Shown: one piece after another, positions 1 through 64,000 of the stretch
Position numbering within the stretch: position 1 is the stretch's first letter
Layout: every line of letters starts with the position of its first letter
NCBI GenBank assembly: GCA_963776275.1
Contig: CAVZMI010000023.1
Location: forward strand, 320,001-384,000
Length of the DNA stretch: 64,000 nucleotides
Reading direction: 5' to 3'
Source: Ignavibacteriota bacterium
GTDB taxonomy: Bacteria > Bacteroidota > Ignavibacteria > UBA10030 > CAVZMI01
Translations under genes and position numbers: made by a program
The notes under the pieces: generated by a model
Databases searched by the model: none
Told to the model about the DNA's origin: nothing
The model's input: only the letters and a program-made list of their open reading frames with translations

Positions 1-40
1 AGAGGCTGGGATTTAGAAAGCGAGTATTCGCTCCTGATTA

Positions 41-170
41 GATTCCGATATTCCGCCTACGTCCTGCTTTCCCTCGACCCCTCGATACCCTTCGACAAGC
101 TCAGGGTTCACTCGGGGCAAGCAAGCTCGAGGATTCCGCAGGACTTCGGCGGACAGGCGGTCGGAATGAC
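41..170. repeat. Five-layer nested cluster of short palindromic REP-like elements
   Basis: Layer 1: GATTCCGATAT(41-51)/CGGTCGGAATGAC(158-170). Layer 2: TCCGCCTACGTCCTGC(52-67)/GCAGGACTTCGGCGGACAGG(138-157). Layer 3: CCCTCGAC(71-78)/AAGCTCGAGG(123-132). Layer 4: CCCTCGATAC(79-88)/CTCGGGGCAAGC(111-122). Layer 5: CCTTCGACAAGCTCAGGGTTCA(89-110). Confidence 0.75.
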
Positions 171-204
171 AAAGATATAATTTGGTCAAGCTGCATTGTT
201 TGAC

Positions 205-233
205 TTGAAATAATGCCCCTGTTTTTGTATACT
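205..233 (+). promoter_or_regulatory. Putative sigma70 promoter for clpS-alaS-gmhA
   Basis: TTGAAA(205-210), 17-nt spacer, TATACT(228-233). Confidence 0.55.
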
Positions 234-286
234 AAAGTCCCGTCTTTCCTTCCGGAAAACGGGGCTTTTTATTACTATATTGATGT

Positions 287-574
287 ATGACTGACGAGAA
301 TATAAAACCGGTACTTGAAATCGACGACGATACTACCACTCATACCGATGAGCCGACACGCGCCATTCTTTTCAACGACGAGATCCATACCTTTGATGAA
401 GTGATTGCGCAGATCAAAAAAGCAACGGGATGTGGTCAGGCAAAGGCTGAAACCCTGACGTGGGAGGTTCATTCCAAAGGAAAAGCGTGCGTGTGGGAAG
501 GAACGATGGAGCGCTGCATCCAGGTCGTCATTGTCCTGGAGGAAATCCAGCTCCATACACAAATTGAAATGTGA
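287..574 (+). CDS. clpS: ATP-dependent Clp protease adaptor ClpS
   Basis: 95 aa with ILFNDEIHTFDEVI and EVHSKGKACV, matching ClpS motifs. Confidence 0.85.
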   Translation: MTDENIKPVLEIDDDTTTHTDEPTRAILFNDEIHTFDEVIAQIKKATGCGQAKAETLTWEVHSKGKACVWEGTMERCIQVVIVLEEIQLHTQIEM

Positions 575-590
575 GTGAGAAAAAACCATT

Positions 591-3465
591 ATGACCTCTC
601 GGGAAATTCGGGCAAGCTTTTTGAAATACTTTGAGTCGAAGCAGCACCGCATCGTGCCCAGCGCCCCCGTCATACCCCACGGCGATCCTACACTCCTCTT
701 TACCAATGCCGGGATGAACCAGTTCAAGGAGGTATTTCTAGGAACCGGAAAACGCGACTATACCCGCGCCGCAGATACACAAAAATGCATCCGCGTCAGT
801 GGAAAACATAACGATCTCGAAGAGGTCGGACGCGATACATACCACCACACGTTTTTCGAAATGCTCGGCAACTGGTCGTTCGGCGATTACTATAAAAAAG
901 AAGCAATCCAATGGGCTTGGGAGCTTCTAACAGACGTATGGAAACTTCCAAAAAAGCGGCTCTGGGCAACCGTCTACCGGACCGACGACGAATCGTTCGA
1001 TCTCTGGAAATCGGCCACCGATATCGATCTGAGCCACATTCTCCGGTTCGGCGAGAAAGATAATTTTTGGGAAATGGGTGAAACCGGACCGATGCGGTCC
1101 TTGCTCCGAGATTCATATCGATCTCACACCGGGCGCCGATGCTCCGGCATCGCTCGTCAATGCCGGCTCTCCTCTTTTAATCGAAATCTGGAACCTGGTC
1201 TTTATCCAGAATAATCGTAATGATCGCGGTGAGCTGGAAGAACTACCTGCAAAACATGTCGATACCGGTATGGGATTCGAACGTGTCTGTGGCATCATGG
1301 AGGCTATCAAATATAATTTTCAGCGCCCGCCGTCGAACTACGACTCGGATGTCTTCACACCTCTTTTAACCATGATCTCGAAAATATCCGGACTCCCGTA
1401 TGGTAAAGAGAGAGAACACGACATAGCAATGCGCGTCATCTCCGATCATATCCGTGCCCTGACGTTTGCAATCGCCGACGGCGCGATACCGTCGAACGAA
1501 GGACGCGGATATGTACTGCGGAGAATTCTCCGCCGCGCGGCACGGTTCGGACGTACACTCGGATTGCGTGAACCTTTTCTCTATCAACTTGTCGGTACCT
1601 TGGTCGATACGATGTCGGATATCTTTCCAGAAATAAAAGAACATCAAAAACACATCGAACGCGTGATCAAGAGTGAAGAAGAAGGATTCAACCAGACACT
1701 TGACCGGGGACTGGCAATTTTCGAAAACGCTGTGCAGGCAATTAGAAATTCTAGGGTCTTCCCGGGTGAAATAGCGTTCAAGCTCTATGACACATATGGT
1801 TTTCCGCTCGACCTCACACAACTACTAGGCGGCGAACGCGGATTAAGTGTTGACACGGAGACATTCACTAAATTGATGGAAAGACAAAAAGAGCAAGCTC
1901 GGGAAGTGAATAAGAGAAAAATTGGTGAAGAACTTCTCGAAGATTATGGTATCAAACCAAGATCAAAAGATTCTACAAGAGCCGAAGAAATCGAAATGCT
2001 AACCGATTATGGATACGACTTAAAGGAATTAGATAATTATAGCACGCGGTTTCTCGGTTATGATTATGATCACTTAGAATCTGAGGCCACTCTGCAACGA
2101 GTTATACCTGGAAGAACTCGACTCATACTTATTCTTAACCAAAGTCCATTTTATGCTGAAGCAGGCGGGCAAGTTGGCGATCAAGGGAAAATCGAGCTAG
2201 GTGAGACAACTTTTAAAGTCATCGATACTCAGAAGAACATAAATGCGTATCTTCATATCGTTGAGAAATCAGATACCTGGGATCCAAAGCAACACCTCGT
2301 AATCGCTAAAGTCGATAAACCGCGCCGGCTCTCTATTATGCGCAATCATAGTGCTACGCATCTGTTGCATGCGGCACTGCGAAAAATCCTCGGCACGCAT
2401 GTCCACCAATCCGGCTCTCTGGTCGATCCCGATCATCTTCGGTTCGACTTCGCACATTTCAGTAAAGTCACTGAGGCCGAGCTTAATGCAATTGAAAACC
2501 TCGTGAACGAAAAAATCGTCGAGAGCATTCCGCTACAGCATTACCGCGATATCCCGTTTGAGCGGGCGAAGCAAATGGGCGCATTGATGTTTTTCGGCGA
2601 TAAATACGGCGACCGGGTCAATGTATGTCAATTCGGCGATTTCAGCATGGAATTTTGTGGCGGGACGCATGTGCTGAATACGAAAGAGATCGGCTTTTTC
2701 AAGTTCCGGTTTGAAGGAAGTATTGCAAGCGGCATACGCCGTGTGGAAGCGCTCACGCACGATCATGCCCTCGAATTCCTTGCTCTCCAGAACAAGTCGT
2801 ACTTCGAGCGAATAGAATACGGATATACAATTCTAACCGATATTGAATCGCTTGTACAGAACCTCGGCGCGGCGGGAATCAAAGTAACAACTGATCCGGG
2901 GGTAATCGAAAATCAATTGAAGCTGTATGAGAATATTCCCGGACTTCCCTCTTCGATAATTCCTGCCGATATGAAACGGGCATTTGAAGAACAAAGGATA
3001 AGGTTCCGGAAACTCGAAGATACAATTCTGGAGCTTGCCGATGTGAAGAAAAAGCTCGAAAAAGAGCTCAGCCGCCGAAAAATACAATCTTCGGCAGCCG
3101 ACATCGATACACTTATTCAAAAGGCAACTGTGACAAACGGGATCAAGATTATTGCGTCGAAAATCGATGCAAGCGACATGGAGTCCTTGAAATCCATCGG
3201 CGATACACTGCGCGCAAAGCTTGGCACCGGCATCGGCATATTGGCGGCTATAACAGAAGAAAAAGTGGCTCTTGTATGTGTTGTAACTGACGATCTTGTC
3301 GCACAAAAAAAATTAAGTGCCGGAAAAATCGTCGGTGAAGTGGCAAAACTTCTGGGCGGAGGCGGAGGCGGACGTCCTCACATGGCAACCGCCGGAGGAA
3401 AAGACATAGCAAAGCTCGATGATGCACTCCAGAAAGTGACATCAATTGTACAGTCGATGCTCTAA
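591..3465 (+). CDS. alaS: Alanine--tRNA ligase (one +1 frameshift near 1092, probably an assembly error)
   Basis: [29 protein letters not shown], editing motifs NHSATHLLH and EFCGGTHV, C-terminal [14 protein letters not shown]. Removing A1092 restores GETGPCGPCSE and joins ORFs 591..1214 and 1078..3465. Confidence 0.95.
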
Positions 3466-3507
3466 TGAGCATCCGTCAGATATGACCAGTTGAAGGAGAA
3501 CTAAATT

Positions 3508-4113
3508 ATGGCTCATCTCCCATTGACAATCGCCTATCGGCAGAAATTTATTAAGGACTCGCTTGTCGAGAGCGCCGAGACGAAGAAGAAGATCGCCGAG
3601 CAATGCACGGGCGATATCAGCAAAGTCATCGATATGATCGTCGATGCGCTCAACAAGAAGAAAAAAGTTCTCCTGTGCGGCAACGGCGGGAGTGCAGCCG
3701 ATGCGCAGCATCTTGCCGCGGAGTTTGTCATACGATTGAACCACAACATCAAGCGTCCGGGCATTCCTGCGCTATCACTCTCAACAGATGTTTCGAATCT
3801 TACTGCCGGTTCGAATGATTTCGGTTATGATAATGTTTTCGCCCGGAATGTGGAAGCGCTGGGAAATACGGGCGATATCCTGATAGGTATCAGCACGAGC
3901 GGCAATTCGGAGAGTGTAAACCGCGCATTTCAGAAGGCCCGTGAGAAGGGCATGAAAACGATAGGCTTCCTTGGAAAAGACGGCGGTAAATCGAAAGGTC
4001 TCTGCGATCTGCCGATTATTATTCCCTCCAACGATATCCAGCGAATCCAGGAAGGCCATATTACCATCGGCCACATAATATTCTGGCAAGTTGAACAAGA
4101 GATGTATGGTTGA
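3508..4113 (+). CDS. gmhA: D-sedoheptulose 7-phosphate isomerase
   Basis: CGNGGSAADAQH, GISTSGNS and RIQEGH SIS-domain motifs. Confidence 0.92.
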   Translation: MAHLPLTIAYRQKFIKDSLVESAETKKKIAEQCTGDISKVIDMIVDALNKKKKVLLCGNGGSAADAQHLAAEFVIRLNHNIKRPGIPALSLSTDVSNLTAGSNDFGYDNVFARNVEALGNTGDILIGISTSGNSESVNRAFQKAREKGMKTIGFLGKDGGKSKGLCDLPIIIPSNDIQRIQEGHITIGHIIFWQVEQEMYG

Positions 4114-4114
4114 T

Positions 4115-5539
4115 ATGGCACAGCCGCGACGAAACGATATCCTTGTCCCGCTCTTCACACTCGTCTGTGATGCCGTTGCGATTGAATCGGCGTTTCTTCT
4201 TTCTTACTGGATTCGATTTTTCTCACCGTTTACATCGATTGTCGAGGTCATGACCGAGATCCCGCCACTTCGTGCTTATATCGAAGGGACACTGTTCATC
4301 ATTCCTGCATGGCTTTTAATTTTTCAATCGCGCCGGATGTACGCTGTCCGGCGAAACACATATATCACCGATGAGTTCTTCGCCATTGTAAAAGTCGTCA
4401 CGATCGGCATGTTAATTGTCATGAGCGCGGCATTTTTTTATCGGGCATTTTCTTATTCGCGTGTCGTGTTCGGTTTAATGTGGCTGCTTTCGATCATCCT
4501 GTTATCCATGGGGCGATTTTCCACAATTGCGTTTGAACGTGCTCTTTATCGGCGCGGAAAAGAGCTTCGAAACGTAGCGCTTATCGGTTCTGGAGAAACG
4601 GCGCTTAGAGTTCTCCGCGCACTCGCAAAGGCTCCTTTTCTCGGGTACAATATTGCAGGTTATGCTGCCGATAAGAAAAGCCCGCTTCCCGGTTTCCCGG
4701 ATTTTCGCTTCCTGGGACAGATTGCCGGAATAAGCGATATTTTCAAGCGCGAAGAAATCGAGCTTGTGCTGATTGCGCTTCCCTATTCCGATCACCCAAA
4801 GATCGTGCAACTTGCCCGGGAATGCGAGGGATATAATATTGAGGTGATGTTCGTTCCTGATATGCTCGAAATAATTACAAGCCGGCTGCGCGATGAGAGA
4901 GATTGAAGGAATCCCTTTTATCACCATCAAAGCGAGTGGCAATGTCGAACTGGGGAGGAATTTTTAAGCAGATATTCGATCTCGTTTGTTTCATCTCCTG
5001 CTTCTCATTCTCCTTCTCCCGTTATTTATCCTTATTACGTTTATCATCAAGCTCGATTCGCCACGGTCCGGTTTTTTATCTTCAGGAGCGCGATGGGATT
5101 CGACGGTAAACATTTCCGGATGATAAAGTTCAGATCAATGAAAACAGGAGCGGAAACGGCCCAACAGGAGATTCGATTGGGAATAAAGAATGATCCACGG
5201 CGAACAGGGGTCGGTATCTTCTTGAGAAAAACAAGCCTTGATGAACTTCCACAACTTATCAATGTTCTTAAAGGGGAAATGAGCCTTGTAGGCCCCCGCC
5301 CGGAACGAACCGACTATGTCGAACAATTTAAAAAAGTCATTCCAAAATACCTCGACAGGCACCGTGTGAAAACCGGTATGACCGGTTGGGCGCAGGTCAA
5401 TGGCTTTCGGGGTGATACTTCATTAGAAGATCGAATCTCATATGATCTGTACTACATCGAACATTGGTCATTCACGTTTGATCTTAAAATTTTACTTCGT
5501 ACAATCCGTGAATTACTGTGGAGCCGTTCAGCAGAATAA
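4115..5539 (+). CDS. Undecaprenyl-phosphate glucose phosphotransferase (WcaJ-like), with several frameshifts at about 4890-5100
   Basis: N-terminal TM helices and a CoA-binding-like domain; C-terminal [39 protein letters not shown]. Pieces are ORFs 4091..4906, 4903..5109 and 5093..5539. Confidence 0.85.
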
Positions 5540-5675
5540 CTAGTGTCGAGTACCAAAAATAACTTTAATGATCAAAAGCCTACTTTCAGCTTTAAACTGC
5601 TGGAAATGGCAATAGAATCAGTTATGACTTATTAAAGTTATTTTTGAATCGAGACACCCGATGGAGTAATTATCA

Positions 5676-5996
5676 ATGATCGAAGTCGCTGTGTTTTACC
5701 TTCACGCAATCGCTGCCATTGCCGCTTTTACAAAACGCTGGCAGGATGAAGGATTTGGTGAAGGAATTCTCGGCGTGGCATTTATGGCACTGATTTTTTC
5801 AGTGGGATGGACAATTACAACGTTCCTGATACGTTTGCTTACTCCCGAAAAGGGATTCAGCCGTATATTCGATCGGGATGCACTTTCATTACTTCTGCTG
5901 ACAATCAGTGAGGGAATTTTTTATTATTTCTATTTGAAAGGATCAATAAAACTTCACTCCCCTCCTGTGGAAGGAACGGATATAAAAAAACCGTAG
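5676..5996 (+). CDS. Small hypothetical membrane protein (about 3 TM helices)
   Basis: GGAG RBS upstream; three hydrophobic segments. Confidence 0.7.
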   Translation: MIEVAVFYLHAIAAIAAFTKRWQDEGFGEGILGVAFMALIFSVGWTITTFLIRLLTPEKGFSRIFDRDALSLLLLTISEGIFYYFYLKGSIKLHSPPVEGTDIKKP

Positions 5997-6014
5997 AATA
6001 TATCCACGGTTTTT
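5986..6014. terminator. Bidirectional intrinsic terminator
   Basis: AAAAACCGT...ACGGTTTTT hairpin between convergent genes. Confidence 0.6.
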
Positions 6015-6177
6015 CCTTCTGGAGGCAGTGGTTCTTTATAACGATCACCGCCGCCAAAAAGATGATTAAATACTTTCAATGCTCACTACAACCGATTTTC
6101 AACCCCTCCGCACAAAAAAACACTTCCGGAAGTCACTACTTCCGTTCCTTTTCACAATCACAGTACAAGTAATCCGA

Positions 6178-6801
6178 TCATTGAGCTCTAACGACGATGA
6201 CACGAGTCTCGGCATTTTCACCGAGGTGAGCAGCGACAGTTCTCGCCTCTTGCTCAGAAGCATATCGACCGACTCTCACACTCCACCGTGTGCCCGCTTT
6301 CGTTTCGGCTTTCACAACGTATGCATCAAGTCCGGCATCCCGAAGCTGTGCCACATGGACATCGGCTTTTTCCGGATCAGTCCATGAGGAAATCTGAACT
6401 GCAAATTCTCCACTTCCGGCCGGCTGCACAGGCGGCAATTCTTTCTTCGTTATCGGTTCTTTTACGGCTTGTCCTTTTTTCGATTCGCCTTTTTTCGATC
6501 CGATTTTCTTTGATTCGAGCGATGCGACCTCTGGTTTCGCCGTATCTTTTGCTGCCATTGCTGTTGTATCGACTGGAGGTGGAGGTGCAATCCTCTTCAC
6601 CGTTAGCTTTGGACCCCACAGTTTGATGATACCTGCGTTATTCAGGAAAAACAGTGCGCCTCCAAGCACAACTAAAATCAAGACGATATAGAGAACCATG
6701 ACCATCGATTTATTGTGAGGTCCTTCATCCCGTCTTCGTAGTCGTGGAGTCATCGGTTCTTCATGAACAATCTCATCATCTTTGAGATTCAGATTTGGCA
6801 T
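6178..6801 (-). CDS. SPOR domain membrane-anchored protein
   Basis: One TM helix, Pro/Lys-rich linker, C-terminal FAVQISSW...WSVRVGRYASEQEA SPOR motif; GGAGG RBS. Confidence 0.85.
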   Translation of the reverse strand: MPNLNLKDDEIVHEEPMTPRLRRRDEGPHNKSMVMVLYIVLILVVLGGALFFLNNAGIIKLWGPKLTVKRIAPPPPVDTTAMAAKDTAKPEVASLESKKIGSKKGESKKGQAVKEPITKKELPPVQPAGSGEFAVQISSWTDPEKADVHVAQLRDAGLDAYVVKAETKAGTRWSVRVGRYASEQEARTVAAHLGENAETRVIVVRAQ

Positions 6802-7163
6802 GACATTGGCCTCCTTTGTGATTACTTACTATACTGTTATCTGAGAAGATTGTCGATATTCATTAAAAGTGCAAGAACTTTTTTATTTTTTCTTCGATCC
6901 TAGAATGACAGTCCCTACCCCTCTTTTCTGTATTTCGTTCAATATAAGAAATTGCCATATCATTTGCAGTTTTTTCAGAGCGAGGACGGTTTTTCTGTGA
7001 TTATCACACCCCCAACCTTGCAGCAGACCCCGGAACCGGAAAAACAGCTAATTTCTTGAAAATAAAGCAGTAAACGGCACTTTCCTTGGGAATTCTGGCA
7101 ACAAATTATCCTGCATCAGATAAAGACTATACTATCCGGCAATTCAGAGAGACTATCATTGAT

Positions 7164-7955
7164 TCAACTGAAAACCATAAGTAAAAGGAACGCGGAGACA
7201 GCACCACAGATTGATGCACAGAAATTGACACCATCATTTGTGAGCAGACGGATCCCCTCATAATATTCTGTTGGTATATTATCGCAGTGTCGAGGTCGTT
7301 CCGTAATATGGTGACATACAGGACAATGGTAACGTACCTGTAGAGTTGCACCGAGGAGACTATCAAAAAGGTTGGCTACGAGTCCGGAACCGCAAATTAT
7401 ATAAAATGATTGAAAATGAAATCTGAACCACGGCGTCATGCTTAGAAAAATACAGACACATCCGGCAAAACCCGCGGCAATTCCTTTCGGTGTCAATCCA
7501 CCCGATGTCCCGTGCGGAACTTTCCGGCCGTTGTGTATGCTGCGCGGTTCACTGTGCGAGAGTAATCCGATTTCGGTAGACCATGTATCGGATGTCACCG
7601 ACGCTATAACTGCGCCGTAGACGAGATACCATCTATCTTGAGGGAAAAAGATCGAAACAAGAATCAGAATACCTGCTACTCCCCCATTTGCTATAACCTG
7701 GTGCAGACGGCGTTTGGGTTTGATGTCACTGATATATTCAAACTTTTGTTTTTTCTCCCGCCCATATCGTGTCATCAGTACGGATGAAAAAAAGAAAACG
7801 AGCAGCGGGACCGACTATTGAATTCCACAGAACCCGAAAACCAGAGCACCGAGAATGAATGCGCCGATCGCAGCGGGAAGTGTTAACCAACCATATCATC
7901 TGGCAAGAGAGACAACAAGGAATGCAAGAACAACACCTAAAAAGAATTCTATCAT
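7164..7955 (-). pseudogene. DUF92 (TMEM19-like) membrane protein with two in-frame nonsense codons
   Basis: QVIANGG, SDTWSTEIG, GTSGGLT, FDSLLGATLQ and NDGVNF motifs. The frame extends to ATG 7955 but contains TGA (7898-7896) and TAG (7817-7815). Confidence 0.8.
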
Positions 7956-7975
7956 CAAATAAAAAACTCCGTCAC

Positions 7976-8938
7976 TTAATGAATTCGCTGCCGCTTGCTG
8001 AGATATTCGGTCAATGCACTATCGAATGGAGTCGTCGTATCCAAAAGCACATAATCGATATTATGCTCCCTGCATTCGCTGCGATAGCGATCGAGGAATT
8101 GTCTCATCGCCGTCTGATACGAACGCTGAATATGCCAGGGGTGCGTCATGATTTGTGCGCCGGTTTCCATATCTTTAAACACAGCGTCATTCCCAAAGGC
8201 GAACGAACGTTCGAGCGGATCGAGTACGTGCATGACGATGACTTCGTTTTTTGTATGACGAAAATGTTTGAGTGCTACCATCACTGCATCGGGATCGTCA
8301 AATAAGTCGCTGATCACGATCACAAGACCCCGGCGCTTGATCCGGTCGGCAATCTCATGCAAAGACGGAGCCGTGTTGGTTTTATTCCCCGGCGCGATGG
8401 CAGTCAATTCTTTGAGCAGCTGCTGTAAATAAGAATGCGTCGATCGGGGCGGCAGATACGATCTGATTTTCTCGTCGAATACCGCCAGTCCGACAGCATC
8501 CCGCTGTTGAATCATAAGATACGACAGCGCAGCGGCAAGATATGATCCGTAGGCGAGTTTTGTTATTGTTTTTTCCGATGCATACCCCATCGAAGAGCTT
8601 GCATCAAGTATGATGGTGGCTTTGAGATTTGTTTCTTCTTCGAATTGTTTTATGAAATAACGATCCGTCTTTCCGTAGATTTTCCAATCAATATGCCGGA
8701 TTTCATCTCCCGGCATATACTGGCGGTGTTCGGCAAACTCGACACTAAAACCATGATAGGGGGATTTATGAAGTCCGGTAATGAATCCTTCTACAACCAG
8801 ACGCGCGACAATCTCCATATTCGAGAGTCGAGCAATGACACTGGGTGTAAGGTATTTTCGATATTCCTCGATCGTTTTTCTATCGCCCCTTCTTCGCAGT
8901 GCTTTTACTCTTGGGCTGCAGAAACACTTCGTTGGCAT
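7976..8938 (-). CDS. DUF58 / vWA-domain protein (MoxR-associated family); true start may be somewhat downstream
   Basis: GLHKSPYHGFSVEFAEHRQYMPGDEIRHIDWK, DASSSM MIDAS-like motif, VISDLFD. Confidence 0.9.
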   Translation of the reverse strand: MPTKCFCSPRVKALRRRGDRKTIEEYRKYLTPSVIARLSNMEIVARLVVEGFITGLHKSPYHGFSVEFAEHRQYMPGDEIRHIDWKIYGKTDRYFIKQFEEETNLKATIILDASSSMGYASEKTITKLAYGSYLAAALSYLMIQQRDAVGLAVFDEKIRSYLPPRSTHSYLQQLLKELTAIAPGNKTNTAPSLHEIADRIKRRGLVIVISDLFDDPDAVMVALKHFRHTKNEVIVMHVLDPLERSFAFGNDAVFKDMETGAQIMTHPWHIQRSYQTAMRQFLDRYRSECREHNIDYVLLDTTTPFDSALTEYLSKRQRIH

Positions 8939-9380
8939 CCTTCCCCAGATGCTCTAACTCAAACCTGGCTGATTCGACCATCTCATTCGTCGGATACCGA
9001 TGTATGAACTCTGTGTAATATGTACGGGCACTATCGATATTTTTCAATTCATTATTGTACAAGAATCCAGTGAGAAAGAACGCCATTGGGGCATCACGGT
9101 GATCCGGAAAACGGTTGACGAATTCCTTGTAATATTTCACAGCAGTCTCATAATCCTTTATTTCGTTACTGCAAATCCCGCCGGCTTTCCAGAGGACTTC
9201 GGGAATATGCGAGCTGTTTGGATATTTATCAATTAGAAGCTGGTAATACCGGAGGGTCTCCTTTGAATCCGATTTTCGCCTGCTTTCCTGCACTTTCGAC
9301 CATATTTCTTCCTCGGACATTCCTCCACATGATATGAACGCCGTTATAAGAATAACGACAGCGAGAATACGTGCCACCAT
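8880..9380 (-). CDS. TPR-repeat lipoprotein (BamD/CpoB-like)
   Basis: Lipobox FISC; repeated Y..F...FP/YP TPR pattern. Confidence 0.75.
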   Translation of the reverse strand: MVARILAVVILITAFISCGGMSEEEIWSKVQESRRKSDSKETLRYYQLLIDKYPNSSHIPEVLWKAGGICSNEIKDYETAVKYYKEFVNRFPDHRDAPMAFFLTGFLYNNELKNIDSARTYYTEFIHRYPTNEMVESARFELEHLGKDANEVFLQPKSKSTAKKGR

Positions 9381-9416
9381 AGTATTTCCTTTCTGCTTTA
9401 TGAACAATTTACTTCA

Positions 9417-10754
9417 TTAGCGTATACGACGAAGTGCTGCTGCGAAAAACCCGTCGGTTCCCTGAACCGAAGGCAGTAGTCGAACAACGTCACCACCGTT
9501 ACAATCCTTGATACCCCATCGGTCGAGTAACGGTTGGGGTTTTTGTATTACAATATCCGGATTTTCCTTGAGAAAATCCTCTATGACATCATCATTCTCA
9601 AGCCGGAAAAGTGAACATGTCGCATATACAACAGTTCCACCTACTTTAGCACAACGCGAATATCGTTCCAGCAGTTCTCTCTGTGTACGTGCATATTTTT
9701 TAACGTCATCGCCGGTGATGCGCCATTTGAGAAGCGGATTTCTCCGGATCGTTCCGCTGCCGCTGCAGGGAGCGTCGATAATCACAAGATCGGCCGTCGA
9801 TAAAAGATCGTCCGTGTTTCCCTTCTCACCGGTAACTAGTCGCGGGAAAATAATATTTGTACCCGCACGCTTTAAGCGCTGTGTAAGTTGCTTCAGACGC
9901 TCTTCACCGACATCGAGCGCGTGAATGATTCCCTGATTGTTCATAAGAGCCGCGAGGTGCAGCGATTTTCCTCCGCCGCCGGCACAGGCATCAATGACAA
10001 TGTCGGAGGGTTGCGGACCGGCCAGCAGCGAGATAATCTGACTCCCTTCATCCTGAATCTCGTAAAGGCCCTCTCTGTACGACATCAGCGCAGGAAAATT
10101 TACGCGTTTCGGTAACATAAGACCGAACGGCGATAACCTTGTCCGTTCTACCACAATTCCTTCATCGGCAAGCCGTTTCATGCACCCCGGTACATCTATT
10201 TTGAGAGTGTTCACCCGGATCGTCAGCGGTGACTGCTGATGAAGTGCACTGCAGAGCTTTTCGGTTTCGTCATGTCCGTACTGTGTGTTCCATGATTCCA
10301 CCATCCATCGTGGAAAGGAATATTCCACGCTGATACGCTCGACCGGATCATTGCCGATGAATTTCAGGTCTTTCTGCAGTTCGACATTCCGGCAAAATTC
10401 GAGCGGATCGATTCCGGGTTCGACAACATTCCATTGAGCTCCGATTTCCTCGACGACTTTTTCAGGCGGTTCATTCTTAATCCCGACGGCATATGCAGCA
10501 ACCATCCAGATTTTCGGATACACCGGCGGGATCGGCTTTTTTAACTGGCCGAGCATTTCCTGTATCAATCGTTCAATGCGATATGCGTGCCGGAAGAGGT
10601 CGTAGGTCGTCTCCGATATTATCCGACGGTCTCTCGAGCCAAGATACCGGCGTCCAAGAAAAAAACGTGCAACGACACGGTCTGCCGGCAACGGCGATTT
10701 CTGTATTTGATCAACAAGCTCGATAATATGTCCGATATGAGAGGAAGTTTTCAA
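9417..10754 (-). CDS. RsmB/NOP family RNA cytosine-C5 methyltransferase
   Basis: IQDEGSQ, DACAGGGGKS, DAPCSGSG, YATCS, TDGFF. Confidence 0.9.
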   Translation of the reverse strand: MKTSSHIGHIIELVDQIQKSPLPADRVVARFFLGRRYLGSRDRRIISETTYDLFRHAYRIERLIQEMLGQLKKPIPPVYPKIWMVAAYAVGIKNEPPEKVVEEIGAQWNVVEPGIDPLEFCRNVELQKDLKFIGNDPVERISVEYSFPRWMVESWNTQYGHDETEKLCSALHQQSPLTIRVNTLKIDVPGCMKRLADEGIVVERTRLSPFGLMLPKRVNFPALMSYREGLYEIQDEGSQIISLLAGPQPSDIVIDACAGGGGKSLHLAALMNNQGIIHALDVGEERLKQLTQRLKRAGTNIIFPRLVTGEKGNTDDLLSTADLVIIDAPCSGSGTIRRNPLLKWRITGDDVKKYARTQRELLERYSRCAKVGGTVVYATCSLFRLENDDVIEDFLKENPDIVIQKPQPLLDRWGIKDCNGGDVVRLLPSVQGTDGFFAAALRRIR

Positions 10755-11653
10755 ATCGCCACGACAGGTTTTTTCATTTTTGCGGTCATATACGCATGTG
10801 CCATTCGCGGTGTATTGAACGCCAGTCCCACCTCTCCTTTTCTATTAAGAGCGATCACACCACCGGTACCATTTACTTTCTTTTTGAGAATTCCGATTCC
10901 GTGTTTGGCAGCTGCATCAGGATTTCCACCATTACATGCCATTGAATCGATCACAGCTTTCGCCATGACAATCGTAATTATACCTTCTCCCCACCCCGAT
11001 GCAGATACTCCGCCAATATCATTTTCAGCATAGACACCGGAGCCTATGAGCGGAGAATCGCCAACACGGCCGGGATGCTTATGGGGAGTTCCCCCCGTCG
11101 ATGTACCTGCAACAATTACACCTTTTTTATCCATTGCCACCGCACCCACGGTATCGCCATAATATTCCAGAGAATTCTTTTTCGGGGGAGTAGAATTCCC
11201 GGCATATAATACCTTCCATCGCTTCAGTTCGCGGGAGACAACCAATGTATCTGCCGGGCAGACCTTAAAACCATGTTCACGGGCAAACCGGGCAGCACCT
11301 ACTCCTGCAAGAAGAATGTACTCACTCTCCTCCATAATTTTTCTCGCAATCGAAATGGGGTGCAGAAAGTTTTGCAGGCATGCGACTGCACCTGCACGTA
11401 AGGTTTTCCCATTCATAATTCCTGCATCAAGCTCGATATGACCGAGGGCATTCATGACCGATCCGTATCCGGCATTGAAGGTAGGATCGTCTTCAAGTAC
11501 CATGATGGCACTTTCGACCGCATCGACCGCACTCCCTCCTATTTTCAGGACTTTCCACCCTTTTTTCAGGGCCTGTCGTACACCATGAAGATGAGCATCG
11601 ACCATTTCATCAGGAATGTCCCACGCCCCACCCTGTACTGCAATAGAAATCAT
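10751..11653 (-). CDS. iaaA: Isoaspartyl peptidase / L-asparaginase (Ntn hydrolase)
   Basis: FNAGYGS, GDTVGAVA (nucleophile Thr), TSTGG, GRVGDSP. Confidence 0.88.
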   Translation of the reverse strand: MISIAVQGGAWDIPDEMVDAHLHGVRQALKKGWKVLKIGGSAVDAVESAIMVLEDDPTFNAGYGSVMNALGHIELDAGIMNGKTLRAGAVACLQNFLHPISIARKIMEESEYILLAGVGAARFAREHGFKVCPADTLVVSRELKRWKVLYAGNSTPPKKNSLEYYGDTVGAVAMDKKGVIVAGTSTGGTPHKHPGRVGDSPLIGSGVYAENDIGGVSASGWGEGIITIVMAKAVIDSMACNGGNPDAAAKHGIGILKKKVNGTGGVIALNRKGEVGLAFNTPRMAHAYMTAKMKKPVVAI

Positions 11654-11786
11654 TGACGCGATACCTCAAAATTAAGCCTAGTATACAAAAACTCGCAGCA
11701 AGAATCAATCCGACGTTCAGCTTTTTACTGCTTGATTATCCTTTCCCTGTTTTGTAATTTATTTATCGTATTTCCACACCAGTCAC

Positions 11787-12830
11787 ATGTCAAAATTGCT
11801 TCTTTGTATTGAGCAAGAACCGGTGATCATTGCCGAGGGAGCCGTCATAGAACGGCTGCGAAGAACACCCGGAATTTCCCTCGACCCCCACCTGCTCAAT
11901 TCCGCTCTATTGTATAATGATGAAGGAAAGAAATATCTTGAAGAGATCTATCGTCAATACATCGACTGTGCATATCGCCGAAATCTTCCGATGATCGTTC
12001 TCACTCCTACCTGGCGCGCAAATCCCGAACGAATCTCGCGGGCAGGTTTGCCTACCCGCCAGAGTTCAAAGGATGTCGGCGGGCGTGCCCATGATGTTAA
12101 TAAAGATTGTTACGATTTCCTTGCAGAAATACGATCCGGCTATGGTGAATATGCCAAAAAAATATTTATCGGCGGACTCATGGGCTGTTATGGTGACGCG
12201 TATAAACCCGAAGAGGCATTACCTTCCGGGACAGCACATTTTTTCCACCGGGAACAGGTCCGAGCACTTGCGTCGTCCGGCGTCGATTTTCTTTTAGGGT
12301 CGACACTGCCGGCTTTCAGCGAAGCACTTGGGATGGCACAGGCAATGGCCGATTCGGGGTGTCCGTATATCCTGAGTTTTGTCATTCGTGCAAATTGTAG
12401 ACTCCTTGACGGCACGCTTCTCCCGGATGCGATTAACAATATCGATTCAACAGTATCACCTAAGCCAGCAGGATATATGATCAATTGTGTTCATCCGGAA
12501 ATATTTAGGAAGGCGGTGATGAATGCAGGTCAAGATCAATCCTTCGACTCCCCCTCGACTCATCCCACTACGCGGGACTTGCTCGGGGTCGCTCAGGACA
12601 AGGGTCTAGGTCGAGGGTTGATACATAGTAGAATCCTTGGACTCCAGGCGAACACGTCGCTCAGAAGTCCGGAAGAACTTGACGGCCGGGAAGAGCTCGA
12701 CGTGGAAAATCCGGACAGATTTGGCGAAATGATGGCATCGCTTCATAAAGATTTTTCACTCAAAATACTCGGTGGATGCTGCGGCACGGATGAGCGGCAC
12801 ATAGAGTCCATTGTCAGCTCGCTTACCTAA
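11787..12830 (+). CDS. Homocysteine S-methyltransferase family protein carrying two in-frame REP-derived insertions
   Basis: TPTWRAN, GDAYKP, INCVHP, GGCCGT Zn-binding motif. Confidence 0.88.
   Translation: MSKLLLCIEQEPVIIAEGAVIERLRRTPGISLDPHLLNSALLYNDEGKKYLEEIYRQYIDCAYRRNLPMIVLTPTWRANPERISRAGLPTRQSSKDVGGRAHDVNKDCYDFLAEIRSGYGEYAKKIFIGGLMGCYGDAYKPEEALPSGTAHFFHREQVRALASSGVDFLLGSTLPAFSEALGMAQAMADSGCPYILSFVIRANCRLLDGTLLPDAINNIDSTVSPKPAGYMINCVHPEIFRKAVMNAGQDQSFDSPSTHPTTRDLLGVAQDKGLGRGLIHSRILGLQANTSLRSPEELDGREELDVENPDRFGEMMASLHKDFSLKILGGCCGTDERHIESIVSSLT
12051..12083 (+). repeat. In-frame REP-like palindrome (33 nt)
   Basis: CCTACCCGCC...GGCGGG; same family as CCTGTCCGCC...GGCGGA at 16226-16254 and the inverted copy at 52-157. 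Confidence 0.6.
12540..12602 (+). repeat. In-frame three-layer nested REP-like insertion (63 nt)
   Basis: TCCTTCGACTC[CCCCTCGACT[CATCCCACTACGCGGGAC]TTGCTCGGGGT]CGCTCAGGACAAG. Confidence 0.75.
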
Positions 12831-12831
12831 C

Positions 12832-12859
12832 TTGACATTTCGTTAATAATTGTTATTAT
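12832..12859 (+). promoter_or_regulatory. Putative cassette-array promoter (Pc-like)
   Basis: TTGACA(12832-12837), 16-nt spacer containing an extended -10 TG, TATTAT(12854-12859); about 130 nt upstream of the attI-like site. Confidence 0.6.
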
Positions 12860-12974
12860 ACGATAAAAGCGTTATTCTTTTTCCTCCAGAATCATCAGGA
12901 TAATGCATCGGCTTTTTTAAGAATGGAGCGTGAGATGCTCCACAGTATTTCAGAAACTATGGTTGACTGAGTCA

Positions 12975-12993
12975 ACCTAATCATAAGTTAGAA
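12975..12993 (+). other. attI-like integron recombination site
   Basis: L box ACCTAAT, 5-nt spacer CATAA, R box GTTAGAA; same geometry as attI1 (CCCTAAA-ACAAA-GTTRRRY). No long attC hairpin upstream. Confidence 0.7.
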
Positions 12994-13031
12994 CGCACCG
13001 ATATACATTCACAAATTCGGAGGATATCGAG

Positions 13032-13745
13032 ATGATCAATGACCTTCATGAACATACTATCGGCATCGCCCTAGGTGTTCGATTCAGGGCTAATTTTTCC
13101 ATTGAAGACCAATTGGGTGGAATAATCGATAAGATCCTATACTCGAAGGACTCATATTTCGGACCAAAAGTCTTCCCACTCGTCTACAACAACCCGAATG
13201 AAAAGGTCCTAATAAACGAGAACACCTTTGACAAACTGATTATCAACAACTCGAACATAATTCTCGAGGCAAACTTACTGGACTCGTTCAAAGGCGAGAC
13301 CATAGAAACGATACTCTCGAAATTCAACTCTCAAATTATAGACGGTGTCTTAAGGAACTACCGAGTCACCGAAATAAACCGCATTGGATTCATCCACAGA
13401 TACTTGTTTAAAATAGAGGATCTTGCTAAAACTTTTGTAAATAAAACGATCGGTGCTACTATCGAGGGAATTAACGACATAAATGTTCGCTTTACAAAAA
13501 AAATCCCGCTACCCGAGGCTATGGTAAAAAAGGACGTCAGTGATTACTTGAACGTCATCTTCAACGTTATCAAGCAGGCAGACCGAAACGAACTATTTGT
13601 ATCGGTTGACTTCCAGAAGTTATTCGATCCTTTCCTGACTTCTTCTTCTCAAATCGACTTTGATGATTTCACTAAGTTAGCACGCTCTTTCAATTCCAAG
13701 AGTTTCTTGGGTTGGTTCAATCAAAACTATGGGGTACTCAAATGA
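13032..13745 (+). CDS. Cassette 1 gene A: hypothetical, TIGR04255-like
   Basis: GGAGG RBS; N-terminal LGVRF strand and INRIGFIHRY motif resemble TIGR04255 proteins (recognised by eye). Confidence 0.6.
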   Translation: MINDLHEHTIGIALGVRFRANFSIEDQLGGIIDKILYSKDSYFGPKVFPLVYNNPNEKVLINENTFDKLIINNSNIILEANLLDSFKGETIETILSKFNSQIIDGVLRNYRVTEINRIGFIHRYLFKIEDLAKTFVNKTIGATIEGINDINVRFTKKIPLPEAMVKKDVSDYLNVIFNVIKQADRNELFVSVDFQKLFDPFLTSSSQIDFDDFTKLARSFNSKSFLGWFNQNYGVLK

Positions 13746-14182
13746 AATCAAGAAGCAGCCATACCGGTAAATCCATCGCGGACAAAGATTACTATGCAAG
13801 AGCCATCAGGAAGATGGAAGCCGAGCCCACCGTGGATGAAGCAGTTACTTTCTCTCAGACTGACGATACGCATCGAGATTTTAGCGTTCCCACGTCACGA
13901 AACAGAAGACCAGAGCCTGTTTTTTATCAGATTTCAGAGCACTTCAGAGAGAACTGGGTGAAATGGGTTCTCGCTGTTGCTGGGTTTGCATTGATGTATT
14001 TAATGGGCGATTCAAGAGCAACAATCACAGGCATCGACACCAAAGTGCAATATATTCAGGAGGACATAAAAGATCTAAAACAATCCAACCGCGAGAATTT
14101 ACAAAAGATTCAGAATCAGGAACTCCAAGTTCAAAAAAGCGAAATGCGCATCGAAAATCTCGAGAAGAAAAAGAGACCATAG
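13742..14182 (+). CDS. Cassette 1 gene B: hypothetical single-TM protein with C-terminal coiled coil
   Basis: ATGA overlap with gene A; TM segment WVKWVLAVAGFALMYLM; heptad-rich C-terminus. Confidence 0.7.
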   Translation: MKSRSSHTGKSIADKDYYARAIRKMEAEPTVDEAVTFSQTDDTHRDFSVPTSRNRRPEPVFYQISEHFRENWVKWVLAVAGFALMYLMGDSRATITGIDTKVQYIQEDIKDLKQSNRENLQKIQNQELQVQKSEMRIENLEKKKRP

Positions 14183-14213
14183 CCATCACACGAAACAACT
14201 TTTCGCCGTTGCG

Positions 14214-14433
14214 TTCTAACCGGTCGCTCAAGCTGACGTAATGAGCGCCCGCCTTCGTTATAAAACAAACTACAGCGGGCAGGTGGTTAAGCATGGCGCG
14301 CATAGGTCTTGTACAAAATTGAAAGCGCAGTAAATGAACTTGGTTCTTGTAGTACATTTTGAAAGTTATCGTTGCGGCTGCTCGTTTTTTGCGTCCCGCG
14401 CTTTTTGCGGGGCTTAGCCGCCATCCGTTAGTT
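14214..14433 (+). other. attC site 1 (intact, 220 bp)
   Basis: R'' TTCTAAC, 5 nt, L'' GCTCAAGC (extra C) ... L' GCTTAGC, CGCCATCC, R' GTTAGTT. Confidence 0.85.
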
Positions 14434-14469
14434 GGTGCCCATTCCATCATTTACATAAGGAGGACACTG

Positions 14470-14913
14470 ATGCCCCATCCCAAGAATCAACTCTATGTCT
14501 ACCTTTTCAATCGTATTGATAGCTCAATCGATAAAGGATATTTCCTTGAGTCTTCTTGGATTGCATATGCTATCATTGAAGACAGGTTAGATTCCATTCT
14601 TGTCAAGGTCACAAATTATAAGGGGCGTTTGATAAGTCGCAAATTGGAATACTTATCCCGCATTTCAAATCCATTTGTTCGCACCGAGTTCCCAGCTGAT
14701 TTTATTAAGAGAATTAACAATTGGACAAACCGCAGAAATAATCTGACACATGAGATGGCGAATGCACGCCTTTCAATTCAACAAATCACTGATCGCTCAA
14801 AGCAGATCGCACTTGAAGGAGAAAAGCTTGCGCATGACGTGTCAAGTGCCGTAATGCGGGCGAAAAAGCATCTGAAGAAAAAAAGTCGCCAGCCAACCAA
14901 CGACTCAAGCTAA
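14470..14913 (+). CDS. Cassette 2: HEPN-like protein
   Basis: AAGGAGG RBS before ATG 14470; helical, with an upstream AIIE motif and RNNLTH (R-x4-H). Confidence 0.65.
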   Translation: MPHPKNQLYVYLFNRIDSSIDKGYFLESSWIAYAIIEDRLDSILVKVTNYKGRLISRKLEYLSRISNPFVRTEFPADFIKRINNWTNRRNNLTHEMANARLSIQQITDRSKQIALEGEKLAHDVSSAVMRAKKHLKKKSRQPTNDSS

Positions 14914-15072
14914 CCGAATGAGTCCCGCAAAAAATACAAGGCAAGCTGTGCGCGCAAAATTAATGGCGCTCAAAGGTCTGGTGTAATTTGAGAGTCATCT
15001 TCGTAAAACTCGGTTTGTGTAGTACATTATTCTTAAATTTCATTGTGGCAAATTAGCCATCATCTGTTAGGC
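14895..15072 (+). other. attC site 2 (degenerate)
   Basis: AACCAAC-G-ACTCAAGC...AATTAGC-CATCATCT-GTTAGGC; body homologous to attC1 (ATGGCGC..AGGTCT, TGTAGTACATT). Confidence 0.75.
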
Positions 15073-15094
15073 GGCTGATATTCTGGAAGAATAT

Positions 15095-16141
15095 ATGGCA
15101 TCTCAATATGAAAACAGAACTAGTCCTGCATATGCCGATGTAATGCGCGGGTTAGTCAAGCCCTCTATGGCAAACAATCGGTTTATCTTAAAATGGTGGA
15201 CAACAAAACATGATGAACTTATCAAACAACAAATGTCAAAGTGGCAATGGTATTGGTTCCACTATATAAAGGATGAAGTTATCCTGCACACAGATTCTTC
15301 AATTATCGAGCATTGGAAGCGCGAAGATCCTGCATGCCGACGCGGTATAGGGACAGGTGCATGGTATAACGTCCTTGAATTTTTTGCATATGCGCGTGCT
15401 GAACAGATGAATCTAATAGGTTTAGTACGAGAACCAAAATGGAAATTGTGTCCATTATGTAATAACAAGTTCTTGGAAAATTCTCTCCCTGAACCACTTG
15501 CCAAAAAGCTTGGAGTAGATGGACTTGATTTTTGCGCTCCTTGTCTTACACCCAAAATTTTGCAAAGTACGGGAAACGACATTTTGACAAAAGAAGAGGT
15601 AAAGGAATATTTAAGGAAGTTATCCTCCATAATTCAAGCGATACCACACCAAGGATTTGGTGAAGGAGAGGAGGATATATTATACTTGAATTATGAACAA
15701 CGACTAGCAGCCCTGCAATTAATGTCGAATAAGCCATCAACGAAACACGTTAAGAAATTGTTTCTTTCTTGGCTTCATGCGTTGATAGAATCTGATATAC
15801 TCGAGGATGGAACGAGAAAAACAAGTCGAGGAACGATGTGTTTAGCAAAAGATGGTCATGCATGCCGCTCTCTCGCGGAGAAAACATTAGATGATTTTCT
15901 CTTTAATCATAGTGTCCCACATACACGCGAACCGTATTATCCAAATTCCAATTATCGTGCAGACTTCGATGTTAAAGGCGTGTATATAGAATACTTCGGA
16001 TTAATGGGAAATTATTTATATGACCAAAAGATCCAAGAGAAAAAGAAAATCGCTAAAGAAGTTGGTATTCGAATGATTCCTATTTATCCAAAGAACCTAT
16101 TAAATACCGTCTGGCTGAGTGAGACACTTCTTTCTATATGA
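15095..16141 (+). CDS. Cassette 3: Zn-ribbon protein with C-terminal PD-(D/E)xK/Vsr-like nuclease domain
   Basis: CPLC...CAPC; RSLAEKTLDDFL...EPYYP...RADF...YIEYFGL. Confidence 0.7.
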   Translation: MASQYENRTSPAYADVMRGLVKPSMANNRFILKWWTTKHDELIKQQMSKWQWYWFHYIKDEVILHTDSSIIEHWKREDPACRRGIGTGAWYNVLEFFAYARAEQMNLIGLVREPKWKLCPLCNNKFLENSLPEPLAKKLGVDGLDFCAPCLTPKILQSTGNDILTKEEVKEYLRKLSSIIQAIPHQGFGEGEEDILYLNYEQRLAALQLMSNKPSTKHVKKLFLSWLHALIESDILEDGTRKTSRGTMCLAKDGHACRSLAEKTLDDFLFNHSVPHTREPYYPNSNYRADFDVKGVYIEYFGLMGNYLYDQKIQEKKKIAKEVGIRMIPIYPKNLLNTVWLSETLLSI

Positions 16142-16150
16142 TTTGTTTTG

Positions 16151-16292
16151 CAGCCGCCTCCTAAGTAACTCATGAGTAGGAGTGCGTGGGCAGTGGTACA
16201 TGTTAAGTTATCGCCTGCTCGCCGGCCTGTCCGCCGTAGTGAAACGAAGGCGGAAGTGTTATTCACGTAGGCGTAGCGACCATCCATTAGTT
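16151..16292 (+). other. attC site 3 (degenerate, REP inserted at 16226-16254)
   Basis: CAGCCGCCT is complementary to the cassette start but AAC is lost; right arm AGTGTTATTCACGTAGGCGTAGCGACCATCC-ATTAGTT matches the arm ending at 17782. Confidence 0.65.
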
Positions 16293-16304
16293 AACAAGGG
16301 AAAA

Positions 16305-16769
16305 ATGAAAAAGAAATTATTATATTTTACACTACTTGCATTCTCAATATTTATTTTAATATGCGGATGCAATAAGAAAGAAATTAATTCACCCAATTCT
16401 ATGTCAATTGAATATCTTTCTTTTCAAGGCAATGGTTGTACTTCTTCAAATGTTTTATCAAAAACTAATGACGAAGCAGTTTTGAATTGGCAGTACGTGA
16501 ATGGCGTTCTTCAAATAGGCGTATTATTTAGTGCTCAATGTGTTGCTTCTATGAAGGATAGTGTTCTGGTATCAAATAATATCATTGATATATACCTTTC
16601 GGATACAAGTAGTGTTAGAGCTAAATGTAATTGTCCCTACAAAGTGATATTTAATTTTAGAGTAGAAGGAAATAATGAAATAAAAATATCATTTTATTAT
16701 AAACCTCAATCAGAATATTATTTGTTAGCTGATACAACCTTGATATTAATTGATTTACATGTTCGTTAG
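16305..16769 (+). CDS. Cassette 4: AT-rich lipoprotein of unknown function
   Basis: MKKK, hydrophobic stretch, ICGC lipobox; CNCPY motif. Confidence 0.75.
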   Translation: MKKKLLYFTLLAFSIFILICGCNKKEINSPNSMSIEYLSFQGNGCTSSNVLSKTNDEAVLNWQYVNGVLQIGVLFSAQCVASMKDSVLVSNNIIDIYLSDTSSVRAKCNCPYKVIFNFRVEGNNEIKISFYYKPQSEYYLLADTTLILIDLHVR

Positions 16770-16794
16770 GGTTTTCACTTTTTATTATTTTGCG

Positions 16795-16918
16795 GTATAA
16801 CCAGCGGCTCCCCGCAAACAATACGGGGTTTCACACAAAACGTTCAACAAGCTGACCCCGACCAAGAGTGTGTCGGAGCGGCCCGCCACAAAACTGGCGG
16901 GTAAACCATCCGTCAGAT
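16795..16918 (+). other. attC site 4 (two insertions)
   Basis: R'' GTATAAC-CAGCG-GCTC[38 nt]AAGCTGAC ... CGGAGCGG[24-nt palindrome]CCATCC-GTCAGAT. Confidence 0.65.
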
Positions 16919-16944
16919 GTAAAAGGAAATTAGCAGGAGGAAAT

Positions 16945-17682
16945 ATGAAATATTTAATTCTTCTTTTAACTTCTCTTTTGTTTTTATCTTGTTCAGATGA
17001 ACAAATAGTAAATCCAATTTTATTCCCAATTGATGAAGCAACAATTGGCGTCAGGAGCAAAATATTCTATCCTTCACTGGAATCGAATCAGATATTAAGC
17101 ATAGAGGATTTTGAATATAATATTAATGGTCAATTACAAAAAAAGATTTATTATAGCGGTAATAGGGAAATGATTTCACATTACGAGCTTTTCAACTATG
17201 ATAACAATGGAAAGCTTATATACAAATTGAATTTTCACAATAACATAAATTCTCCGACGGGATTTATTCTTCTGGATTCTACTATTTATTTATATTCTGC
17301 AAATTTACTTACTACAGAAAAAATAACTTATCCTTATGCAAGTTACGATATACTATACAACTTTGAATATGATGGAAAATATCTTATAAAAAAAACAAAA
17401 TATCATAACGAGGAATTAGAATCGTACATTATTTATAATTATAAAGATGGTATAATTCACAAGGAAATAATTTACTATAAGAATAATAGCATAACTGAAT
17501 CAAAAGAATATAAATATAAAAATGCAGTTTTAGTGGAAACAGTTTACTATGCCTCGAATAATGAAGCGAAGAGAAGAATAAGCTATAGTTACAATAATAA
17601 TGGAAAAATAGTAATAGAAAAAGTCGATGAACTTTTCGCTTATAGTTCGTCATTACCATACGTGGTAAAATATGAGTATTAA
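16945..17682 (+). CDS. Cassette 5: AT-rich lipoprotein with YD-like repeats
   Basis: AGGAGG RBS; FLSC lipobox; repeated (F/Y)xY(D/N)xxGKL motifs. Confidence 0.75.
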   Translation: MKYLILLLTSLLFLSCSDEQIVNPILFPIDEATIGVRSKIFYPSLESNQILSIEDFEYNINGQLQKKIYYSGNREMISHYELFNYDNNGKLIYKLNFHNNINSPTGFILLDSTIYLYSANLLTTEKITYPYASYDILYNFEYDGKYLIKKTKYHNEELESYIIYNYKDGIIHKEIIYYKNNSITESKEYKYKNAVLVETVYYASNNEAKRRISYSYNNNGKIVIEKVDELFAYSSSLPYVVKYEY

Positions 17683-17719
17683 AACGTATTGGTGCCGTAG
17701 TCCTAAAGGACTGCTATGC

Positions 17720-17782
17720 TGAGGTTAACCGCTCTATCCGCCAGAGTGTTATTCACGTAGGCGGAGCGGCCATCCGTTAGGC
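17720..17782 (+). other. attC site 5 (right arm only)
   Basis: AGTGTTATTCACGTAGGCGGAGCGGCCATCC-GTTAGGC. Confidence 0.65.
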
Positions 17783-17844
17783 GGCAATTCATAAATCCTG
17801 GCGGTTACATGACAAATAAAATCAACAATCTCGAAGGACGTACA

Positions 17845-18486
17845 ATGAAAGCTCGCATTCTTCTTCTTATAATTATCACGTTCTTTTTTGTCCTGATTTC
17901 TGAAGCACAAATCAGAGTTGGCCTACAGACAGGTCTGAATTTGGGGAGCTTAACATTACCAGACAATCTTGCCTCTAATGCTACAAGGAAAAATCTTACC
18001 GGTTTCACTATTGGAGGCGTTGGTGAACTTGCTCTTACAAATTCAATTTATCTTCAAATTGAACCTCGCTATATACAAAAAGGCTTCAAATCAGAGATTA
18101 CAGATGCTACAGGCACGGCAAAGGGAACTGAGACTATCAATTATTTTGAGTTGCCCATCCTAATCAAAGTAGAGTTTGGAGGGTCTTACTTACGGTCATT
18201 TGTTCTTGCAGGACCAAATATTGGCTTTTTGCTTTCAGCCTCTGAGGAAGTTATTGATTTTAGTGGACAGTCATTTCCTGTGCTCGACACTAAATCAAAT
18301 TACAAATCATACGATGTTGCTCTTGATTTCGGTGCAGGCGTAGAATACAGAATAACATCAACTCTTTCCTTGTTTTCTTCCGGACGATATTCTCTCGGTC
18401 TTGTAAATGTCTATGATGTTCCTGGTTATTCAGGAGAAACACGCGGTATCCAAATATATATTGGTGCGTTATTTAGTCTGGATTAA
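17845..18486 (+). CDS. Cassette 6: outer-membrane beta-barrel (porin family) protein
   Basis: Signal peptide; IEPRYIQKG, NYFELPILIK, AGPNIGFLLSA, GRYSLGL. Confidence 0.8.
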   Translation: MKARILLLIIITFFFVLISEAQIRVGLQTGLNLGSLTLPDNLASNATRKNLTGFTIGGVGELALTNSIYLQIEPRYIQKGFKSEITDATGTAKGTETINYFELPILIKVEFGGSYLRSFVLAGPNIGFLLSASEEVIDFSGQSFPVLDTKSNYKSYDVALDFGAGVEYRITSTLSLFSSGRYSLGLVNVYDVPGYSGETRGIQIYIGALFSLD

Positions 18487-18491
18487 TTGCC

Positions 18492-18515
18492 GCCTATCCA
18501 ACGTATCAAGCTGAT
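18492..18515 (+). other. attC site 6 (left arm only)
   Basis: GCCTATC (AAC changed to ATC)-CAACG-TATCAAGCTGAT; 18485-18498 is 13/14 complementary to 17776-17789. Confidence 0.7.
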
Positions 18516-18561
18516 GTAAGGAGCTGGGATACTTTAAGCATGGCAATCTTAGGAGGAATCT

Positions 18562-19482
18562 ATGAAGCATCATTCAGGAAAGAGGATAAACATAAACCTA
18601 GTCAAATATTCCATAATCGGTCTCGCAATAATACTGGTCTTTGTATTCTTATCTTTCTTCGCAAAGCAATTCTCAAAAACTAATCTGACAGTTGGTTGGG
18701 GCGACAGGAAAATATCGATTGAGACGGCCGGTCTAACAAATGCGGTGACTGCATCAAAAGAGACTTATATTGACTCGGAAATAGGATTTGCTTTTACTAA
18801 ACCAGAAAATATTTCCATAAGGATTGAACCGCCACTTATCGGGATTCGAAGTTATCTTAACTCTGATGGCGGAAACGTGAGTGAAAAGGAGTTTACTCAA
18901 ATTATCTCGGATGCCGGTGGATACTATGGCAAAGGAGAAATAGGTAATATGCTTGAAAACATGAAATGCTTTAGGTTCATTGTTGGTGAACCTATCTCGG
19001 TTGAACTGACTGATCAATCAACAAGCGACTATCTTGAATGGGTAATCCCAGGACTTGTGCAACAAAATAAGCTGCAAAAGAAAGATATTCCAAACTTTAG
19101 AAAGCAACAATTCGGAAATATGCCTGCCACTTTATCGAATTCCTTCTCAATTACAGTATTTAAAAAGAGCTATTTAGAAAGTCTTCCTTTTAAATATAAT
19201 ATTGTCCGGCTTGTCCTTGAAAGTAGTCATTCGATGCGAGCCTGGGTGAAAAGCATCGCGGCGGATGATAGGGCTACGCTTACTGCGCTAACCGTAGACA
19301 TAAAGAACATAAAGGTGAACGGATTAATCAAGGATTTGCAAATTGAAAAAATGTCTTTGTACACAGAGAATAGTAAATATTTCTTCCACGTAGAGTCTTC
19401 ATATTCCCCTCAAACAAACAGTCCCGAAATCGTTTGGAAAGTGCTGGAAGAAATGATTCATTCGTTTCGGGCAGCGATTTAG
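18562..19482 (+). CDS. Hypothetical N-terminally membrane-anchored protein
   Basis: AGGAGG RBS; one N-terminal TM helix; no recognised motif. Confidence 0.7.
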   Translation: MKHHSGKRININLVKYSIIGLAIILVFVFLSFFAKQFSKTNLTVGWGDRKISIETAGLTNAVTASKETYIDSEIGFAFTKPENISIRIEPPLIGIRSYLNSDGGNVSEKEFTQIISDAGGYYGKGEIGNMLENMKCFRFIVGEPISVELTDQSTSDYLEWVIPGLVQQNKLQKKDIPNFRKQQFGNMPATLSNSFSITVFKKSYLESLPFKYNIVRLVLESSHSMRAWVKSIAADDRATLTALTVDIKNIKVNGLIKDLQIEKMSLYTENSKYFFHVESSYSPQTNSPEIVWKVLEEMIHSFRAAI

Positions 19483-19676
19483 GGATGGCTGAGCGGCTAC
19501 CTCTGCGCGATGAATAAAAGCATCGGCTGACGGGCAAAGCTGTCCCAATAAACGCTCCGTTGAAAAGCACATGGTAAATTGTTACATTTAGCATGGCGAG
19601 TATATGTACATTGCAGATTAATCTTAAGAGCAGATGATCGAGTTTTTTGAAAAAAAATAAAAGAAAGGGTAATGCC

Positions 19677-20915
19677 ATGTGCCTCAATACGATAAGAAAC
19701 AAATTATCAAGCCTTATATTGATAGTATTTGCTTTGGTGGCGGCAGGTTGTTGCCCATCTCCCACCGGACCATCAGAAATACCGGGCGCAGCGACCATTG
19801 ATTTAAACGTCCCTCAGCAGCTTATCAGGGGCTTTGGCGGCGTAAATATGCCCGGATGGATTCCCGATTTGACTTCTAATCAAGTCCAGACGGCTTTTGG
19901 CACCGGGACCGGTCAAATTGGTCTGACCATACTGCGCATTCGCGTCTCTTACGATTCGATGGAATTTAATCTGGAAGTTCCCACTGCACTGCTGGCAAAA
20001 TCGCTCGGAGCAACAATATTTGCATCACCCTGGACACCTCCGGCTTCAATGAAAACAAACAATAATATCGCAGGAGGCGCTCTCGATACTAATTATTATG
20101 CGGCTTATGCGGCCCATTTAAAATCTTTCGCCGATTATATGTCAAACAACGGCGTTCCTTTATATGCCGTATCGGTTCAGAACGAACCAGATTACTCGGC
20201 AACATATGAAACCTGCGTTTGGACCCCATCACAATTGCTCAAGTTTGTCAAAAATAATGTGCAGACAATCGGCACCAGAATCATCGTACCCGAAGTGGGA
20301 AATTTCGATCATGCATTTTCCGACCCTATACTCAACGATCCTGTCGCCGCAGCGAATGTATCCATCATCGGCGGACACATTTACGGAGGAGGGCTCACAA
20401 GTTATCCTCTGGCCATCAGCAAAGGTAAAGAGGTATGGATGACCGAACATTGTGATACTGCCAGAACATGGACTGCTATTCTCGGAACAGCCAAAGAAAT
20501 TAATGATTGTATGAATGCGGACATGAACGCTTACGTGTGGTGGTATATCAGAAGGTTTTACGGCCTGATCGACGACAACAGTAACATCACCAAACGAGGT
20601 TATGTAATGTCTCAATATGCTAAATTCATTCGTCCGGGATTCTATAGGGTAAGTGCTACAGCCAATCCTCAGACAAATGTCGATGTCACTGCATATAAAA
20701 AAGGCTCCAAGGTGGTCATCGTTGCTTTAAACAGAAATTCATCTTCAACCGATCAAACATTTACGATCTGGAACGGGGCACCATATATGACGTTTACGCC
20801 CTATATCACATCAAGTACTAAGAATTGTGCACAGGGAAGTGATATTGCCGTACCAAACGGTAGTTTTACCGTTACTCTTGATTCATCTAGTGTGACGACT
20901 TTCGTGTTGAACTAA
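19677..20915 (+). CDS. GH30 (subfamily 8-like) glucuronoxylanase lipoprotein, copy 1
   Basis: AAGC lipobox; IRGFGG, ASPWTPP, QNEPD (acid/base), WMTE (nucleophile), WWYIRRFYG. Confidence 0.88.
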   Translation: MCLNTIRNKLSSLILIVFALVAAGCCPSPTGPSEIPGAATIDLNVPQQLIRGFGGVNMPGWIPDLTSNQVQTAFGTGTGQIGLTILRIRVSYDSMEFNLEVPTALLAKSLGATIFASPWTPPASMKTNNNIAGGALDTNYYAAYAAHLKSFADYMSNNGVPLYAVSVQNEPDYSATYETCVWTPSQLLKFVKNNVQTIGTRIIVPEVGNFDHAFSDPILNDPVAAANVSIIGGHIYGGGLTSYPLAISKGKEVWMTEHCDTARTWTAILGTAKEINDCMNADMNAYVWWYIRRFYGLIDDNSNITKRGYVMSQYAKFIRPGFYRVSATANPQTNVDVTAYKKGSKVVIVALNRNSSSTDQTFTIWNGAPYMTFTPYITSSTKNCAQGSDIAVPNGSFTVTLDSSSVTTFVLN

Positions 20916-20952
20916 AAGTTAAGACAATACGTTTGTGTTGTTTCGATAAATC

Positions 20953-20984
20953 ATCTCCTTGCTTTATCCAAAGGCAAGGAGATT
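20953..20984 (+). terminator. Hairpin after GH30 copy 1
   Basis: ATCTCCTTGC-TTTATCCAAAG-GCAAGGAGAT; identical copy after GH30 copy 2. Confidence 0.55.
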
Positions 20985-21105
20985 CTGTCCTCTACGGTAG
21001 TTAGACTTCCGTGTAGAAGATTCTGTGGCCGGCGGATGCTTTATAGTAAGAGTCAATGATCAGACTGGAGAAGCACAAGTCATATAGGGACATGAAATAT
21101 TTGCC

Positions 21106-21245
21106 GCTTAGCCAGTCCCTCCCCACAAATAACACGTGATTCCACATAAAACGTTCAACAAGCTAACGGAATGAACGCCTAATTGAAAAGCACGGTGAAA
21201 ATGTTTACATTTTGCATAACGAGCATAGGTGCAGTCCAGATTTAT
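21106..21245 (+). other. attC remnant (left arm and body) with the 38-nt insertion
   Basis: GCTTAGC-CAGTC-CCTC[38 nt]AAGCTAACGGAATGAACGCC aligns to attC1 TTCTAAC-CGGTC-GCTCAAGCTGACGTAATGAGCGCC; GCATAACGAGCATAGGT matches attC1 GCATGGCGCGCATAGGT. Confidence 0.6.
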
Positions 21246-21299
21246 CTAAAGAGAAGATGATCAGGTATTTTGAAAAAAATCAAATGAAAGGGTAAAGTT

Positions 21300-22556
21300 A
21301 TGTGCCTTAATACGATAAGAAACAATTTATTAAACCTTATACTAGTATTTACTTTGATGGCGGCAGGTTGTTCAAAGAAAGACACAATTAACGGACCTTC
21401 AGATGAATCGGGGACTGCCTCCGTTGATTTAGCTAATACCCACCAGGTGATAAGGGGCTTTGGTGCTGCGAACATACTTCCCTGGCGTCCTGATATGACT
21501 GTTGATCAAATCAACACGGCTTTTAGTACCGGAACAGGACAATTAGGTTTCACCATACTTCGCCTGCGCGTACCGCCTGACACATCTCAGTTCGCCATTC
21601 AGGTTGCTACTGCTCAGTTAGCACATGCTCAGGGAGTGACAATCATAGCTTCTCCCTGGACTCCACCTGCTTCGATGAAGACCAACAATAATATCGTTGG
21701 AGGCGAACTCAAGACTGATTCTTATGCAGCCTATGCGGCGCATCTGAAAGCGTTTGGCGATTATATGTCGAGCAACGGTGTTCCGTTGTATGCTGTATCC
21801 GTTCAAAACGAACCCGATGTAACGGTCACCTATGAGTCCTGCTATTGGAATGCAACACAAATGGTTAACTTTGTGAAGAACAATGTGCCCTCTATCGGAA
21901 TCAATATCATCGCAGATGAGTCAATGAATTTCAGCCACACCATTACAGATGCGATATTGAATGATCCTGTTGCCGCTGCGAACCTTTCCATTGTCGGTGG
22001 TCATCTGTACGGAGGAGGGCTAGTGAGTTATCCCCTAGCTATGAGCAAAGGGAAAGATTTATGGATGACCGAATATCTTGATACTATTACTACTTGGTCT
22101 CATGTTCTTGCCACAGGCAAACAAATTAATGATTGTATGAATGCGAGTATGAATGCGTATATCTGGTGGTATATTGTTCGCTTCTACGGACCGATCGATG
22201 ATGGTGAAAGAGGAGGTACTAAAGGAAACGTAACCAAACGAGGTTATGTCATGTCGCAGTACGCCAGATTCGTTCGTCCGGGATACTATAGGGTAAGTGC
22301 CACAGCCAGCCCTCAGACAAATGTTGATGTAACTGCATATAAAAACGGCTCCAAGGTGGTCATTGTCGTTTTGAACAGAAATTCATCTTCAATCGATCAA
22401 ACATTTACGATCCAGAACGGGACAGTCACGACGTTTACGCCCTATGTCACATCAAGTAGTAAGAATTGTGTACAGGGAAGTGATATTACTGTATCAAACG
22501 GTAGTTTTACCGTTACTCTTGATTCATCGAGTGTGACGACTTTCGTGTCGAACTAA
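21300..22556 (+). CDS. GH30 (subfamily 8-like) glucuronoxylanase lipoprotein, copy 2
   Basis: AAGC lipobox; QNEPD, WMTE, WWYIVRFYG; tandem paralogue of 19677..20915. Confidence 0.88.
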   Translation: MCLNTIRNNLLNLILVFTLMAAGCSKKDTINGPSDESGTASVDLANTHQVIRGFGAANILPWRPDMTVDQINTAFSTGTGQLGFTILRLRVPPDTSQFAIQVATAQLAHAQGVTIIASPWTPPASMKTNNNIVGGELKTDSYAAYAAHLKAFGDYMSSNGVPLYAVSVQNEPDVTVTYESCYWNATQMVNFVKNNVPSIGINIIADESMNFSHTITDAILNDPVAAANLSIVGGHLYGGGLVSYPLAMSKGKDLWMTEYLDTITTWSHVLATGKQINDCMNASMNAYIWWYIVRFYGPIDDGERGGTKGNVTKRGYVMSQYARFVRPGYYRVSATASPQTNVDVTAYKNGSKVVIVVLNRNSSSIDQTFTIQNGTVTTFTPYVTSSSKNCVQGSDITVSNGSFTVTLDSSSVTTFVSN

Positions 22557-22591
22557 AAGTTAAGACAATACGTTTGTCTTGCTTCGATAAA

Positions 22592-22625
22592 TCATCTCCT
22601 TGCTTTATCCAAAGGCAAGGAGATT
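22592..22625 (+). terminator. Hairpin after GH30 copy 2
   Basis: Same ATCTCCTTGC...GCAAGGAGAT hairpin as after copy 1. Confidence 0.55.
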
Positions 22626-22888
22626 CTATCCTCAACGATAGTTAAACTTCCGGGATAAGAATCCCCAGCCGGCGGACGCAGCCGTGCTCCATTATTTTTG
22701 AAACGTAAAATATCTCTTAGCTGCAGCGATAAAGAATAACTCGATAGAGAAAATCCGGTAACTTATGGAAAGATGATAGCGTCGCTTCGTAGAGGTTTTT
22801 TGACTCAAAATACTCGGAGGACTCTGTGGGACGGATGAACGCCATATAGAATTAATCGTTCACTCACTCTAACAACAGGGAGAGTACC

Positions 22889-23563
22889 ATGAAAAATTTC
22901 ATCATTTACACTATCATTTCATTAAGTATGATCTCTCTCGTCCATGCACAGGATATCGATATTTCTTCGAAGAGCGCAAAAGCCAGGATCGGAGATATCG
23001 ACATCTCGGTGAAAAAAGCGCCTTTTATTCAGGGAGACTGGGAACTCTCGATGTCCGGAGCGCTCGGACAATATACGACGAAAACTACCACCTCTATGAA
23101 TTCCTGGAATTATGGTAATGAATCAAAAGAAAATTTCGCCACCATCTCTCTTACAGCCGGATACTATTTTATCGATTGGCTGTCGCTTGAACCGGAAGTG
23201 AACCTCTTTGCATATGAGGGAGGACGGCCGGGAGAATCGGTCCTATTAAATCTTTCGTTCACATATCCGCTAGAACACTCTATCGTGGCTCCTTTCATTC
23301 GGGGAGGGTTTGGACTTGGTAATGCCGGCTTTATTACGGGAAATCTTCCATTTTCCTCTTTTGTTTCTGATAAATTCGATGTGAAAACATTCAATGCAGG
23401 TGCCGGAGTAAAACTTCTGATCGCTCAAAGTGTCGCGCTTAAGATAGAGCTGAATTATCGATATCAAACCTATACAGAAAATTATACCGGCTGTATCTTA
23501 TATTCAGTCAATAATAAAAATTCAATGATCAGACTCTTTGTCGGGTTTTCTGTTCTATTGTAA
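22889..23563 (+). CDS. Outer-membrane beta-barrel protein
   Basis: Signal peptide; amphipathic strands (AGYYF, SLEPE, APFIRGGFG, FNAGAGVK, RLFVGFSVLL). Confidence 0.75.
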   Translation: MKNFIIYTIISLSMISLVHAQDIDISSKSAKARIGDIDISVKKAPFIQGDWELSMSGALGQYTTKTTTSMNSWNYGNESKENFATISLTAGYYFIDWLSLEPEVNLFAYEGGRPGESVLLNLSFTYPLEHSIVAPFIRGGFGLGNAGFITGNLPFSSFVSDKFDVKTFNAGAGVKLLIAQSVALKIELNYRYQTYTENYTGCILYSVNNKNSMIRLFVGFSVLL

Positions 23564-23594
23564 TACCATCATAAGCTGTAAGTGACACCGAAAA

Positions 23595-23628
23595 CAGAAA
23601 GGGAGCCTCCATTAAGGGGCTCCCTTCT
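23595..23628. terminator. Bidirectional terminator
   Basis: GAAAGGGAGCCTC-CATTAA-GGGGCTCCCTTC between convergent genes. Confidence 0.65.
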
Positions 23629-23652
23629 ATTATTGAGGCATCAATTTTTTTA

Positions 23653-25008
23653 TTAAATATCCTTACCCTGGACGATAGGAATAAATCGAAACGATCCATC
23701 CGTACCAACATCGACAGAGATCGTATTCCCTTCGGCAATTTCTCCTGCAAGAATTTTTTCAGATAATTTATTCACGACATGTTTTTGAATTATCCGTTTA
23801 AGCGGACGGGCACCAAACTGCAGATCGTATCCCGCCTTTGCAAGCCACGTCTTTGCCGAATCGGTGAAATTGAGTATGATATTCTTTGCTTTCACCAATA
23901 CCTGTAGATTACGGAGCTGCAAATCAACAATTTGAACTATATCGTCGCGTGTAAGAGTTTTAAACATGATGATTTCATCGACACGATTAAGGAACTCCGG
24001 ACGGATCGTCTGTTTGAGCAGGTCGAATAGTTTAATCCTGACAGCCTCCATGACCTCATTGCGGTTTACATCGGTCATGTTCTGCGTCCACTCCATGATG
24101 ATATTCGATCCGAGGTTCGAGGTCATGATGATGATCGTATTCCGGAAATTAACAGTCCGTCCTTTGCTGTCGGTCAGCCGGCCTTCATCCAACACCTGCA
24201 GAAGCACATTGAACACCTCCGGATGCGCCTTTTCGATTTCATCAAGCAGCACAACGGAATAAGGTTTCCGCCGGACTGACTCGGTAAGCTGTCCGCCTTC
24301 CTCGTAACCGACATAACCGGGCGGCGCACCGATGAGACGTGATACGGAGAATTTTTCCATATACTCGCTCATGTCAATGCGCACCATTGCATTTTCATCG
24401 TTGAAGAGCGACTCGGCAAGTGCACGGGCAAGTTCGGTCTTTCCGACTCCGGTCGAGCCAAGAAAAATAAATGATCCGATCGGTCTTCGCTCATCCTGCA
24501 ATCCCGCTCGCGCACGACGCACGGCATCGCTCACTGCCTGGACTGCCTCGACCTGATCGACCAACCGTTCGTGTATCCGTTCTTCAAGATGCAGTAATTT
24601 CGACCGCTCGCTTTCGAGCATGCGGCTGACCGGGATACCGGTCCATTTTGCCACGATCTCTGCAACGTCCTCGGCATCGACTTCTTCCTTCAACATTTTC
24701 CGATTTTTCTGAACTACTGCGAGCTCTTGTGTTGCGGCTTTCAGTCTTTTTTCGAGGTTAGCAATTACTCCATAGCGCAGTTCGGCGACTTTTGCAAGAT
24801 CGCCTTCGCGTTCTTTCTTTTCAGCCTCGTTTCGCGCTTTCTCGATCTCGGATTTCATTGTCCGTATAGATTGTATGAGATTCTTCTCATTCTGCCAGTG
24901 TGTTTTCAGCTGAGTGCGGACTTCGTTGAGATCTGCAATTTCTTTTTCAATCTCATAGAGTCGCTTTTTTGTCGTTTCCTGCATTTTCTCTTGTGTAAAT
25001 TCAGTCAT
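23653..25008 (-). CDS. clpB: ClpB C-terminal half (rest of M-domain plus NBD2)
   Basis: [21 protein letters not shown] Walker [26 protein letters not shown]; own GAGGA RBS and ATG. Confidence 0.9.
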
Positions 25009-25024
25009 TGTTCCTCACATCCTT

Positions 25025-26338
25025 TTATGCCTGTAATTCGCGTTTCAACGCTTCACGTTCGATTTCCAATTGTTTGATTTTTCTCTCAATTTCATCGAGT
25101 TCTTCCGGCATTGAATCGATTTCAATCCGCAGTTTTGAGGCGGCTTCATCGATCAGGTCTATCGCCTTATCGGGAAGGAATCGATCCGAGATGTACCGAT
25201 GACTCAGTTGTGCTGCTGCGACAATCGCACCGTCGGTAATACGCACGCCGTGGTGGATTTCATATCGTTCTTTTAATCCTCGCAGAATCGAAACCGTATC
25301 CTCGACTGTCGGCTCATCGACAAGAACCGGCTGGAACCGGCGTTCCAGAGCCGCATCTTTCTCAACATGCTTCCGATATTCATCGATCGTTGTGGCGCCT
25401 ATAGCCCGGAGGTCACCGCGTGCCAGTGCGGGTTTTAGCATATTCGCGGCATCGACAGCTCCCTGTGCGGCTCCGGCACCTACGAGCGTATGAAGTTCAT
25501 CAATGAATAGAATAATTTCGCCGTTGGATTGAATTACTTCGTTTAACACGGCTTTCAATCGCTCTTCAAATTGTCCACGAAAGCTCGTCCCTGCGACAAG
25601 CGTTCCCATATCGAGCGCAACAATCCGCTTGGTTCGTAAAGACTCCGGCACATCGCCGTTAACAATTCTCTGAGCAATTCCTTCGGCGATTGCAGTTTTT
25701 CCGACGCCGGGTTCACCGATTAGAACAGGGTTATTTTTCGTACGCCGTGAAAGAACCTGAAGGACTCTTCGGATTTCATCATCGCGTCCGATAACCGGGT
25801 CGAGTTTACCGCGCCGGGCAAGATCGTTCAGATCGCGTCCGAATTTTTGCAATGCCTGATATTTATCTTCAGCATTTTGATCTGTCACGCGCTGGCTGCC
25901 GCGGATTTCTTTAAGGACTTTATATACATCCTCTTTTTTGACTCCCTGATCAATCAGGAGTTTTGCTCCTTTATTTTGCTTTTCTTCAATAAGTCCAAGG
26001 AGCAGATGTTCGGTACTGACATATTCGTCTTTAAGCTGGTTCGCTTCCTTGAGTGCCGTTTCGAATACCTGCCCGAGTGATTGTGAGACAAACTGGTTCC
26101 CAAGCTCGGCACCCGATATTTTGGGGAGTTTCTCAATCGCTTCATTGATCTTGATTTTGATATAATTCACATTGGCTCCGACCTTCTGTAGAATCGGAAC
26201 AGTAATCCCGGCCGCATCCTGGATAAGCGCAGCAAGGAGATGTTCCGGCTCTATAGACTGACTGCCATAACTGGTTGCAATCTCCTGAGCATTTTGAACA
26301 GCTTCCTGCGCTTTAATTGTAAATTTATTAAAATTCAT
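25025..26338 (-). CDS. clpB: ClpB N-terminal half (N-domain, NBD1, first M-domain helix)
   Basis: [40 protein letters not shown]; ends [11 protein letters not shown]-stop. Confidence 0.9.
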
Positions 26339-26531
26339 AACTTCTTAATCCTTATCTAAAATGAAGATTATTTATATGGCTTTTCCTAAGTAAAAAGTAA
26401 ATCCCTCAACGCGCTCGGGACGAGAATTAAAAAGGGAAAAATTCATACCGAGCCTGCCGGAATCATATTACCTTTTTTACTTTTTTAATTTTTCCTTTTT
26501 CCTTATAACCAGCATTATTAACTATATCATG

Positions 26532-26562
26532 GAAAAGGCGAGGTGGAATTCCTCGCCTTCTC
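26532..26562 (-). terminator. Intrinsic terminator after dnaK
   Basis: AAGGCGAGG-TGGAATT-CCTCGCCTT stem with a short U tract on the minus strand. Confidence 0.6.
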
Positions 26563-26581
26563 AATTCCACTATGATTACGG

Positions 26582-28509
26582 TTATTTATCTTTATCATCT
26601 ACAACTTCAAAGTCGGCGTCCTCGACAGCTTTCCCATCGGGTTTCTTTTGCTCGCCGGCTGGCTGCTGTTGTCCGCTCTGTTGAGTACCGGCGGCCTGTT
26701 GTTGAGTCGCCTGCTGGTACATTTGTGTCGAGACTTCATTCCAGGCGGCATTGAGTCCATCCATTGCAGTCTTGATATCGGCCGAGACTCCCGTCTTAAT
26801 CGCGTCTTTGAGTTTGCTGTTTGCGCCCTCAATTTTCGATTTCATTTCGGGCGTCATTTTATCACCGAGATCTTTTAATTGTTTGTCAGTCTGGAACGAC
26901 AGTGTATCGGCCTGGTTTTTCATGTCGATTTCTTCTTTGCGCTTTTTATCTTCAGCGGCATGGGCCGTTGCATCAGTCTTCATCTTTTCGATTTCTTCCT
27001 TCGTCAAACCAGACGATGAGGTAATCCGTATACTCTGTTCCTTGTTGGTTCCTTTATCCTTAGCCGATACGTGCAAAATACCGTTCGCATCGATATCAAA
27101 TGTAACTTCGATCTGAGGTATTCCGCGCGGAGCCGGTGGAATTCCATCGAGATGGAACCGGCCGAGCGTACGGTTATCGACGGCCATCGGACGTTCACCC
27201 TGCAGGATATGTATTTCGACAGATGTCTGACTGTCCGACGCTGTCGAAAAGATCTCGCTTTTCTTTGTCGGGATCGTCGTGTTCGCTGTGATGAGCGTTG
27301 TCATGACTCCGCCAAGAGTTTCGATACCGAGTGAAAGCGGCGTAACATCGAGCAAGTAGAACATCCGTAACATCTCCCGCAAGAACGCCTCCCTGAATTG
27401 CAGCACCGACAGCGACTACTTCATCAGGGATTGACACCTTTATGTCCTTCTCTCCCAAAAATATCCTTAACAAGCTGTTGTACCCGCGGCATACGGGTCA
27501 TACCACCGACAAGAATCACTTCATCGATCTGGTTTGGCTGCAGGTTTGCATCATGAAGAGCTTTTTCAACCGGCGAAATACATCGCTTCACAAGATCATC
27601 GACGAGCTGCTCAAATTTTGCGCGTGTGATCGACATATTCAGATGTTTCGGACCTTCCTGTGTTGCGGTAATAAACGGCAGATTGATTTCGGTCTGCATC
27701 ATTGTCGAAAGCTCCATTTTTGCTTTCTCTGATGCTTCGCGAAGACGCTGAAGTGACATTGGATCTTTCCGTAGATCGACCCCTTCCTGTTTCTGGAACT
27801 CGTCGGCAACATAATCGAGCAATCTCTGGTCGAAGTTATCTCCACCGAGATGGGTATCGCCATTCGTCGATTTTACCTCGAAAACTCCTTCACCAAGTTC
27901 GAGAATCGATATATCAAAAGTGCCGCCGCCGAGGTCAAAGACTGCAACTTTTGAATCCTTGTGTTTTTTATCGAGGCCATAGGCGAGTGCGGCTGCTGTT
28001 GGCTCATTGATGATACGCCGGACATTCAAACCTGCAATTTCTCCTGCTTCTTTTGTCGCCTGTCGCTGTGCATCGTTGAAATATGCCGGGACTGTAATTA
28101 CGGCTTCCGTCACTTTCTGACCTAAATAATCTTCTGCAGTCTGTTTCATCTTCTGCAGAATCATTGCGCTGACTTCGGGTGGTGAATATACACGGTCTCC
28201 GATCTGGACGCGTGCCGTGTTATTATCGCCATGCACCACCTTATAAGGGACAAGCTTCATTTCTTCATTGACCTCATCATAAAATCGTCCCATGAAACGC
28301 TTGATCGAGAATACAGTGTTTTGAGAATTTGTAACAGCCTGACGTTTTGCAGCCTGCCCGACAAGCCGCTCGCCATTTTTCGCAAAGCCGACCACTGATG
28401 GAGTCGTTCGTCCACCTTCGGAATTTGCAATGACGGCCGGTTCGTTTCCTTCCATAACGGCAACAACCGAGTTGGTGGTGCCGAGGTCGATTCCGATAAT
28501 TTTACTCAT
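26582..28509 (-). CDS. dnaK: Chaperone DnaK (two frameshifts at about 27430 and 27355, probably assembly errors)
   Basis: [27 protein letters not shown]; [13 protein letters not shown] lies in a middle frame; [13 protein letters not shown]. Confidence 0.95.
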
Positions 28510-28593
28510 TGATTATTACTCTCCTTCAGAAAAATAAACTCTCTTCCTATTGTCTGGAAGAGATAATTTCCTTCAATTTCTTATTAAATATTA

Positions 28594-28609
28594 ACCAATT
28601 CCTGTGCCA
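28594..28609 (-). promoter_or_regulatory. Putative sigma54 (-24/-12) promoter of dnaK
   Basis: Minus strand TGGCAC-AGGAA-TTGGT; one mismatch to TGGCAC-N5-TTGC at -12. Confidence 0.45.
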
Positions 28610-28681
28610 ATTCCTAACCCTTTATTTCGATTGATTTTAAGGGATTCTTAGGATAATAAAAAGGACTTCTCAGAACAATTA

Positions 28682-28744
28682 TGCAATCTTGGCAGAGGAA
28701 TATGCATGAATGGCATCAATCAAATAAAACCTGCAAGTATGTCA
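28682..28744. promoter_or_regulatory. Three imperfect palindromes, putative activator-binding sites
   Basis: TGCAATCTTGGCA(28682), TGCATGAATGGCA(28703), TGCAAGTATGTCA(28732). Confidence 0.45.
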
Positions 28745-28759
28745 TAGAAACCAGATGGA

Positions 28760-28788
28760 TTGACTTTTGAAATGATTTTTCATAGAAT
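28760..28788 (+). promoter_or_regulatory. Putative sigma70 promoter of birA-coaX
   Basis: TTGACT, 17-nt spacer, TAGAAT. Confidence 0.6.
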
Positions 28789-28831
28789 GGTAAGTACTTG
28801 TCAAAACAGGAGTATCTGATATTCACTCTCA

Positions 28832-29614
28832 ATGATTTCACAAGCGCAAATACGTCGAGATCTGGGGACAAAAACTTTTGGGAAGAAGGTATTCACCTTC
28901 GATACACTCGACTCCACGAATAACTGTGTGAAGGTTTTGGCAAATGCCGGATTAGAAGAAGGACTTGTTGTCTATTCGGAATATCAGAGCGCCGGCCGCG
29001 GTCGTGTAGGACGAACCTGGGAATCCGAGGAAGCTAAAAACGTGCTCTTTTCATTGCTTCTTCGACCGCCGGAGACAATCGCCCAGATCAACCTCCTTAC
29101 ATTTTATGTTGCAGCGAGTATTTCTGAAGCAGTTGAAACAGTAACGGGGCTCACCGTCGAATGTAAATGGCCGAACGATCTCACACATGAAGGTAAGAAG
29201 TTTTGCGGTATCCTTCTTGAGGCGTCATCCCAGCAAACATCAACGGATTTCGTAGTTGTCGGTGTCGGACTGAATGTCAATCAAACCAAGTTCAGCAGCA
29301 CCTTACAGGGGAAAGCAACTTCACTAAAGAACCAATGCAGGAAAGAAATCAACCGGGTTGCTCTTATACAGGAATGCATCCGCTGTCTTGAAAAACACTA
29401 TATGAATCTATCGACCAACGGATTTGCCGACATTCTTGAAGCCTGGAAATCACGATGTATTATGTTCAATAAAACAATCCGTGTGGATCATCACGGGATG
29501 TTTATCAGCGGTCTTGTAAAACGACTCGACCCGGATGGCGCTCTTGTCGTCGTATCTCATAACAAAGAAATCCGCCTACTTGCAGGCGATGTCACAGTAA
29601 TCGAAACCTTATAA
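28832..29614 (+). CDS. birA: Biotin--protein ligase (no N-terminal HTH)
   Basis: DSTN, QSAGRGRVGRTW, KWPND, KFCGIL, GVGLNV. Confidence 0.92.
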   Translation: MISQAQIRRDLGTKTFGKKVFTFDTLDSTNNCVKVLANAGLEEGLVVYSEYQSAGRGRVGRTWESEEAKNVLFSLLLRPPETIAQINLLTFYVAASISEAVETVTGLTVECKWPNDLTHEGKKFCGILLEASSQQTSTDFVVVGVGLNVNQTKFSSTLQGKATSLKNQCRKEINRVALIQECIRCLEKHYMNLSTNGFADILEAWKSRCIMFNKTIRVDHHGMFISGLVKRLDPDGALVVVSHNKEIRLLAGDVTVIETL

Positions 29615-29627
29615 ACGGGATCATATT

Positions 29628-30392
29628 ATGTTACTCGCAATCGATATTGGAAATACTCACACCGTTATCGGGGTGTTTGAACGAGACCGGCTAATTGGCG
29701 ACTGGCGGATTACGAGCGGTATTGCACGCACGGAAGATGAGATCGGAATATTTGTGAAATCATTCTGTAAAAACTCCTCTATTGATCCCGAACTGATCGT
29801 CCGGTCGGGAATATCATCGGTCGTCCCGAATCTTACACCGATCTATCAAAAAATGACAAAGAAATACTTCGACATTGAACCAACCATTATCTCACCCGCG
29901 CTCAATTTAGGGATTACCATCCTGTATGAAGATCCTTCAGCAGTTGGTACCGACCGTCTGTGCAACGCCGTGGCAGGATACACACAATATGGCGGTCATC
30001 TGATTATCATTGATTTCGGCACGGCAACGACCTATGACGTAATCTCAGAACAGGGTGAATATCTTGGAGGGGTCATCGCACCCGGAGTCGAGACTTCCTC
30101 GGCAGAGCTGCATCGCCGGGCGGCAAAGCTCCCGAAGATCGATACGGTATTTCCGGAGAAAGCAATAGGAAGAACGACCATCACAAGCATGCAGTCGGGA
30201 ATCTTATTTGGTGCTGTAGATTCTCTCGAGGGAATGGTAAAACGTATCAGCGCGGAATTGGGGAAAAAACCGACCGTGATCGGTACAGGGGGATTATCGG
30301 GAATGATCAGTCTGCAAACAACAGTAATCGATTTTGTCGTACCTTCGCTCGTTCTCGACGGGGTGCGGATTATTGTTGATCGTCAGAAATAA
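29628..30392 (+). CDS. coaX: Type III pantothenate kinase
   Basis: AIDIGNT, SSVVP, VGTDR, IDFGTATT, GGVIAPG, TGG. Confidence 0.93.
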   Translation: MLLAIDIGNTHTVIGVFERDRLIGDWRITSGIARTEDEIGIFVKSFCKNSSIDPELIVRSGISSVVPNLTPIYQKMTKKYFDIEPTIISPALNLGITILYEDPSAVGTDRLCNAVAGYTQYGGHLIIIDFGTATTYDVISEQGEYLGGVIAPGVETSSAELHRRAAKLPKIDTVFPEKAIGRTTITSMQSGILFGAVDSLEGMVKRISAELGKKPTVIGTGGLSGMISLQTTVIDFVVPSLVLDGVRIIVDRQK

Positions 30393-30495
30393 AAAAGCCT
30401 GTAAAAATATTCAAATACATTTCCGGTTTCCGATTTATAATTACCGGTTTATAATTTCGGCGTTTGGTATAAGCCTATGGCCGGTGAGGGTGTTT

Positions 30496-32508
30496 CTACT
30501 CTGCCGCTTCCAATACCAGTTCAGCAATATCCTTTATCCGTACTTTTTCTCCTGCTTCTTTTTCTTTAACACCGTCAACCAGCATGGTCATGCAGAACGG
30601 GCAAGCAGTTCCGATGATGTCCGGATTGACGGCCAGAGCTTCCTCGGTTCGTTCAATATTCACTCTTTTACCGGTATTTTCTTCCATAAACATGCGCCCG
30701 CCACCCCCCCCGCAGCAAAATCCCCGGTCGTGCGTGCGGTTCATTTCGTCAATGCGTACTCCCTGGATGCATCGAATGACGTTCCTCGGAGCGTCATACG
30801 TCCCGTTATACCGGCCGAGGTAACACGAATCATGGAACGTAATGCGTGTCTCACCTGCAGGCGATGTGTTACCGTCGATTCCTTTTTTCAATTTTAGCTT
30901 TCCTTCAGCAATTAGCTGTTCAAGGAATACGGAATGGTGTACAACTTCATATTTTCCGCCGAAATCAGGATACTCGTTTTTCAATGTATTTAGACAATGC
31001 GGACATGTAGTGACAATTTTTTGAACATGATATTTCTGGAACGTTGCGATATTTTCTTTCATAAGCATCTGTGCAAGATATTCGTTCCCCATACGACGGG
31101 CAGGATCGCCGGTACATTTCTCTTCTGTCCCGAGTATCGCAAAATCGACTCCTGCCATCTGCATCAACCGGGCAAACGATTGTGATACTTTTTTATAACG
31201 GGCATCGAAAGAACCGGCACATCCGACCCAGAAGAGAATTTTTGCGTCCGGATTTTCGGCGTATGTTTTTACTCCGAGACCTTCCGCCCAATCAGCCCTA
31301 CTGCTTGAACTGAAAGCCCACGGCGAGAAATTCGTTTCAAGATTCTTGAATGCACTCTGCAGTTCCTGAGGAAATTGCGATTCCATAAGAACCAACCCGC
31401 GCCGCATATCGATAATCGCATCGATATGTTCGATCATCACAGGACATTCCTGCATACAGGCCATACAGGTTGTACACGACCAGATCTCCTCATCTGTAAT
31501 ATGTGCATGGACGAGCGTCTTCTCCGCGATATCCTGAGGTATATCCCCTCCGGCAATCCGCGCCGGAGCTTTTTCCATCAGGCGCTCGCGGATATCCACC
31601 ACGATTTTTCGCGGTGAGAGCGGTTTCCCTGTGATGTTTGCCGGACAGACCGATGTACACCGTCCGCACTCCGTACATGTATATCCGTCGAGAAGCTGTT
31701 TCCAGGTCAGGTCATCTACATCAAGCGCGCCGAACCGCTCGAGCTTTTCATCCTCAAGATTAATCGGTTTCAATGCCGCACGAGACCGACGGTACGAGAG
31801 ATAGACATTGGGTATGGATGTCAAAACATGAAGATGCTTAGAATAGGGTAAATAATTCAGGAATCCGAGGATTAGAATAATATGTACCCACCAAAAAATT
31901 TCACTCCAGATGTGAACACTTTCTGATGAGACTCCCGAATAAAGTCCGACAAGCAGAGATGATACCGGATGATCGAACCCGGCAGCAGCTTTTCCTAAGA
32001 CAATTCGTGTAGCATTTTGCAGGAGAAGCGAGGTTACAATCACAAAAATCATGCACAAAATCGCGCCGGCATCCATGGAGCCACGACGATCGACCTGAAG
32101 ACGCGGCACACGGGTAACAAATCTCCGGTATAATGAAACAATAACTGCAATCGCGACAAAGAGACAAAATATTTCCTGTGAAAGAATTATGAATGAATAT
32201 GCACCACCCAGAAACGAGAGCGAAAACGCTCCCAGTACTCCCTCTCCAATTGATTCTATGACAGCCAGAATCAACACCAGAAATCCCCAGAAAATTGCAG
32301 CATGAAGGATACCGGCAAGCGGATCGCGAAGAAGCTTCTTCTGTCCGAGAGCGATAACAAGAACATCCTTGAGCCGTCGGGACAAATTCCCCCTACGGTT
32401 TTCCTTCTGCCCAATTTTTAGATACGACAGAAGCCGCCGGACGTTGTACACAAACCCGCTAAAGGCAATGAGTAGAATCAGTGAGAACAGAGTTGCTTTC
32501 AGCGTCAT
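30496..32508 (-). CDS. Membrane-bound Fe-S oxidoreductase (FadF/HdrD-like, CCG domains)
   Basis: N-terminal TM domain; CTECGRCTSVCP and CTTCMACMQECP; FHDSCYLGRYN, CCGGGGG, TACPFC. Confidence 0.88.
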   Translation of the reverse strand: MTLKATLFSLILLIAFSGFVYNVRRLLSYLKIGQKENRRGNLSRRLKDVLVIALGQKKLLRDPLAGILHAAIFWGFLVLILAVIESIGEGVLGAFSLSFLGGAYSFIILSQEIFCLFVAIAVIVSLYRRFVTRVPRLQVDRRGSMDAGAILCMIFVIVTSLLLQNATRIVLGKAAAGFDHPVSSLLVGLYSGVSSESVHIWSEIFWWVHIILILGFLNYLPYSKHLHVLTSIPNVYLSYRRSRAALKPINLEDEKLERFGALDVDDLTWKQLLDGYTCTECGRCTSVCPANITGKPLSPRKIVVDIRERLMEKAPARIAGGDIPQDIAEKTLVHAHITDEEIWSCTTCMACMQECPVMIEHIDAIIDMRRGLVLMESQFPQELQSAFKNLETNFSPWAFSSSSRADWAEGLGVKTYAENPDAKILFWVGCAGSFDARYKKVSQSFARLMQMAGVDFAILGTEEKCTGDPARRMGNEYLAQMLMKENIATFQKYHVQKIVTTCPHCLNTLKNEYPDFGGKYEVVHHSVFLEQLIAEGKLKLKKGIDGNTSPAGETRITFHDSCYLGRYNGTYDAPRNVIRCIQGVRIDEMNRTHDRGFCCGGGGGRMFMEENTGKRVNIERTEEALAVNPDIIGTACPFCMTMLVDGVKEKEAGEKVRIKDIAELVLEAAE

Positions 32509-32775
32509 GAAGGCTCCTTAGAAAATTAATGCGGCGGAGTATTACAGGATCATCTCAGCAAAAAAAATTCTGACAAATTATCAGATGAATGAGGTAAAGG
32601 ATATCTCGATTTTGATTGCAGATAATAGTACGACTCGATTCGACAGACAATGTCTGGATTCGCTCATTACTGTGCCCTGTTTTTTATAGGGAATAATAGT
32701 TGGCAGGGCACCAGTGATGTAATCTAATCCTTATCAGAATAGCAACATCAAGGTGGCCGGGTTAATTAGCAATAG

Positions 32776-32839
32776 ATAGCCATATCGAGATATCATTATT
32801 GAAATAGTAGGCCTACAAGTGTGATCTCGATATGGCTAT
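32776..32839. repeat. Perfect 16-bp inverted repeat with 32-nt loop
   Basis: ATAGCCATATCGAGAT(32776-32791)/ATCTCGATATGGCTAT(32824-32839). Confidence 0.8.
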
Positions 32840-32957
32840 TGAATTTGCGAACGAACTCTGTGACCTAGCTTTTTAAATCCTCTATAAATTGTCCACTGCC
32901 GACTGGCCGCGCACACTTAGATAACAAATAAAATACGAATCGAGACCGCTATAAAGA

Positions 32958-33854
32958 TCACACAGGGATCATTTGCTCGCTGACCACGACCGCTTTTCCA
33001 CCGATTGTGACGCGCGTTATTATCCCGCGTTTCGCATGGATGTCGACCAGCACACGACCGGAACGTCCGATTGCATCTCCCTGCTCACCGATTATAAACC
33101 GGCGGCCGTTGGTCGGCTTTATTTTCTTATTGAGCACACAGAGTGCGCCGAGTGGTCCGTTAGCCGATCCGGTTACGGGATCTTCGTTGATTCCGACCGT
33201 CGGTGCAAAGAATCGTGAATGAAACGCCGATTTCGGCTCGACAGTCTCTCTCGTATATACGCACATTCCGTAGATTTTCTTGGCTGTGAGATATTCTTTC
33301 ATTTTGTCAAAATTCGGCTTCATCAACAGAAGGAGCGGCAACCTTGATATCTCGACATACAAATGATTGTCAAAGGGAACGGCCGTTTTAAAAAGAAAGG
33401 CCTCAGTAGGAATTCCCAGAATTGCCGCCAGATCTTTCTTCTGACATTTCATGGGAATAAAATTTGGTATTGGGAGTCCGAAATGCACGATCGTTTTTTT
33501 TGCTATCTTGACCGTAACAGGAAGAATCCCGGATTTTGTCTGAAGACGGAATTTGTATGTTCCCGGTTTCAGCATATTATACCGATGGAATTGTGCAAGC
33601 GTAAAGAAACTTGCTATCGTGGCGTGTCCGCACAGCGGCACTTCTTCTTGCGGCGTAAACCACCGAATCTTCAGATCGGCGCCCTGTTCGGTTGGAGGAA
33701 GCACGAAGGCGGTCTCGGAAAAGTCCATCACCTTTGCAATAGCAAGCATTTGTGCGTTGCTGAGCTTATCGCCGTCGAGAACCACGCCCGCAGGATTTCC
33801 TGCATAAGGCGAATCGGTAAACGCATTCACTTGATATACTGAGATTGGTGTCAT
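32958..33854 (-). CDS. PhzF family isomerase
   Basis: GNPAGVV, SETAFV, RWFTP-EVPLCGHAT, EDPVTGSA. Confidence 0.9.
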   Translation of the reverse strand: MTPISVYQVNAFTDSPYAGNPAGVVLDGDKLSNAQMLAIAKVMDFSETAFVLPPTEQGADLKIRWFTPQEEVPLCGHATIASFFTLAQFHRYNMLKPGTYKFRLQTKSGILPVTVKIAKKTIVHFGLPIPNFIPMKCQKKDLAAILGIPTEAFLFKTAVPFDNHLYVEISRLPLLLLMKPNFDKMKEYLTAKKIYGMCVYTRETVEPKSAFHSRFFAPTVGINEDPVTGSANGPLGALCVLNKKIKPTNGRRFIIGEQGDAIGRSGRVLVDIHAKRGIITRVTIGGKAVVVSEQMIPV

Positions 33855-33862
33855 AAGTCTTC

Positions 33863-34291
33863 CTATTCTCCAATAAGTTGAACAACTATTTTTCGAGAAC
33901 GACTTCTGTTATCAAAATCAATCAGGACAATTTGCTGCCAGGTTCCGAGCAGCAGCTTACCTTTTGAGAACGGCACGATGAGGGTCGGCCCCAGCAATGA
34001 AGCACGTACGTGAGCGTATCCGTTTCCGTCTCCCCAGGTAGCATCATGATGGTACAGTTTTGCAACGGGCGCCATTCGTTCAAACGCCTCCGGAAGATCA
34101 GCCCTGAGTCCCGGTTCGTACTCCACGGTCGTGACACTTGCAGTCGAACCCGAGACAAAAACGGTTGCATTCCCTTCTTTATATTCATGTTTCTTGAGGA
34201 GCGCGCCAACGCGTTCTGTGATATCGATGATATCGGTGTCTCCCTTCGTCGATACCGAAATATAATCTGTTACAATCCGCAGGGCACTCAC
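33863..34291 (-). CDS. yjbQ: YjbQ/UPF0047 family protein
   Basis: GSTAS, EYEPGL, GNGYAHVRASLLG, LGTWQQI; GTG start at 34291 after GGAGAG. Confidence 0.85.
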   Translation of the reverse strand: MSALRIVTDYISVSTKGDTDIIDITERVGALLKKHEYKEGNATVFVSGSTASVTTVEYEPGLRADLPEAFERMAPVAKLYHHDATWGDGNGYAHVRASLLGPTLIVPFSKGKLLLGTWQQIVLIDFDNRSRSRKIVVQLIGE

Positions 34292-34304
34292 AGACTGCTC
34301 TCCA

Positions 34305-35153
34305 TCAGAGTCGAACTGCTGTAAGAATCGATCGGTCTTTAATATAAAACAACAATTCATCATGAAAGAAAAATGCGTCCGGCACGGGATATGAGACATT
34401 TGTATTGAGCGTCTCGGAAAATATTAAGCGTTTGTTCGCAATCGAGACAATTTTGAAATAATTGTTCAGGATATCCCGGTTCTCAGTCGATTTCACATTT
34501 TTTTCATAGTAATTGAAGAGAAGCATGTCATCATGTTCGATGAATTCGACGCTTCCGATCAATTCTTCCGTATTGACATGTTCATAAATAATTTTTCCCT
34601 GTTCACCTTCGCCGGAGATCAACGTTACCGGAAAAGTATAGCGGCGTTCATCGATTCCCAAATCAGGCATATTGCCAAATTTGTTCCGATCTGCACTTTC
34701 TTCCTGAATTATTCCGCTCTTTGAATCGAGCCGGCAGAAAATCCTTTTTCCAAAATAATATCCCTCGGCAACAATTGCGCCCTTATATGCCGAGAGCAAT
34801 CGAAGGCCCGGATTTTCCCAGAGAACCCTTCCTGAAAAAATATCGACAGCAACGATACCTTTATTTTCAGGCATATCCGGAGAAGCATAACCATGGATGA
34901 AGAGGGTATTTCCGTCGATAGCTTCGATCCCGCTCCACCATTCTTTTTCATACTTCTTCTCGCGCCAGAGAACTTTACCGCTCAATTCGTCGAGACAGAA
35001 ATAAATGAGCGATTTTTCCTCTTCGTCCCGGTCTTCACCTACAATCACCCCATTTTCAGAAAAAAGAACCCGCCAGATAACGCCTTTGGCGGTGAAAGTC
35101 CACTTCGATGCAATTCTCCCCGGCTTTAGAAAACTTAATATGCCCATCGGCAT
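34305..35153 (-). CDS. DUF4905-like beta-propeller protein
   Basis: IWRVL, GEDRD, WWSGIE, P..KGI and repeated SGKVLW/SGRVLW motifs. Confidence 0.65.
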   Translation of the reverse strand: MPMGILSFLKPGRIASKWTFTAKGVIWRVLFSENGVIVGEDRDEEEKSLIYFCLDELSGKVLWREKKYEKEWWSGIEAIDGNTLFIHGYASPDMPENKGIVAVDIFSGRVLWENPGLRLLSAYKGAIVAEGYYFGKRIFCRLDSKSGIIQEESADRNKFGNMPDLGIDERRYTFPVTLISGEGEQGKIIYEHVNTEELIGSVEFIEHDDMLLFNYYEKNVKSTENRDILNNYFKIVSIANKRLIFSETLNTNVSYPVPDAFFFHDELLFYIKDRSILTAVRL

Positions 35154-35386
35154 CCTTTATTTTAATAATATTACTTCTTTTTTCGATTATATTCAATGAG
35201 TTTTATCACTTGAATTAGGAGTCGTGAAACCTCTTTTCTTATGCCACTCCAGGGATCATTTATTGAATGTCAATAAAAACCCATCCCGACAAAATGTCTC
35301 TACGATTCATAGACCGCCGAAATCCAACGGTAGCGGATACAGGCAGAAAGTCGGGATGGGCAACATTCCAACGTCACTACATATAT

Positions 35387-37670
35387 CTATCTCAGCAGCA
35401 CCATCTTTTTGGTTTTTATAAACGATCCGGCTTGCAGCCTGTAGAAGTATACCCCCGATCCAACCGACAGACCCGATGTATTTTTCCCATCCCATTTCAC
35501 TTCATATGTGCCGGGATCCTGAACCTGATCGATTAATATAGCCACTTCTCTGCCAAGCATATCGTATATCGAAAGCCGTACGGGATTTTTCGTCGGGACT
35601 GCATAGCGAATGCTGGTCTCGGGATTGAAGGGATTCGGGTAATTCTGTGAAAGATCGAATATCTTTGGAGTAAGCACGATCGGCCGAGCAATTCCATTGG
35701 TGACATAATGAATATACGCTCGGACAAGATATCTCGCTGCACTATCCCACGCATCATTTGTCACTATGACATACCATTGTCTTCCTTTCGAACCGTTCGT
35801 CTCTGTAAAGCTATGGTGTGGATTGGCATCGGAATATGGCTCTGCACTCACCATCAACCCTGGTGCTGTTCCGTTACTCCCAAATGCAAATCCAACGGCA
35901 AATGGATAATTGAGATCGACGTTCCAACCGGAGACATCCGTCTTCACCCAATTTTGATATGGAATCGGATATGGATATGGAGGTGTACTGTCGGTACATA
36001 TCATTGTACCGGTGCCATAGTTTTGAGCGAAAGGAGATGAACTCGATGCGCCCGAATATTTCCAGATTCCATATGATATCGAGCCGGCCCGTCGGAAGGC
36101 AACTCTGATGCTGTCAAGCATGGCGCCGGGGGCAGCATCGAACTGTACGGCAACAGAATCACCCGTTGTATACGCATAGTAAAACTCGGGATTCCCATCG
36201 TCGTAAGCAATCTCCATAGGCTGCTGGACCCCGCTTATCCCGCTTGCCGTATAATGATAAATTGTTTTACTTCCAAAAATATTCGTGACAACGAATATTA
36301 TTTTATCATAACCTTGCCCAAAGTCGTTCTCAAGATAAGGAGTATCCGGTGCAACGTCGCTGACTTTTTCCCCGGCACTCCCTTTAGCAATGGCATGAAC
36401 GCTGGCCTTGGCATTGTCATATGAAAAGGTTGCGTTTAAAGAGTCGCCGCCCCAAAAAGTGATGTATCGGGTTCCGTATGCTTCGAGTGTATCATAGGTG
36501 GTAGGAACGTTCGGATTAGTAAATGTGCGATATGATGACGGATAGATTGAAATATTTATCTGTTTAAAGCCATACCTGGAATCATAAGTAGTGTCGTTCA
36601 AACCTGCGGCAATGGCAAAATTTTTCAGAGACGTCTAAAAACCGTAATGCTGTTACGTGTGATAATGCGTCGTTATACCCATTTAATCCAATACTGGTAC
36701 TTTGCACAATGTCTTTTGCAGTTACTGCCCCAAATTGCCCGATAATATACCATGTAAATAATCCAGCGCGAGAATATTCAGGGATCGAATTATCATAATC
36801 CCATCCGAGAAAATTCACATTTGTGTTGGCATAGTACCATGACGTAGCTTCAAATGCATAACCACATAATCTCATGGCCGATTCAGACAAGCCTTCATTA
36901 ACGAATGTAATCTCATCGGGATCGTAGTGGTAATGAATCATATGCTGGAATTCATGCGCGGTGAACGACGCTGCATTTGTCCTCCCTCCAACTGTTTTTA
37001 AATCGGTAGGATCGCAGTCGACATAATAAATTTCGGCTTCGTTTGAGTGACGGCCGGCTGGAAGACCCTCATCGTAATTTTCATTAAGACTATTGAAATA
37101 ACCGGCGACATATCCAACCGAGCTGGGATATTCATCTTTAATATCCAGGATAAGAATGATGATCTTCGGATCGCCATCGATATCCGGCGGGTTCCCGAAG
37201 TACTGAGTATCGAGATCATATATTCCCTTCGCTGGATCAGCAGGAGTTCTTGAATCGAAAGCAGCCATTACTGAATCTACCACTTCCTGGTTTGCACGCG
37301 TATTCCACGCTGCATCTTCTACAAAAATATAGCAGTGAGTCCCGACGGCGCGGCATGTCGATGGAACCAGATATTCATGTTGGCTGGAACCGCTGAAATC
37401 TGTTGCGTACCAGCTATGCGTGCTTCCGACATTAAAATCCCATGAAGCGGTTTTTCTCAGGCTTTGCATCTGCGGGTGTGTCCGAGCGTATTCCTTCAGG
37501 ATCGGACTGAGCTTTTCCCAATCTTTGTGGAGCAGATGAGAACCTGCGATGGGATAAGAGGGCTGGACTTTAGCCGTACTTTCCGCTGCAGGCGGCACAT
37601 ATGCCTTTTGTGCAAAAACCGGAAAAATTACGCCGAGTACCAGCGATATAATAATCGGAAGTTTATTCAT
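35387..37670 (-). CDS. Secreted zinc metallopeptidase (M30/immune-inhibitor-like) with FlgD-Ig/T9SS C-terminal domain; one frameshift near 36600-36630
   Basis: Signal peptide; AHEFQHMIH and NEGLSE in 36582..37670; QNYPNPFNP...GVYFYRL...KKMVLLR in 35387..36601. Confidence 0.8.
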
Positions 37671-37686
37671 TACACATTCTCCTTAT

Positions 37687-38175
37687 TTACTTAACGACCC
37701 GATATTTTTTGATCACGATCGCTTTACCCATTAAACCCTTTTTAATTGTACCGACTATCTTGATACGTTCCCCCTGCATTCTCCAGAGTTTTTTCATGAC
37801 CGTTGTATCTGCTTCGAGATTAATGCTCTTTGAAGGTCCAAGCGACAGCATCAAACGTGTGAAAGGTTCATTCCCGGCGACATATATTTCTCCGACTAAA
37901 GTATCGGCCGCCGCAGTTCTTAATTTCCTTGATCGGGAAGAAGTCATATATTTATTGGCTGAAGATTTAATTGTATCTTGCACTGCAGGCAGTATCGTTT
38001 TTGCAGTTGTATCCGATGAAGGTTTTTGTTCTTCATGGCAACCCTGGTTTCCATTTTGGTTCCCGCAGGTAGCTGGATCCGATGAAGGCTTCTGTTCTTC
38101 CTGTTGTTGCCGGGTGCACGAAGTTAAGAAAAGGATAATTATGATAATTAATATAATATTGAAAAGTGTTTTCAC
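37687..38175 (-). CDS. Lipoprotein of unknown function with a duplicated EEQKPSSD segment
   Basis: LTSC lipobox; near-identical 24-nt direct repeat at 38011-38034 and 38077-38100; GNEPF motif. Confidence 0.7.
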   Translation of the reverse strand: MKTLFNIILIIIIILFLTSCTRQQQEEQKPSSDPATCGNQNGNQGCHEEQKPSSDTTAKTILPAVQDTIKSSANKYMTSSRSRKLRTAAADTLVGEIYVAGNEPFTRLMLSLGPSKSINLEADTTVMKKLWRMQGERIKIVGTIKKGLMGKAIVIKKYRVVK

Positions 38176-38360
38176 TCTCGGTATCCGATATGTTCTCTAA
38201 GCAATTCCAGTTTCATTTACGCCTATGTTAAAGTCAAAGGCGCCCATCAGTCCGCTGACGTTTGATGAAGTGGGAGCAAGATTATATCCGGAAGTCCCGA
38301 CCAGAGCGGCATGAATAACCGGATGCCTATTTCCGAAAAGAGCGGCGATATAGGTTTTCA

Positions 38361-39380
38361 TTAGTTGTCCTGGATTAATTCCGGGATAACAGCGGAAATG
38401 AATGAAATGGAATGGATCATCAAACCAGACGAGGTTGTTTCAATCCGGAGGCGGTGCGGACCAAACTCTTTATTTTTTACGATGCAATACGATCGCGGTT
38501 CATCGACTCTGATTATGCTCGACAGGTCGGGCTCCACCGTCACATCGCTTCCCCGATTCAACTCATCGAGCGGCAACTCATCCTGAAAAATTTCAACAAT
38601 ACTCTTAATACTACCCGGCTGGAGGACACAATGGACTTCGGCAGCGGTATATGGGAAAATGATGTGCCCTTTCTCTCGGTTCTCACCCCGCATTTCGACG
38701 GCAGTACGCGAACTCCGCCATTTACCTTCAAGGTAAAAACGTCCTTCAATGTATTGATGCTGATCTGTATATTCCACCGTAGATTCCGGAGCATAGCCTT
38801 CGCTGTTCCCGAGACATCCGTGGACATATCCGGTCTGGAGTTCCGGTGTTGCCCGATAACAGAGAGCATCCGGACGATCTGTATCGCGGAGCGGCTCCAT
38901 CGGGAGCGGTAGCGGTTCGAAGCAACCGGTTTCGATCAGGAGGGACTGGAGTGAATGTTCCAGCGTGATATAATTTCCCTCACCGACAAATACATGGCGT
39001 ATGAAACCGTCTTTATCGATAAGATATTTTGTCGGGAGATATCGATTTCTGAATAGACCCCAGATAAGCTGTTGATTATCCACGACCACAGGATACTGAA
39101 TACCAAACCGTTCAATAGCACGCTGGACATTCTCGGGCTGCTGTCCGAAAGGAAACTGCGGTGCATGGATACCAATCACGACAAGACCATGGCCGTGGTA
39201 TCGGTGATACCATTCTTTTACATAGGGAATCGTCCGAAGACAGTTGACAGAGCTATAATCCCAAAAATCGATTAGAATAATCTGTCCTCGCAGCGCACCG
39301 AGCGGAAGGGGTTCAGAATTGAACCAGAAATCTCCATAAATCTCAGGTGCCCGAATTGACCTTGTACCGAATTCGACCAT
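38361..39380 (-). CDS. DipZ-like redoxin (thioredoxin fold plus C-terminal domain), SxxC active site
   Basis: WFNSEPL, LIDFWDYSSVNC, IGIHAPQF, GEGNY, TPEL. Confidence 0.8.
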   Translation of the reverse strand: MVEFGTRSIRAPEIYGDFWFNSEPLPLGALRGQIILIDFWDYSSVNCLRTIPYVKEWYHRYHGHGLVVIGIHAPQFPFGQQPENVQRAIERFGIQYPVVVDNQQLIWGLFRNRYLPTKYLIDKDGFIRHVFVGEGNYITLEHSLQSLLIETGCFEPLPLPMEPLRDTDRPDALCYRATPELQTGYVHGCLGNSEGYAPESTVEYTDQHQYIEGRFYLEGKWRSSRTAVEMRGENREKGHIIFPYTAAEVHCVLQPGSIKSIVEIFQDELPLDELNRGSDVTVEPDLSSIIRVDEPRSYCIVKNKEFGPHRLRIETTSSGLMIHSISFISAVIPELIQDN

Positions 39381-39507
39381 GGCTTTCCTTATGAAATGAT
39401 ACCCTTCTAACAAAATATAGATAACTTCTTTGCGAACAGCAAGGAAAGTAATCTTTAATTATGTTTATTTTTCCGAAGATACCCGAACCACCTCTTACTA
39501 ATAAATA

Positions 39508-40191
39508 TTATTTTACTTTTGCTCCACGAAGAACGATCACATATTCACCTTTCATTTTCTTTGTAGCAATTTCGCCGGCGACTTTTCCGAGGGGCCCGCG
39601 GAGAAATTGTTCGGTGGGCATAGTCAAATCGAATGCAATCGAGACTTCACGCGACGGACCGAGAACCGACACCATATCATCCATCACAACCCTGAACCGA
39701 TATGGGGTATCCATAATCACTGACGTCCGCCGTTCATTCTTGATGGCAAGCAGCTGTCTTCTCCTTATTTCCTTTTTAGGTGAGAGCCACCCGACAAAAA
39801 GAAATGAATCAAGTGAAAATCCTGATCCAACTAGCGCCGGCAATAGTGAAGAAGCCCCGGGTAAGGGAACAACGCGAACGTTATGATGAATGGCGGCTTG
39901 AACAAGCTCAGCCCCCGGATCCGAAAAAACGGGGGTGCCGCTGTCAGAGACCAGGGCTATTGATTTTCCATCAAGAAGATGCCCGACGGTTCTTTTCGTC
40001 GCCTCTACAACATTGTGCTCGTTCAGATTCTCGAGAGGTTTTTCTAATCCGATTTCCCTTAGAAGGGCTTTACCTTCCTTAAATTCCTCGCATATGATCA
40101 GGTCGACTTCCTTGAGCAGACGTAACGCACGGATTGTAATATCTTCCCAATTACCGATAGGTATTGGAATGAGATAGAGTATTCCCGCCAT
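39508..40191 (-). CDS. rsmI: 16S rRNA C1402 2'-O-methyltransferase
   Basis: PIGNWEDITIRAL, VSDSGTPVFSDPG, PLPGAS, KGEYVIV. Confidence 0.85.
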   Translation of the reverse strand: MAGILYLIPIPIGNWEDITIRALRLLKEVDLIICEEFKEGKALLREIGLEKPLENLNEHNVVEATKRTVGHLLDGKSIALVSDSGTPVFSDPGAELVQAAIHHNVRVVPLPGASSLLPALVGSGFSLDSFLFVGWLSPKKEIRRRQLLAIKNERRTSVIMDTPYRFRVVMDDMVSVLGPSREVSIAFDLTMPTEQFLRGPLGKVAGEIATKKMKGEYVIVLRGAKVK

Positions 40192-40203
40192 GCAATCCTC
40201 TGC

Positions 40204-40665
40204 TTACTGTCCTGTATGACCGAATCCCCCCACTCCACGGTCGGTCGAATCGAGTCTCTCAACTTCTATCCATTCCACACGATCATAGGAAGCGACAACG
40301 AGCTGCGCGATGCGGTCGCCGCGGTGGATGACGAAGGATTGTTTCCCAAAATTCGTAAGGATGATTTTTACTTCGCCGCGATAGTCGGAATCTATTGTGC
40401 CGGGAGCATTGAGAATTCCGATTCCGTGTTTAATGGAAAGTCCACTCCGGGGTCTGATCTGTCCTTCGAGCCCTTGAGGTAATTCGATGGAAAAACCCGT
40501 CGGAATAAGAGCTGTCTCACCCGGTGGAATAACGATATCGCTTTCAACTGCGGCATAAATATCCATTCCCGCCGATCCTTCCGTGGCATAGGCTGGAAGC
40601 GGAATATCCGGGTTTCGTCGGGACTGCGAGACGCGGGCAATTCGGACTTTGATTCGGTCTGTCAA
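40204..40665 (-). CDS. dut: dUTP diphosphatase
   Basis: [37 protein letters not shown]. Confidence 0.95.
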
Positions 40666-40791
40666 AGGAAATTGAATATGATAATGGATAATAGAAAAAT
40701 TTTATCGAAGATAATGTAGCGAGTGTACACTTCTAATGCAAGATATCCTTCATTGTTTTTTAATGAATTCTGCTACTACATGTTTACATAG

Positions 40792-40860
40792 CAAATCCCA
40801 AGTGTTGATAGCTGATATTATTGAATCGGATATTGATCAGCTTCTTCAGCTTGGGATTTG
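40792..40860. other. Long interrupted intergenic hairpin
   Basis: Outer stem CAAATCCCAAG/CTTGGGATTTG, inner stem AGCTGAT/ATCAGCT. Confidence 0.6.
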
Positions 40861-40916
40861 GCAATTAAATTGACCCGTAGGGTTGCGGACCCGTTGGGAA
40901 AATTGATGTTTTCTTT

Positions 40917-42896
40917 TTATCTCATTATTATCATTTTCTTTGTCATGACCGATTTCTCAACCTGCATTCTATAAAAATATACCCCGCTCGGCAATTGTGA
41001 TGCATCGAACTCGATGGTATGGCTACCCGCTACTTGATTCCCGTCGAGAATAAGCGCGACTTCCTGGCCGATTATGTTGAACACCTTCAGTAACACATGT
41101 GCATCATGAGGGAGATCATATCGGATATGCGTCGACGGATTGAATGGATTCGGATAATTCTGATACAATGCAATTGCTGTTGGAATCGCACTTCCGGATC
41201 CGCCACCGGGTTCAACCGCCGTGAGTTCTTCAAACGTGATATCAGGAACAACTGCACCTCCGCCGTTGATGTAATCAATCGCAGCCTGTGCGGTCCCTGT
41301 TGCAACGAACTCGGGTTTATCGGCTACCAGCGTGTAGTCAGCCGGTGGAAGTCCGCCAAGATCATAGGAACCATCGGCCCCCGTCACAGCATAATTTACC
41401 CTCACTCCGCTCGGCTGAAGTACTGCATAGACTATCGCTCCTTCAACAGGCTTTCCGTCTTTTGTGCGAACTCTTCCATGCACAAAACCGGCTCCCTGAT
41501 TTTGCTTTTTCACCACACCGACAATGAGACCGGTTTCCTGTCCGGCAAGCGAAATAGTATCTGCTTCTTTCCAATTCCAGACTCCGAAAGCATCTTTCTT
41601 GTAGAACGCGGGTAAATATTCTTTATAAGGAACCGCCATCAGAAGATATTTCCCATCATACAGATTTTCAAATTGGAAATTACCGTTCGAGTCTGTGCTT
41701 ACAGTCCGGCCCGGCCCAATATACGGTTTCCGTGCCGGAAATAGAATCAACCGTGAGACAACCCCCTGCCCGTTGCTGTCCTGTACAGAACCCGAAATCA
41801 GACTTGTCGCCTTCGGTACCGGGGTCAGCGAAAAATCAATTCCCGTAGTGTCGTTGGCAGGTGTAAATCGATCCGCTTCGAGTACATTGACTTTCCCATT
41901 ATAAAATTGAATCACATACCCCTTTGCGTATGCCGACGCAATATAAGTGAATCCGGCGAATACCTGTGCCGAATAGACCCCGTTGGAATCTGTAAGTCCG
42001 TTTCCACACGCGTCTTCGATCCTCCCCCATGTCGATTCCCCGAGATCGGGCATAGCCGGAGGTGCCGATTCTTCACCATTCTCGTCGAGATCATCGGGTT
42101 CGGGCTTAACCTTTGAGACAATCACCAATGCATGCTTGATCGGCTTTCCGCTGCTGTCGGTTACCGTACCGGATACCGTAATCTTTTGTGGTATTACTCT
42201 TTTTCTCATCTGGAAATTGATTGTCATCGTGGAATCGGGAATGATGTTAATTGGATCCGCTCCGATGATAGTAGGAGAGTTCTTCCACCAGACCGGTAAA
42301 TATTGATCCCAGGGCAATAGTGTCCAGGGAATTCGCCATGCCTTGACGGCCTGGGCATAATACACTCCGGTATCAATATTAGAGATAGAATACATACCGA
42401 GGCTGTCGGTTACACCACTATAGCCGAAGATAGGCATTCCAATGAAGCTTAAGATGATATACTTGCTGGATGGAAAGAGCTGGACATTTACATGTGGAAT
42501 CGGAAGTAGCGTTACGGCATCGACGACCTGCCCTGAAATTGTTCCGACGGCGTCGAGCACGCGAATTGCAAACGATTGATTCCCGGACCCTCCGCTATCT
42601 CCACGAGCATGAATCATGACAGAAAAATACCCCTTGTGCACCGGAGTCCATTGAATAAGTCCCGACACACTGTCGATCGTCATTCCAGTCGGTGGGTAGT
42701 GAAGTTTGTATGTTATAGTTTCGGCCGAATCGGAGCTCTTTGCCTCTGCGTCATAACTGTACAAAACCCCAACATGTGCAATTGTTATCGGCTTGGAGAT
42801 AAAAACTATTTTTGGATGCGGTTTAGCGAAAAGAGCCACAACGCTCAACAGATCAATTACCAGAAAAAGCACAACATAGTAACGGATTGATTTCAT
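40917..42896 (-). CDS. Secreted protein with Ig-like and repeated carboxypeptidase-regulatory-like domains plus T9SS C-terminal domain
   Basis: Signal peptide; GMTIDSVSGLIQWTP; four ISGxV...TDSxGxY-type repeats; QNYPNPFNP C-terminal domain. Confidence 0.8.
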   Translation of the reverse strand: MKSIRYYVVLFLVIDLLSVVALFAKPHPKIVFISKPITIAHVGVLYSYDAEAKSSDSAETITYKLHYPPTGMTIDSVSGLIQWTPVHKGYFSVMIHARGDSGGSGNQSFAIRVLDAVGTISGQVVDAVTLLPIPHVNVQLFPSSKYIILSFIGMPIFGYSGVTDSLGMYSISNIDTGVYYAQAVKAWRIPWTLLPWDQYLPVWWKNSPTIIGADPINIIPDSTMTINFQMRKRVIPQKITVSGTVTDSSGKPIKHALVIVSKVKPEPDDLDENGEESAPPAMPDLGESTWGRIEDACGNGLTDSNGVYSAQVFAGFTYIASAYAKGYVIQFYNGKVNVLEADRFTPANDTTGIDFSLTPVPKATSLISGSVQDSNGQGVVSRLILFPARKPYIGPGRTVSTDSNGNFQFENLYDGKYLLMAVPYKEYLPAFYKKDAFGVWNWKEADTISLAGQETGLIVGVVKKQNQGAGFVHGRVRTKDGKPVEGAIVYAVLQPSGVRVNYAVTGADGSYDLGGLPPADYTLVADKPEFVATGTAQAAIDYINGGGAVVPDITFEELTAVEPGGGSGSAIPTAIALYQNYPNPFNPSTHIRYDLPHDAHVLLKVFNIIGQEVALILDGNQVAGSHTIEFDASQLPSGVYFYRMQVEKSVMTKKMIIMR

Positions 42897-43073
42897 AGTA
42901 TCGCCCCCTTCTGACGTATATTAAAAGATATCGGATTATCAAATTTGACACTTTAAGATAGAAATTAGTTTATTTCAAAGCAGTGACGTGCATCAGAATA
43001 CTTCCTCCCACTATAAAATTATCAAATTTCAAAGCTTTTATCCAATTTTTTTAGAATGGCAATACCCTCAATT

Positions 43074-44993
43074 TTATAGCGATTCTTTCTTCGCCGGAAA
43101 TCCTTCCTTTTCAATCTGCATTCTCTTCAGCAATAATTCCTGATGCCGCGTTACAAACGCTGAAACCCCCTCACCGTGCTGTACAGCTTCTTTCATTTTC
43201 CGCTGGTTTTCTTCGATCATCATGTCATATTTTCTTTTCATCATTGCAACGAGTGCTGACTGTGCCACCTGCCAGATATCCGCTTCATCAATCGGTTTTT
43301 GCTCAGTCCATCCCGGACTTATTTCGTATTTACTGATAACGACATCGGTGATAAGGTTTTTCAACGGTACGTCCAGCTCGCTTTCAAGCAGCATATGCGG
43401 ATCGATAATCTCTCCAGCACGGTATTTATCAAGGAGCAGTTGTGCAACCGCTCGAGTGTGAGGATGTTCAAACTCATCGACCGAGACATGAGAGAGGATA
43501 AACTCGATCATTGTTCTCGGTTCTTCGAGCATGAGTTTGACCAGATCGCGTTCCGCAACCGATATTTCACGTTCCTTCCGGGGTGTGACATCCGAAATCG
43601 GAACGTCGACCACCGGAACCCGAAGTCCTTCAGTCGGATCCTGATCCCGGGACTGAATCGAGCTTCTGGTTTCATTCACTGAACGACTTCTGCCTGACTG
43701 CAGATGCTTCTCGAGTTCACGGTAGAGAACCGATTCGTACAACCCGTAACGCTCCGCCACATCTTTGATAAAAAAATTTCGCCTAAGCTCATCAGGAATT
43801 TTTGCAATTGTCTGGACGATCGATCGGGTTGCCTCGGCCTGCCCCTCGGGAGTCGCCAGTTTTCCCCGCCGATCGAATGTCCGAGCTTTAAATTCGATAA
43901 AAGAGATTGAATTTTTTATTAATTGCCGGAATATCTCCGCACCATTTTTTCTGACGAATGTATCAGGGTCATCGCCTTCAGGTAATTCCGCAACACGGAC
44001 ATCAAGTCCGTTTTCAATCACCAGATCGACACCGCGCATCATTGCCTGTGCACCGGCAGAATCGGCGTCATAGACCAGCGTTATATTGCGTGTGTACCTG
44101 CCGATTAATTGGATTTGTTCGGGAGTCAGGGCGGTTCCGCTCGACGCGACTACATTTAAAATTCCCGCCTGAAATACCGAGATGAGGTCGGCATATCCCT
44201 CGACGAGAATTGCATTTTCCTCGCGGCGTACAGCCTCACGGGCATTATAGAGACCGTACAGCACCCGGCTTTTATTATAGATAGGCGTTTCGGGAGAATT
44301 CACATACTTGGAAAGTTTATCATCGTCGTACAGTTTCCGGGCCCCGAACGCAATAACGCGTCCTGTTGGGGAAAAAATAGGAAACATCGCACGTCCCCGA
44401 AAGTAATCATAACAGCTTAGATCCTCACGCCGCCTTATGAGTCCGACTTTTTCGAGTTGATTATCCGCGAATCCCTGCTGCTGCATATACTCGATGAGTC
44501 CGTTCCACGATTGAAGCGAATACCCGAGGCCAAACTTGCGAATTGTCTCATCGGTGAATCCGCGCTGGTGGAAGTAGTTCAACGCAAACTCGCCTTCCGG
44601 TGTCGTTGTGAGATTATGAAAAAAGAACAGTCCAGCAAGACGCATTATATTAAAGAGCTGTTCATTTTCGCTCGCGGTCTGCTCTGCCTGTTCACTTTGA
44701 TATGTGGGGAGTGAAATACCCGCCCGCTCGGCGAGGACTCTGACAACCTCTACGAACGACACTTTTTCATGCTGCATCATAAATGTGAACACATTCCCGC
44801 CGACTCCGCATCCGAAGCAATGATACATCTGGCGATCGGGACTGACATTGAAGGAAGGCGTTTTTTCCTGATGGAATGGGCAGAGTCCGACGTAGTTCTT
44901 TCCTCTTTTTTTCAAAGAGATTACGGAACCGATCAGCTCGACGATATCGGTTGCATTGCGTATCTCGTCGATTTTGTCTTCAGGGATTTTCAT
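43074..44993 (-). CDS. dnaG: DNA primase
   Basis: CPFHQEKTPSF...CFGC Zn ribbon, KYVNSPET, VEGYAD, YDADSAG, DPD. Confidence 0.95.
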   Translation of the reverse strand: MKIPEDKIDEIRNATDIVELIGSVISLKKRGKNYVGLCPFHQEKTPSFNVSPDRQMYHCFGCGVGGNVFTFMMQHEKVSFVEVVRVLAERAGISLPTYQSEQAEQTASENEQLFNIMRLAGLFFFHNLTTTPEGEFALNYFHQRGFTDETIRKFGLGYSLQSWNGLIEYMQQQGFADNQLEKVGLIRRREDLSCYDYFRGRAMFPIFSPTGRVIAFGARKLYDDDKLSKYVNSPETPIYNKSRVLYGLYNAREAVRREENAILVEGYADLISVFQAGILNVVASSGTALTPEQIQLIGRYTRNITLVYDADSAGAQAMMRGVDLVIENGLDVRVAELPEGDDPDTFVRKNGAEIFRQLIKNSISFIEFKARTFDRRGKLATPEGQAEATRSIVQTIAKIPDELRRNFFIKDVAERYGLYESVLYRELEKHLQSGRSRSVNETRSSIQSRDQDPTEGLRVPVVDVPISDVTPRKEREISVAERDLVKLMLEEPRTMIEFILSHVSVDEFEHPHTRAVAQLLLDKYRAGEIIDPHMLLESELDVPLKNLITDVVISKYEISPGWTEQKPIDEADIWQVAQSALVAMMKRKYDMMIEENQRKMKEAVQHGEGVSAFVTRHQELLLKRMQIEKEGFPAKKESL

Positions 44994-45199
44994 CACTTAG
45001 CTATATAGTAAGAAAAACGGAAAGAAGAATCAACGAACCTTAATATGAATATTGAGCCATAAAAAAATGATAAATGTGTCCAACAGACATTCCGGTATTG
45101 AAAGCCAAGAGATGGATAACCGAAATATCCAAATGGAATTTAATAATTACGAGATATTAGTCGACAAGAATGGGAAAGAAACAGATGCTTATCATAGAT

Positions 45200-45502
45200 C
45201 TATGGATTTGTAACATGCAGGACTTTCCGATAGGCATAAACATATTTAGTGTTAATATCACCTCCGCCGATTCCACCGTCGAATCCAGCATTTAATAATG
45301 CTTGTTCAACATTACGTGCAGAAGGATATGATAAGGCTTCTCTATAAATCCACCATCCGTCTTTCTCCTGCACATTGTGTTCTTCAAATAGGCGTCGGTT
45401 TGGATCTGATGTAATACCGACATACCAATTCCCAAAGCCGCTTCCGTCTCGATTTGCGCGGGCTAATATATCATTGTATATCTCTTTTGCCGTACTTGCC
45501 AT
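45200..45502 (-). CDS. Small hypothetical protein with GIY-YIG-like motifs
   Basis: WYVGITSDPNRRLFEEH, ARNVE, C-terminal YVYAY. Confidence 0.6.
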   Translation of the reverse strand: MASTAKEIYNDILARANRDGSGFGNWYVGITSDPNRRLFEEHNVQEKDGWWIYREALSYPSARNVEQALLNAGFDGGIGGGDINTKYVYAYRKVLHVTNP

Positions 45503-45879
45503 AATGGATATCTTTTGATTGTGATAACTTCATTAAATATACGAATGAATAAGCGATTAAAACAAGAAAATAAATAGGATTCATGAAAAACAACGGTAAT
45601 AAATTATCGTCCGTAATCAGTGTAACAGGGCAGCCTGATAGAATGATTGAATCCCGGAAGCGTTCCTTTCGATTTCCTGTCTTGAATTCCTCAAGAGCCC
45701 GAGGTTCATAAGTTTTCGGCATATACTTATCTTCCCGGGAAATTTGCGTTCGGAATATGTGCCTTTCGAAAGCCGGGTGACCAAGTTAGAACACTGTTTC
45801 TACAGCCATACCGAGGCCACCATGTAAATTTCGAATTACGAATTTTAAATGTGCTCCGTAATATTGGTTATCATTCTTA

Positions 45880-45908
45880 TTGACATTCTTAGCTTCTCTC
45901 CGTAAGTT
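45880..45908 (+). promoter_or_regulatory. Putative sigma70 promoter
   Basis: TTGACA, 17-nt spacer, TAAGTT upstream of 45941. Confidence 0.5.
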
Positions 45909-45940
45909 ACTATCATATTCTTTAACAGGAAAGTAATCAC

Positions 45941-46642
45941 ATGAACTCTTACCACAAAATAGCAATTTGGATTGTAACGGTGTTGGTTATTTCCTCGCTA
46001 CCGGCATGGTCTCAATTTGAAGGGACGTTCACAACAACGACGACCGGAACAAGAGAAGGGAATACTCCATTTTCAATAACACAGGAAGTATCCATCAAGG
46101 GGAAAAAAATTCGGAGTGCTATGACGGCCCCGGGCGAACAGATGGGTTCTTTGATTATTATTTTTCGGGGCGACAAAGGCCGTGTCATTACAATCCTCGA
46201 TCAGGAAAAAGTGTACATGGAATTATCGATAAAAACGATTGAAGAAATGATGAAGAATTTCCCTCACGACACAAACATGGTGACAGTTACAAGGACTGGT
46301 AAAAAGCAAAAGTTCCTCGGTTACAACTGCGAGCAGATAATCCTGCAGGAAGGCGAAGCCACGATTGATATCTGGGGAACCTCAGAATTGACGTTTCTCC
46401 GTAAAGCAATGCAAACGATGAGCGAGGTACAAAAACAGAAGGTTCCTCAATGGTCAAAGGAATTGGATAAACTGCAGCTCTTTCCTATGAAAACGATTAT
46501 TAATGCACAGGGGACAAATGCTGAAATGACGGTAACATCCATCCAGAGAAAATCGCTGCCTGAGTCCATATTCAACGTTCCTGCAGGCTACAAAAAGCAA
46601 GATCTGCCGGCCGGTCAAACCGGTGGTCAAAAAAAACGCTAA
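45941..46642 (+). CDS. DUF4412-like exported protein
   Basis: Signal peptide; QFEG, TGKKQKFLGYNCE, FNVPAGY. Confidence 0.75.
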   Translation: MNSYHKIAIWIVTVLVISSLPAWSQFEGTFTTTTTGTREGNTPFSITQEVSIKGKKIRSAMTAPGEQMGSLIIIFRGDKGRVITILDQEKVYMELSIKTIEEMMKNFPHDTNMVTVTRTGKKQKFLGYNCEQIILQEGEATIDIWGTSELTFLRKAMQTMSEVQKQKVPQWSKELDKLQLFPMKTIINAQGTNAEMTVTSIQRKSLPESIFNVPAGYKKQDLPAGQTGGQKKR

Positions 46643-46650
46643 GGATTCTC

Positions 46651-47460
46651 ATGAAGCACCGGTATTCATCTTATGAAATAACTGCAGCAGAGCTAAAGCG
46701 GTATCGTTCCCTCCTACAGAAAAAATATCGTGAAAAAGAACAGATGTACATTGTCGAAGGAGTTCGCCTCTGTGAAGAGCTCTTTCAATCTCCAATCAAG
46801 ATCGCATCGGTTCTGTGTACACCGGACTTCGGCACAAGCGAACAGCGCCAGCAGCAGCTCCTCCATCTCATGAAAGAACGCAAAATCCCCCATCACAGGA
46901 TTTCACAGAAACAATTCGGTTCGATCTCGGCGACGGAACAATCTCAGGGAATCGTAGCGATTTGTGCGCAGCATCATGAGCCATCCGAGATACTGGTGCA
47001 TCGACTGACCGGATCGCCTGTTGTTTTGCTCGATCAAATCACCGATCCGGGAAATCTCGGAACAATCATCAGGACATGTGCATGGTTCGGAGCGGCTGCG
47101 ATCTTCATCGGCCGCCAGAGTGTCGATCTTTATAATCCGAAAGCGGTGAGGGCAACCATGGGGGGGATGTTTAAGATTCCAATTGCCGTTGAGGTTGACC
47201 TCGCAGCAGCAATTCAAGCGTTGAAAAAACGAGGATATATCATTTACACATCTCTTCCCGCAAGCGCCGAACCGATCGAGCAGGTCCGATTCGCCGCGAA
47301 TGCCGCATTACTTTTCGGGAACGAAGCGGAAGGGGTTCACCCCGCACTCATCTCAATGGCCGATCATCGCATCACAATTCCCGGCGGGAATGTTGAATCG
47401 CTTTCAGTGAGTGTAGCGGTGGGAATTATCATGTCATACGTAGCACGACGATCGTTATAA
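46651..47460 (+). CDS. TrmH/SpoU family RNA methyltransferase
   Basis: DPGNLGTIIRT, RATMG, FGNEAEG, VESLSVSVA. Confidence 0.9.
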   Translation: MKHRYSSYEITAAELKRYRSLLQKKYREKEQMYIVEGVRLCEELFQSPIKIASVLCTPDFGTSEQRQQQLLHLMKERKIPHHRISQKQFGSISATEQSQGIVAICAQHHEPSEILVHRLTGSPVVLLDQITDPGNLGTIIRTCAWFGAAAIFIGRQSVDLYNPKAVRATMGGMFKIPIAVEVDLAAAIQALKKRGYIIYTSLPASAEPIEQVRFAANAALLFGNEAEGVHPALISMADHRITIPGGNVESLSVSVAVGIIMSYVARRSL

Positions 47461-47475
47461 TAAACAACCTCTTTA

Positions 47476-47782
47476 TGGGGCTGTCTAAAAAGAAAAAATT
47501 TCTGCCATTTGTTCGGATATTAGCAACAAAGGTTACCTCAATACATCTCAATCCGCTGCGCATATTGAGACACTCAGTAACCTGGCTATATAATACATAT
47601 TAAAAATTTTTTCTATCCGAAATTTTGTTGCTGTAAAAATTACTTTCTGTCAGGCTATTGAAAAAGAGGAAATCGACATTCTTACGAAAGTCAGAATCTG
47701 GTAAATTAATAATAAAAGGAACGTTTTCCCTGAACGTAGTAGCACTGAAAACAGTTTTTCAACAGCCTGATAGATAGCCCCA
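47476..47782. mobile_element. Outer MITE / IS remnant
   Basis: TGGGGCTGTCTAAAAAG at the left; right end TAGATAGCCCCA(47771-47782), interrupted by the inner element. Confidence 0.5.
47650..47770. mobile_element. 121-bp MITE with IS5/IS1182-like ends
   Basis: TCAGGCTATTGAAAAA / TTTTTCAACAGCCTGA, 15/16 inverted match; no transposase. Confidence 0.65.
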
Positions 47783-47886
47783 CACACGCTTACACTCCCC
47801 GATTCAGTCGAAGTTGGTGATAGAAAATGATTACGTATGTGTTTGCAGAGTGGCAAAGCTAACCTACATAACTGCTTCACACTAAA

Positions 47887-47919
47887 AAGCCCCACATTGA
47901 CTAAGAGATGTGGGGCTTT
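47887..47919 (-). terminator. Intrinsic terminator after the YCF48-like gene
   Basis: AAAGCCCCACAT...ATGTGGGGCTTT. Confidence 0.7.
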
Positions 47920-47943
47920 CACTTTATCTCATTTTCTGTAGAC

Positions 47944-50325
47944 TTATTTTAACAGCATCATTTTCTTTGTCGATATAAAGTCATTCACATTCAAATGATA
48001 GATATACAACCCGCTTGAGAGATTGGCTGCATTAAACTCCACATTATATTTCCCGGGTTTTTGGTTCTGATTAACAAGAGTAGCGACCTCTCTCCCCATG
48101 ACATCGCAAATCCTTATTTTTACAAATCCTTCATGTGGTATCTGATATCCTATTGATGTCGTTGAATTAAACGGGTTTGGATAATTTTGGTTTAAACTGA
48201 ATTGCTTTTGTATAATGTCATCCGACTTTTCAACTGAAGTTGCAGTTTTGGTAGTAGCACTATCTTCTCTGCACAAAGCGGTACATCCGGTAGAATTAAC
48301 AGCCCTAACACGATACCAATATGTTCTGAGTGGATTAACGTTATTATCATTGTAGGTAGAAGTGTCAGGACTAACAGTAGTAATCTTTTTATAATTACCA
48401 CTATAATCATCGCTTCTAAAAATTTCAAAACCTGTTTCATTAGCAGAGTTATCCATCCAAGTTAGATTAACTTTACTTCCAGAAGCAGATGCAATTAAAT
48501 CACTTGGTGCTGAAGGTATGGTGAGGTTATCCAGGTAATTTATTATGGAAGCCTGTTCACCAACTGCCCAGCCGGTGTTTTTATCCAGGAAATAAGTTCC
48601 ATACAAACATTGTGAATTTGGATTTGTTATTTTTTGCCACAAATCTCCACCATCGGTTGTGTAGAGTGTAATACTTCCATAATCCGAATATGTTACACCA
48701 CCGACAGCCCAAAGAGTTTGGGCATCAATAATATGAAAATCAAGCAAGGTATAATTCTGTCCAAAATTTAAAATATCCCAACTAACTCCTCCGTCAGTTG
48801 TTTTTAAGATTGTACCTTCCCCTCCAACAATCCATCCAGTCATATTATTAAGGAACTTTATTTTATTTAAATCTACTGTCGTAGGCGTGTTTACTTTATT
48901 CCAATTGTTTCCGCCGTTGGTAGTTTTAAAAAGCCATCCAGAGGGACCAACAACATATCCGTTATTCGCATCTACAAAATAAACTCCTTTTAAATAGTAA
49001 CTACCGTATACATCTGTGAGAGTCTGTTCTACCCAAGAATTTCCACCATTTTCCGTTTTCCGGATTTTATCCCCAACAACCCAGCCTATTTGAGAATTAA
49101 GGAAAAATGAACTGTTAATATATTCATAGCTGGTAGTATATTTTAATTTCCATGAGTTTCCGCTATTTGTTGTTTTAAGTACAATATTATATCCTGTAAT
49201 CCAGCCGGTATTTACATCTGTAAAATAGACTGAAGTCAAATTATTATTGGTAGGACTTATCTGCGGGGCCCAGGTGTTTCCACCATTCTCGGTTTTTAAT
49301 ATTTTGCCGCTATCACCGACTGCAAATCCAACTAAAGGATCATTAAAGAAAATGCTGGATATTCTTCTATCTTGTGCAAGGTTTTGATAAGCTGGTAGCC
49401 AGCTGTCGCCAAGATTTGTAGTCTTAAAGATTTTTCCACCGGCACCTACAGCAAAACCTGCATTTGGAGTAAAGAAAACATCCATCATATTTTTAATAGA
49501 AGTTAATGTCCAAGAATTTCCACCATTTTGAGTACGATAAATACCATAATAGTTTGCTATCCATCCATTATTTTCATCTTTAAAAAACATTCCATAACCA
49601 GAACTGGTTACACCGCCAACTTCAACCCAAGTTGTTCCTCCGTTGGTGGTTTTCGCTACCTTTCCTCCGTCTCCAACAATCCATCCGGTTGTACTATCAA
49701 TGAATACAATTTCACTCCAGGAGTAATTATTGGGTACATCAAATAAATAAGTAAATGTCTGACCACCATTTGTTGTTCTACGTACCCCCCCAAATCCTAC
49801 CCAAAATCCTGTTGTTTGGTTAAGAAAATAAACGCCATAAATTTCGAAGGGTGCACCTTGATAATAACTCGTCCAGTTAGAACCTCCATCTGTTGTTGCG
49901 AGAATATAATTCCCGGCTCCAAGCCAACCATAATTTTCATTAATAAAATGAAGCGAGCTTATCCAATAATTATAACTGCTGGTCAATCGGGTCCAGGTTT
50001 CACCGCCATTCGTTGTTTTAAGAATTCTGCCGCTGTCACCAACTACAAATCCAACGTCAGCATTTAAAAATTGTACTGCGCTAAGTTCGGCAGTGGTATT
50101 ACTCAATTGACTGAGCCACGTTTGACCTCCATCGGTAGTTTTTAGAATGTAACCCATTTCCCCAACAGCCCACCCAACATCATCATTAATAAAGTGAATT
50201 CCATTTAAAATGTTTCCTTGAGGTTTTGGATTAATCCAAGACCAAGTTCCTTGTGCTTGAAGAATAATAGCATGAGTGAGGATGAATATTGCTATTAATA
50301 ATCTTCGTAAATTATTGATACACAT
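47944..50325 (-). CDS. YCF48/BNR-repeat beta-propeller protein with FN3 and T9SS C-terminal domain
   Basis: Many GW.VG..G.I.KT.DGG.TW repeats; PSAPSDL...W.DNSANE FN3; QNYPNPFN; AAGGAGG RBS before ATG 50325. Confidence 0.88.
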   Translation of the reverse strand: MCINNLRRLLIAIFILTHAIILQAQGTWSWINPKPQGNILNGIHFINDDVGWAVGEMGYILKTTDGGQTWLSQLSNTTAELSAVQFLNADVGFVVGDSGRILKTTNGGETWTRLTSSYNYWISSLHFINENYGWLGAGNYILATTDGGSNWTSYYQGAPFEIYGVYFLNQTTGFWVGFGGVRRTTNGGQTFTYLFDVPNNYSWSEIVFIDSTTGWIVGDGGKVAKTTNGGTTWVEVGGVTSSGYGMFFKDENNGWIANYYGIYRTQNGGNSWTLTSIKNMMDVFFTPNAGFAVGAGGKIFKTTNLGDSWLPAYQNLAQDRRISSIFFNDPLVGFAVGDSGKILKTENGGNTWAPQISPTNNNLTSVYFTDVNTGWITGYNIVLKTTNSGNSWKLKYTTSYEYINSSFFLNSQIGWVVGDKIRKTENGGNSWVEQTLTDVYGSYYLKGVYFVDANNGYVVGPSGWLFKTTNGGNNWNKVNTPTTVDLNKIKFLNNMTGWIVGGEGTILKTTDGGVSWDILNFGQNYTLLDFHIIDAQTLWAVGGVTYSDYGSITLYTTDGGDLWQKITNPNSQCLYGTYFLDKNTGWAVGEQASIINYLDNLTIPSAPSDLIASASGSKVNLTWMDNSANETGFEIFRSDDYSGNYKKITTVSPDTSTYNDNNVNPLRTYWYRVRAVNSTGCTALCREDSATTKTATSVEKSDDIIQKQFSLNQNYPNPFNSTTSIGYQIPHEGFVKIRICDVMGREVATLVNQNQKPGKYNVEFNAANLSSGLYIYHLNVNDFISTKKMMLLK

Positions 50326-50554
50326 GTTTACCTCCTTATGCAAATGCGTTTTCCGTAAACTTGTCGTTTGTTATTCTGGAATGATCTATTACTTGACTCA
50401 TTGGTGGTTTTAAAAATCAACAGCTGCATTTTTTGTGTATCGTTTCGGATCCTATAATACCAAAATCGGGTTGAATAAAAAGAGTAAGTTTTTTGTATAT
50501 CACTTTGCAGAAAGGTATAAAAATATGCGTACAGAGTCAACCTACGGTAACATC

Positions 50555-52360
50555 TCAAAACCGATGTGCATAACTCAGTGACGCCTGCGTTTCGTTGAAA
50601 TTGGCACCCGCGCCAGATCCAGTGACATCTGAATATCGTATATTAAGATTCACCGTATCATTGTCCCAGACTGGATAACTCGACTGCAGCGTGACGCTGA
50701 GGGTTTTTGATTGCGCCGAGTTTGCGTCGGATAACGTAAATGAATTATTTAATTTTCCTTCAAACATACGATAATTTACAGTGATGCCAAGTGTCGTTAT
50801 ATCATCCTTCTCACCGCTAATTTGAGTGCTTGTAACACCCCCGAACGGATTCACACTCAGATCCTCTGTCAGCACACTCGAAATATTGACCATCATCGTT
50901 GTTGCTTGGGAAGAAAAATCCTTCCGGAAAATATTTCCATCATCGGATGTCTGAAATGAACCGGTCAGAGTCAGCGTATTAGCTACCGTCCCTATAGGAA
51001 TTAGGAACGAAAGATTAGCCATATAGGATGCCATGGTATTTTCAATCTTCATGGTATCGTTTGATGCGTCGTTCGATAGACCATTCGCAACATATGCTAA
51101 CATGGCAAACATCCAATTCGTCGGCCTGACTCCGAGGTTGACCGAGAGTGTCGATCGCTGCGTTGTAAACCATTTTTGTTCGGCAAGATTATCCGACGAT
51201 TGATCGTATGTTGCATTCAGAGAGATTCCCCCATCGAACAATTGAGTAGTCAATCCCAGATCGAAACCCTGACGATCGTTGATCTGAGAAGCTAGCCCGA
51301 GCGAGGTATAGCTCGCGCCGATCCTTGTAAATCCTCCGCGCAATGAGAAGACCTGGAAATCCAGAACGACACTTGTTTTCAGCGCATAGTCAGCGGAAGT
51401 GCTCATGCGCAGTGTATAGAGATTTTTCAGCGATGAGATGGCCTTGTTTTTAAGTGTTGATGTATCGGAGATTTCCGCAGCATTCATATCGCTCGTAAAC
51501 ATACATCCAGCCGCCTCACCGCGGAACGTGAACACCCCGTCGAAAAGTGAAAAGCCCGTACTGATTCCTGCAACAAGATTTTCCTGCGGTACGGTCAGAA
51601 ACGGGTCATTCTGTGTCGTCGCATAGAGCGAGTCGATCACCGAAGTGCTGTCCTTGTGTGGAAGAGAATCTGGTTTCTCAGGAATTTTCAACGAACTCGA
51701 GTTATCCCGGGCACGGAGAACTGTAATGTCGAAGAAATCCCCTCCTTCTCGGCCGATTCCGATTCGTCCGGCGGCAATCACCCGCTCAAAGGCGGCATCG
51801 ACGGCGTTCCCCTCCACCGCACGATGGGTGAGTCCTCCGATGGCAGCAAAGCGGAATATTCCGGGATTTATCTCAACCCCGCCGCCTCTGATCGTAACTC
51901 CATTTAGTGTAAAATCGGATAAAGAACTGCTGAAATCGCCGATATCGGCCCTTCCCCATGACCATTCGGGATGGATGGCAATCTGATCGAGCGACTGCTT
52001 CGCGGAATTGCCTTCGGTCGAGAGAAGAAAATTGAAATTCATCGTAAGGGTTTTGAATAATGAAATTGTCGGTTGAAAATAGAGTCTTCCAGTTGCCGAT
52101 GGTCTGCGATCATCTATCCCGGACGCATGGTACAACTCACCATACATACCGATTTCGCCGCTGAAAGTGACTATTTTTTCCAGTAGCGACAAAGAGTCCG
52201 AAGTTTGCACCGCCGAGATCGGAGCCAACTGAAGGGAATCCGATGAACGATCGGAATTCACTCGCGCCGTATCAATTTGTGCATAGCTAATCGAACAGAA
52301 TAATGTGCAGAGAAGTCCTCTGATGATCCAATGCCGGAAAAAATCACTTGTTGTACACAC
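50555..52360 (-). CDS. Predicted outer-membrane beta-barrel protein
   Basis: Signal peptide; amphipathic strands; IGDFS...LNGVTIRGG; ends SLSYAHRF (BAM-type terminal Phe). Confidence 0.7.
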   Translation of the reverse strand: MCTTSDFFRHWIIRGLLCTLFCSISYAQIDTARVNSDRSSDSLQLAPISAVQTSDSLSLLEKIVTFSGEIGMYGELYHASGIDDRRPSATGRLYFQPTISLFKTLTMNFNFLLSTEGNSAKQSLDQIAIHPEWSWGRADIGDFSSSLSDFTLNGVTIRGGGVEINPGIFRFAAIGGLTHRAVEGNAVDAAFERVIAAGRIGIGREGGDFFDITVLRARDNSSSLKIPEKPDSLPHKDSTSVIDSLYATTQNDPFLTVPQENLVAGISTGFSLFDGVFTFRGEAAGCMFTSDMNAAEISDTSTLKNKAISSLKNLYTLRMSTSADYALKTSVVLDFQVFSLRGGFTRIGASYTSLGLASQINDRQGFDLGLTTQLFDGGISLNATYDQSSDNLAEQKWFTTQRSTLSVNLGVRPTNWMFAMLAYVANGLSNDASNDTMKIENTMASYMANLSFLIPIGTVANTLTLTGSFQTSDDGNIFRKDFSSQATTMMVNISSVLTEDLSVNPFGGVTSTQISGEKDDITTLGITVNYRMFEGKLNNSFTLSDANSAQSKTLSVTLQSSYPVWDNDTVNLNIRYSDVTGSGAGANFNETQASLSYAHRF

Positions 52361-52385
52361 CGATGTACTCCTTCGTCAGGTATTT

Positions 52386-54416
52386 TTATGGACGAATCGA
52401 AATCTCCTTGCTTGGATTACTCTCCCGGCCATTTTTCCAGACCGTCGTTACGGTATAGAAATATAATTGCCCGCTCTTGACAGTGCGATCGAGAAATTCC
52501 TGTTTCTCGGACTTCACAGTTCCTACCACAACCTCTTTTCCATCAAGCTGTGTTCTGTGGATTTTGTATGACATTACATCGGGATGAGCGACGGCACCCC
52601 ATCTAAGCATAACTCCATCCGTGGTTTTTTCGACACGAATACCCGCTGGGGATAACGGCAGTTCAAGTAGAATATTTACCCGTTCGCTGGCACTGAGAGA
52701 ACTCACCCCATTGAAAAAATCGACTGACTGCACCGCATATTCATATATTTTCCCTTCACCGACACTTTGATCATCATAATAATTCAGGGTGTAGGGAAGG
52801 AGTGAATCGACAAGTTTCTTAAATTCCTGCCGTTTCGATCCCTGACCGGCATCTTCGCGCCTGTAGATATAATACCCCTTGATGGTTACATCTGACGCTT
52901 TCATATCCAACCAGTGCAATCGTACTTCTTTTCCGTCGACCACAGCCGTGAATTTCAACGGCGTAAGGGGCACAGTGGGTATCAATGGTCGTATTGAAAT
53001 CGTGTCGGCAAACTCCCCGAGGACATGACTTTTACTCTCACTCTTAATGGAATAGACATACGTAATTTCCCCGACCAGTACAGAGCTTGTGTCAATGTAT
53101 GTCCCTCCCATCTCTTTTTCTTTGAAAGGAATTAGAGGCGAGATCTCTTCGAGAGGATCGCTTCCTCCTTTTCCCCTGTACACATAAAATCCATTGACAT
53201 CTTTATCCTTCACTTCCCATTGAAGACGAACACCGTTTTTTATTCCCTCGCCGCGAAGGTTGACTGGCGGCAGAGGCATATCAGCACTACGATATAATCC
53301 GATCACTTTCGCCGTCGGCACCGATTCTTCTCCCAGCGGACCTGTCATCGTCATGTAATAATAGTATCGAACCATCGGTTGAACAGATTGATCGATATAC
53401 TCGGAATCCATAGGCGCGACGGTCGCTATCGGTTTGTATCCCTTATCCCAATCGTCACTCCGAAAAATCTTCAGGCTTTTGACCGCGGCGGGTTCATTTA
53501 TATGCCATCGCAGACGGAGTCCGCCGAGTTTATCAAGGCTTTCTGCTTTCAACCGGTCGGGTAGCCGTATTGCTGCGAAACTTGTTGATGAAATGACAAC
53601 GGTATCCGACGGGTTTCCTGTATTGCCGTAGAAATCCTTCGGTACGAGAAAATATGCATACATTTGTTTAATCTGGACTGATGTATCACGAACCGTGTAG
53701 TAGGCAGAATCCCGCCGTTGTAAAATAACACGCACAGGATAAACATGCATGAATGAAGCGTGCATCCCATCTTTTCTATATACATCCATGCTTGCAGGTT
53801 TTTTCCCTGCTCCCATCCCCCACGATATTCCAATCTGATTGCCCTGAGAATTTTTTTCCACAAGCCGTAAACGGGGATATTGAACCACCTGTGGATATGA
53901 GACAGCCGGTGACGTAAAAATAATCCTGATATTTTTAAAAGTATCAATTTTTGAAACCTGATATTCATATTGAACGCCTTTTTCCGCTGTCGTATCGAGA
54001 TAGCTCGTTCCTAATGCAATCCGAACCGGCAGTATTGCTCCCCAAGTCTTTAGCGAATCCATCCGTCTCCATTTTTCCACACGTTCCCATAACATTTTCG
54101 CTGGTATTTTCTCGATCGCCAGCGGTTCCGGAACAAGCGGCATAATTTCGCCGAGGCGGCCGGTAAATTCGTAAAGCGACTGTGCCGATACAACATCGGC
54201 TATCAGGTTCCACGATTTTTCGGTTTTTTTCTTACGCTCAATCCGATACCCTGCAACATTTTGCACAGGTTTTTTCGGTGAGACAATATCATTCCCAACA
54301 TGAATATAGATTCCTCGCGGACCGCCTCCCACAACCGCCTTGAGAGGTTGTTGTGCAGTTACGATACCGCAGACAAGGAAAACGGTTACGATGTTAATCA
54401 AGATTGATATTTTCAT
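52386..54416 (-). CDS. Exported multi-fibronectin type III protein
   Basis: Signal peptide; about six repeats of P..L...LxW...YxIYR...YxD...Y.Y. Confidence 0.8.
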   Translation of the reverse strand: MKISILINIVTVFLVCGIVTAQQPLKAVVGGGPRGIYIHVGNDIVSPKKPVQNVAGYRIERKKKTEKSWNLIADVVSAQSLYEFTGRLGEIMPLVPEPLAIEKIPAKMLWERVEKWRRMDSLKTWGAILPVRIALGTSYLDTTAEKGVQYEYQVSKIDTFKNIRIIFTSPAVSYPQVVQYPRLRLVEKNSQGNQIGISWGMGAGKKPASMDVYRKDGMHASFMHVYPVRVILQRRDSAYYTVRDTSVQIKQMYAYFLVPKDFYGNTGNPSDTVVISSTSFAAIRLPDRLKAESLDKLGGLRLRWHINEPAAVKSLKIFRSDDWDKGYKPIATVAPMDSEYIDQSVQPMVRYYYYMTMTGPLGEESVPTAKVIGLYRSADMPLPPVNLRGEGIKNGVRLQWEVKDKDVNGFYVYRGKGGSDPLEEISPLIPFKEKEMGGTYIDTSSVLVGEITYVYSIKSESKSHVLGEFADTISIRPLIPTVPLTPLKFTAVVDGKEVRLHWLDMKASDVTIKGYYIYRREDAGQGSKRQEFKKLVDSLLPYTLNYYDDQSVGEGKIYEYAVQSVDFFNGVSSLSASERVNILLELPLSPAGIRVEKTTDGVMLRWGAVAHPDVMSYKIHRTQLDGKEVVVGTVKSEKQEFLDRTVKSGQLYFYTVTTVWKNGRESNPSKEISIRP

Positions 54417-54426
54417 TGGTTTGCTC

Positions 54427-57400
54427 TCACTTTATATATGGAGTAATACTTTTTCCGTCACTTCCGAGATGTGCCTTTAGTCCCACGGTGATACATCCAC
54501 CCACTTCATGTTTATCACAGAATGTCCCATCGCAGTCCGAGTCGCATACTCCCCATCCGGCATACGCCGAGCCGCATAACGATATCGAAGCATCGCCTTC
54601 GACAAACCAGTCGCCATTGGTGCTGATCTGCCCTCCATATCCGGCAATCACAATAGCGGATGCTTTGAGTCCGGCACATGCAATTCCGATCGACCCGCCA
54701 ATTCCTGCTCCAGCTTCTCCGAAGATGTTTACTCCCGTGGAGTATGATATTCCGCCGTCAAAATTCATACCTATGCTTTGATCACCGCCGATGTTGACAT
54801 ATAACTCACCCGAAACGATGAAGAAATTGAATCCTAGACTTGGAATGAATGGCATTTGCATCTCGCCTTCGCCATAAAATCCCTTGATATGCGCCGGAAA
54901 TGCAGTGGGAAACTCACCTTTGTGTTGATAAATCCAGGAGAATTGGCCGAATAGATTTTTAATATGATCCGTCATGGGGTAATTGCCAAAAATCACAGCG
55001 GCCTGTCCGCCGAATCCTACAAGTTTCAGGTTTGCTCCGGCCAGGAAATACCACCCATCGTTATCAATCAACACCTCAGCAACACCTGCAACCTCTGTAG
55101 GTCCGAGATTGATTCCCTGACTGAAATCGACCGATCCGAAAAGACGGTGATTGACAAAATCATACGTGAGGCTGATATTTCCGAATGGTAAAGGAATATT
55201 TTTTACACCAACCTGTTGATTATTGGCAAGAATCTCACCATACACCGTGAAGGCGAGTCTGCCGGTGGCTCCTTCAGTTCCCGTCATGTCTCCGGCGAAC
55301 CATAGATTAGTCCAGGTACCGCTCTCCACATGCATATTACCGGCAATCGCATTCAGCTTCGATGAACTGTTAGCCGCGATATCAAGCGATTGTCCCGGAT
55401 CAATCCAGAGTGATGTCGAATCGGGTGTCCGGAATAAATGTAGCGTAAAAGCAAATTTCCCTGCTTCGGAAACCGCTCCTTTCGCGATAAATCCGTGTTC
55501 GTCAAGCGTTTGCGGATTATTTGCATTACCCGGAATGTCGATATGCACACCCTTTGTATCAAATTTGAAATTGATAGGATCGAACGAAAAGGCGATATTA
55601 TTATTGATGTCTTTGTAGTAATCAATCGACGTTGTTTTACCGCCGCCGTCAAGTGGAATATGAAGATCAAACGAACCTGGAATATTTACACGATTCGGAT
55701 AGACAACGATCTTGACCGGTGTGAACGACACTGCATTATAGAGTGTAATGGGCGGAGCATTAGGATCCGCAGCAAATCCCGTCTCCCCGTTACTCAACAC
55801 ATAAAATGAACCGAACGAAATTTTATCGCCTTGACTCATGCCGGGAAGCGTATTAATCATTGCACATTCACTCATCCCCGATTTCGGTATCACCATCAGC
55901 GACCAGTGCCCTTTCGGTTCATCAATACCTGCATAGGGGTTGTACACAAAACTTGCATCTCCGGTGATCACCAGAGGTACTATTCCACCCAGCGTCAAGT
56001 TTTTTAAATCAAAACTCGACTTCTCCGTTTCCAACTTTACCGGTGTGATCGGAAGGTCTTTTGTGAACGGAACATCCACCAGTCCGGTTTTTATCGCTCC
56101 GGTATGAAGCACCAGGCCGGAACCATTAAAGCTCCAATCACTGCTCACCACCTGCCATTTCTCAAGTTGAGCGGAAATTTCGTTGGTACTCTGAACACTC
56201 TCAACACTATTCGGAGTAATCACAATAACACCGACATCGAGATTTAAATCGGAGGGAGTTATTGTCGGTATGTTCGTATGAAGATGCGTAGCCAGTCTCA
56301 GTGCTCCAGTCGTCGCATATGATGTATTGGAATCAGCAACAGCGTTTTTATCGAATGTATGTAGAGTATAGCGGAGTGCACTGCCGCTGGCATCGACCAC
56401 GTTGAAGCCATCCGGAACCTGTGCAAGATCCGATTGAGATGCGGCAACAACCGGGACATTCATTCTCACGCTCATATTCGATGTTCCCGGAAGAATAAGC
56501 ACAATACTATCTTTCGGGAACGACACTGCCCCACCGGTACTGAACGATCCGGCATAAATCGCCACTTTCCCCCTAATCACACCTGAGCCGCTTTTCTTCA
56601 GATCCTCAACCAGCAATGTACCTGTTTTCCCATATTGGCTTACCGTACCGTTGAATGACTTCAAAATTTTTGTTATTTCGAGTACTTTGATATCCACCGG
56701 TACTACTCCGGCATCCGGTTGTGCTACCGGCACATTATTGCTATTTAATTTACTCCCCGGGCCAATGATGATGTCGTAAAATGTCAATGTCTTGGATGTA
56801 TCGATTTCAAATTGCATATTAGATGGCAGCGTGACGAAACGGCCCGATATCTTTGCTTTCGTTCCGGCTTGCGGTGTTAGCTTTGTAATTTCAACCGGCA
56901 AATCGAGCAGACGCGTGATATCCATGTCGTTGTAGACTTTCAGATGAAATTTCAGGGAATCGATTGGTACCCACATAGGTTTGCCTGACGGTTTTCCCTG
57001 CATTATAGCGCCGGGGGGATAGACATATATTCTTATCCCAGATTCCTCAACGTCGATATTTGCCGAGTCCCCGATCGTCCCTCCCTTCACTGCAAAGAAT
57101 GTGTGGATTCCTACAGGAACATTTCGCAATGTGTACGAGCCATTCGCTACGGTCATGCAGTCAACCTGTTCAACTTCGCCCGATCCTTCCTGTGCCATAT
57201 AGACATGCGCACCCTCCACAGCCTGATCCTTACCGACAAAGACCTTCCCGATTATACGGCCGGCTACCGGTAGATATACCCCCACCGAATGCCAGCCTTT
57301 CAAACACGAATCGGCTGTGGATACGAACTGGGTTTCAAAGTCCTGGTCTGCCGGACCCTGACCCGGATTTTGAAGCTTTTTGCATCGCTCTGGAAAACAA

Positions 57401-60400
57401 AATAAGCATGCCCGCCTATATCGGTGACCTGCGGCGCGACACCCGTGAGATTGAGAAACTCAACCTGTGCTCCCTTGACAAAAATAAGTTGTGAATTATT
57501 AGGTTCTTTTGCGATCGTGTTGACTCTTACATCAATTCTGTGAAGTTTCCTGTACGCGGTGAGCTTCCCTATGTTTTGATTTTGCTTGAAAATGTAGAGT
57601 GATGTATCCGAAATGATATACTTATCATGATTCACCGGTTCGATAGTTATGTTTTGCACCCCGGTCGGTGCCGGAAGCTCGAAAGTGTATTTCGTACATA
57701 CATATGTTTTCGCCGAGTATCCCTGTTGAGAGGATCCTATCGTAACCATCTTGGACTCTGCACATCCCGTCTTTATTTTCGCCCCTCCTTGAATTCCAAT
57801 GTATGTGTCAACCGGTACTCCGGTTTCATCAACTACTTCTCCGGAAATACTTCCTGCGGGGAAAATCGTGAGGGGATCGATAACTTGCTTCAGACCCTTA
57901 GAAAGCCTTTGAATGTAAGGGGGGGTCAGTATTGTATCCCGAAAGCCCATGCTATGACAGTAAATATAAAGCTTTCGATCAGTGCCCGTTTGGATTTTCC
58001 GGGAGATTATCAAACTTCACATATCCCGCCGAATCGGTTTGCTTATTCCAGCTTGACGATCCATCACTCAGGTAGGCCGTTACATTGGGTGCAGGCAATT
58101 TTGTGTCGCTCCGATAGATGTTTGCCGCGACATATGGTGGAAGCGGCTCCAGCTCGCAGAACATGTAATCTATATGCGGAGGATTTATCTGATAATCTTC
58201 ATTGTAGACCGCATGTTCCCCGTCACAGTTGTATGTAAACGGCACCCAGTATGTTTTATAATTGTATAACCCTTTCGGATCCGATTCCAGTAAGAGGAAA
58301 TATTTATCCTGTGTATTATTATTATCATTTTTCACCAGATTGGTAAATTTAATTCTTCCCTTCTGTTTTGTCTCCGGATCGATAGTCGTCACATCCTTTG
58401 CGATGATATCGAACGTATAAGCTCCATATTTTTTCGTCTTGGGAGTCCCTGCATATCCGCCGCATTCATCTGACGGGATCGTCAGCGGATGTTTCACCCG
58501 AAGAATGTATGCGTAAATATTATTCAATGGATTCTTTGTTTCTTTATCAAATGCAGCAACACGAAACTGGTACGCTCGAACCAAACAACATAGCGAACCG
58601 AAATCCTGAAAATTCAGAGGCTGGAGCTCAATATCGGCATAGTTGGGATTTCCCTCGCCGGGGCTGCAATAGTATGGGTTATCCAGGATGATTCGTGCCA
58701 CACGGTAGAGGCTTCCTTTGTATATTGTGGGAAATTCAGTAGGACCGGTCTTGAAGGTCTGATTAGTTGCTATGACTCCTATACTGTCGAAAAATGTCGG
58801 TGACATCGTCAGGTAGAATCCCACCCTTCCGGTCGAATCACTTGTCGATACACCAAGTTCCTGATTTGCATCAGAGCGATTCACAAGTCCTGTCACATCA
58901 GCAACTCCGCCGCCGCTTTTATGAAGGATATACTTTAATACCAGCCGTGCCCGAACACCAGCAAGAGGTTTATTACACGACCCGTTCGGAAATTTATATG
59001 TCAGATGTCCGGTAATATACGATGATAAATACTGAGGATTGATTTCCGTGTACAGAAACGGGAGAGGATATTCTTCAACAAACGTTGCATTATCTGTCTT
59101 ATCATAATTGAGCGGTGGATTCGGTGTCCCGTCAAATTTTATTGTGAGATCTGAGTAAGAAACCATTGCGATCCAACCTGGACTTTTAATTTCGAGTCTA
59201 TAACCGTCGAAGGGTTTACGATTCTGTACAAGACACGCAAATTGCACCTGCCCGCTCTCGACAGAATCCTTCGCTACCAGCGTCCAGCTTCCCGACTTCG
59301 GACGGGGGTCGAGTGGATCTCCTTCATCCTTTGGAAGATCCGGATAGGTAACAAGCCGGTAAAGATATGCAACGGTCCCTTTCTTTGCATGTCCTCCGGG
59401 TTGTGAGGGATCCCATATTTGAACCGTGAGATTGTACTGGCGGGCCTTAGCCATTAAAATACCAACATTGAGGTTCCCTTTGGGTTTAAACATAATGTCT
59501 GTACCCGGGCTGAGGTAATACGGACTCGAGACTATCACGCGTCCGGCACGATATAGATCTCCCTTAGTGAGCCCTTTATTCGGGACGTATATGTTCGTGT
59601 CTTTTGCAATAAGTCTTGTGCTGTCGGAAGTAATAAAATCGAATGAAAAATTTCCGTTACCGTCGGTTGTTGTCGATGCCAGTTCCTTACCCATATCAGA
59701 ATATGGGATGAAGAATCCCGGTTTCAGCACATAGGGAAGTCCGACTTTCGGGTGAAATATATATTCTACCAGCAATTTGATTGCCATATTGGCAAGTACT
59801 CGAGCCGGTCGACTCGATCCGGGCCAATTATAATGCAATATGCCCTGAACCCTTGTCAGTCCTGGCGGTTGAAGAAGAGGCAGAGTAAATGACGTCGACA
59901 TCTTTTTATATCTGAAAGTCCAGATTTCACTCTTACCATTATTTGCTGCGGCAGGTGTTCCATTCTGATCAAGCGCCTGAATCTGCCATGCGTATTGTCT
60001 CCCTATTTCAATTGGAAGTGCGCTGGGTGGGTACACAAGCATATTAATATTCGTGAGTATCTGTTCAAATTGAGGGACATTTGCAGATAATGCTTTCTCG
60101 GGCTGCTGTCCCTGAAGTACTTCACAGATTCGTATCGCATAGCGGATAGTCATTCCCGGCGGTACAAGCACCGGAGTCCATTGAAATGTTGGATATGCGA
60201 GAGAAACTGTATCCTTGTTTTGTGGCACAACAAGCTGCGGTTGATCCGGTAGGACTATGCTGAAGGACTTACAATCCTGGGTGAGCTGTTTTTCCTGTTG
60301 ATCGAGTACAGCGATGCAGAGAGTGTAGTCATCCTCAGGAAGGCGGCCGGATTTTTTTATGATAGAAGCAAAAGTACCATTGTAGATCGCCTCATTAATT

Positions 60401-60756
60401 TTTAACATTTGATTATTATGGAAATTCCAGGTAGCGGGTCCGGTGAGCTGCATAGGATTCCCTTTAATCGTAGCAACCTGACCGAACCGTTTACTCGTTA
60501 CAATGCCTCGGAATGTAATCGTCACCGTTTTTTTCTGAATATAGGATAAATTATAGGTAACGATCTGTGGATTATTCTGCCATTGACTCAGGTATGGTGA
60601 TGGATTCGGCATAATATTCAGAAAAGATAACCAGTCCGGACTCTGGGCAATAAGGGTACACTGAGGCACACACAGGAGTGACAGAATTGCCACGATGATA
60701 TAGAATGGGAGAAAACAGTGTGCCTTTCGCAGATACGAGATGATTTGGGAAATCAT
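54427..60756 (-). CDS. Giant (about 2109 aa) exported protein with TANFOR-like N-terminus; compensating indels in G runs near 57985 and 57357
   Basis: PSPYLSQW...GRLPEDDYTLC...PQLVVP...FQWTP...YAWQIQA N-terminus; internal repeats; beta-rich Gly/Cys C-terminus. ORFs 57979..60756, 57300..58013 and 54427..57303 join, and the 6330-nt span is a multiple of 3. Confidence 0.7.
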
Positions 60757-60899
60757 AGGAACTCCAATCGTAATGGATAATTCACGTTCTCTCCGGAATC
60801 GGATAGAGGTGTTTCCTTTATTTCTTAGAAAAGAACTCGTGCGACATTCGTATAATAATATTGATCGACGGCTTCCGAATTGTGTTTAGTATCACGCGA

Positions 60900-63341
60900 T
60901 CAGCGCCATTGGATTTTCCAGACAGAATCAACAGTCATGTGAAAAACAATAGCTCCCTGCTCATCGGTTCTCTCAATGGGTATTGAGTTGTGTTGATAGC
61001 GCGAAATCACATCGACCGATGGATGTCTAAATTTATTGTTTTTTCCAACAGAAACAACTGCATGGGCTGGTTTCACGGTAGATATAAAGGGATCCGAGCT
61101 TGCGTTGATACTTCCGTGATGGGCTACCTTAAGTATCGAACTATGAAGAAAAACCCCGTAATACTCGCATAATTCTTTCTCGACAGCCTCTTCAGTATCA
61201 CCCATCAGCAGTATGGATGAGCGACCATAACACAATCGGAGTACAATCGAAGTGTTGTTAAGATTCGGCCGATCTAACTCTCTCACCGACTCAGAAAATA
61301 TACCATTTGGATGGAGAACGTACAATCGCGTGTTATCGAATGCATCTATCTGCATCCCTGAAGAGAGAAACTCTATAGGGATATTCTTTTCCTGAATGAT
61401 TTTCTGAAGATCAGTCAGCAGAGATGAGGGTAAATCGGTGCGGGGCATATAGATTTTCTTTACCGGGATTGATTCAATTACCGACAGTGCCCCGCCAACA
61501 TGATCGCTGTGACCATGAGTGAGCACAAACGCATCGACTTGCGTGATTCCTTTCCATTTTAAGAACGGGAGAATTACCCGTTGTCCCGCATCGGAATTAA
61601 ACGTCCGCGATCCCGAATCGATTAGTAAAATCTTCCCATCCGGATATTCTATTACCGCGGCATCTCCCTGACCGACATCAAGAAATGTCACCGTCACCTG
61701 CGGTGGAAATAAGAATGCTGCTGATCCGGGAGCAGGATAGAAAACGAAAATGTTCGCAACGGCAAGAAAAAGGATCAACCCTTTACGCTTCCACGATCCC
61801 TTCCACAATGAGAACACAATTGCGATGAGAAGATAGTATCCAACCGTAAGTAAACCTGTCGTTGTATGAACTTCAAGAACGGACCAGCGAAAGTGGGCCG
61901 CTATTGTAATAATTTTTAATGTCAAATATAAAAGCATATGCGTCGCTGCACCGGCGAGTACAGCACACCAGGAAGAAAAAATGCTGAGGACAACAACCAC
62001 AATACCCAGTGCAAGAGCGATATTTGCTGCCGGAACGACGACAACATTTGCAAAAAACGACACAAGAGAAATACGACCAAAATACTGTACAATTAATGGC
62101 AAGGTCCCCATCTGGGCAACAAGCGATACAATAAACAACTTGACAATGGGTGAAAGCCATCGCGTCAGACGGTAGCGCTCGAATATGGGAATTATTGCCG
62201 ATTCCATCGGGGAATAGAAAAGGACAAGCGAAATTACGGCTCCATATGAAAGCTGGAATCCAATATCAAAGAATTGCCGGGCATCGTACACATAGATGAT
62301 CAGTGCCGAGACTGCAAGCGCATTCATAATATTGGCCCGACGCTGGATTATGTTTCCCACAAGTAGCACAACGACCATCAAGGTTGCACGGACAATCGAC
62401 GGAGTTGATCCGGCAACGGCCATATAGAGTAAGAGCGTAAGAATGATCGCACACGTTTTCACAATTCTGTTCCCCGGGATAAAGCTACTCAGCGCCACAA
62501 CGATGAGCGCAACGAATGCAACGTTCAACCCGGAGACTGCCAGAATATGAACGACACCGGCATTGATGAACGAAGTCTGTACTTCTTTTGGAATCTCGCT
62601 CCTATCGCCGATTATAAGTCCTTTAAGAAATGCTCCCTCAACTCCACCGATTGTTGTATCGACGACACTCCTGACATAGTTCCGGATCGGCAGGATAATC
62701 CAGGATTTCAAGAGATTCCCTTCCTTTTTCTCAAGACATTGAATATCCTCCATTTCGGACACTGTCATGACAGCGTAGATATTATTCAACTCGAGATAAT
62801 TTCGATAATTGAATTCTCCCGGATTCCGTTCATGCCTCGGGACTTCGATAATGCCCCGAATCACAACTACATCACCGTAGCTCAGTCCATGATTTCTCAA
62901 AGTATCATCCCGTTTGTACCTGAAACTTACGATAACATCACCGTTAACCTCAGTTCTGATTGTATCATTGAACATGTCCGAGGCATGCAGGAGAAACGAG
63001 AGTCGGTCGTTGCGGATTTCCGGCTGTTCCGCGATCGTTCCTATCAAGATTCCCTGTCGCGGATGAGAGAGAAAGAATGAAATATGATTCCGGGGGAGCA
63101 GAGTCGTGTCAATACTGTACTTTGTCATCCCGATACATATCAGCACCAAGATGAGAAGGAGTGTCTGCAGATCTTTTCCATATCGATGTCGGATGATTCC
63201 AACGGTCAAATACACCAGGAGGATCATCACGGTCTCGATTGCGATAAGGAGAGAAAATGGTATAATAAGAAACCGTCCGGCGATGATTCCCGCCGTAATC
63301 CAAAATGCCAGACGAACTGCTGGTTGACGATTCCAATCCAA
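60900..63341 (-). CDS. comEC: DNA internalization competence protein ComEC/Rec2
   Basis: RNPGEFNY, HILAVSGLN, GFQLSY, FLDVGQGDA, THGHSDHVGG, KVAHHGS, RTDEQG. Confidence 0.93.
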   Translation of the reverse strand: MDWNRQPAVRLAFWITAGIIAGRFLIIPFSLLIAIETVMILLVYLTVGIIRHRYGKDLQTLLLILVLICIGMTKYSIDTTLLPRNHISFFLSHPRQGILIGTIAEQPEIRNDRLSFLLHASDMFNDTIRTEVNGDVIVSFRYKRDDTLRNHGLSYGDVVVIRGIIEVPRHERNPGEFNYRNYLELNNIYAVMTVSEMEDIQCLEKKEGNLLKSWIILPIRNYVRSVVDTTIGGVEGAFLKGLIIGDRSEIPKEVQTSFINAGVVHILAVSGLNVAFVALIVVALSSFIPGNRIVKTCAIILTLLLYMAVAGSTPSIVRATLMVVVLLVGNIIQRRANIMNALAVSALIIYVYDARQFFDIGFQLSYGAVISLVLFYSPMESAIIPIFERYRLTRWLSPIVKLFIVSLVAQMGTLPLIVQYFGRISLVSFFANVVVVPAANIALALGIVVVVLSIFSSWCAVLAGAATHMLLYLTLKIITIAAHFRWSVLEVHTTTGLLTVGYYLLIAIVFSLWKGSWKRKGLILFLAVANIFVFYPAPGSAAFLFPPQVTVTFLDVGQGDAAVIEYPDGKILLIDSGSRTFNSDAGQRVILPFLKWKGITQVDAFVLTHGHSDHVGGALSVIESIPVKKIYMPRTDLPSSLLTDLQKIIQEKNIPIEFLSSGMQIDAFDNTRLYVLHPNGIFSESVRELDRPNLNNTSIVLRLCYGRSSILLMGDTEEAVEKELCEYYGVFLHSSILKVAHHGSINASSDPFISTVKPAHAVVSVGKNNKFRHPSVDVISRYQHNSIPIERTDEQGAIVFHMTVDSVWKIQWR

Positions 63342-63354
63342 TGTGTAATCCTCT

Positions 63355-64000
63355 TCAGACGGAATATTTATCGAATAATCGGAGGATTGTAGGTGTTACG
63401 TGCGCGATATTCTTGATATTCCGCGCAATGAAATTCCTGTGTGCGCCAACCACGATCAACGGAACCGGATTCCGCGTATGCGTGCGGACATCGAGTGATT
63501 CAATATTCCCGTGGTCGCTTGTGATCAACAGCGTTGTCGATGTATAATCAAATATCTCGAGAATTCCTCCGAGAAAACCGTCAAACCGTTCCAGAAAATT
63601 GACCGATTGTTCCATGCTCTGCCGATGACCTGCATGGTCCGTAAGAAAATATTCAAACAATGTGAAATCGTATGACCGGCTGAGTTCATAAAAATGATTC
63701 CCTGCTTCGGTGGGAGTTACCGTCGGAATATCGGGGTATCCCAGATCTCCCCATATCTCGCGTGTGAGATCGGCTGACACACCCTCATTTCTCCGGAGTT
63801 CTTCGTCGCCCCGCAACGGTACCCCTGCCATCTGGCATGCAAGCGTCGTTACCGTAAATCGCGTTTTCTCGGATGCGATGTACTTAAAGAATTGTTGGGG
63901 ATATGCATTGGCAAAACACACGCGTTTTTCCCGGACTTTCAGCTGATGAAAAATATTTTTTTCTCGAATAATCTCCCGCTGTAATGATGGAGGGTACTGA
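63355..64000 (-). CDS. Metalloenzyme (alkaline phosphatase / phosphoglycerate mutase superfamily), 5' end outside the window
   Basis: TDHAGH, TSDHGNIE, HTRNPVP; frame stays open to the window edge. Confidence 0.8.
   Translation of the reverse strand, partial: QYPPSLQREIIREKNIFHQLKVREKRVCFANAYPQQFFKYIASEKTRFTVTTLACQMAGVPLRGDEELRRNEGVSADLTREIWGDLGYPDIPTVTPTEAGNHFYELSRSYDFTLFEYFLTDHAGHRQSMEQSVNFLERFDGFLGGILEIFDYTSTTLLITSDHGNIESLDVRTHTRNPVPLIVVGAHRNFIARNIKNIAHVTPTILRLFDKYSV

Follow-up and report, generated by a model that had tools for sequence, protein, structure and literature searches.

Integron cassette arrays without an integrase gene have been described in several forms. Half of the CALINs, clusters of attC sites with no intI nearby, are reported from genomes that lack IntI, and intI loss is one of the origins listed for them; for most integrons, the same source states, the attI site is unknown and cannot be searched for (PMC4889954). 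In the ilvD-linked integrons of Xanthomonas, intI was lost via frameshifts, stop codons and large deletions, and the arrays are fixed (Gillings et al., as cited in bioRxiv 10.1101/2025.06.18.660453). IntI can also insert cassettes at GWT sites across genomes, where cassettes inserted near promoters are expressed; these attG sites are described as differing broadly from attI in sequence and structure (Loot et al. 10.1101/2022.09.11.507474). Integrons have already been recorded in the lineage studied here (IntegronFinder 2.0, PMC9024848). How an integrase-less array originates, and whether it still functions, is an open point in integron biology.

We analysed a stretch of 64,000 nucleotides, the window, from the Ignavibacteriota genome G000. 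Positions 12832-22733 hold a near-consensus candidate promoter, an attI site, seven co-oriented cassettes and then two fixed GH30 genes. It is highly probable that a chromosomal integron has left its cassette side here: a genuine gene-capture site whose own integrase gene is gone. Our best reading is that intI was lost before the split between G000 and its sister species G001, and that attI was later used by an IntI acting in trans or the array was swapped by homologous recombination. Of the features of a complete integron, attI at the head of the array is present and the adjacent intI is absent. The element is of the CALIN type and keeps its attI, a known kind of remnant. A CALIN has at least two model-detected attC sites and no intI nearby; here intI is absent, and our own model, R1, detects one of the eight junctions (attC1) at E<=0.01. 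attC1 can be called outright, and the other seven junctions are recognisable only as its degraded relatives.

The candidate cassette promoter (Pc-like) is found at 12832-12859 on the forward strand and reads TTGACA-16-TATTAT, with a TG extension upstream. It has 11/12 sigma-70 matches and ranks top of the 31 sites in 12500-23000; this total is no higher than in shuffled sequences (mean 28.6), and promoter rules for this phylum are uncertain. The site is conserved in G001, where one base of the -10 hexamer differs. The near-consensus promoter of the sequence-only reading, an earlier reading made from the letters of the window, is thus borne out as sequence. Proximal cassettes may be expressed from this site and possibly also by read-through from the methyltransferase gene upstream.

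The attI site spans 12961-12993 on the forward strand. A perfect 8+8 palindrome, GGTTGACTGAGTCAACC, at 12961-12977 leads into CCTAATCATAA-GTTAGAA at 12976-12993, which holds the core CTAATCA-N3-GTTAG. The same palindrome and core lie directly upstream of intI in the relative G131 (contig C16) and in the metagenome contig L042, and a weaker version stands beside the intact IntI of G131 contig C6. The match to these IntI-adjacent sites extends over 33 nt, and the palindrome arms covary in the alignment. A search for other copies of the motif found none, the core occurring once in the assembly. Judged from this homology, 12961-12993 is a true attI simple site, a stronger case than the attI-like geometry proposed earlier. 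We infer that crossover occurs between G12987 and T12988. The cassettes would have entered here through IntI-catalysed attI x attC recombination at G|TT, as the anatomy of the junctions suggests.

Modules of attC1 recur at eight junctions of the same orientation (repeat families D7, D9 and D11-D15), in agreement with the six to seven related attC sites or remnants first noticed. R1 is a covariance model trained only on 14 IntI-adjacent attC sites of the relatives G024 and G035. These have a consensus R box, 5-nt and 8-nt spacers, an L box and an extra base, with compensatory changes in 14/27 pairs of their consensus. attC1 (14214-14433) matches R1 over the full model (31.6 bits, E 1.1e-5), a score comparable to those of the sites of the held-out integron G131:C6 (26.4 and 21.3 bits). 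The left end of attC1 was also the sole match to half-site profiles independent of this genome (24.8 bits). An Rfam search of the repeats gave no match.

The attC inverse core consensus is R'' RYYYAAC and R' GTTRRRY, the boundary of the cassette falling within R'. In six sites each core agrees with the consensus at 5-7 of 7 positions. In attC1, 5/5 R-box and 7/7 L-box pairs are possible, and L'' carries an extra C (G on the bottom strand). Cassette 1 has TTCTAAC as its R'', which is complementary at 7/7 positions to the GTTAGAA of its 5' junction read in reverse. The sequence-only reading called attC1 intact, and named as refuting its interpretation a bottom strand that does not fold with paired R and L boxes together with gene content that is invariant among relatives. 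All 12 pairs and the R1 match speak for an intact site, but the unconstrained bottom-strand fold does not form the boxes (z -0.05, no better than shuffles). With the boxes imposed, the structure lies 5.2 kcal/mol above the minimum-energy fold, a larger penalty than in any of the 14 control sites (0-3.3 kcal/mol). This does not refute attC1. By its sequence attC1 is a real attC site; its recombination by IntI is predicted.

The seven cassettes, all on the forward strand, are promoterless, co-oriented and of foreign composition. Each of their genes occurs once in the genome, most belong to no known family, and their G+C is low (0.26-0.45). Cassette 1 (12988-14427) has overlapping ORFs at 13032-13745 and 13742-14182, with no Pfam, NCBIfam or PADLOC family for either. 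Cassette 2 (14428-15066) contains an ORF at 14470-14913 and ends in attC2 (14891-15072, 182 nt), with R'' AGCCAAC, L'' ACTCAAGC, a weak L' and R' GTTAGGC, a site missed by R1. Cassette 3 (15067-16286) has an ORF at 15095-16141, for which PADLOC gave a match of the C-terminal part to its candidate family PDC-S69 (E 2.9e-9). In its attC3 (16159-16292) a 7-nt insertion breaks R'', L'' is absent and R' reads ATTAGTT. Cassette 4 (16287-16912) encodes a lipoprotein-like ORF (16305-16769), followed by attC4 (16795-16918, repeat family D9) with a 39-nt insertion in L'', R' GTCAGAT and a fold z of -2.3.

Cassette 5 (16913-17776) has an ORF at 16945-17682, and its 60-nt attC5 (17723-17782) keeps both cores and 6/7 R pairs (fold z -3.7); its R1 score was not significant (9.4 bits, E 0.41). 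Cassette 6 (17777-18548) encodes an outer-membrane beta-barrel protein (ORF 17845-18486, PF13568, E 2.7e-21), and in attC6 (18496-18554) R'' is interrupted by 4 extra nt, the spacer is 3 nt long and R' reads CTTAGGA. Cassette 7 (18549-19558, ORF 18562-19482) retains only a left-half attC remnant at about 19525-19565. Two details of the first description had to be corrected: the spacer of attC2 has the normal 5 nt, the shortened one being in the sixth site, and attC5 is not a half site. The proposed decay gradient is real at both ends of the array, but it is not monotonic because the fifth site is well kept.

Two tandem GH30 xylanase-like genes (19677-20915 and 21300-22556; PF02055, NF052681) occupy 19559-22733 on the forward strand. 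Each gene has a terminator-like hairpin, and a degenerate left-half attC lies between them at 21106-21188; repeats D1-D6 belong to this region. This part is fixed in both species, with 96.4% identity to G001 across both genes and half sites, in line with the earlier view that older cassettes are being fixed in place. We read the two GH30 genes as older ones whose attC sites have decayed to half sites. A third GH30 paralogue is present on contig C14.

In the position expected for intI lies a co-oriented gene of the homocysteine S-methyltransferase family (11787-12830, forward strand; PF02574, E 3e-33), as first described. Its counterpart in G001 has 93-94% amino-acid identity, and orthologues were found in 5/81 genomes of the order. 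The functional 3' end of this gene, its last 46 codons, forms copy A (12690-12823; D8, D10) of an imperfect direct repeat of 134 nt that flanks the block. Copy B (22734-22868, forward strand) is a frameshifted remnant of a methyltransferase 3' end, 72-76% identical to copy A. One of the cysteines in its GGCCGT motif is missing, and the next resident gene (22889) follows shortly downstream. The two copies become similar abruptly at 12690/22734 and stay so as far as the stop codon. As in an integrative island, the insert lies between direct repeats of the end of the target gene and carries a replacement copy of that end. We found no recombinase gene within 12690-22733 and no empty site in relatives; copy B and the same insertion are also present in G001, and the distant orthologues lack synteny. 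In this reading the whole 10-kb block sits in an insertion into the methyltransferase gene 3' end that carries a substitute gene end.

No IntI was found in the window, in keeping with the sequence-only reading, or elsewhere in the G000 assembly (38 contigs, 96.4% complete, 5.3% contamination). The TIGR02249 profile, whose cut-off is 265 bits, gave best scores of 137.6 and 135.3 bits, and neither hit covers the IntI-specific positions 181-235 of the model. None of the seven PF00589 genes in the genome adjoins an array, and tblastn with the IntI of a relative gave at most 34% identity. We likewise found no IntI in the congener G001 (99% complete), where some 35 residues of the IntI-specific domain survive as a remnant next to another array. 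The one available sequencing run showed no cassette circle, joint or alternative arrangement.

An unassembled intI is conceivable, since the G000 assembly is fragmented, several of its other arrays run into contig ends, and the intI genes of relatives are often on short contigs (3-9 kb). The platform could then be active today, a satellite attI serviced in trans by an IntI that the organism has on an unbinned or unassembled contig or a plasmid. The intact attC1 and the perfect R''/R' match of cassette 1 favour this, as does G131, where one genome combines one intact IntI with a second attI platform whose intI is broken. Against it stand the lack of IntI in two nearly complete genomes, the short remnant in G001 and the disabling changes in most attC sites of the array, and we regard present activity as possible but rather doubtful. 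With no IntI in the assembly, the present array is probably frozen, with small insertions and core mutations disabling its attC sites.

Up to 12826 the window and G001 are 94-95% identical, and over 12832-12991 the figure is 83.7%. From 12992 to 19543 there is no homology except for attC fragments, and from 19544 identity is 96.4%; in the flanks overall it is 94-96%. The left break falls directly after the GTTAG of attI. Gene content is thus not invariant among relatives: all seven proximal cassettes differ between the two species, which have the intI-less layout and the distal genes in common. The array therefore turned over after intI had left. The attI homology and the common GH30 genes support an integron that lost intI and is fixing its older cassettes, as had been proposed, but the loss was not recent, since two species with about 5% divergence in the flanks have the same layout without intI.

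Turnover after the loss may have been driven by an IntI encoded elsewhere and acting in trans, or by whole-array exchange between strains through homologous recombination in the conserved flanks. A version without any integrase acting here, with such a swap or with homologous attC-attC deletions from a long ancestral array, is in our view unlikely. It is helped by flanks (promoter-attI on the left, GH30 on the right) that are conserved and long enough for recombination, by attC modules repeated within the array and across the genome, and by the right homology boundary at 19544, which lies 15 nt before the core-like GTTGAAA and not at the core. However, the left boundary coincides with the end of the attI GTTAG, at which the two sequences share just 5 nt, deletion from attI requires site-specific recombination, and the two arrays have no cassette in common. 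Donor arrays would in turn need an IntI from somewhere to assemble them at the same platform lacking intI.

It is very improbable that the locus was never an integron platform and that the cassettes entered a fortuitous attG downstream of a resident promoter. IntI does insert at GWT sites genome-wide, and the intI-attI spacers of relatives contain nothing that corresponds to 12832-12957, but attG sites are described as broadly unlike attI (Loot et al. 10.1101/2022.09.11.507474), and the 33-nt match to IntI-adjacent attI includes a covarying palindrome. An attG with only a GWT core is rejected on this resemblance. The repeats are almost certainly not ordinary intergenic REP/MITE elements between resident genes: parts of the long sites are dispersed (a hairpin module of the intergenic segment 16142-16305 is on at least eight contigs), the attC1 fold is no better than shuffles and Rfam has no match, but this is contradicted by the R1 match of attC1, the covariation of the training sites, the R''/R' complementarity across the cassette boundary, the attI homology, the attI-bounded cassette replacement and the same site type in arrays beside IntI in relatives.

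Returning to a capture site that lost intI before the species split, we found five contexts with this attI family, none with an intact intI beside attI. intI is deleted at the G000/G001 locus, split into four frame-shifted pieces at G131:C16 (whose genome has the second, intact IntI with a related attI) and interrupted by two in-frame stops in L042; L044 and L045 have no IntI within 1.7 kb. Between G000 and G001, replacement of all seven proximal cassettes came later than the origin of the layout without intI. We tentatively speculate that this family represents orphan attI platforms that stay in use without an integrase in cis. If so, one IntI, whether resident elsewhere or brought in by a mobile element, could keep several satellite attI arrays evolving, and the satellite may have travelled as a 10-kb insert bringing its own copy of the target gene's end. 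The locus is a clean natural case: attI is recognised through its homologues next to integrase genes, intI was gone before the species split, the proximal cassettes differ completely, and the distal ones are fixed with decaying attC sites. As the organisms are uncultured, its value lies in comparison rather than direct experiment. The attC sites used by integrons of this Bacteroidota lineage measure 160-220 nt and more, and the default size limits of detection tools may miss sites of such length.

Like a CALIN as described in PMC4889954, the window has a co-oriented array with attC, no intI nearby and a genome without IntI; it differs in keeping an identifiable attI and a promoter-like site, and in attC sites of 59-220 nt that are mostly degraded, one of the eight junctions being detected by R1. 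As in the Xanthomonas integrons (10.1101/2025.06.18.660453), the array is sedentary, at a fixed chromosomal position beside a housekeeping-type gene. Xanthomonas strains with the same intI lesion are reported usually to have identical arrays, whereas the window and G001 have the same intI-less layout with 0/7 proximal cassettes in common, and intI is wholly absent from the window rather than broken (10.1101/2025.06.18.660453). In common with attG insertions, the cassettes are not part of a complete integron and follow a promoter, here a candidate one, but the insertion point is a homologue of a bona fide attI and not a bare GWT site (10.1101/2022.09.11.507474). Related systems are also the complete integrons of the same order in G024, G035 and G131:C6, which have a divergent intI (420-445 bits). 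In G024 and G035 the IntI scores are 437 and 445 bits, and the array of each is divergent from the gene. Their attC sites are uniform, 163-198 nt long and of canonical fold, whereas those of the window are heterogeneous and partly disabled. The window and these relatives have in common the attC architecture (R'' CTAAC, 5 nt, L'' GCTCAAGC plus the extra base, L' GCTTAGC, 8 nt, R' GTTAG) and the attI core CTAATCA-N3-GTTAG.

The locus lies between a PF02574 methyltransferase gene (11787-12830) and an outer-membrane protein gene (22889-23563). It holds ten co-oriented ORFs on the plus strand, with a G+C content of 0.26-0.45 against 0.45-0.51 in the flanks, and its intergenic segments have short modules in common (repeat families D7, D9 and D11-D15). 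The methyltransferase gene, co-oriented with the cassettes, takes the place of intI, as the sequence-only reading had it, and does so also in the sister species G001. Two bases past its stop codon is a candidate promoter, TTGACA-16-TATTAT with a TG extension, that is near-consensus, matching at 11 of 12 positions. It ranks first among 31 promoter-like hits in 12500-23000, a total that is not above that of shuffled sequence (mean 28.6). The two XynC-like GH30 genes (19677-20915 and 21300-22556) form a tandem pair, 74-94% identical in segments, terminators included; a third paralogue is found elsewhere in the genome (C14:118058-119151). Further on, two neighbouring minus-strand ORFs (23653-25008 and 25025-26338) each encode one half of a ClpB-type chaperone, with Clp_N and AAA domains in the N-terminal half and AAA_2 and ClpB_D2-small in the C-terminal one. 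The split could come from breakage of the gene or from an error in the assembly.

The attI consists of a perfect 8+8 palindrome (12961-12977), followed by CCTAATCATAA and GTTAGAA (12987-12993). A DNA search with 12832-12995 against 277 genomes of the order gave a match in G001 with 84% identity over the whole query. A weak match in G131 covers the palindrome and core; another weak one, in G042 over 12838-12872, is unrelated. The G131 site, on contig C16, lies approximately 80 nt upstream of an intI gene and is divergent from it. This intI is split into four fragments that do not share a reading frame, which could be due to decay or to an assembly error. A 22-letter pattern derived from three sites matched only G001 and G131 among the GTDB species genomes, and four metagenome contigs, one of which is G001's own sequence. 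Contig L042 carries the attI-type site next to an intI that is interrupted by two in-frame stops. Two contigs of identical sequence, L044 and L045, also have such a site; the 1.7 kb upstream of it gave no IntI match, and the ORFs found there appear, from their sequence, to be GIY-YIG-like and CYTH-like. The intact IntI of G131:C6 (420.7 bits) is accompanied by a related site with an identical CTAATCA-N3-GTTAG core. When six sites are aligned, the palindrome arms are seen to covary at their second base, which pairs as T-A in one site, as C-G in three and as A-T in one, and is mismatched only in L042. The neighbouring intI genes in G131 and L042, together with the covarying arms, support the attI call. 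Other copies of the attI core were searched for in the whole G000 assembly, and the site in the window was the sole match.

Identity to G001 is 94-95% up to 12826, 83.7% over 12832-12991 and 96.4% over 19544-25000. Over 12992-19543 there is none, three attC fragments excepted. The common sequence runs through GTTAG and is unrelated from the next base. Past GTTAG, G001 has other cassettes with GTTAGGC junctions of their own, none of which was found in the whole G000 assembly. Gene content is thus not invariant among relatives, the cassettes in 12992-19543 being completely different, and cassette replacement is bounded by attI. A single DNA run (X1; share 0.05, 8 short contigs, low depth, no joints) gave no evidence either way. 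In G001 the promoter is separated from the methyltransferase stop codon by 285 nt more than in G000. Approximately 180 nt of these are a MITE-like repeat with several hairpins (L025, a locus on G001:C3, reverse-complement 2886-3067), present in G000 in at least eight copies, e.g. at C23:295210, C23:244127, C7:36156 and C32:87661.

Cassette 1 holds an overlapping two-gene unit (13032-14182) that is kept in G214, a genome of another family (L047, G214:C13:74296-75400), where ORF1 has 67% amino-acid identity. Of 277 genomes, 3 were found to have the gene pair. The surroundings of the G214 copy contain no recognisable attC, and in the protein atlas ORF1 falls only into unnamed clusters.

To see whether the repeats are attC sites we used a covariance model, R1, made from 14 attC sites of G024 and G035, in both of which intI and the array next to it are divergently oriented. 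These sites are 163-169 nt long and have the layout CTAAC, 5 nt, GCTCAAGC, centre, GCTTAGC, 8 nt, GTTAGGC. Their consensus fold shows compensatory changes in 14 of 27 pairs and has two unpaired left-arm bases, a C in L'' and the A after it, which are G and T on the bottom strand. R1 has one match in the 64-kb window, located at attC1 (14214-14435, plus strand, 31.6 bits, E 1.1e-5) and covering the whole model with a 140-nt central insertion. Two sites of G131:C6, a third complete integron outside the training set, score 26.4 and 21.3 bits. All R-box (5/5) and L-box (7/7) pairs are possible in attC1 and the extra C is present, in keeping with its description as intact. In the unconstrained fold of the bottom strand, however, the R and L boxes are not formed, and this fold has no signal (z -0.05). 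In its place we used constrained folds and the 14 sites as a control set. Forcing the boxes in attC1 costs 5.2 kcal/mol, against 0-3.3 in the control sites, 9 of which form all pairs spontaneously. Paired boxes are thus possible but not spontaneous in attC1.

None of the other junctions in the window matched R1 at E<=0.01, and half-site profiles from relatives likewise matched only the left end of attC1. With filters off, R1 gave weak matches, partly chance, and attC1 was split. A scan of 12000-24000 against Rfam yielded no match at E<=0.1, and the 20 kb beside the intI of G002, the closest IntI-bearing relative, showed no such attC. Because R1 and the half-site profiles miss the other seven junctions, we call these attC remnants, on the basis of what they share with attC1 and with copies elsewhere in G000. 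Approximately 20 further half-site matches are found in G000, on C4, C30, C6, C25 and elsewhere on C23. Other arrays of this genome are located at C4:1-3950, C30:396-11818, C6:149942-152421 and C23:128-151 kb, and several reach contig ends. Their attC-like sites are roughly 116-407 nt, measured as left-to-right half-site distances. A hairpin module of approximately 40 nt inside attC3 (16220-16258) is also dispersed on many contigs of G000 (C21, C8, C7, C6, C27, C28 and C37), and invasion by small repeats may have supplied part of the long attC sites at this locus.

A gradient of decay along the array had been proposed. The first site, attC1 (14214-14433, 220 nt), is indeed the best preserved and the last two junctions are the most degraded, but between them decay does not increase steadily from site to site. 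attC2 (14891-15072, 182 nt) has a good R', an R'' of CCAAC and a weak L'; its spacer, read as shortened, is the normal 5 nt, and a 3-nt spacer is instead found in attC6. attC3 (16159-16292, 134 nt) is without L'', its R'' is split by a 7-nt insertion and the crossover G is changed to A. In attC4 (16795-16918, 124 nt) the L'' holds a 39-nt insertion and the core is GTCAG, so that the mutated cores and insertions ascribed to these two sites were recovered. attC5 (17723-17782, 60 nt) is short but has both cores and 6/7 pairs, and attC6 (18496-18554, 59 nt) has a 4-nt insertion in R'' and a crossover G changed to C. The label of half site, given to the fifth to seventh, fits only from the seventh junction (~19525-19565) on, this and the eighth (21106-21188) being remnants with the left half only. 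A direct reading also shows that TTCTAAC (14214), the R'' of cassette 1, is exactly the reverse complement of GTTAGAA, the core formed where this cassette joins attI at its 5' end, as would be expected if the linear cassette started within its own R' core.

The final 134 nt of the methyltransferase gene (copy A, 12690-12823) are repeated at 22734-22868 (copy B) with 72-76% identity. The similarity starts abruptly and ends with the stop codon. Copy B is frameshifted and one cysteine of the GGCCGT motif is gone. This is the pattern that would be left by an inserted element carrying a substitute end for the gene that it interrupted. There is no recombinase gene within the block between the two copies. 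An empty site was not found in relatives, where methyltransferase orthologues occur in 5 of 81 genomes, three of them distant and without synteny.

A genome-wide search with TIGR02249, using the cut-off of 265 bits as criterion for IntI, agrees with the claim that no integrase is present. The best hits in the G000 assembly reach 137.6 and 135.3 bits, and neither covers the IntI-specific region of the model, positions 181-235. IntI is above the cut-off in 13 of 41 genomes of the same order and is absent from the assemblies of both G000 and G001. Since the methyltransferase gene stands in the place of intI in G000 and G001 alike, and copy B is present in both, the intI-less layout predates the split of the two species, which contradicts a recent loss of intI. 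Elsewhere in G001, on the minus strand of L039 (G001:C20:9000-18000), a remnant of the IntI-specific domain is found at ~4235-4354. It is approximately 35 residues long, is interrupted by a stop, and has a Xer-like recombinase gene on one side and, on the other, an attI-like CTAATCAAATGTTGGGC (4830-4850). The latter is the head of another G001 cassette array, different from that of the locus, and a counterpart of the whole region is absent from G000. Otherwise full-length intI genes with one in-frame TAA each are found at G040:C5:8075-9019 (453 bits) and G024:C3:8176-9117 (437 bits). The in-frame stops in these two and in L042 could reflect recurrent decay of intI in the order, or something else.

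Based on these observations, the locus is a real integron platform without intI that has kept its attI. As judged from alignment and covariance, attI and attC1 are homologous to integrase-associated sites. We suggest that the cassettes were inserted by IntI catalysis at G|TT, that an integrase would have acted in trans once the local intI was gone, and that the cassettes may be expressed from the promoter-like site. The locus is of moderate interest because it provides evidence for cassette turnover after local integrase loss. Insertion at a secondary site, attG (10.1101/2022.09.11.507474), does not fit, because the site used here is an attI homologue. Integrons in Ignavibacteriae are already on record (PMC9024848). 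Integrase-less arrays (CALIN), with loss of intI as an origin, have likewise been described, and half of CALINs are reported from genomes without IntI (PMC4889954). In Xanthomonas, identical arrays are described as usual among strains sharing an intI lesion (10.1101/2025.06.18.660453), whereas G000 and G001 have the layout in common but differ in their arrays.

Follow-up and report, generated by a model that had tools for sequence, protein, structure and literature searches.

Two attC sites in the 64,000-nt window (the whole stretch of DNA analyzed) are interrupted by related 38-nt copies of a module. The module forms a self-contained unit, which otherwise similar attC sites either carry or lack at one fixed nucleotide. 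It is composed of a 5-bp G+C hairpin, an A-rich loop, and the tail TTTCACAnAAArCGTTCAAC, and it spans 34-40 nt. Its junction, GCT(C)/AAGC (slashes mark junctions throughout), coincides with the conserved extrahelical base of L'', and the module is found there in a single orientation. We favor the view, with a probability of roughly 0.45, that the module is a discrete non-autonomous hairpin insertion at this base.

Cassette array and interrupted attC sites

The interrupted sites belong to a cassette array bracketed by an S-methyltransferase gene (11787-12830) and a diverged second copy of the last ~130 nt of that gene (22734-22868). No integrase lies on either flank of the array. The relevant features are as follows.

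12831-22880, +, cassette array; large ORFs all on +, with long modular attC-like sites between them
14215-14433, +, uninterrupted reference attC, TCTAAC-CGGTC-GCT[C]AAGC ... GCTTAGC-CGCCATCC-GTTAGTT
14893-15072, +, second uninterrupted attC, CCAACC..GACTC/AAGCTAAC ... GTTAGGC
16796-16810, +, 5' half of the first interrupted attC; one mismatch to the 14-mer CTAACCAGCGGCTC
16811-16848, +, module copy 1, 38 nt; 73.8 bits to covariance model R1
16849-16856, +, L'' 3' part AAGCTGAC of the first interrupted attC
16882-16901, +, extra local G+C hairpin CCCGCCA..TGGCGGG between L'-like GGAGCGGCC and CCATCCGTCAG
16912-16918, +, R' of the first interrupted attC, degenerate (GTCAGAT)
19647-20915 and 21300-22556, +, tandem paralogous glycosyl-hydrolase-30 (GH30) cassettes spanning 19647-22556; repeat families D1-D6
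21107-21121, +, 5' half of the second interrupted site, CTTAGC-CAGTC-CCTC
21122-21159, +, module copy 2, 38 nt; hairpin decayed, tail conserved; 62.6 bits
21160-21167, +, L'' 3' part AAGCTAAC of the second interrupted site

Uninterrupted sites in the array and the rest of the genome read CTAAC-CAGCG-GCT[C]AAGCTG (window 14215-14233) and have the 3' end CAGCTTAGCC..CCATCCGTTAG (window 14412-14433). Their R''/R' and L''/L' boxes pair, with a single unpaired C exactly at the insert junction, which bears out the first-pass annotation's placement of the insert right after the extrahelical C. Inverted R''/R' cores are present in both reference sites (TCTAAC at 14215 with GTTAGTT at 14427; CCAACC with GTTAGGC at 15066), and CGGCT[C]AAGCTG pairs with CAGCTTAGCCG around the unpaired base. 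Minimum-energy folds of the whole long sites contain local hairpins only. The attC sites of these arrays are mosaics of shared modules.

The sequence around both inserts is an attC-like 5' half. In the first site (16796-16918), this half consists of an R''-like TATAAC (16796-16801), the spacer CAGCG (16802-16806), and the L'' 5' part GCTC (16807-16810); its R' is degenerate (GTCAGAT) and its L' is of a different type (GGAGCGGCC). The site at 17745-17780 has no hairpin at the place matching 16882-16901. A contig from another metagenome shares the downstream cassette from ~16910 on and has a different upstream attC end. Module copy 2 stands at the junction of the two GH30 cassettes, and GH30-unit homology (D5) begins exactly at the L'' 3' part (19537 vs 21160). 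No L' or R' is recognizable in this site (21107-21167) up to the next ORF at 21300.

Read directly, the two 38-mers lie where they had been reported, on the + strand, and both end in GTTCAAC at the 3' side as described. They are identical at 31 of 38 positions by our own count and are flanked by ..GGCTC or ..CCCTC (5') and AAGCTrAC (3'). The insert boundary is ambiguous by 1 base because a C stands on both sides. A repeat finder groups the two copies with their flanks as family D10, at 78% identity across 68 nt. The 16-mer AAAACGTTCAACAAGC, common to both copies, has exactly two matches in the window (0.10 expected), a number reached in 0 of 100 shuffles. The stem of copy 1 pairs 16810-16814 with 16824-16828 around a 9-nt loop, followed by the tail at 16829-16848. 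Its hairpin energy is -5.2 kcal/mol, as compared with -1.2 kcal/mol for the decayed hairpin of copy 2. A 38-mer identical to copy 2 is found at the orthologous place in a same-genus genome (G001, locus L016).

Recurrence and conserved structure

The module recurs across many unrelated attC sites, at one fixed L'' nucleotide. Removal of exact-context duplicates reduces 32 pattern matches to 20 distinct contexts, 14 of which are non-orthologous attC contexts with the module, all between ..GCT[C/T/A] and AAG[C/T]. The window's own genome holds six copies, four in this attC context (C4:1066, C6:152417 on the minus strand, and window 16811 and 21122) and two in a second attC type. The host lineage is one bacterial order, and related records are labeled Bacteroidota. 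A covariance-model search of that order returned matches in 20 of 141 genomes at E<=0.001, with at most 14 copies per genome. The module is old and order-wide; three families have it, with family-specific variants such as TCTCGCAAAAAACACTCAAC in G113.

The covariance model has 45 matches, 32 of them distinct, with 90% of cells paired. Changes on both sides are seen in 3 of 5 stem pairs. In an alignment that had been fitted to the model, the covariation score is 0.287, which was reached in 0 of 500 shuffles, with slid controls at or below 0.06. The stem is kept by compensatory changes, and its structure is selected.

An intrinsic terminator is rejected: a scan of window 12500-23000 flagged neither copy, and the hairpin has a stem of 5 bp and a loop of 9 nt, with TTT alone behind it. 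The same interval has no Rfam match at E<=1.

Filled and empty sites

Ten uninterrupted sites of the same type were read in the window's genome, and filled and empty sites were compared by identity over 80 nt downstream. The filled C6 site is 0.93 identical to the empty C30:11503 and 0.61 identical to the best other filled site. Likewise, L029a matches the empty C4:3001 at 0.86 and the best filled site at 0.68, and L044 matches an empty site in L071 at 0.85 and the best filled site at 0.71. The insert-bearing sites are therefore not one group by downstream sequence, and simple descent from one ancestral attC, previously named as the simpler alternative, does not explain the pattern. The first-pass annotation held that an insertion would be refuted if such sites were monophyletic and no longer element shared their ends; the downstream identities speak against monophyly, and no longer element turned up in the sequences searched.

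The insert is better conserved than its flanks: over 91 pairs, mean pairwise identity is 0.90 within it, against 0.68 in the 20 nt before it and 0.63 in the 20 nt after it. The flank windows take in naturally variable central spacer and non-attC bases, which account for part of the lower identity. An identical 38-mer occurs in six attC sites with different cassettes, the flanks of which are 0.73 and 0.68 identical.

Sibling, nested, and tandem units

Further small hairpin-led units share the module's junction and neighboring ones, and they can be nested or in tandem. Two ~75-nt units (C30:6329 and C30:8591) occupy the same junction, start with the same CCCG hairpin, and end in GGAAC. A related ~68-nt unit in L038 splits the partner box L' (GCAGCT/TAGC), and hairpins of 20-26 nt stand at the same junction or adjacent ones. 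At L091:9126, a hairpin-plus-tail unit is nested within the module loop, and L033 contains two units in tandem.

Proposed insertion into the folded site

The module turns a one-base bulge into a branch of ~38 nt. It may spread as a very small non-autonomous insertion that lands on the bulged, unpaired position of a folded, single-stranded attC. Movement would be provided in trans by an enzyme, for which the lineage's integron integrase and a single-strand-specific HUH (Y1) transposase are candidates. The genome has nine Y1_Tnp matches, and the hairpins flanking its Y1 genes are of another sequence type than the module. A RAYT-like gene lies between module copies C23:129972 and C23:134121; its homologues are absent near module copies in the G001 and G002 loci examined. 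Among the RAYT-like and Y1 genes examined, none is linked to the module, and this counts against an insertion. So do the low copy number in the window's genome, the lack of terminal inverted repeats (CCCG.. and ..TCAAC are not inverted copies), and the lack of target duplication, with only one C common to both junctions. A MITE is ruled out by the latter two absences. At the level of reads, no excision or insertion event came to light.

Tentatively, and with clearly less confidence than in the insertion itself, we propose that the attC sites of this order host an undescribed class of 20-75-nt hairpin-led units homing to the extrahelical position of the folded site. For their movement these units would depend in trans on the integron integrase or a single-strand HUH enzyme; alternatively, they would form an extra arm read by a 'same-orientation' IntI clade. 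Either way, they would control which cassettes still move.

A possible inherited attC arm

A rather less likely explanation is that the module is inherited attC architecture: an old accessory arm, borne by cassettes and homogenized within genomes, which might be bound by IntI or by a host factor, or might aid folding. Uninterrupted sites would then reflect a second template or loss, and subtypes would be mixed by recombination among mosaic attC sites, which these arrays do contain. The presence of family-specific variants in three families fits this explanation, as do the covarying stem and conserved tail, which indicate selection. The second attC type ('type B'), CCTAACCATTTTAAAAAGGAmAGAGTC-module-AAG, also fits: its module is constant in G000, G001, G002, and G005, and its occurrence with a fixed module across families counts against insertion. 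In the G062:C8 array the module is the majority form (5 of 7 flagged sites), and some copies stand in arrays beside intact intI, which in G113 adjoins such arrays. Loop variants are genome-specific and common to the copies of one genome (five G062 copies are identical), a pattern that would also result if copies evolved in concert or if cassettes arose from an attC template specific to the host.

Several observations weigh against an inherited arm. The same exact junction is filled or empty in sites 85-93% alike downstream, and the flanks of identical 38-mers are merely 68-73% alike. RecA-mediated homologous exchange needs more than the conserved flanks of 14 nt and 8 nt that border the module. 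Moreover, hairpin units with no relation to the module are found at this junction, and nesting occurs.

A possible integrase-made insert

It is improbable that IntI itself made the insert by recombination, using the L box as a secondary site for a very small hairpin circle or for a fragment of another site. The first-pass annotation had suggested an integrase-made micro-insert that locks cassettes, and its left junction agrees: the bottom strand reads G/TTGAAC, a perfect G/TTRRRY core, and the unit ends in G. The phenomenon is also restricted to attC sites, and a true intI was found in each of the module-rich genomes tested (5 of 5). The target, however, is G/AGCC on the bottom strand rather than G/TT, and a micro-cassette, which needs G/TTRRRY at both junctions, is rejected on this ground. 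Sibling units at the junction start with GTTCCAA or GTCCC (bottom strand) instead of GTTRRRY, and in G113 the end of many copies is ..CTCGAC, which yields GTCGAG. The usual cleavage site of IntI is the R box and not the L box. The window's own genus has module copies, yet neither G000 (96% complete) nor G001 (99% complete) yielded a true intI; TIGR02249 matches fall below the cut-off and lack model positions 181-235. Of 41 relatives, 13 have a true intI. The frequent presence of the module in arrays that adjoin an intact intI weakens the cassette-locking idea and shows that the module is at least tolerated over evolutionary time.

Known attC-targeting elements

IS1111-attC insertion sequences and group IIC-attC introns are both documented to target attC sites (PMC3001079 and PMC11187229), and the 38-mer had been suggested to be a footprint or miniature of one of them. 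This origin is highly improbable, and the module is not a footprint of either. The genome does have two IS110-family transposase genes, whose flanks do not match the 38-mer. In all 20 distinct contexts a hairpin or decayed hairpin stands directly 5' of the tail, and accordingly the species-representative genomes, metagenome contigs, viral contigs, and the window's genome showed no longer element with the module's right end. A derivative of IS110/IS1111 is rejected as no longer DEDD-transposase element with the module's termini was found in these sequences, and an intron remnant as the genome has no match to the group II maturase domain (GIIM) and the 38-mer lacks intron features. According to PMC3001079, the attC-targeting elements described so far are antisense and close to the 5' end of attC. 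Compensatory stem change is also unexpected in a dead scar.

Comparison with known systems

Tetu and Holmes are said to have described degenerate footprints of IS1111-attC elements in arrays in 2008. Like the module, the IS1111-attC group (ISPa21, ISPst6, ISKpn4) uses one attC point in a fixed orientation without target duplication. These elements, ~1.5 kb long, have a DEDD transposase plus a guide RNA and insert antisense near one attC end (PMC3001079 and PMC11187229); the module, in contrast, is 34-40 nt, in sense orientation, within L'', and has no longer relative among the sequences searched. Group IIC-attC introns target the folded attC stem-loop, as the module would, but are ~2-kb ribozymes with a reverse transcriptase and bottom-strand insertion (PMC3001079).

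REP sequences and IS200/IS605 hairpin ends (HUH Y1) resemble the module in being small (20-40 nt, one hairpin) and in lacking both target duplication and terminal inverted repeats. They function in single-stranded form and may be nested or in tandem. Unlike REPs, the module has no GTAG-type head, is low in copy number, and occurs in attC sites alone; its sequence is not that of the REP-like hairpins next to the genome's Y1 genes. In the canonical attC, the position that the module occupies corresponds to a conserved G of L'' that is unpaired in the bottom strand (PMC2727003), and the extrahelical position is described as one base whose identity and spacing affect excision (PMC3053210). The module instead places a 38-nt branch at the extrahelical base, below the stem top.

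Implications for integrons

Integrases read the extrahelical bases of attC for strand choice and synapse building. A conserved 38-nt branch beside intact intI would mean either that these integrases accept or exploit a substrate of very different geometry, or that cassettes are held in place by a small unit of a selfish or regulatory kind. Both meanings bear on the open questions of attC origin and diversification and of the stability of chromosomal arrays. Detectors trained on canonical attC sites may miss or split module-bearing sites. Across the insert in G113, GCT[C] on one side and AAGCTG on the other both pair with the partner L' CAACTTAGC.

The module and its attC setting

The module is a 38-nt hairpin and tail situated within the L'' box of attC sites. 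Both 38-mers reported by the first-pass annotation are present in the window at its coordinates, and they fall within a cassette array:

12831-22880, cassette array, ORFs in one direction with long repeat-bearing spacers between them
16811-16848, + strand, module copy of 38 nt
21122-21159, + strand, module copy of 38 nt

The two copies are alike at 31 of 38 positions by direct count, and a repeat finder that includes the flanks gives 78% identity over 68 nt (family D10). A 16-mer common to both occurs twice in the window against 0.10 expected, and none of 100 shuffles reached two occurrences. Both copies are flanked by ..CTC on the left and AAGCTrAC on the right, with a module boundary that is uncertain by one C. 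In the copy at 21122 the stem has decayed, and the same 38-mer is identical in the congener G001, which together mark it as an older, inherited copy.

Uninterrupted spacers begin CTAAC-CAGCG-GCT[C]AAGCTG and finish CAGCTTAGCC-GCCATCC-GTTAG. The architecture is that of attC, with R''/R' cores, a spacer that does not pair, and an L box in which a single C is left unpaired on the R''-L'' arm. This C corresponds to the extrahelical G, conserved on the bottom strand, that is described in PMC2727003. The attC sites here are very long (~125 to >300 nt) and are mosaics of common hairpin modules; folds of whole sites give strings of local hairpins only.

The module as a discrete unit

Within a single attC subtype, sites with the module at the GCT(C)|AAGC junction (filled) occur alongside sites that lack it (empty). 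Over 80 nt downstream, the filled site on contig C6 is 0.93 identical to the empty site at C30:11503, and two more filled sites have their nearest match in an empty site (0.86 and 0.85), their best match among the other filled sites being lower (0.68 and 0.71). The rows C18:162572 and C34:82508 were set aside as chance CGTTCAACAAG matches. Mean identity is 0.90 for the insert, whereas the 20-nt flanks reach 0.68 and 0.63, a flank divergence partly expected from the variable spacer; this comparison leaves out 6 of 20 contexts, namely three orthologues of own-genome sites, two copies in a second attC type (type-B), and locus L033. The identical 38-mer stands in six different attC sites.

Sibling units, which are other hairpin-led inserts, occupy the same or neighbouring junctions. 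At C30:6329 and C30:8591, a unit of ~75 nt that likewise opens with the CCCG hairpin sits at the module junction, and at locus L038 a related unit of ~68 nt splits L' at the mirrored position. Hairpins of 20-26 nt are found at the module junction and at adjacent junctions, and at locus L091 a hairpin and tail unit is nested in the loop of a module copy.

The stem of the module is maintained. Of its cells, 90% are paired, and double changes occur in three of the five pairs. Its covariation score, taken from an alignment fitted to the covariance model, was reached by 0 of 500 shuffles and far exceeds that of slid controls.

The comparison of the own genome (G000) with G001 for orthologous filled/empty pairs covered the cassettes at window 15000-18600, which are without G001 orthologues; attC modules alone match. 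The best DNA sequencing run contained 0.18 of the words and no RNA run was listed, while the metagenome contigs examined did not span 16692-16859 and are hence uninformative on insert polymorphism.

Recurrence across genomes

The own genome contains four copies in attC context (C4:1066, C6:152417 on the - strand, and the two in the window) and two shorter copies of 34 nt in a different spacer type (C23:129972 and C23:134121). An IUPAC pattern of the tail was run on the own genome, 41 relatives, species-representative genomes, metagenome contigs, and viral contigs. Beyond the own genome it matches in G001, in three MAG records titled Bacteroidota or Bacteroidetes, and in nine metagenome loci. 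By hand arithmetic, the chance expectation for the 23-mer pattern in 596 Gb is ~0.2 matches. The tail pattern also matches L033, a 1.5-kb binned contig on which the label Desulfonauticus rests and from which no cross-phylum spread is claimed, where two units stand in tandem.

Deduplication leaves 20 contexts, including 14 non-orthologous attC contexts. Every non-orthologous context has the form ..GCT[C/T/A]|...|AAG[C/T] in one orientation, with unrelated upstream cassettes. Of 141 genomes sampled within the order, 20 match the covariance model of the module (R1) at E<=0.001, with top copy numbers of 14, 14, 12, and 11 in four genomes, and all five module-rich genomes examined have a true intI. 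In the relative G113, several attC sites of the array adjoining intI contain the module. There the partner box L' (CAACTTAGC) pairs with both GCT[C] and AAGCTG, one to each side of the insert, which places the insert inside the L stem. In one array of the relative G062, the module is present at five of the seven sites that were flagged. A loose regex census of attC 5' halves produced many chance matches genome-wide, and its counts for the own genome are unused.

At L033, the hairpins of the tandem units are exact reverse complements that could join in a single stem of 19 bp. The start of an IS200/RAYT-like gene is also present on that contig, in two truncated copies.

Origin of the module

The module is gained or lost as a discrete unit, keeps a fixed orientation, takes part in nesting, and has a selected hairpin. 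The favoured reading, to which we give a probability of about 0.45, is that it may be a small non-autonomous insertion, mobilised by an enzyme acting in trans and landing where the folded attC strand has its bulge. We infer both the single-strand mode and the enzyme that would mobilise the unit. Nine Y1 HUH transposase matches are present in the genome, but no connection between any of them and the module could be established.

The main rival treats the module as an ancient accessory arm of attC that passes down with the cassettes and is homogenised inside each genome. Family-specific variants of the module, its constancy in the second attC type across families, and its abundance beside intI all speak for such an arm, and we regard it as the less probable of the two. 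The two readings are compatible, since an old mobile unit can become fixed.

The module is most alike in form to REP or IS200-type single-hairpin units and in target choice to IS1111-attC elements, and it lacks the defining features of both. The module might lock cassettes in place. The identity and spacing of attC extrahelical bases affect excision, as reported in PMC3053210. In a limited full-text literature search, no paper turned up that describes a conserved insert where L'' has its extrahelical base, which is not proof of absence.

An integrase-made micro-insert, which the first-pass annotation had also proposed, is a poor fit: the bottom-strand left junction G|TTGAAC alone agrees with it, and the target G|AGCC and the sibling units do not. 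Its other suggestion, a footprint or miniature derivative of an attC-targeting element, found no counterpart, as no longer element with the module's right end or the same ends occurs in any collection searched (including the own genome by blastn-short with both 72-nt regions), where only short copies were found. Known attC-targeting elements are described in PMC3001079 as antisense and near the 5' end of attC. An IS110/IS1111 origin is rejected because the flanks of the two IS110-family genes in the genome are unrelated to the module, and a group II intron origin because the genome has no match to the maturase domain GIIM.

A link to RAYT was rejected: in the own genome homologues are confined to C38 and C2, and the loci of the relatives have none close to a module copy. 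No tail-like sequence lies upstream of intI in the relative G002, which speaks against an attI origin, and promoter and terminator scans are no richer than shuffles and flag neither window copy. Searches gave no Rfam family match (window 12500-23000) and no IS91 (Y2_Tnp) match, the latter being uninformative as the IS91 control likewise gave no match. The module has no terminal inverted repeats or target duplication, and no copy was found in viral contigs (tail pattern) or plasmids (blastn).

The cassette array and its surroundings

An outer-membrane beta-barrel protein and two paralogous GH30 hydrolases are encoded in the array, and several of its ORFs have no Pfam match. The array looks like an attC cluster without its integrase, within a lineage that has integrons, because no integrase was found in its flanks, no true intI was found in the own genome (96% complete) or G001 (99% complete), and true intI is present in 13 of 41 relatives. 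G000 and G001 have only integrase-like genes without the IntI-specific segment. A contig from another metagenome has the cassette downstream of ~16910 in common and a different upstream attC end, a break consistent with R' being a cassette boundary.

The last ~130 nt of a homocysteine S-methyltransferase gene (12690-12823) recur at 22734-22868 with 72-76% identity (D9, D11), so that the whole array is bracketed by direct copies of the gene end, a likeness to integrative islands. Ahead of both GH30 genes (19560-19588 and 21183-21211), the leader after AAGC is conserved and contains a promoter-like TTGAAA-17-TACATT, and the internal blocks TTAAGCATGGCGnGCATAGG and AATGAACTTGGTTCGTnTAGTACATTTTGAAAG are common to many long attC sites. 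Such elements could act as internal promoters or form a structured leader.

A second large cassette region of the own genome (C23:120-152 kb) contains a RAYT-like Y1 transposase gene at C23:132289-133203, with REP-like hairpins of type GTAGGTCGGnATnnnATnCCGACC in and beside it. One of two IntI-like tyrosine recombinase genes is interrupted at C22:9512-10735 (L001/L004); compared with the intact copy at C23:235648-236583, its C-terminal residues return at the end of the inserted ORF, which opens with a putative GIY-YIG-like motif, a label read from the sequence by eye. Upstream of the true intI of G002 (L077, C5 ~860550-861160), ~25 short units are built on GTCATTTCA / GTCATTGCA with a spacing of ~25 nt.

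ClpB and DnaK (window 23653-26338 and 26582-28509, - strand) are each split into two ORFs. The ClpB junction has in-frame stops in the frame translated. The DnaK break reads AATCCCTGATGAA in the window versus AACCCTGATGAA in G001, with one extra C in a C run. Either the assembly has a homopolymer indel error here or the gene is a pseudogene.
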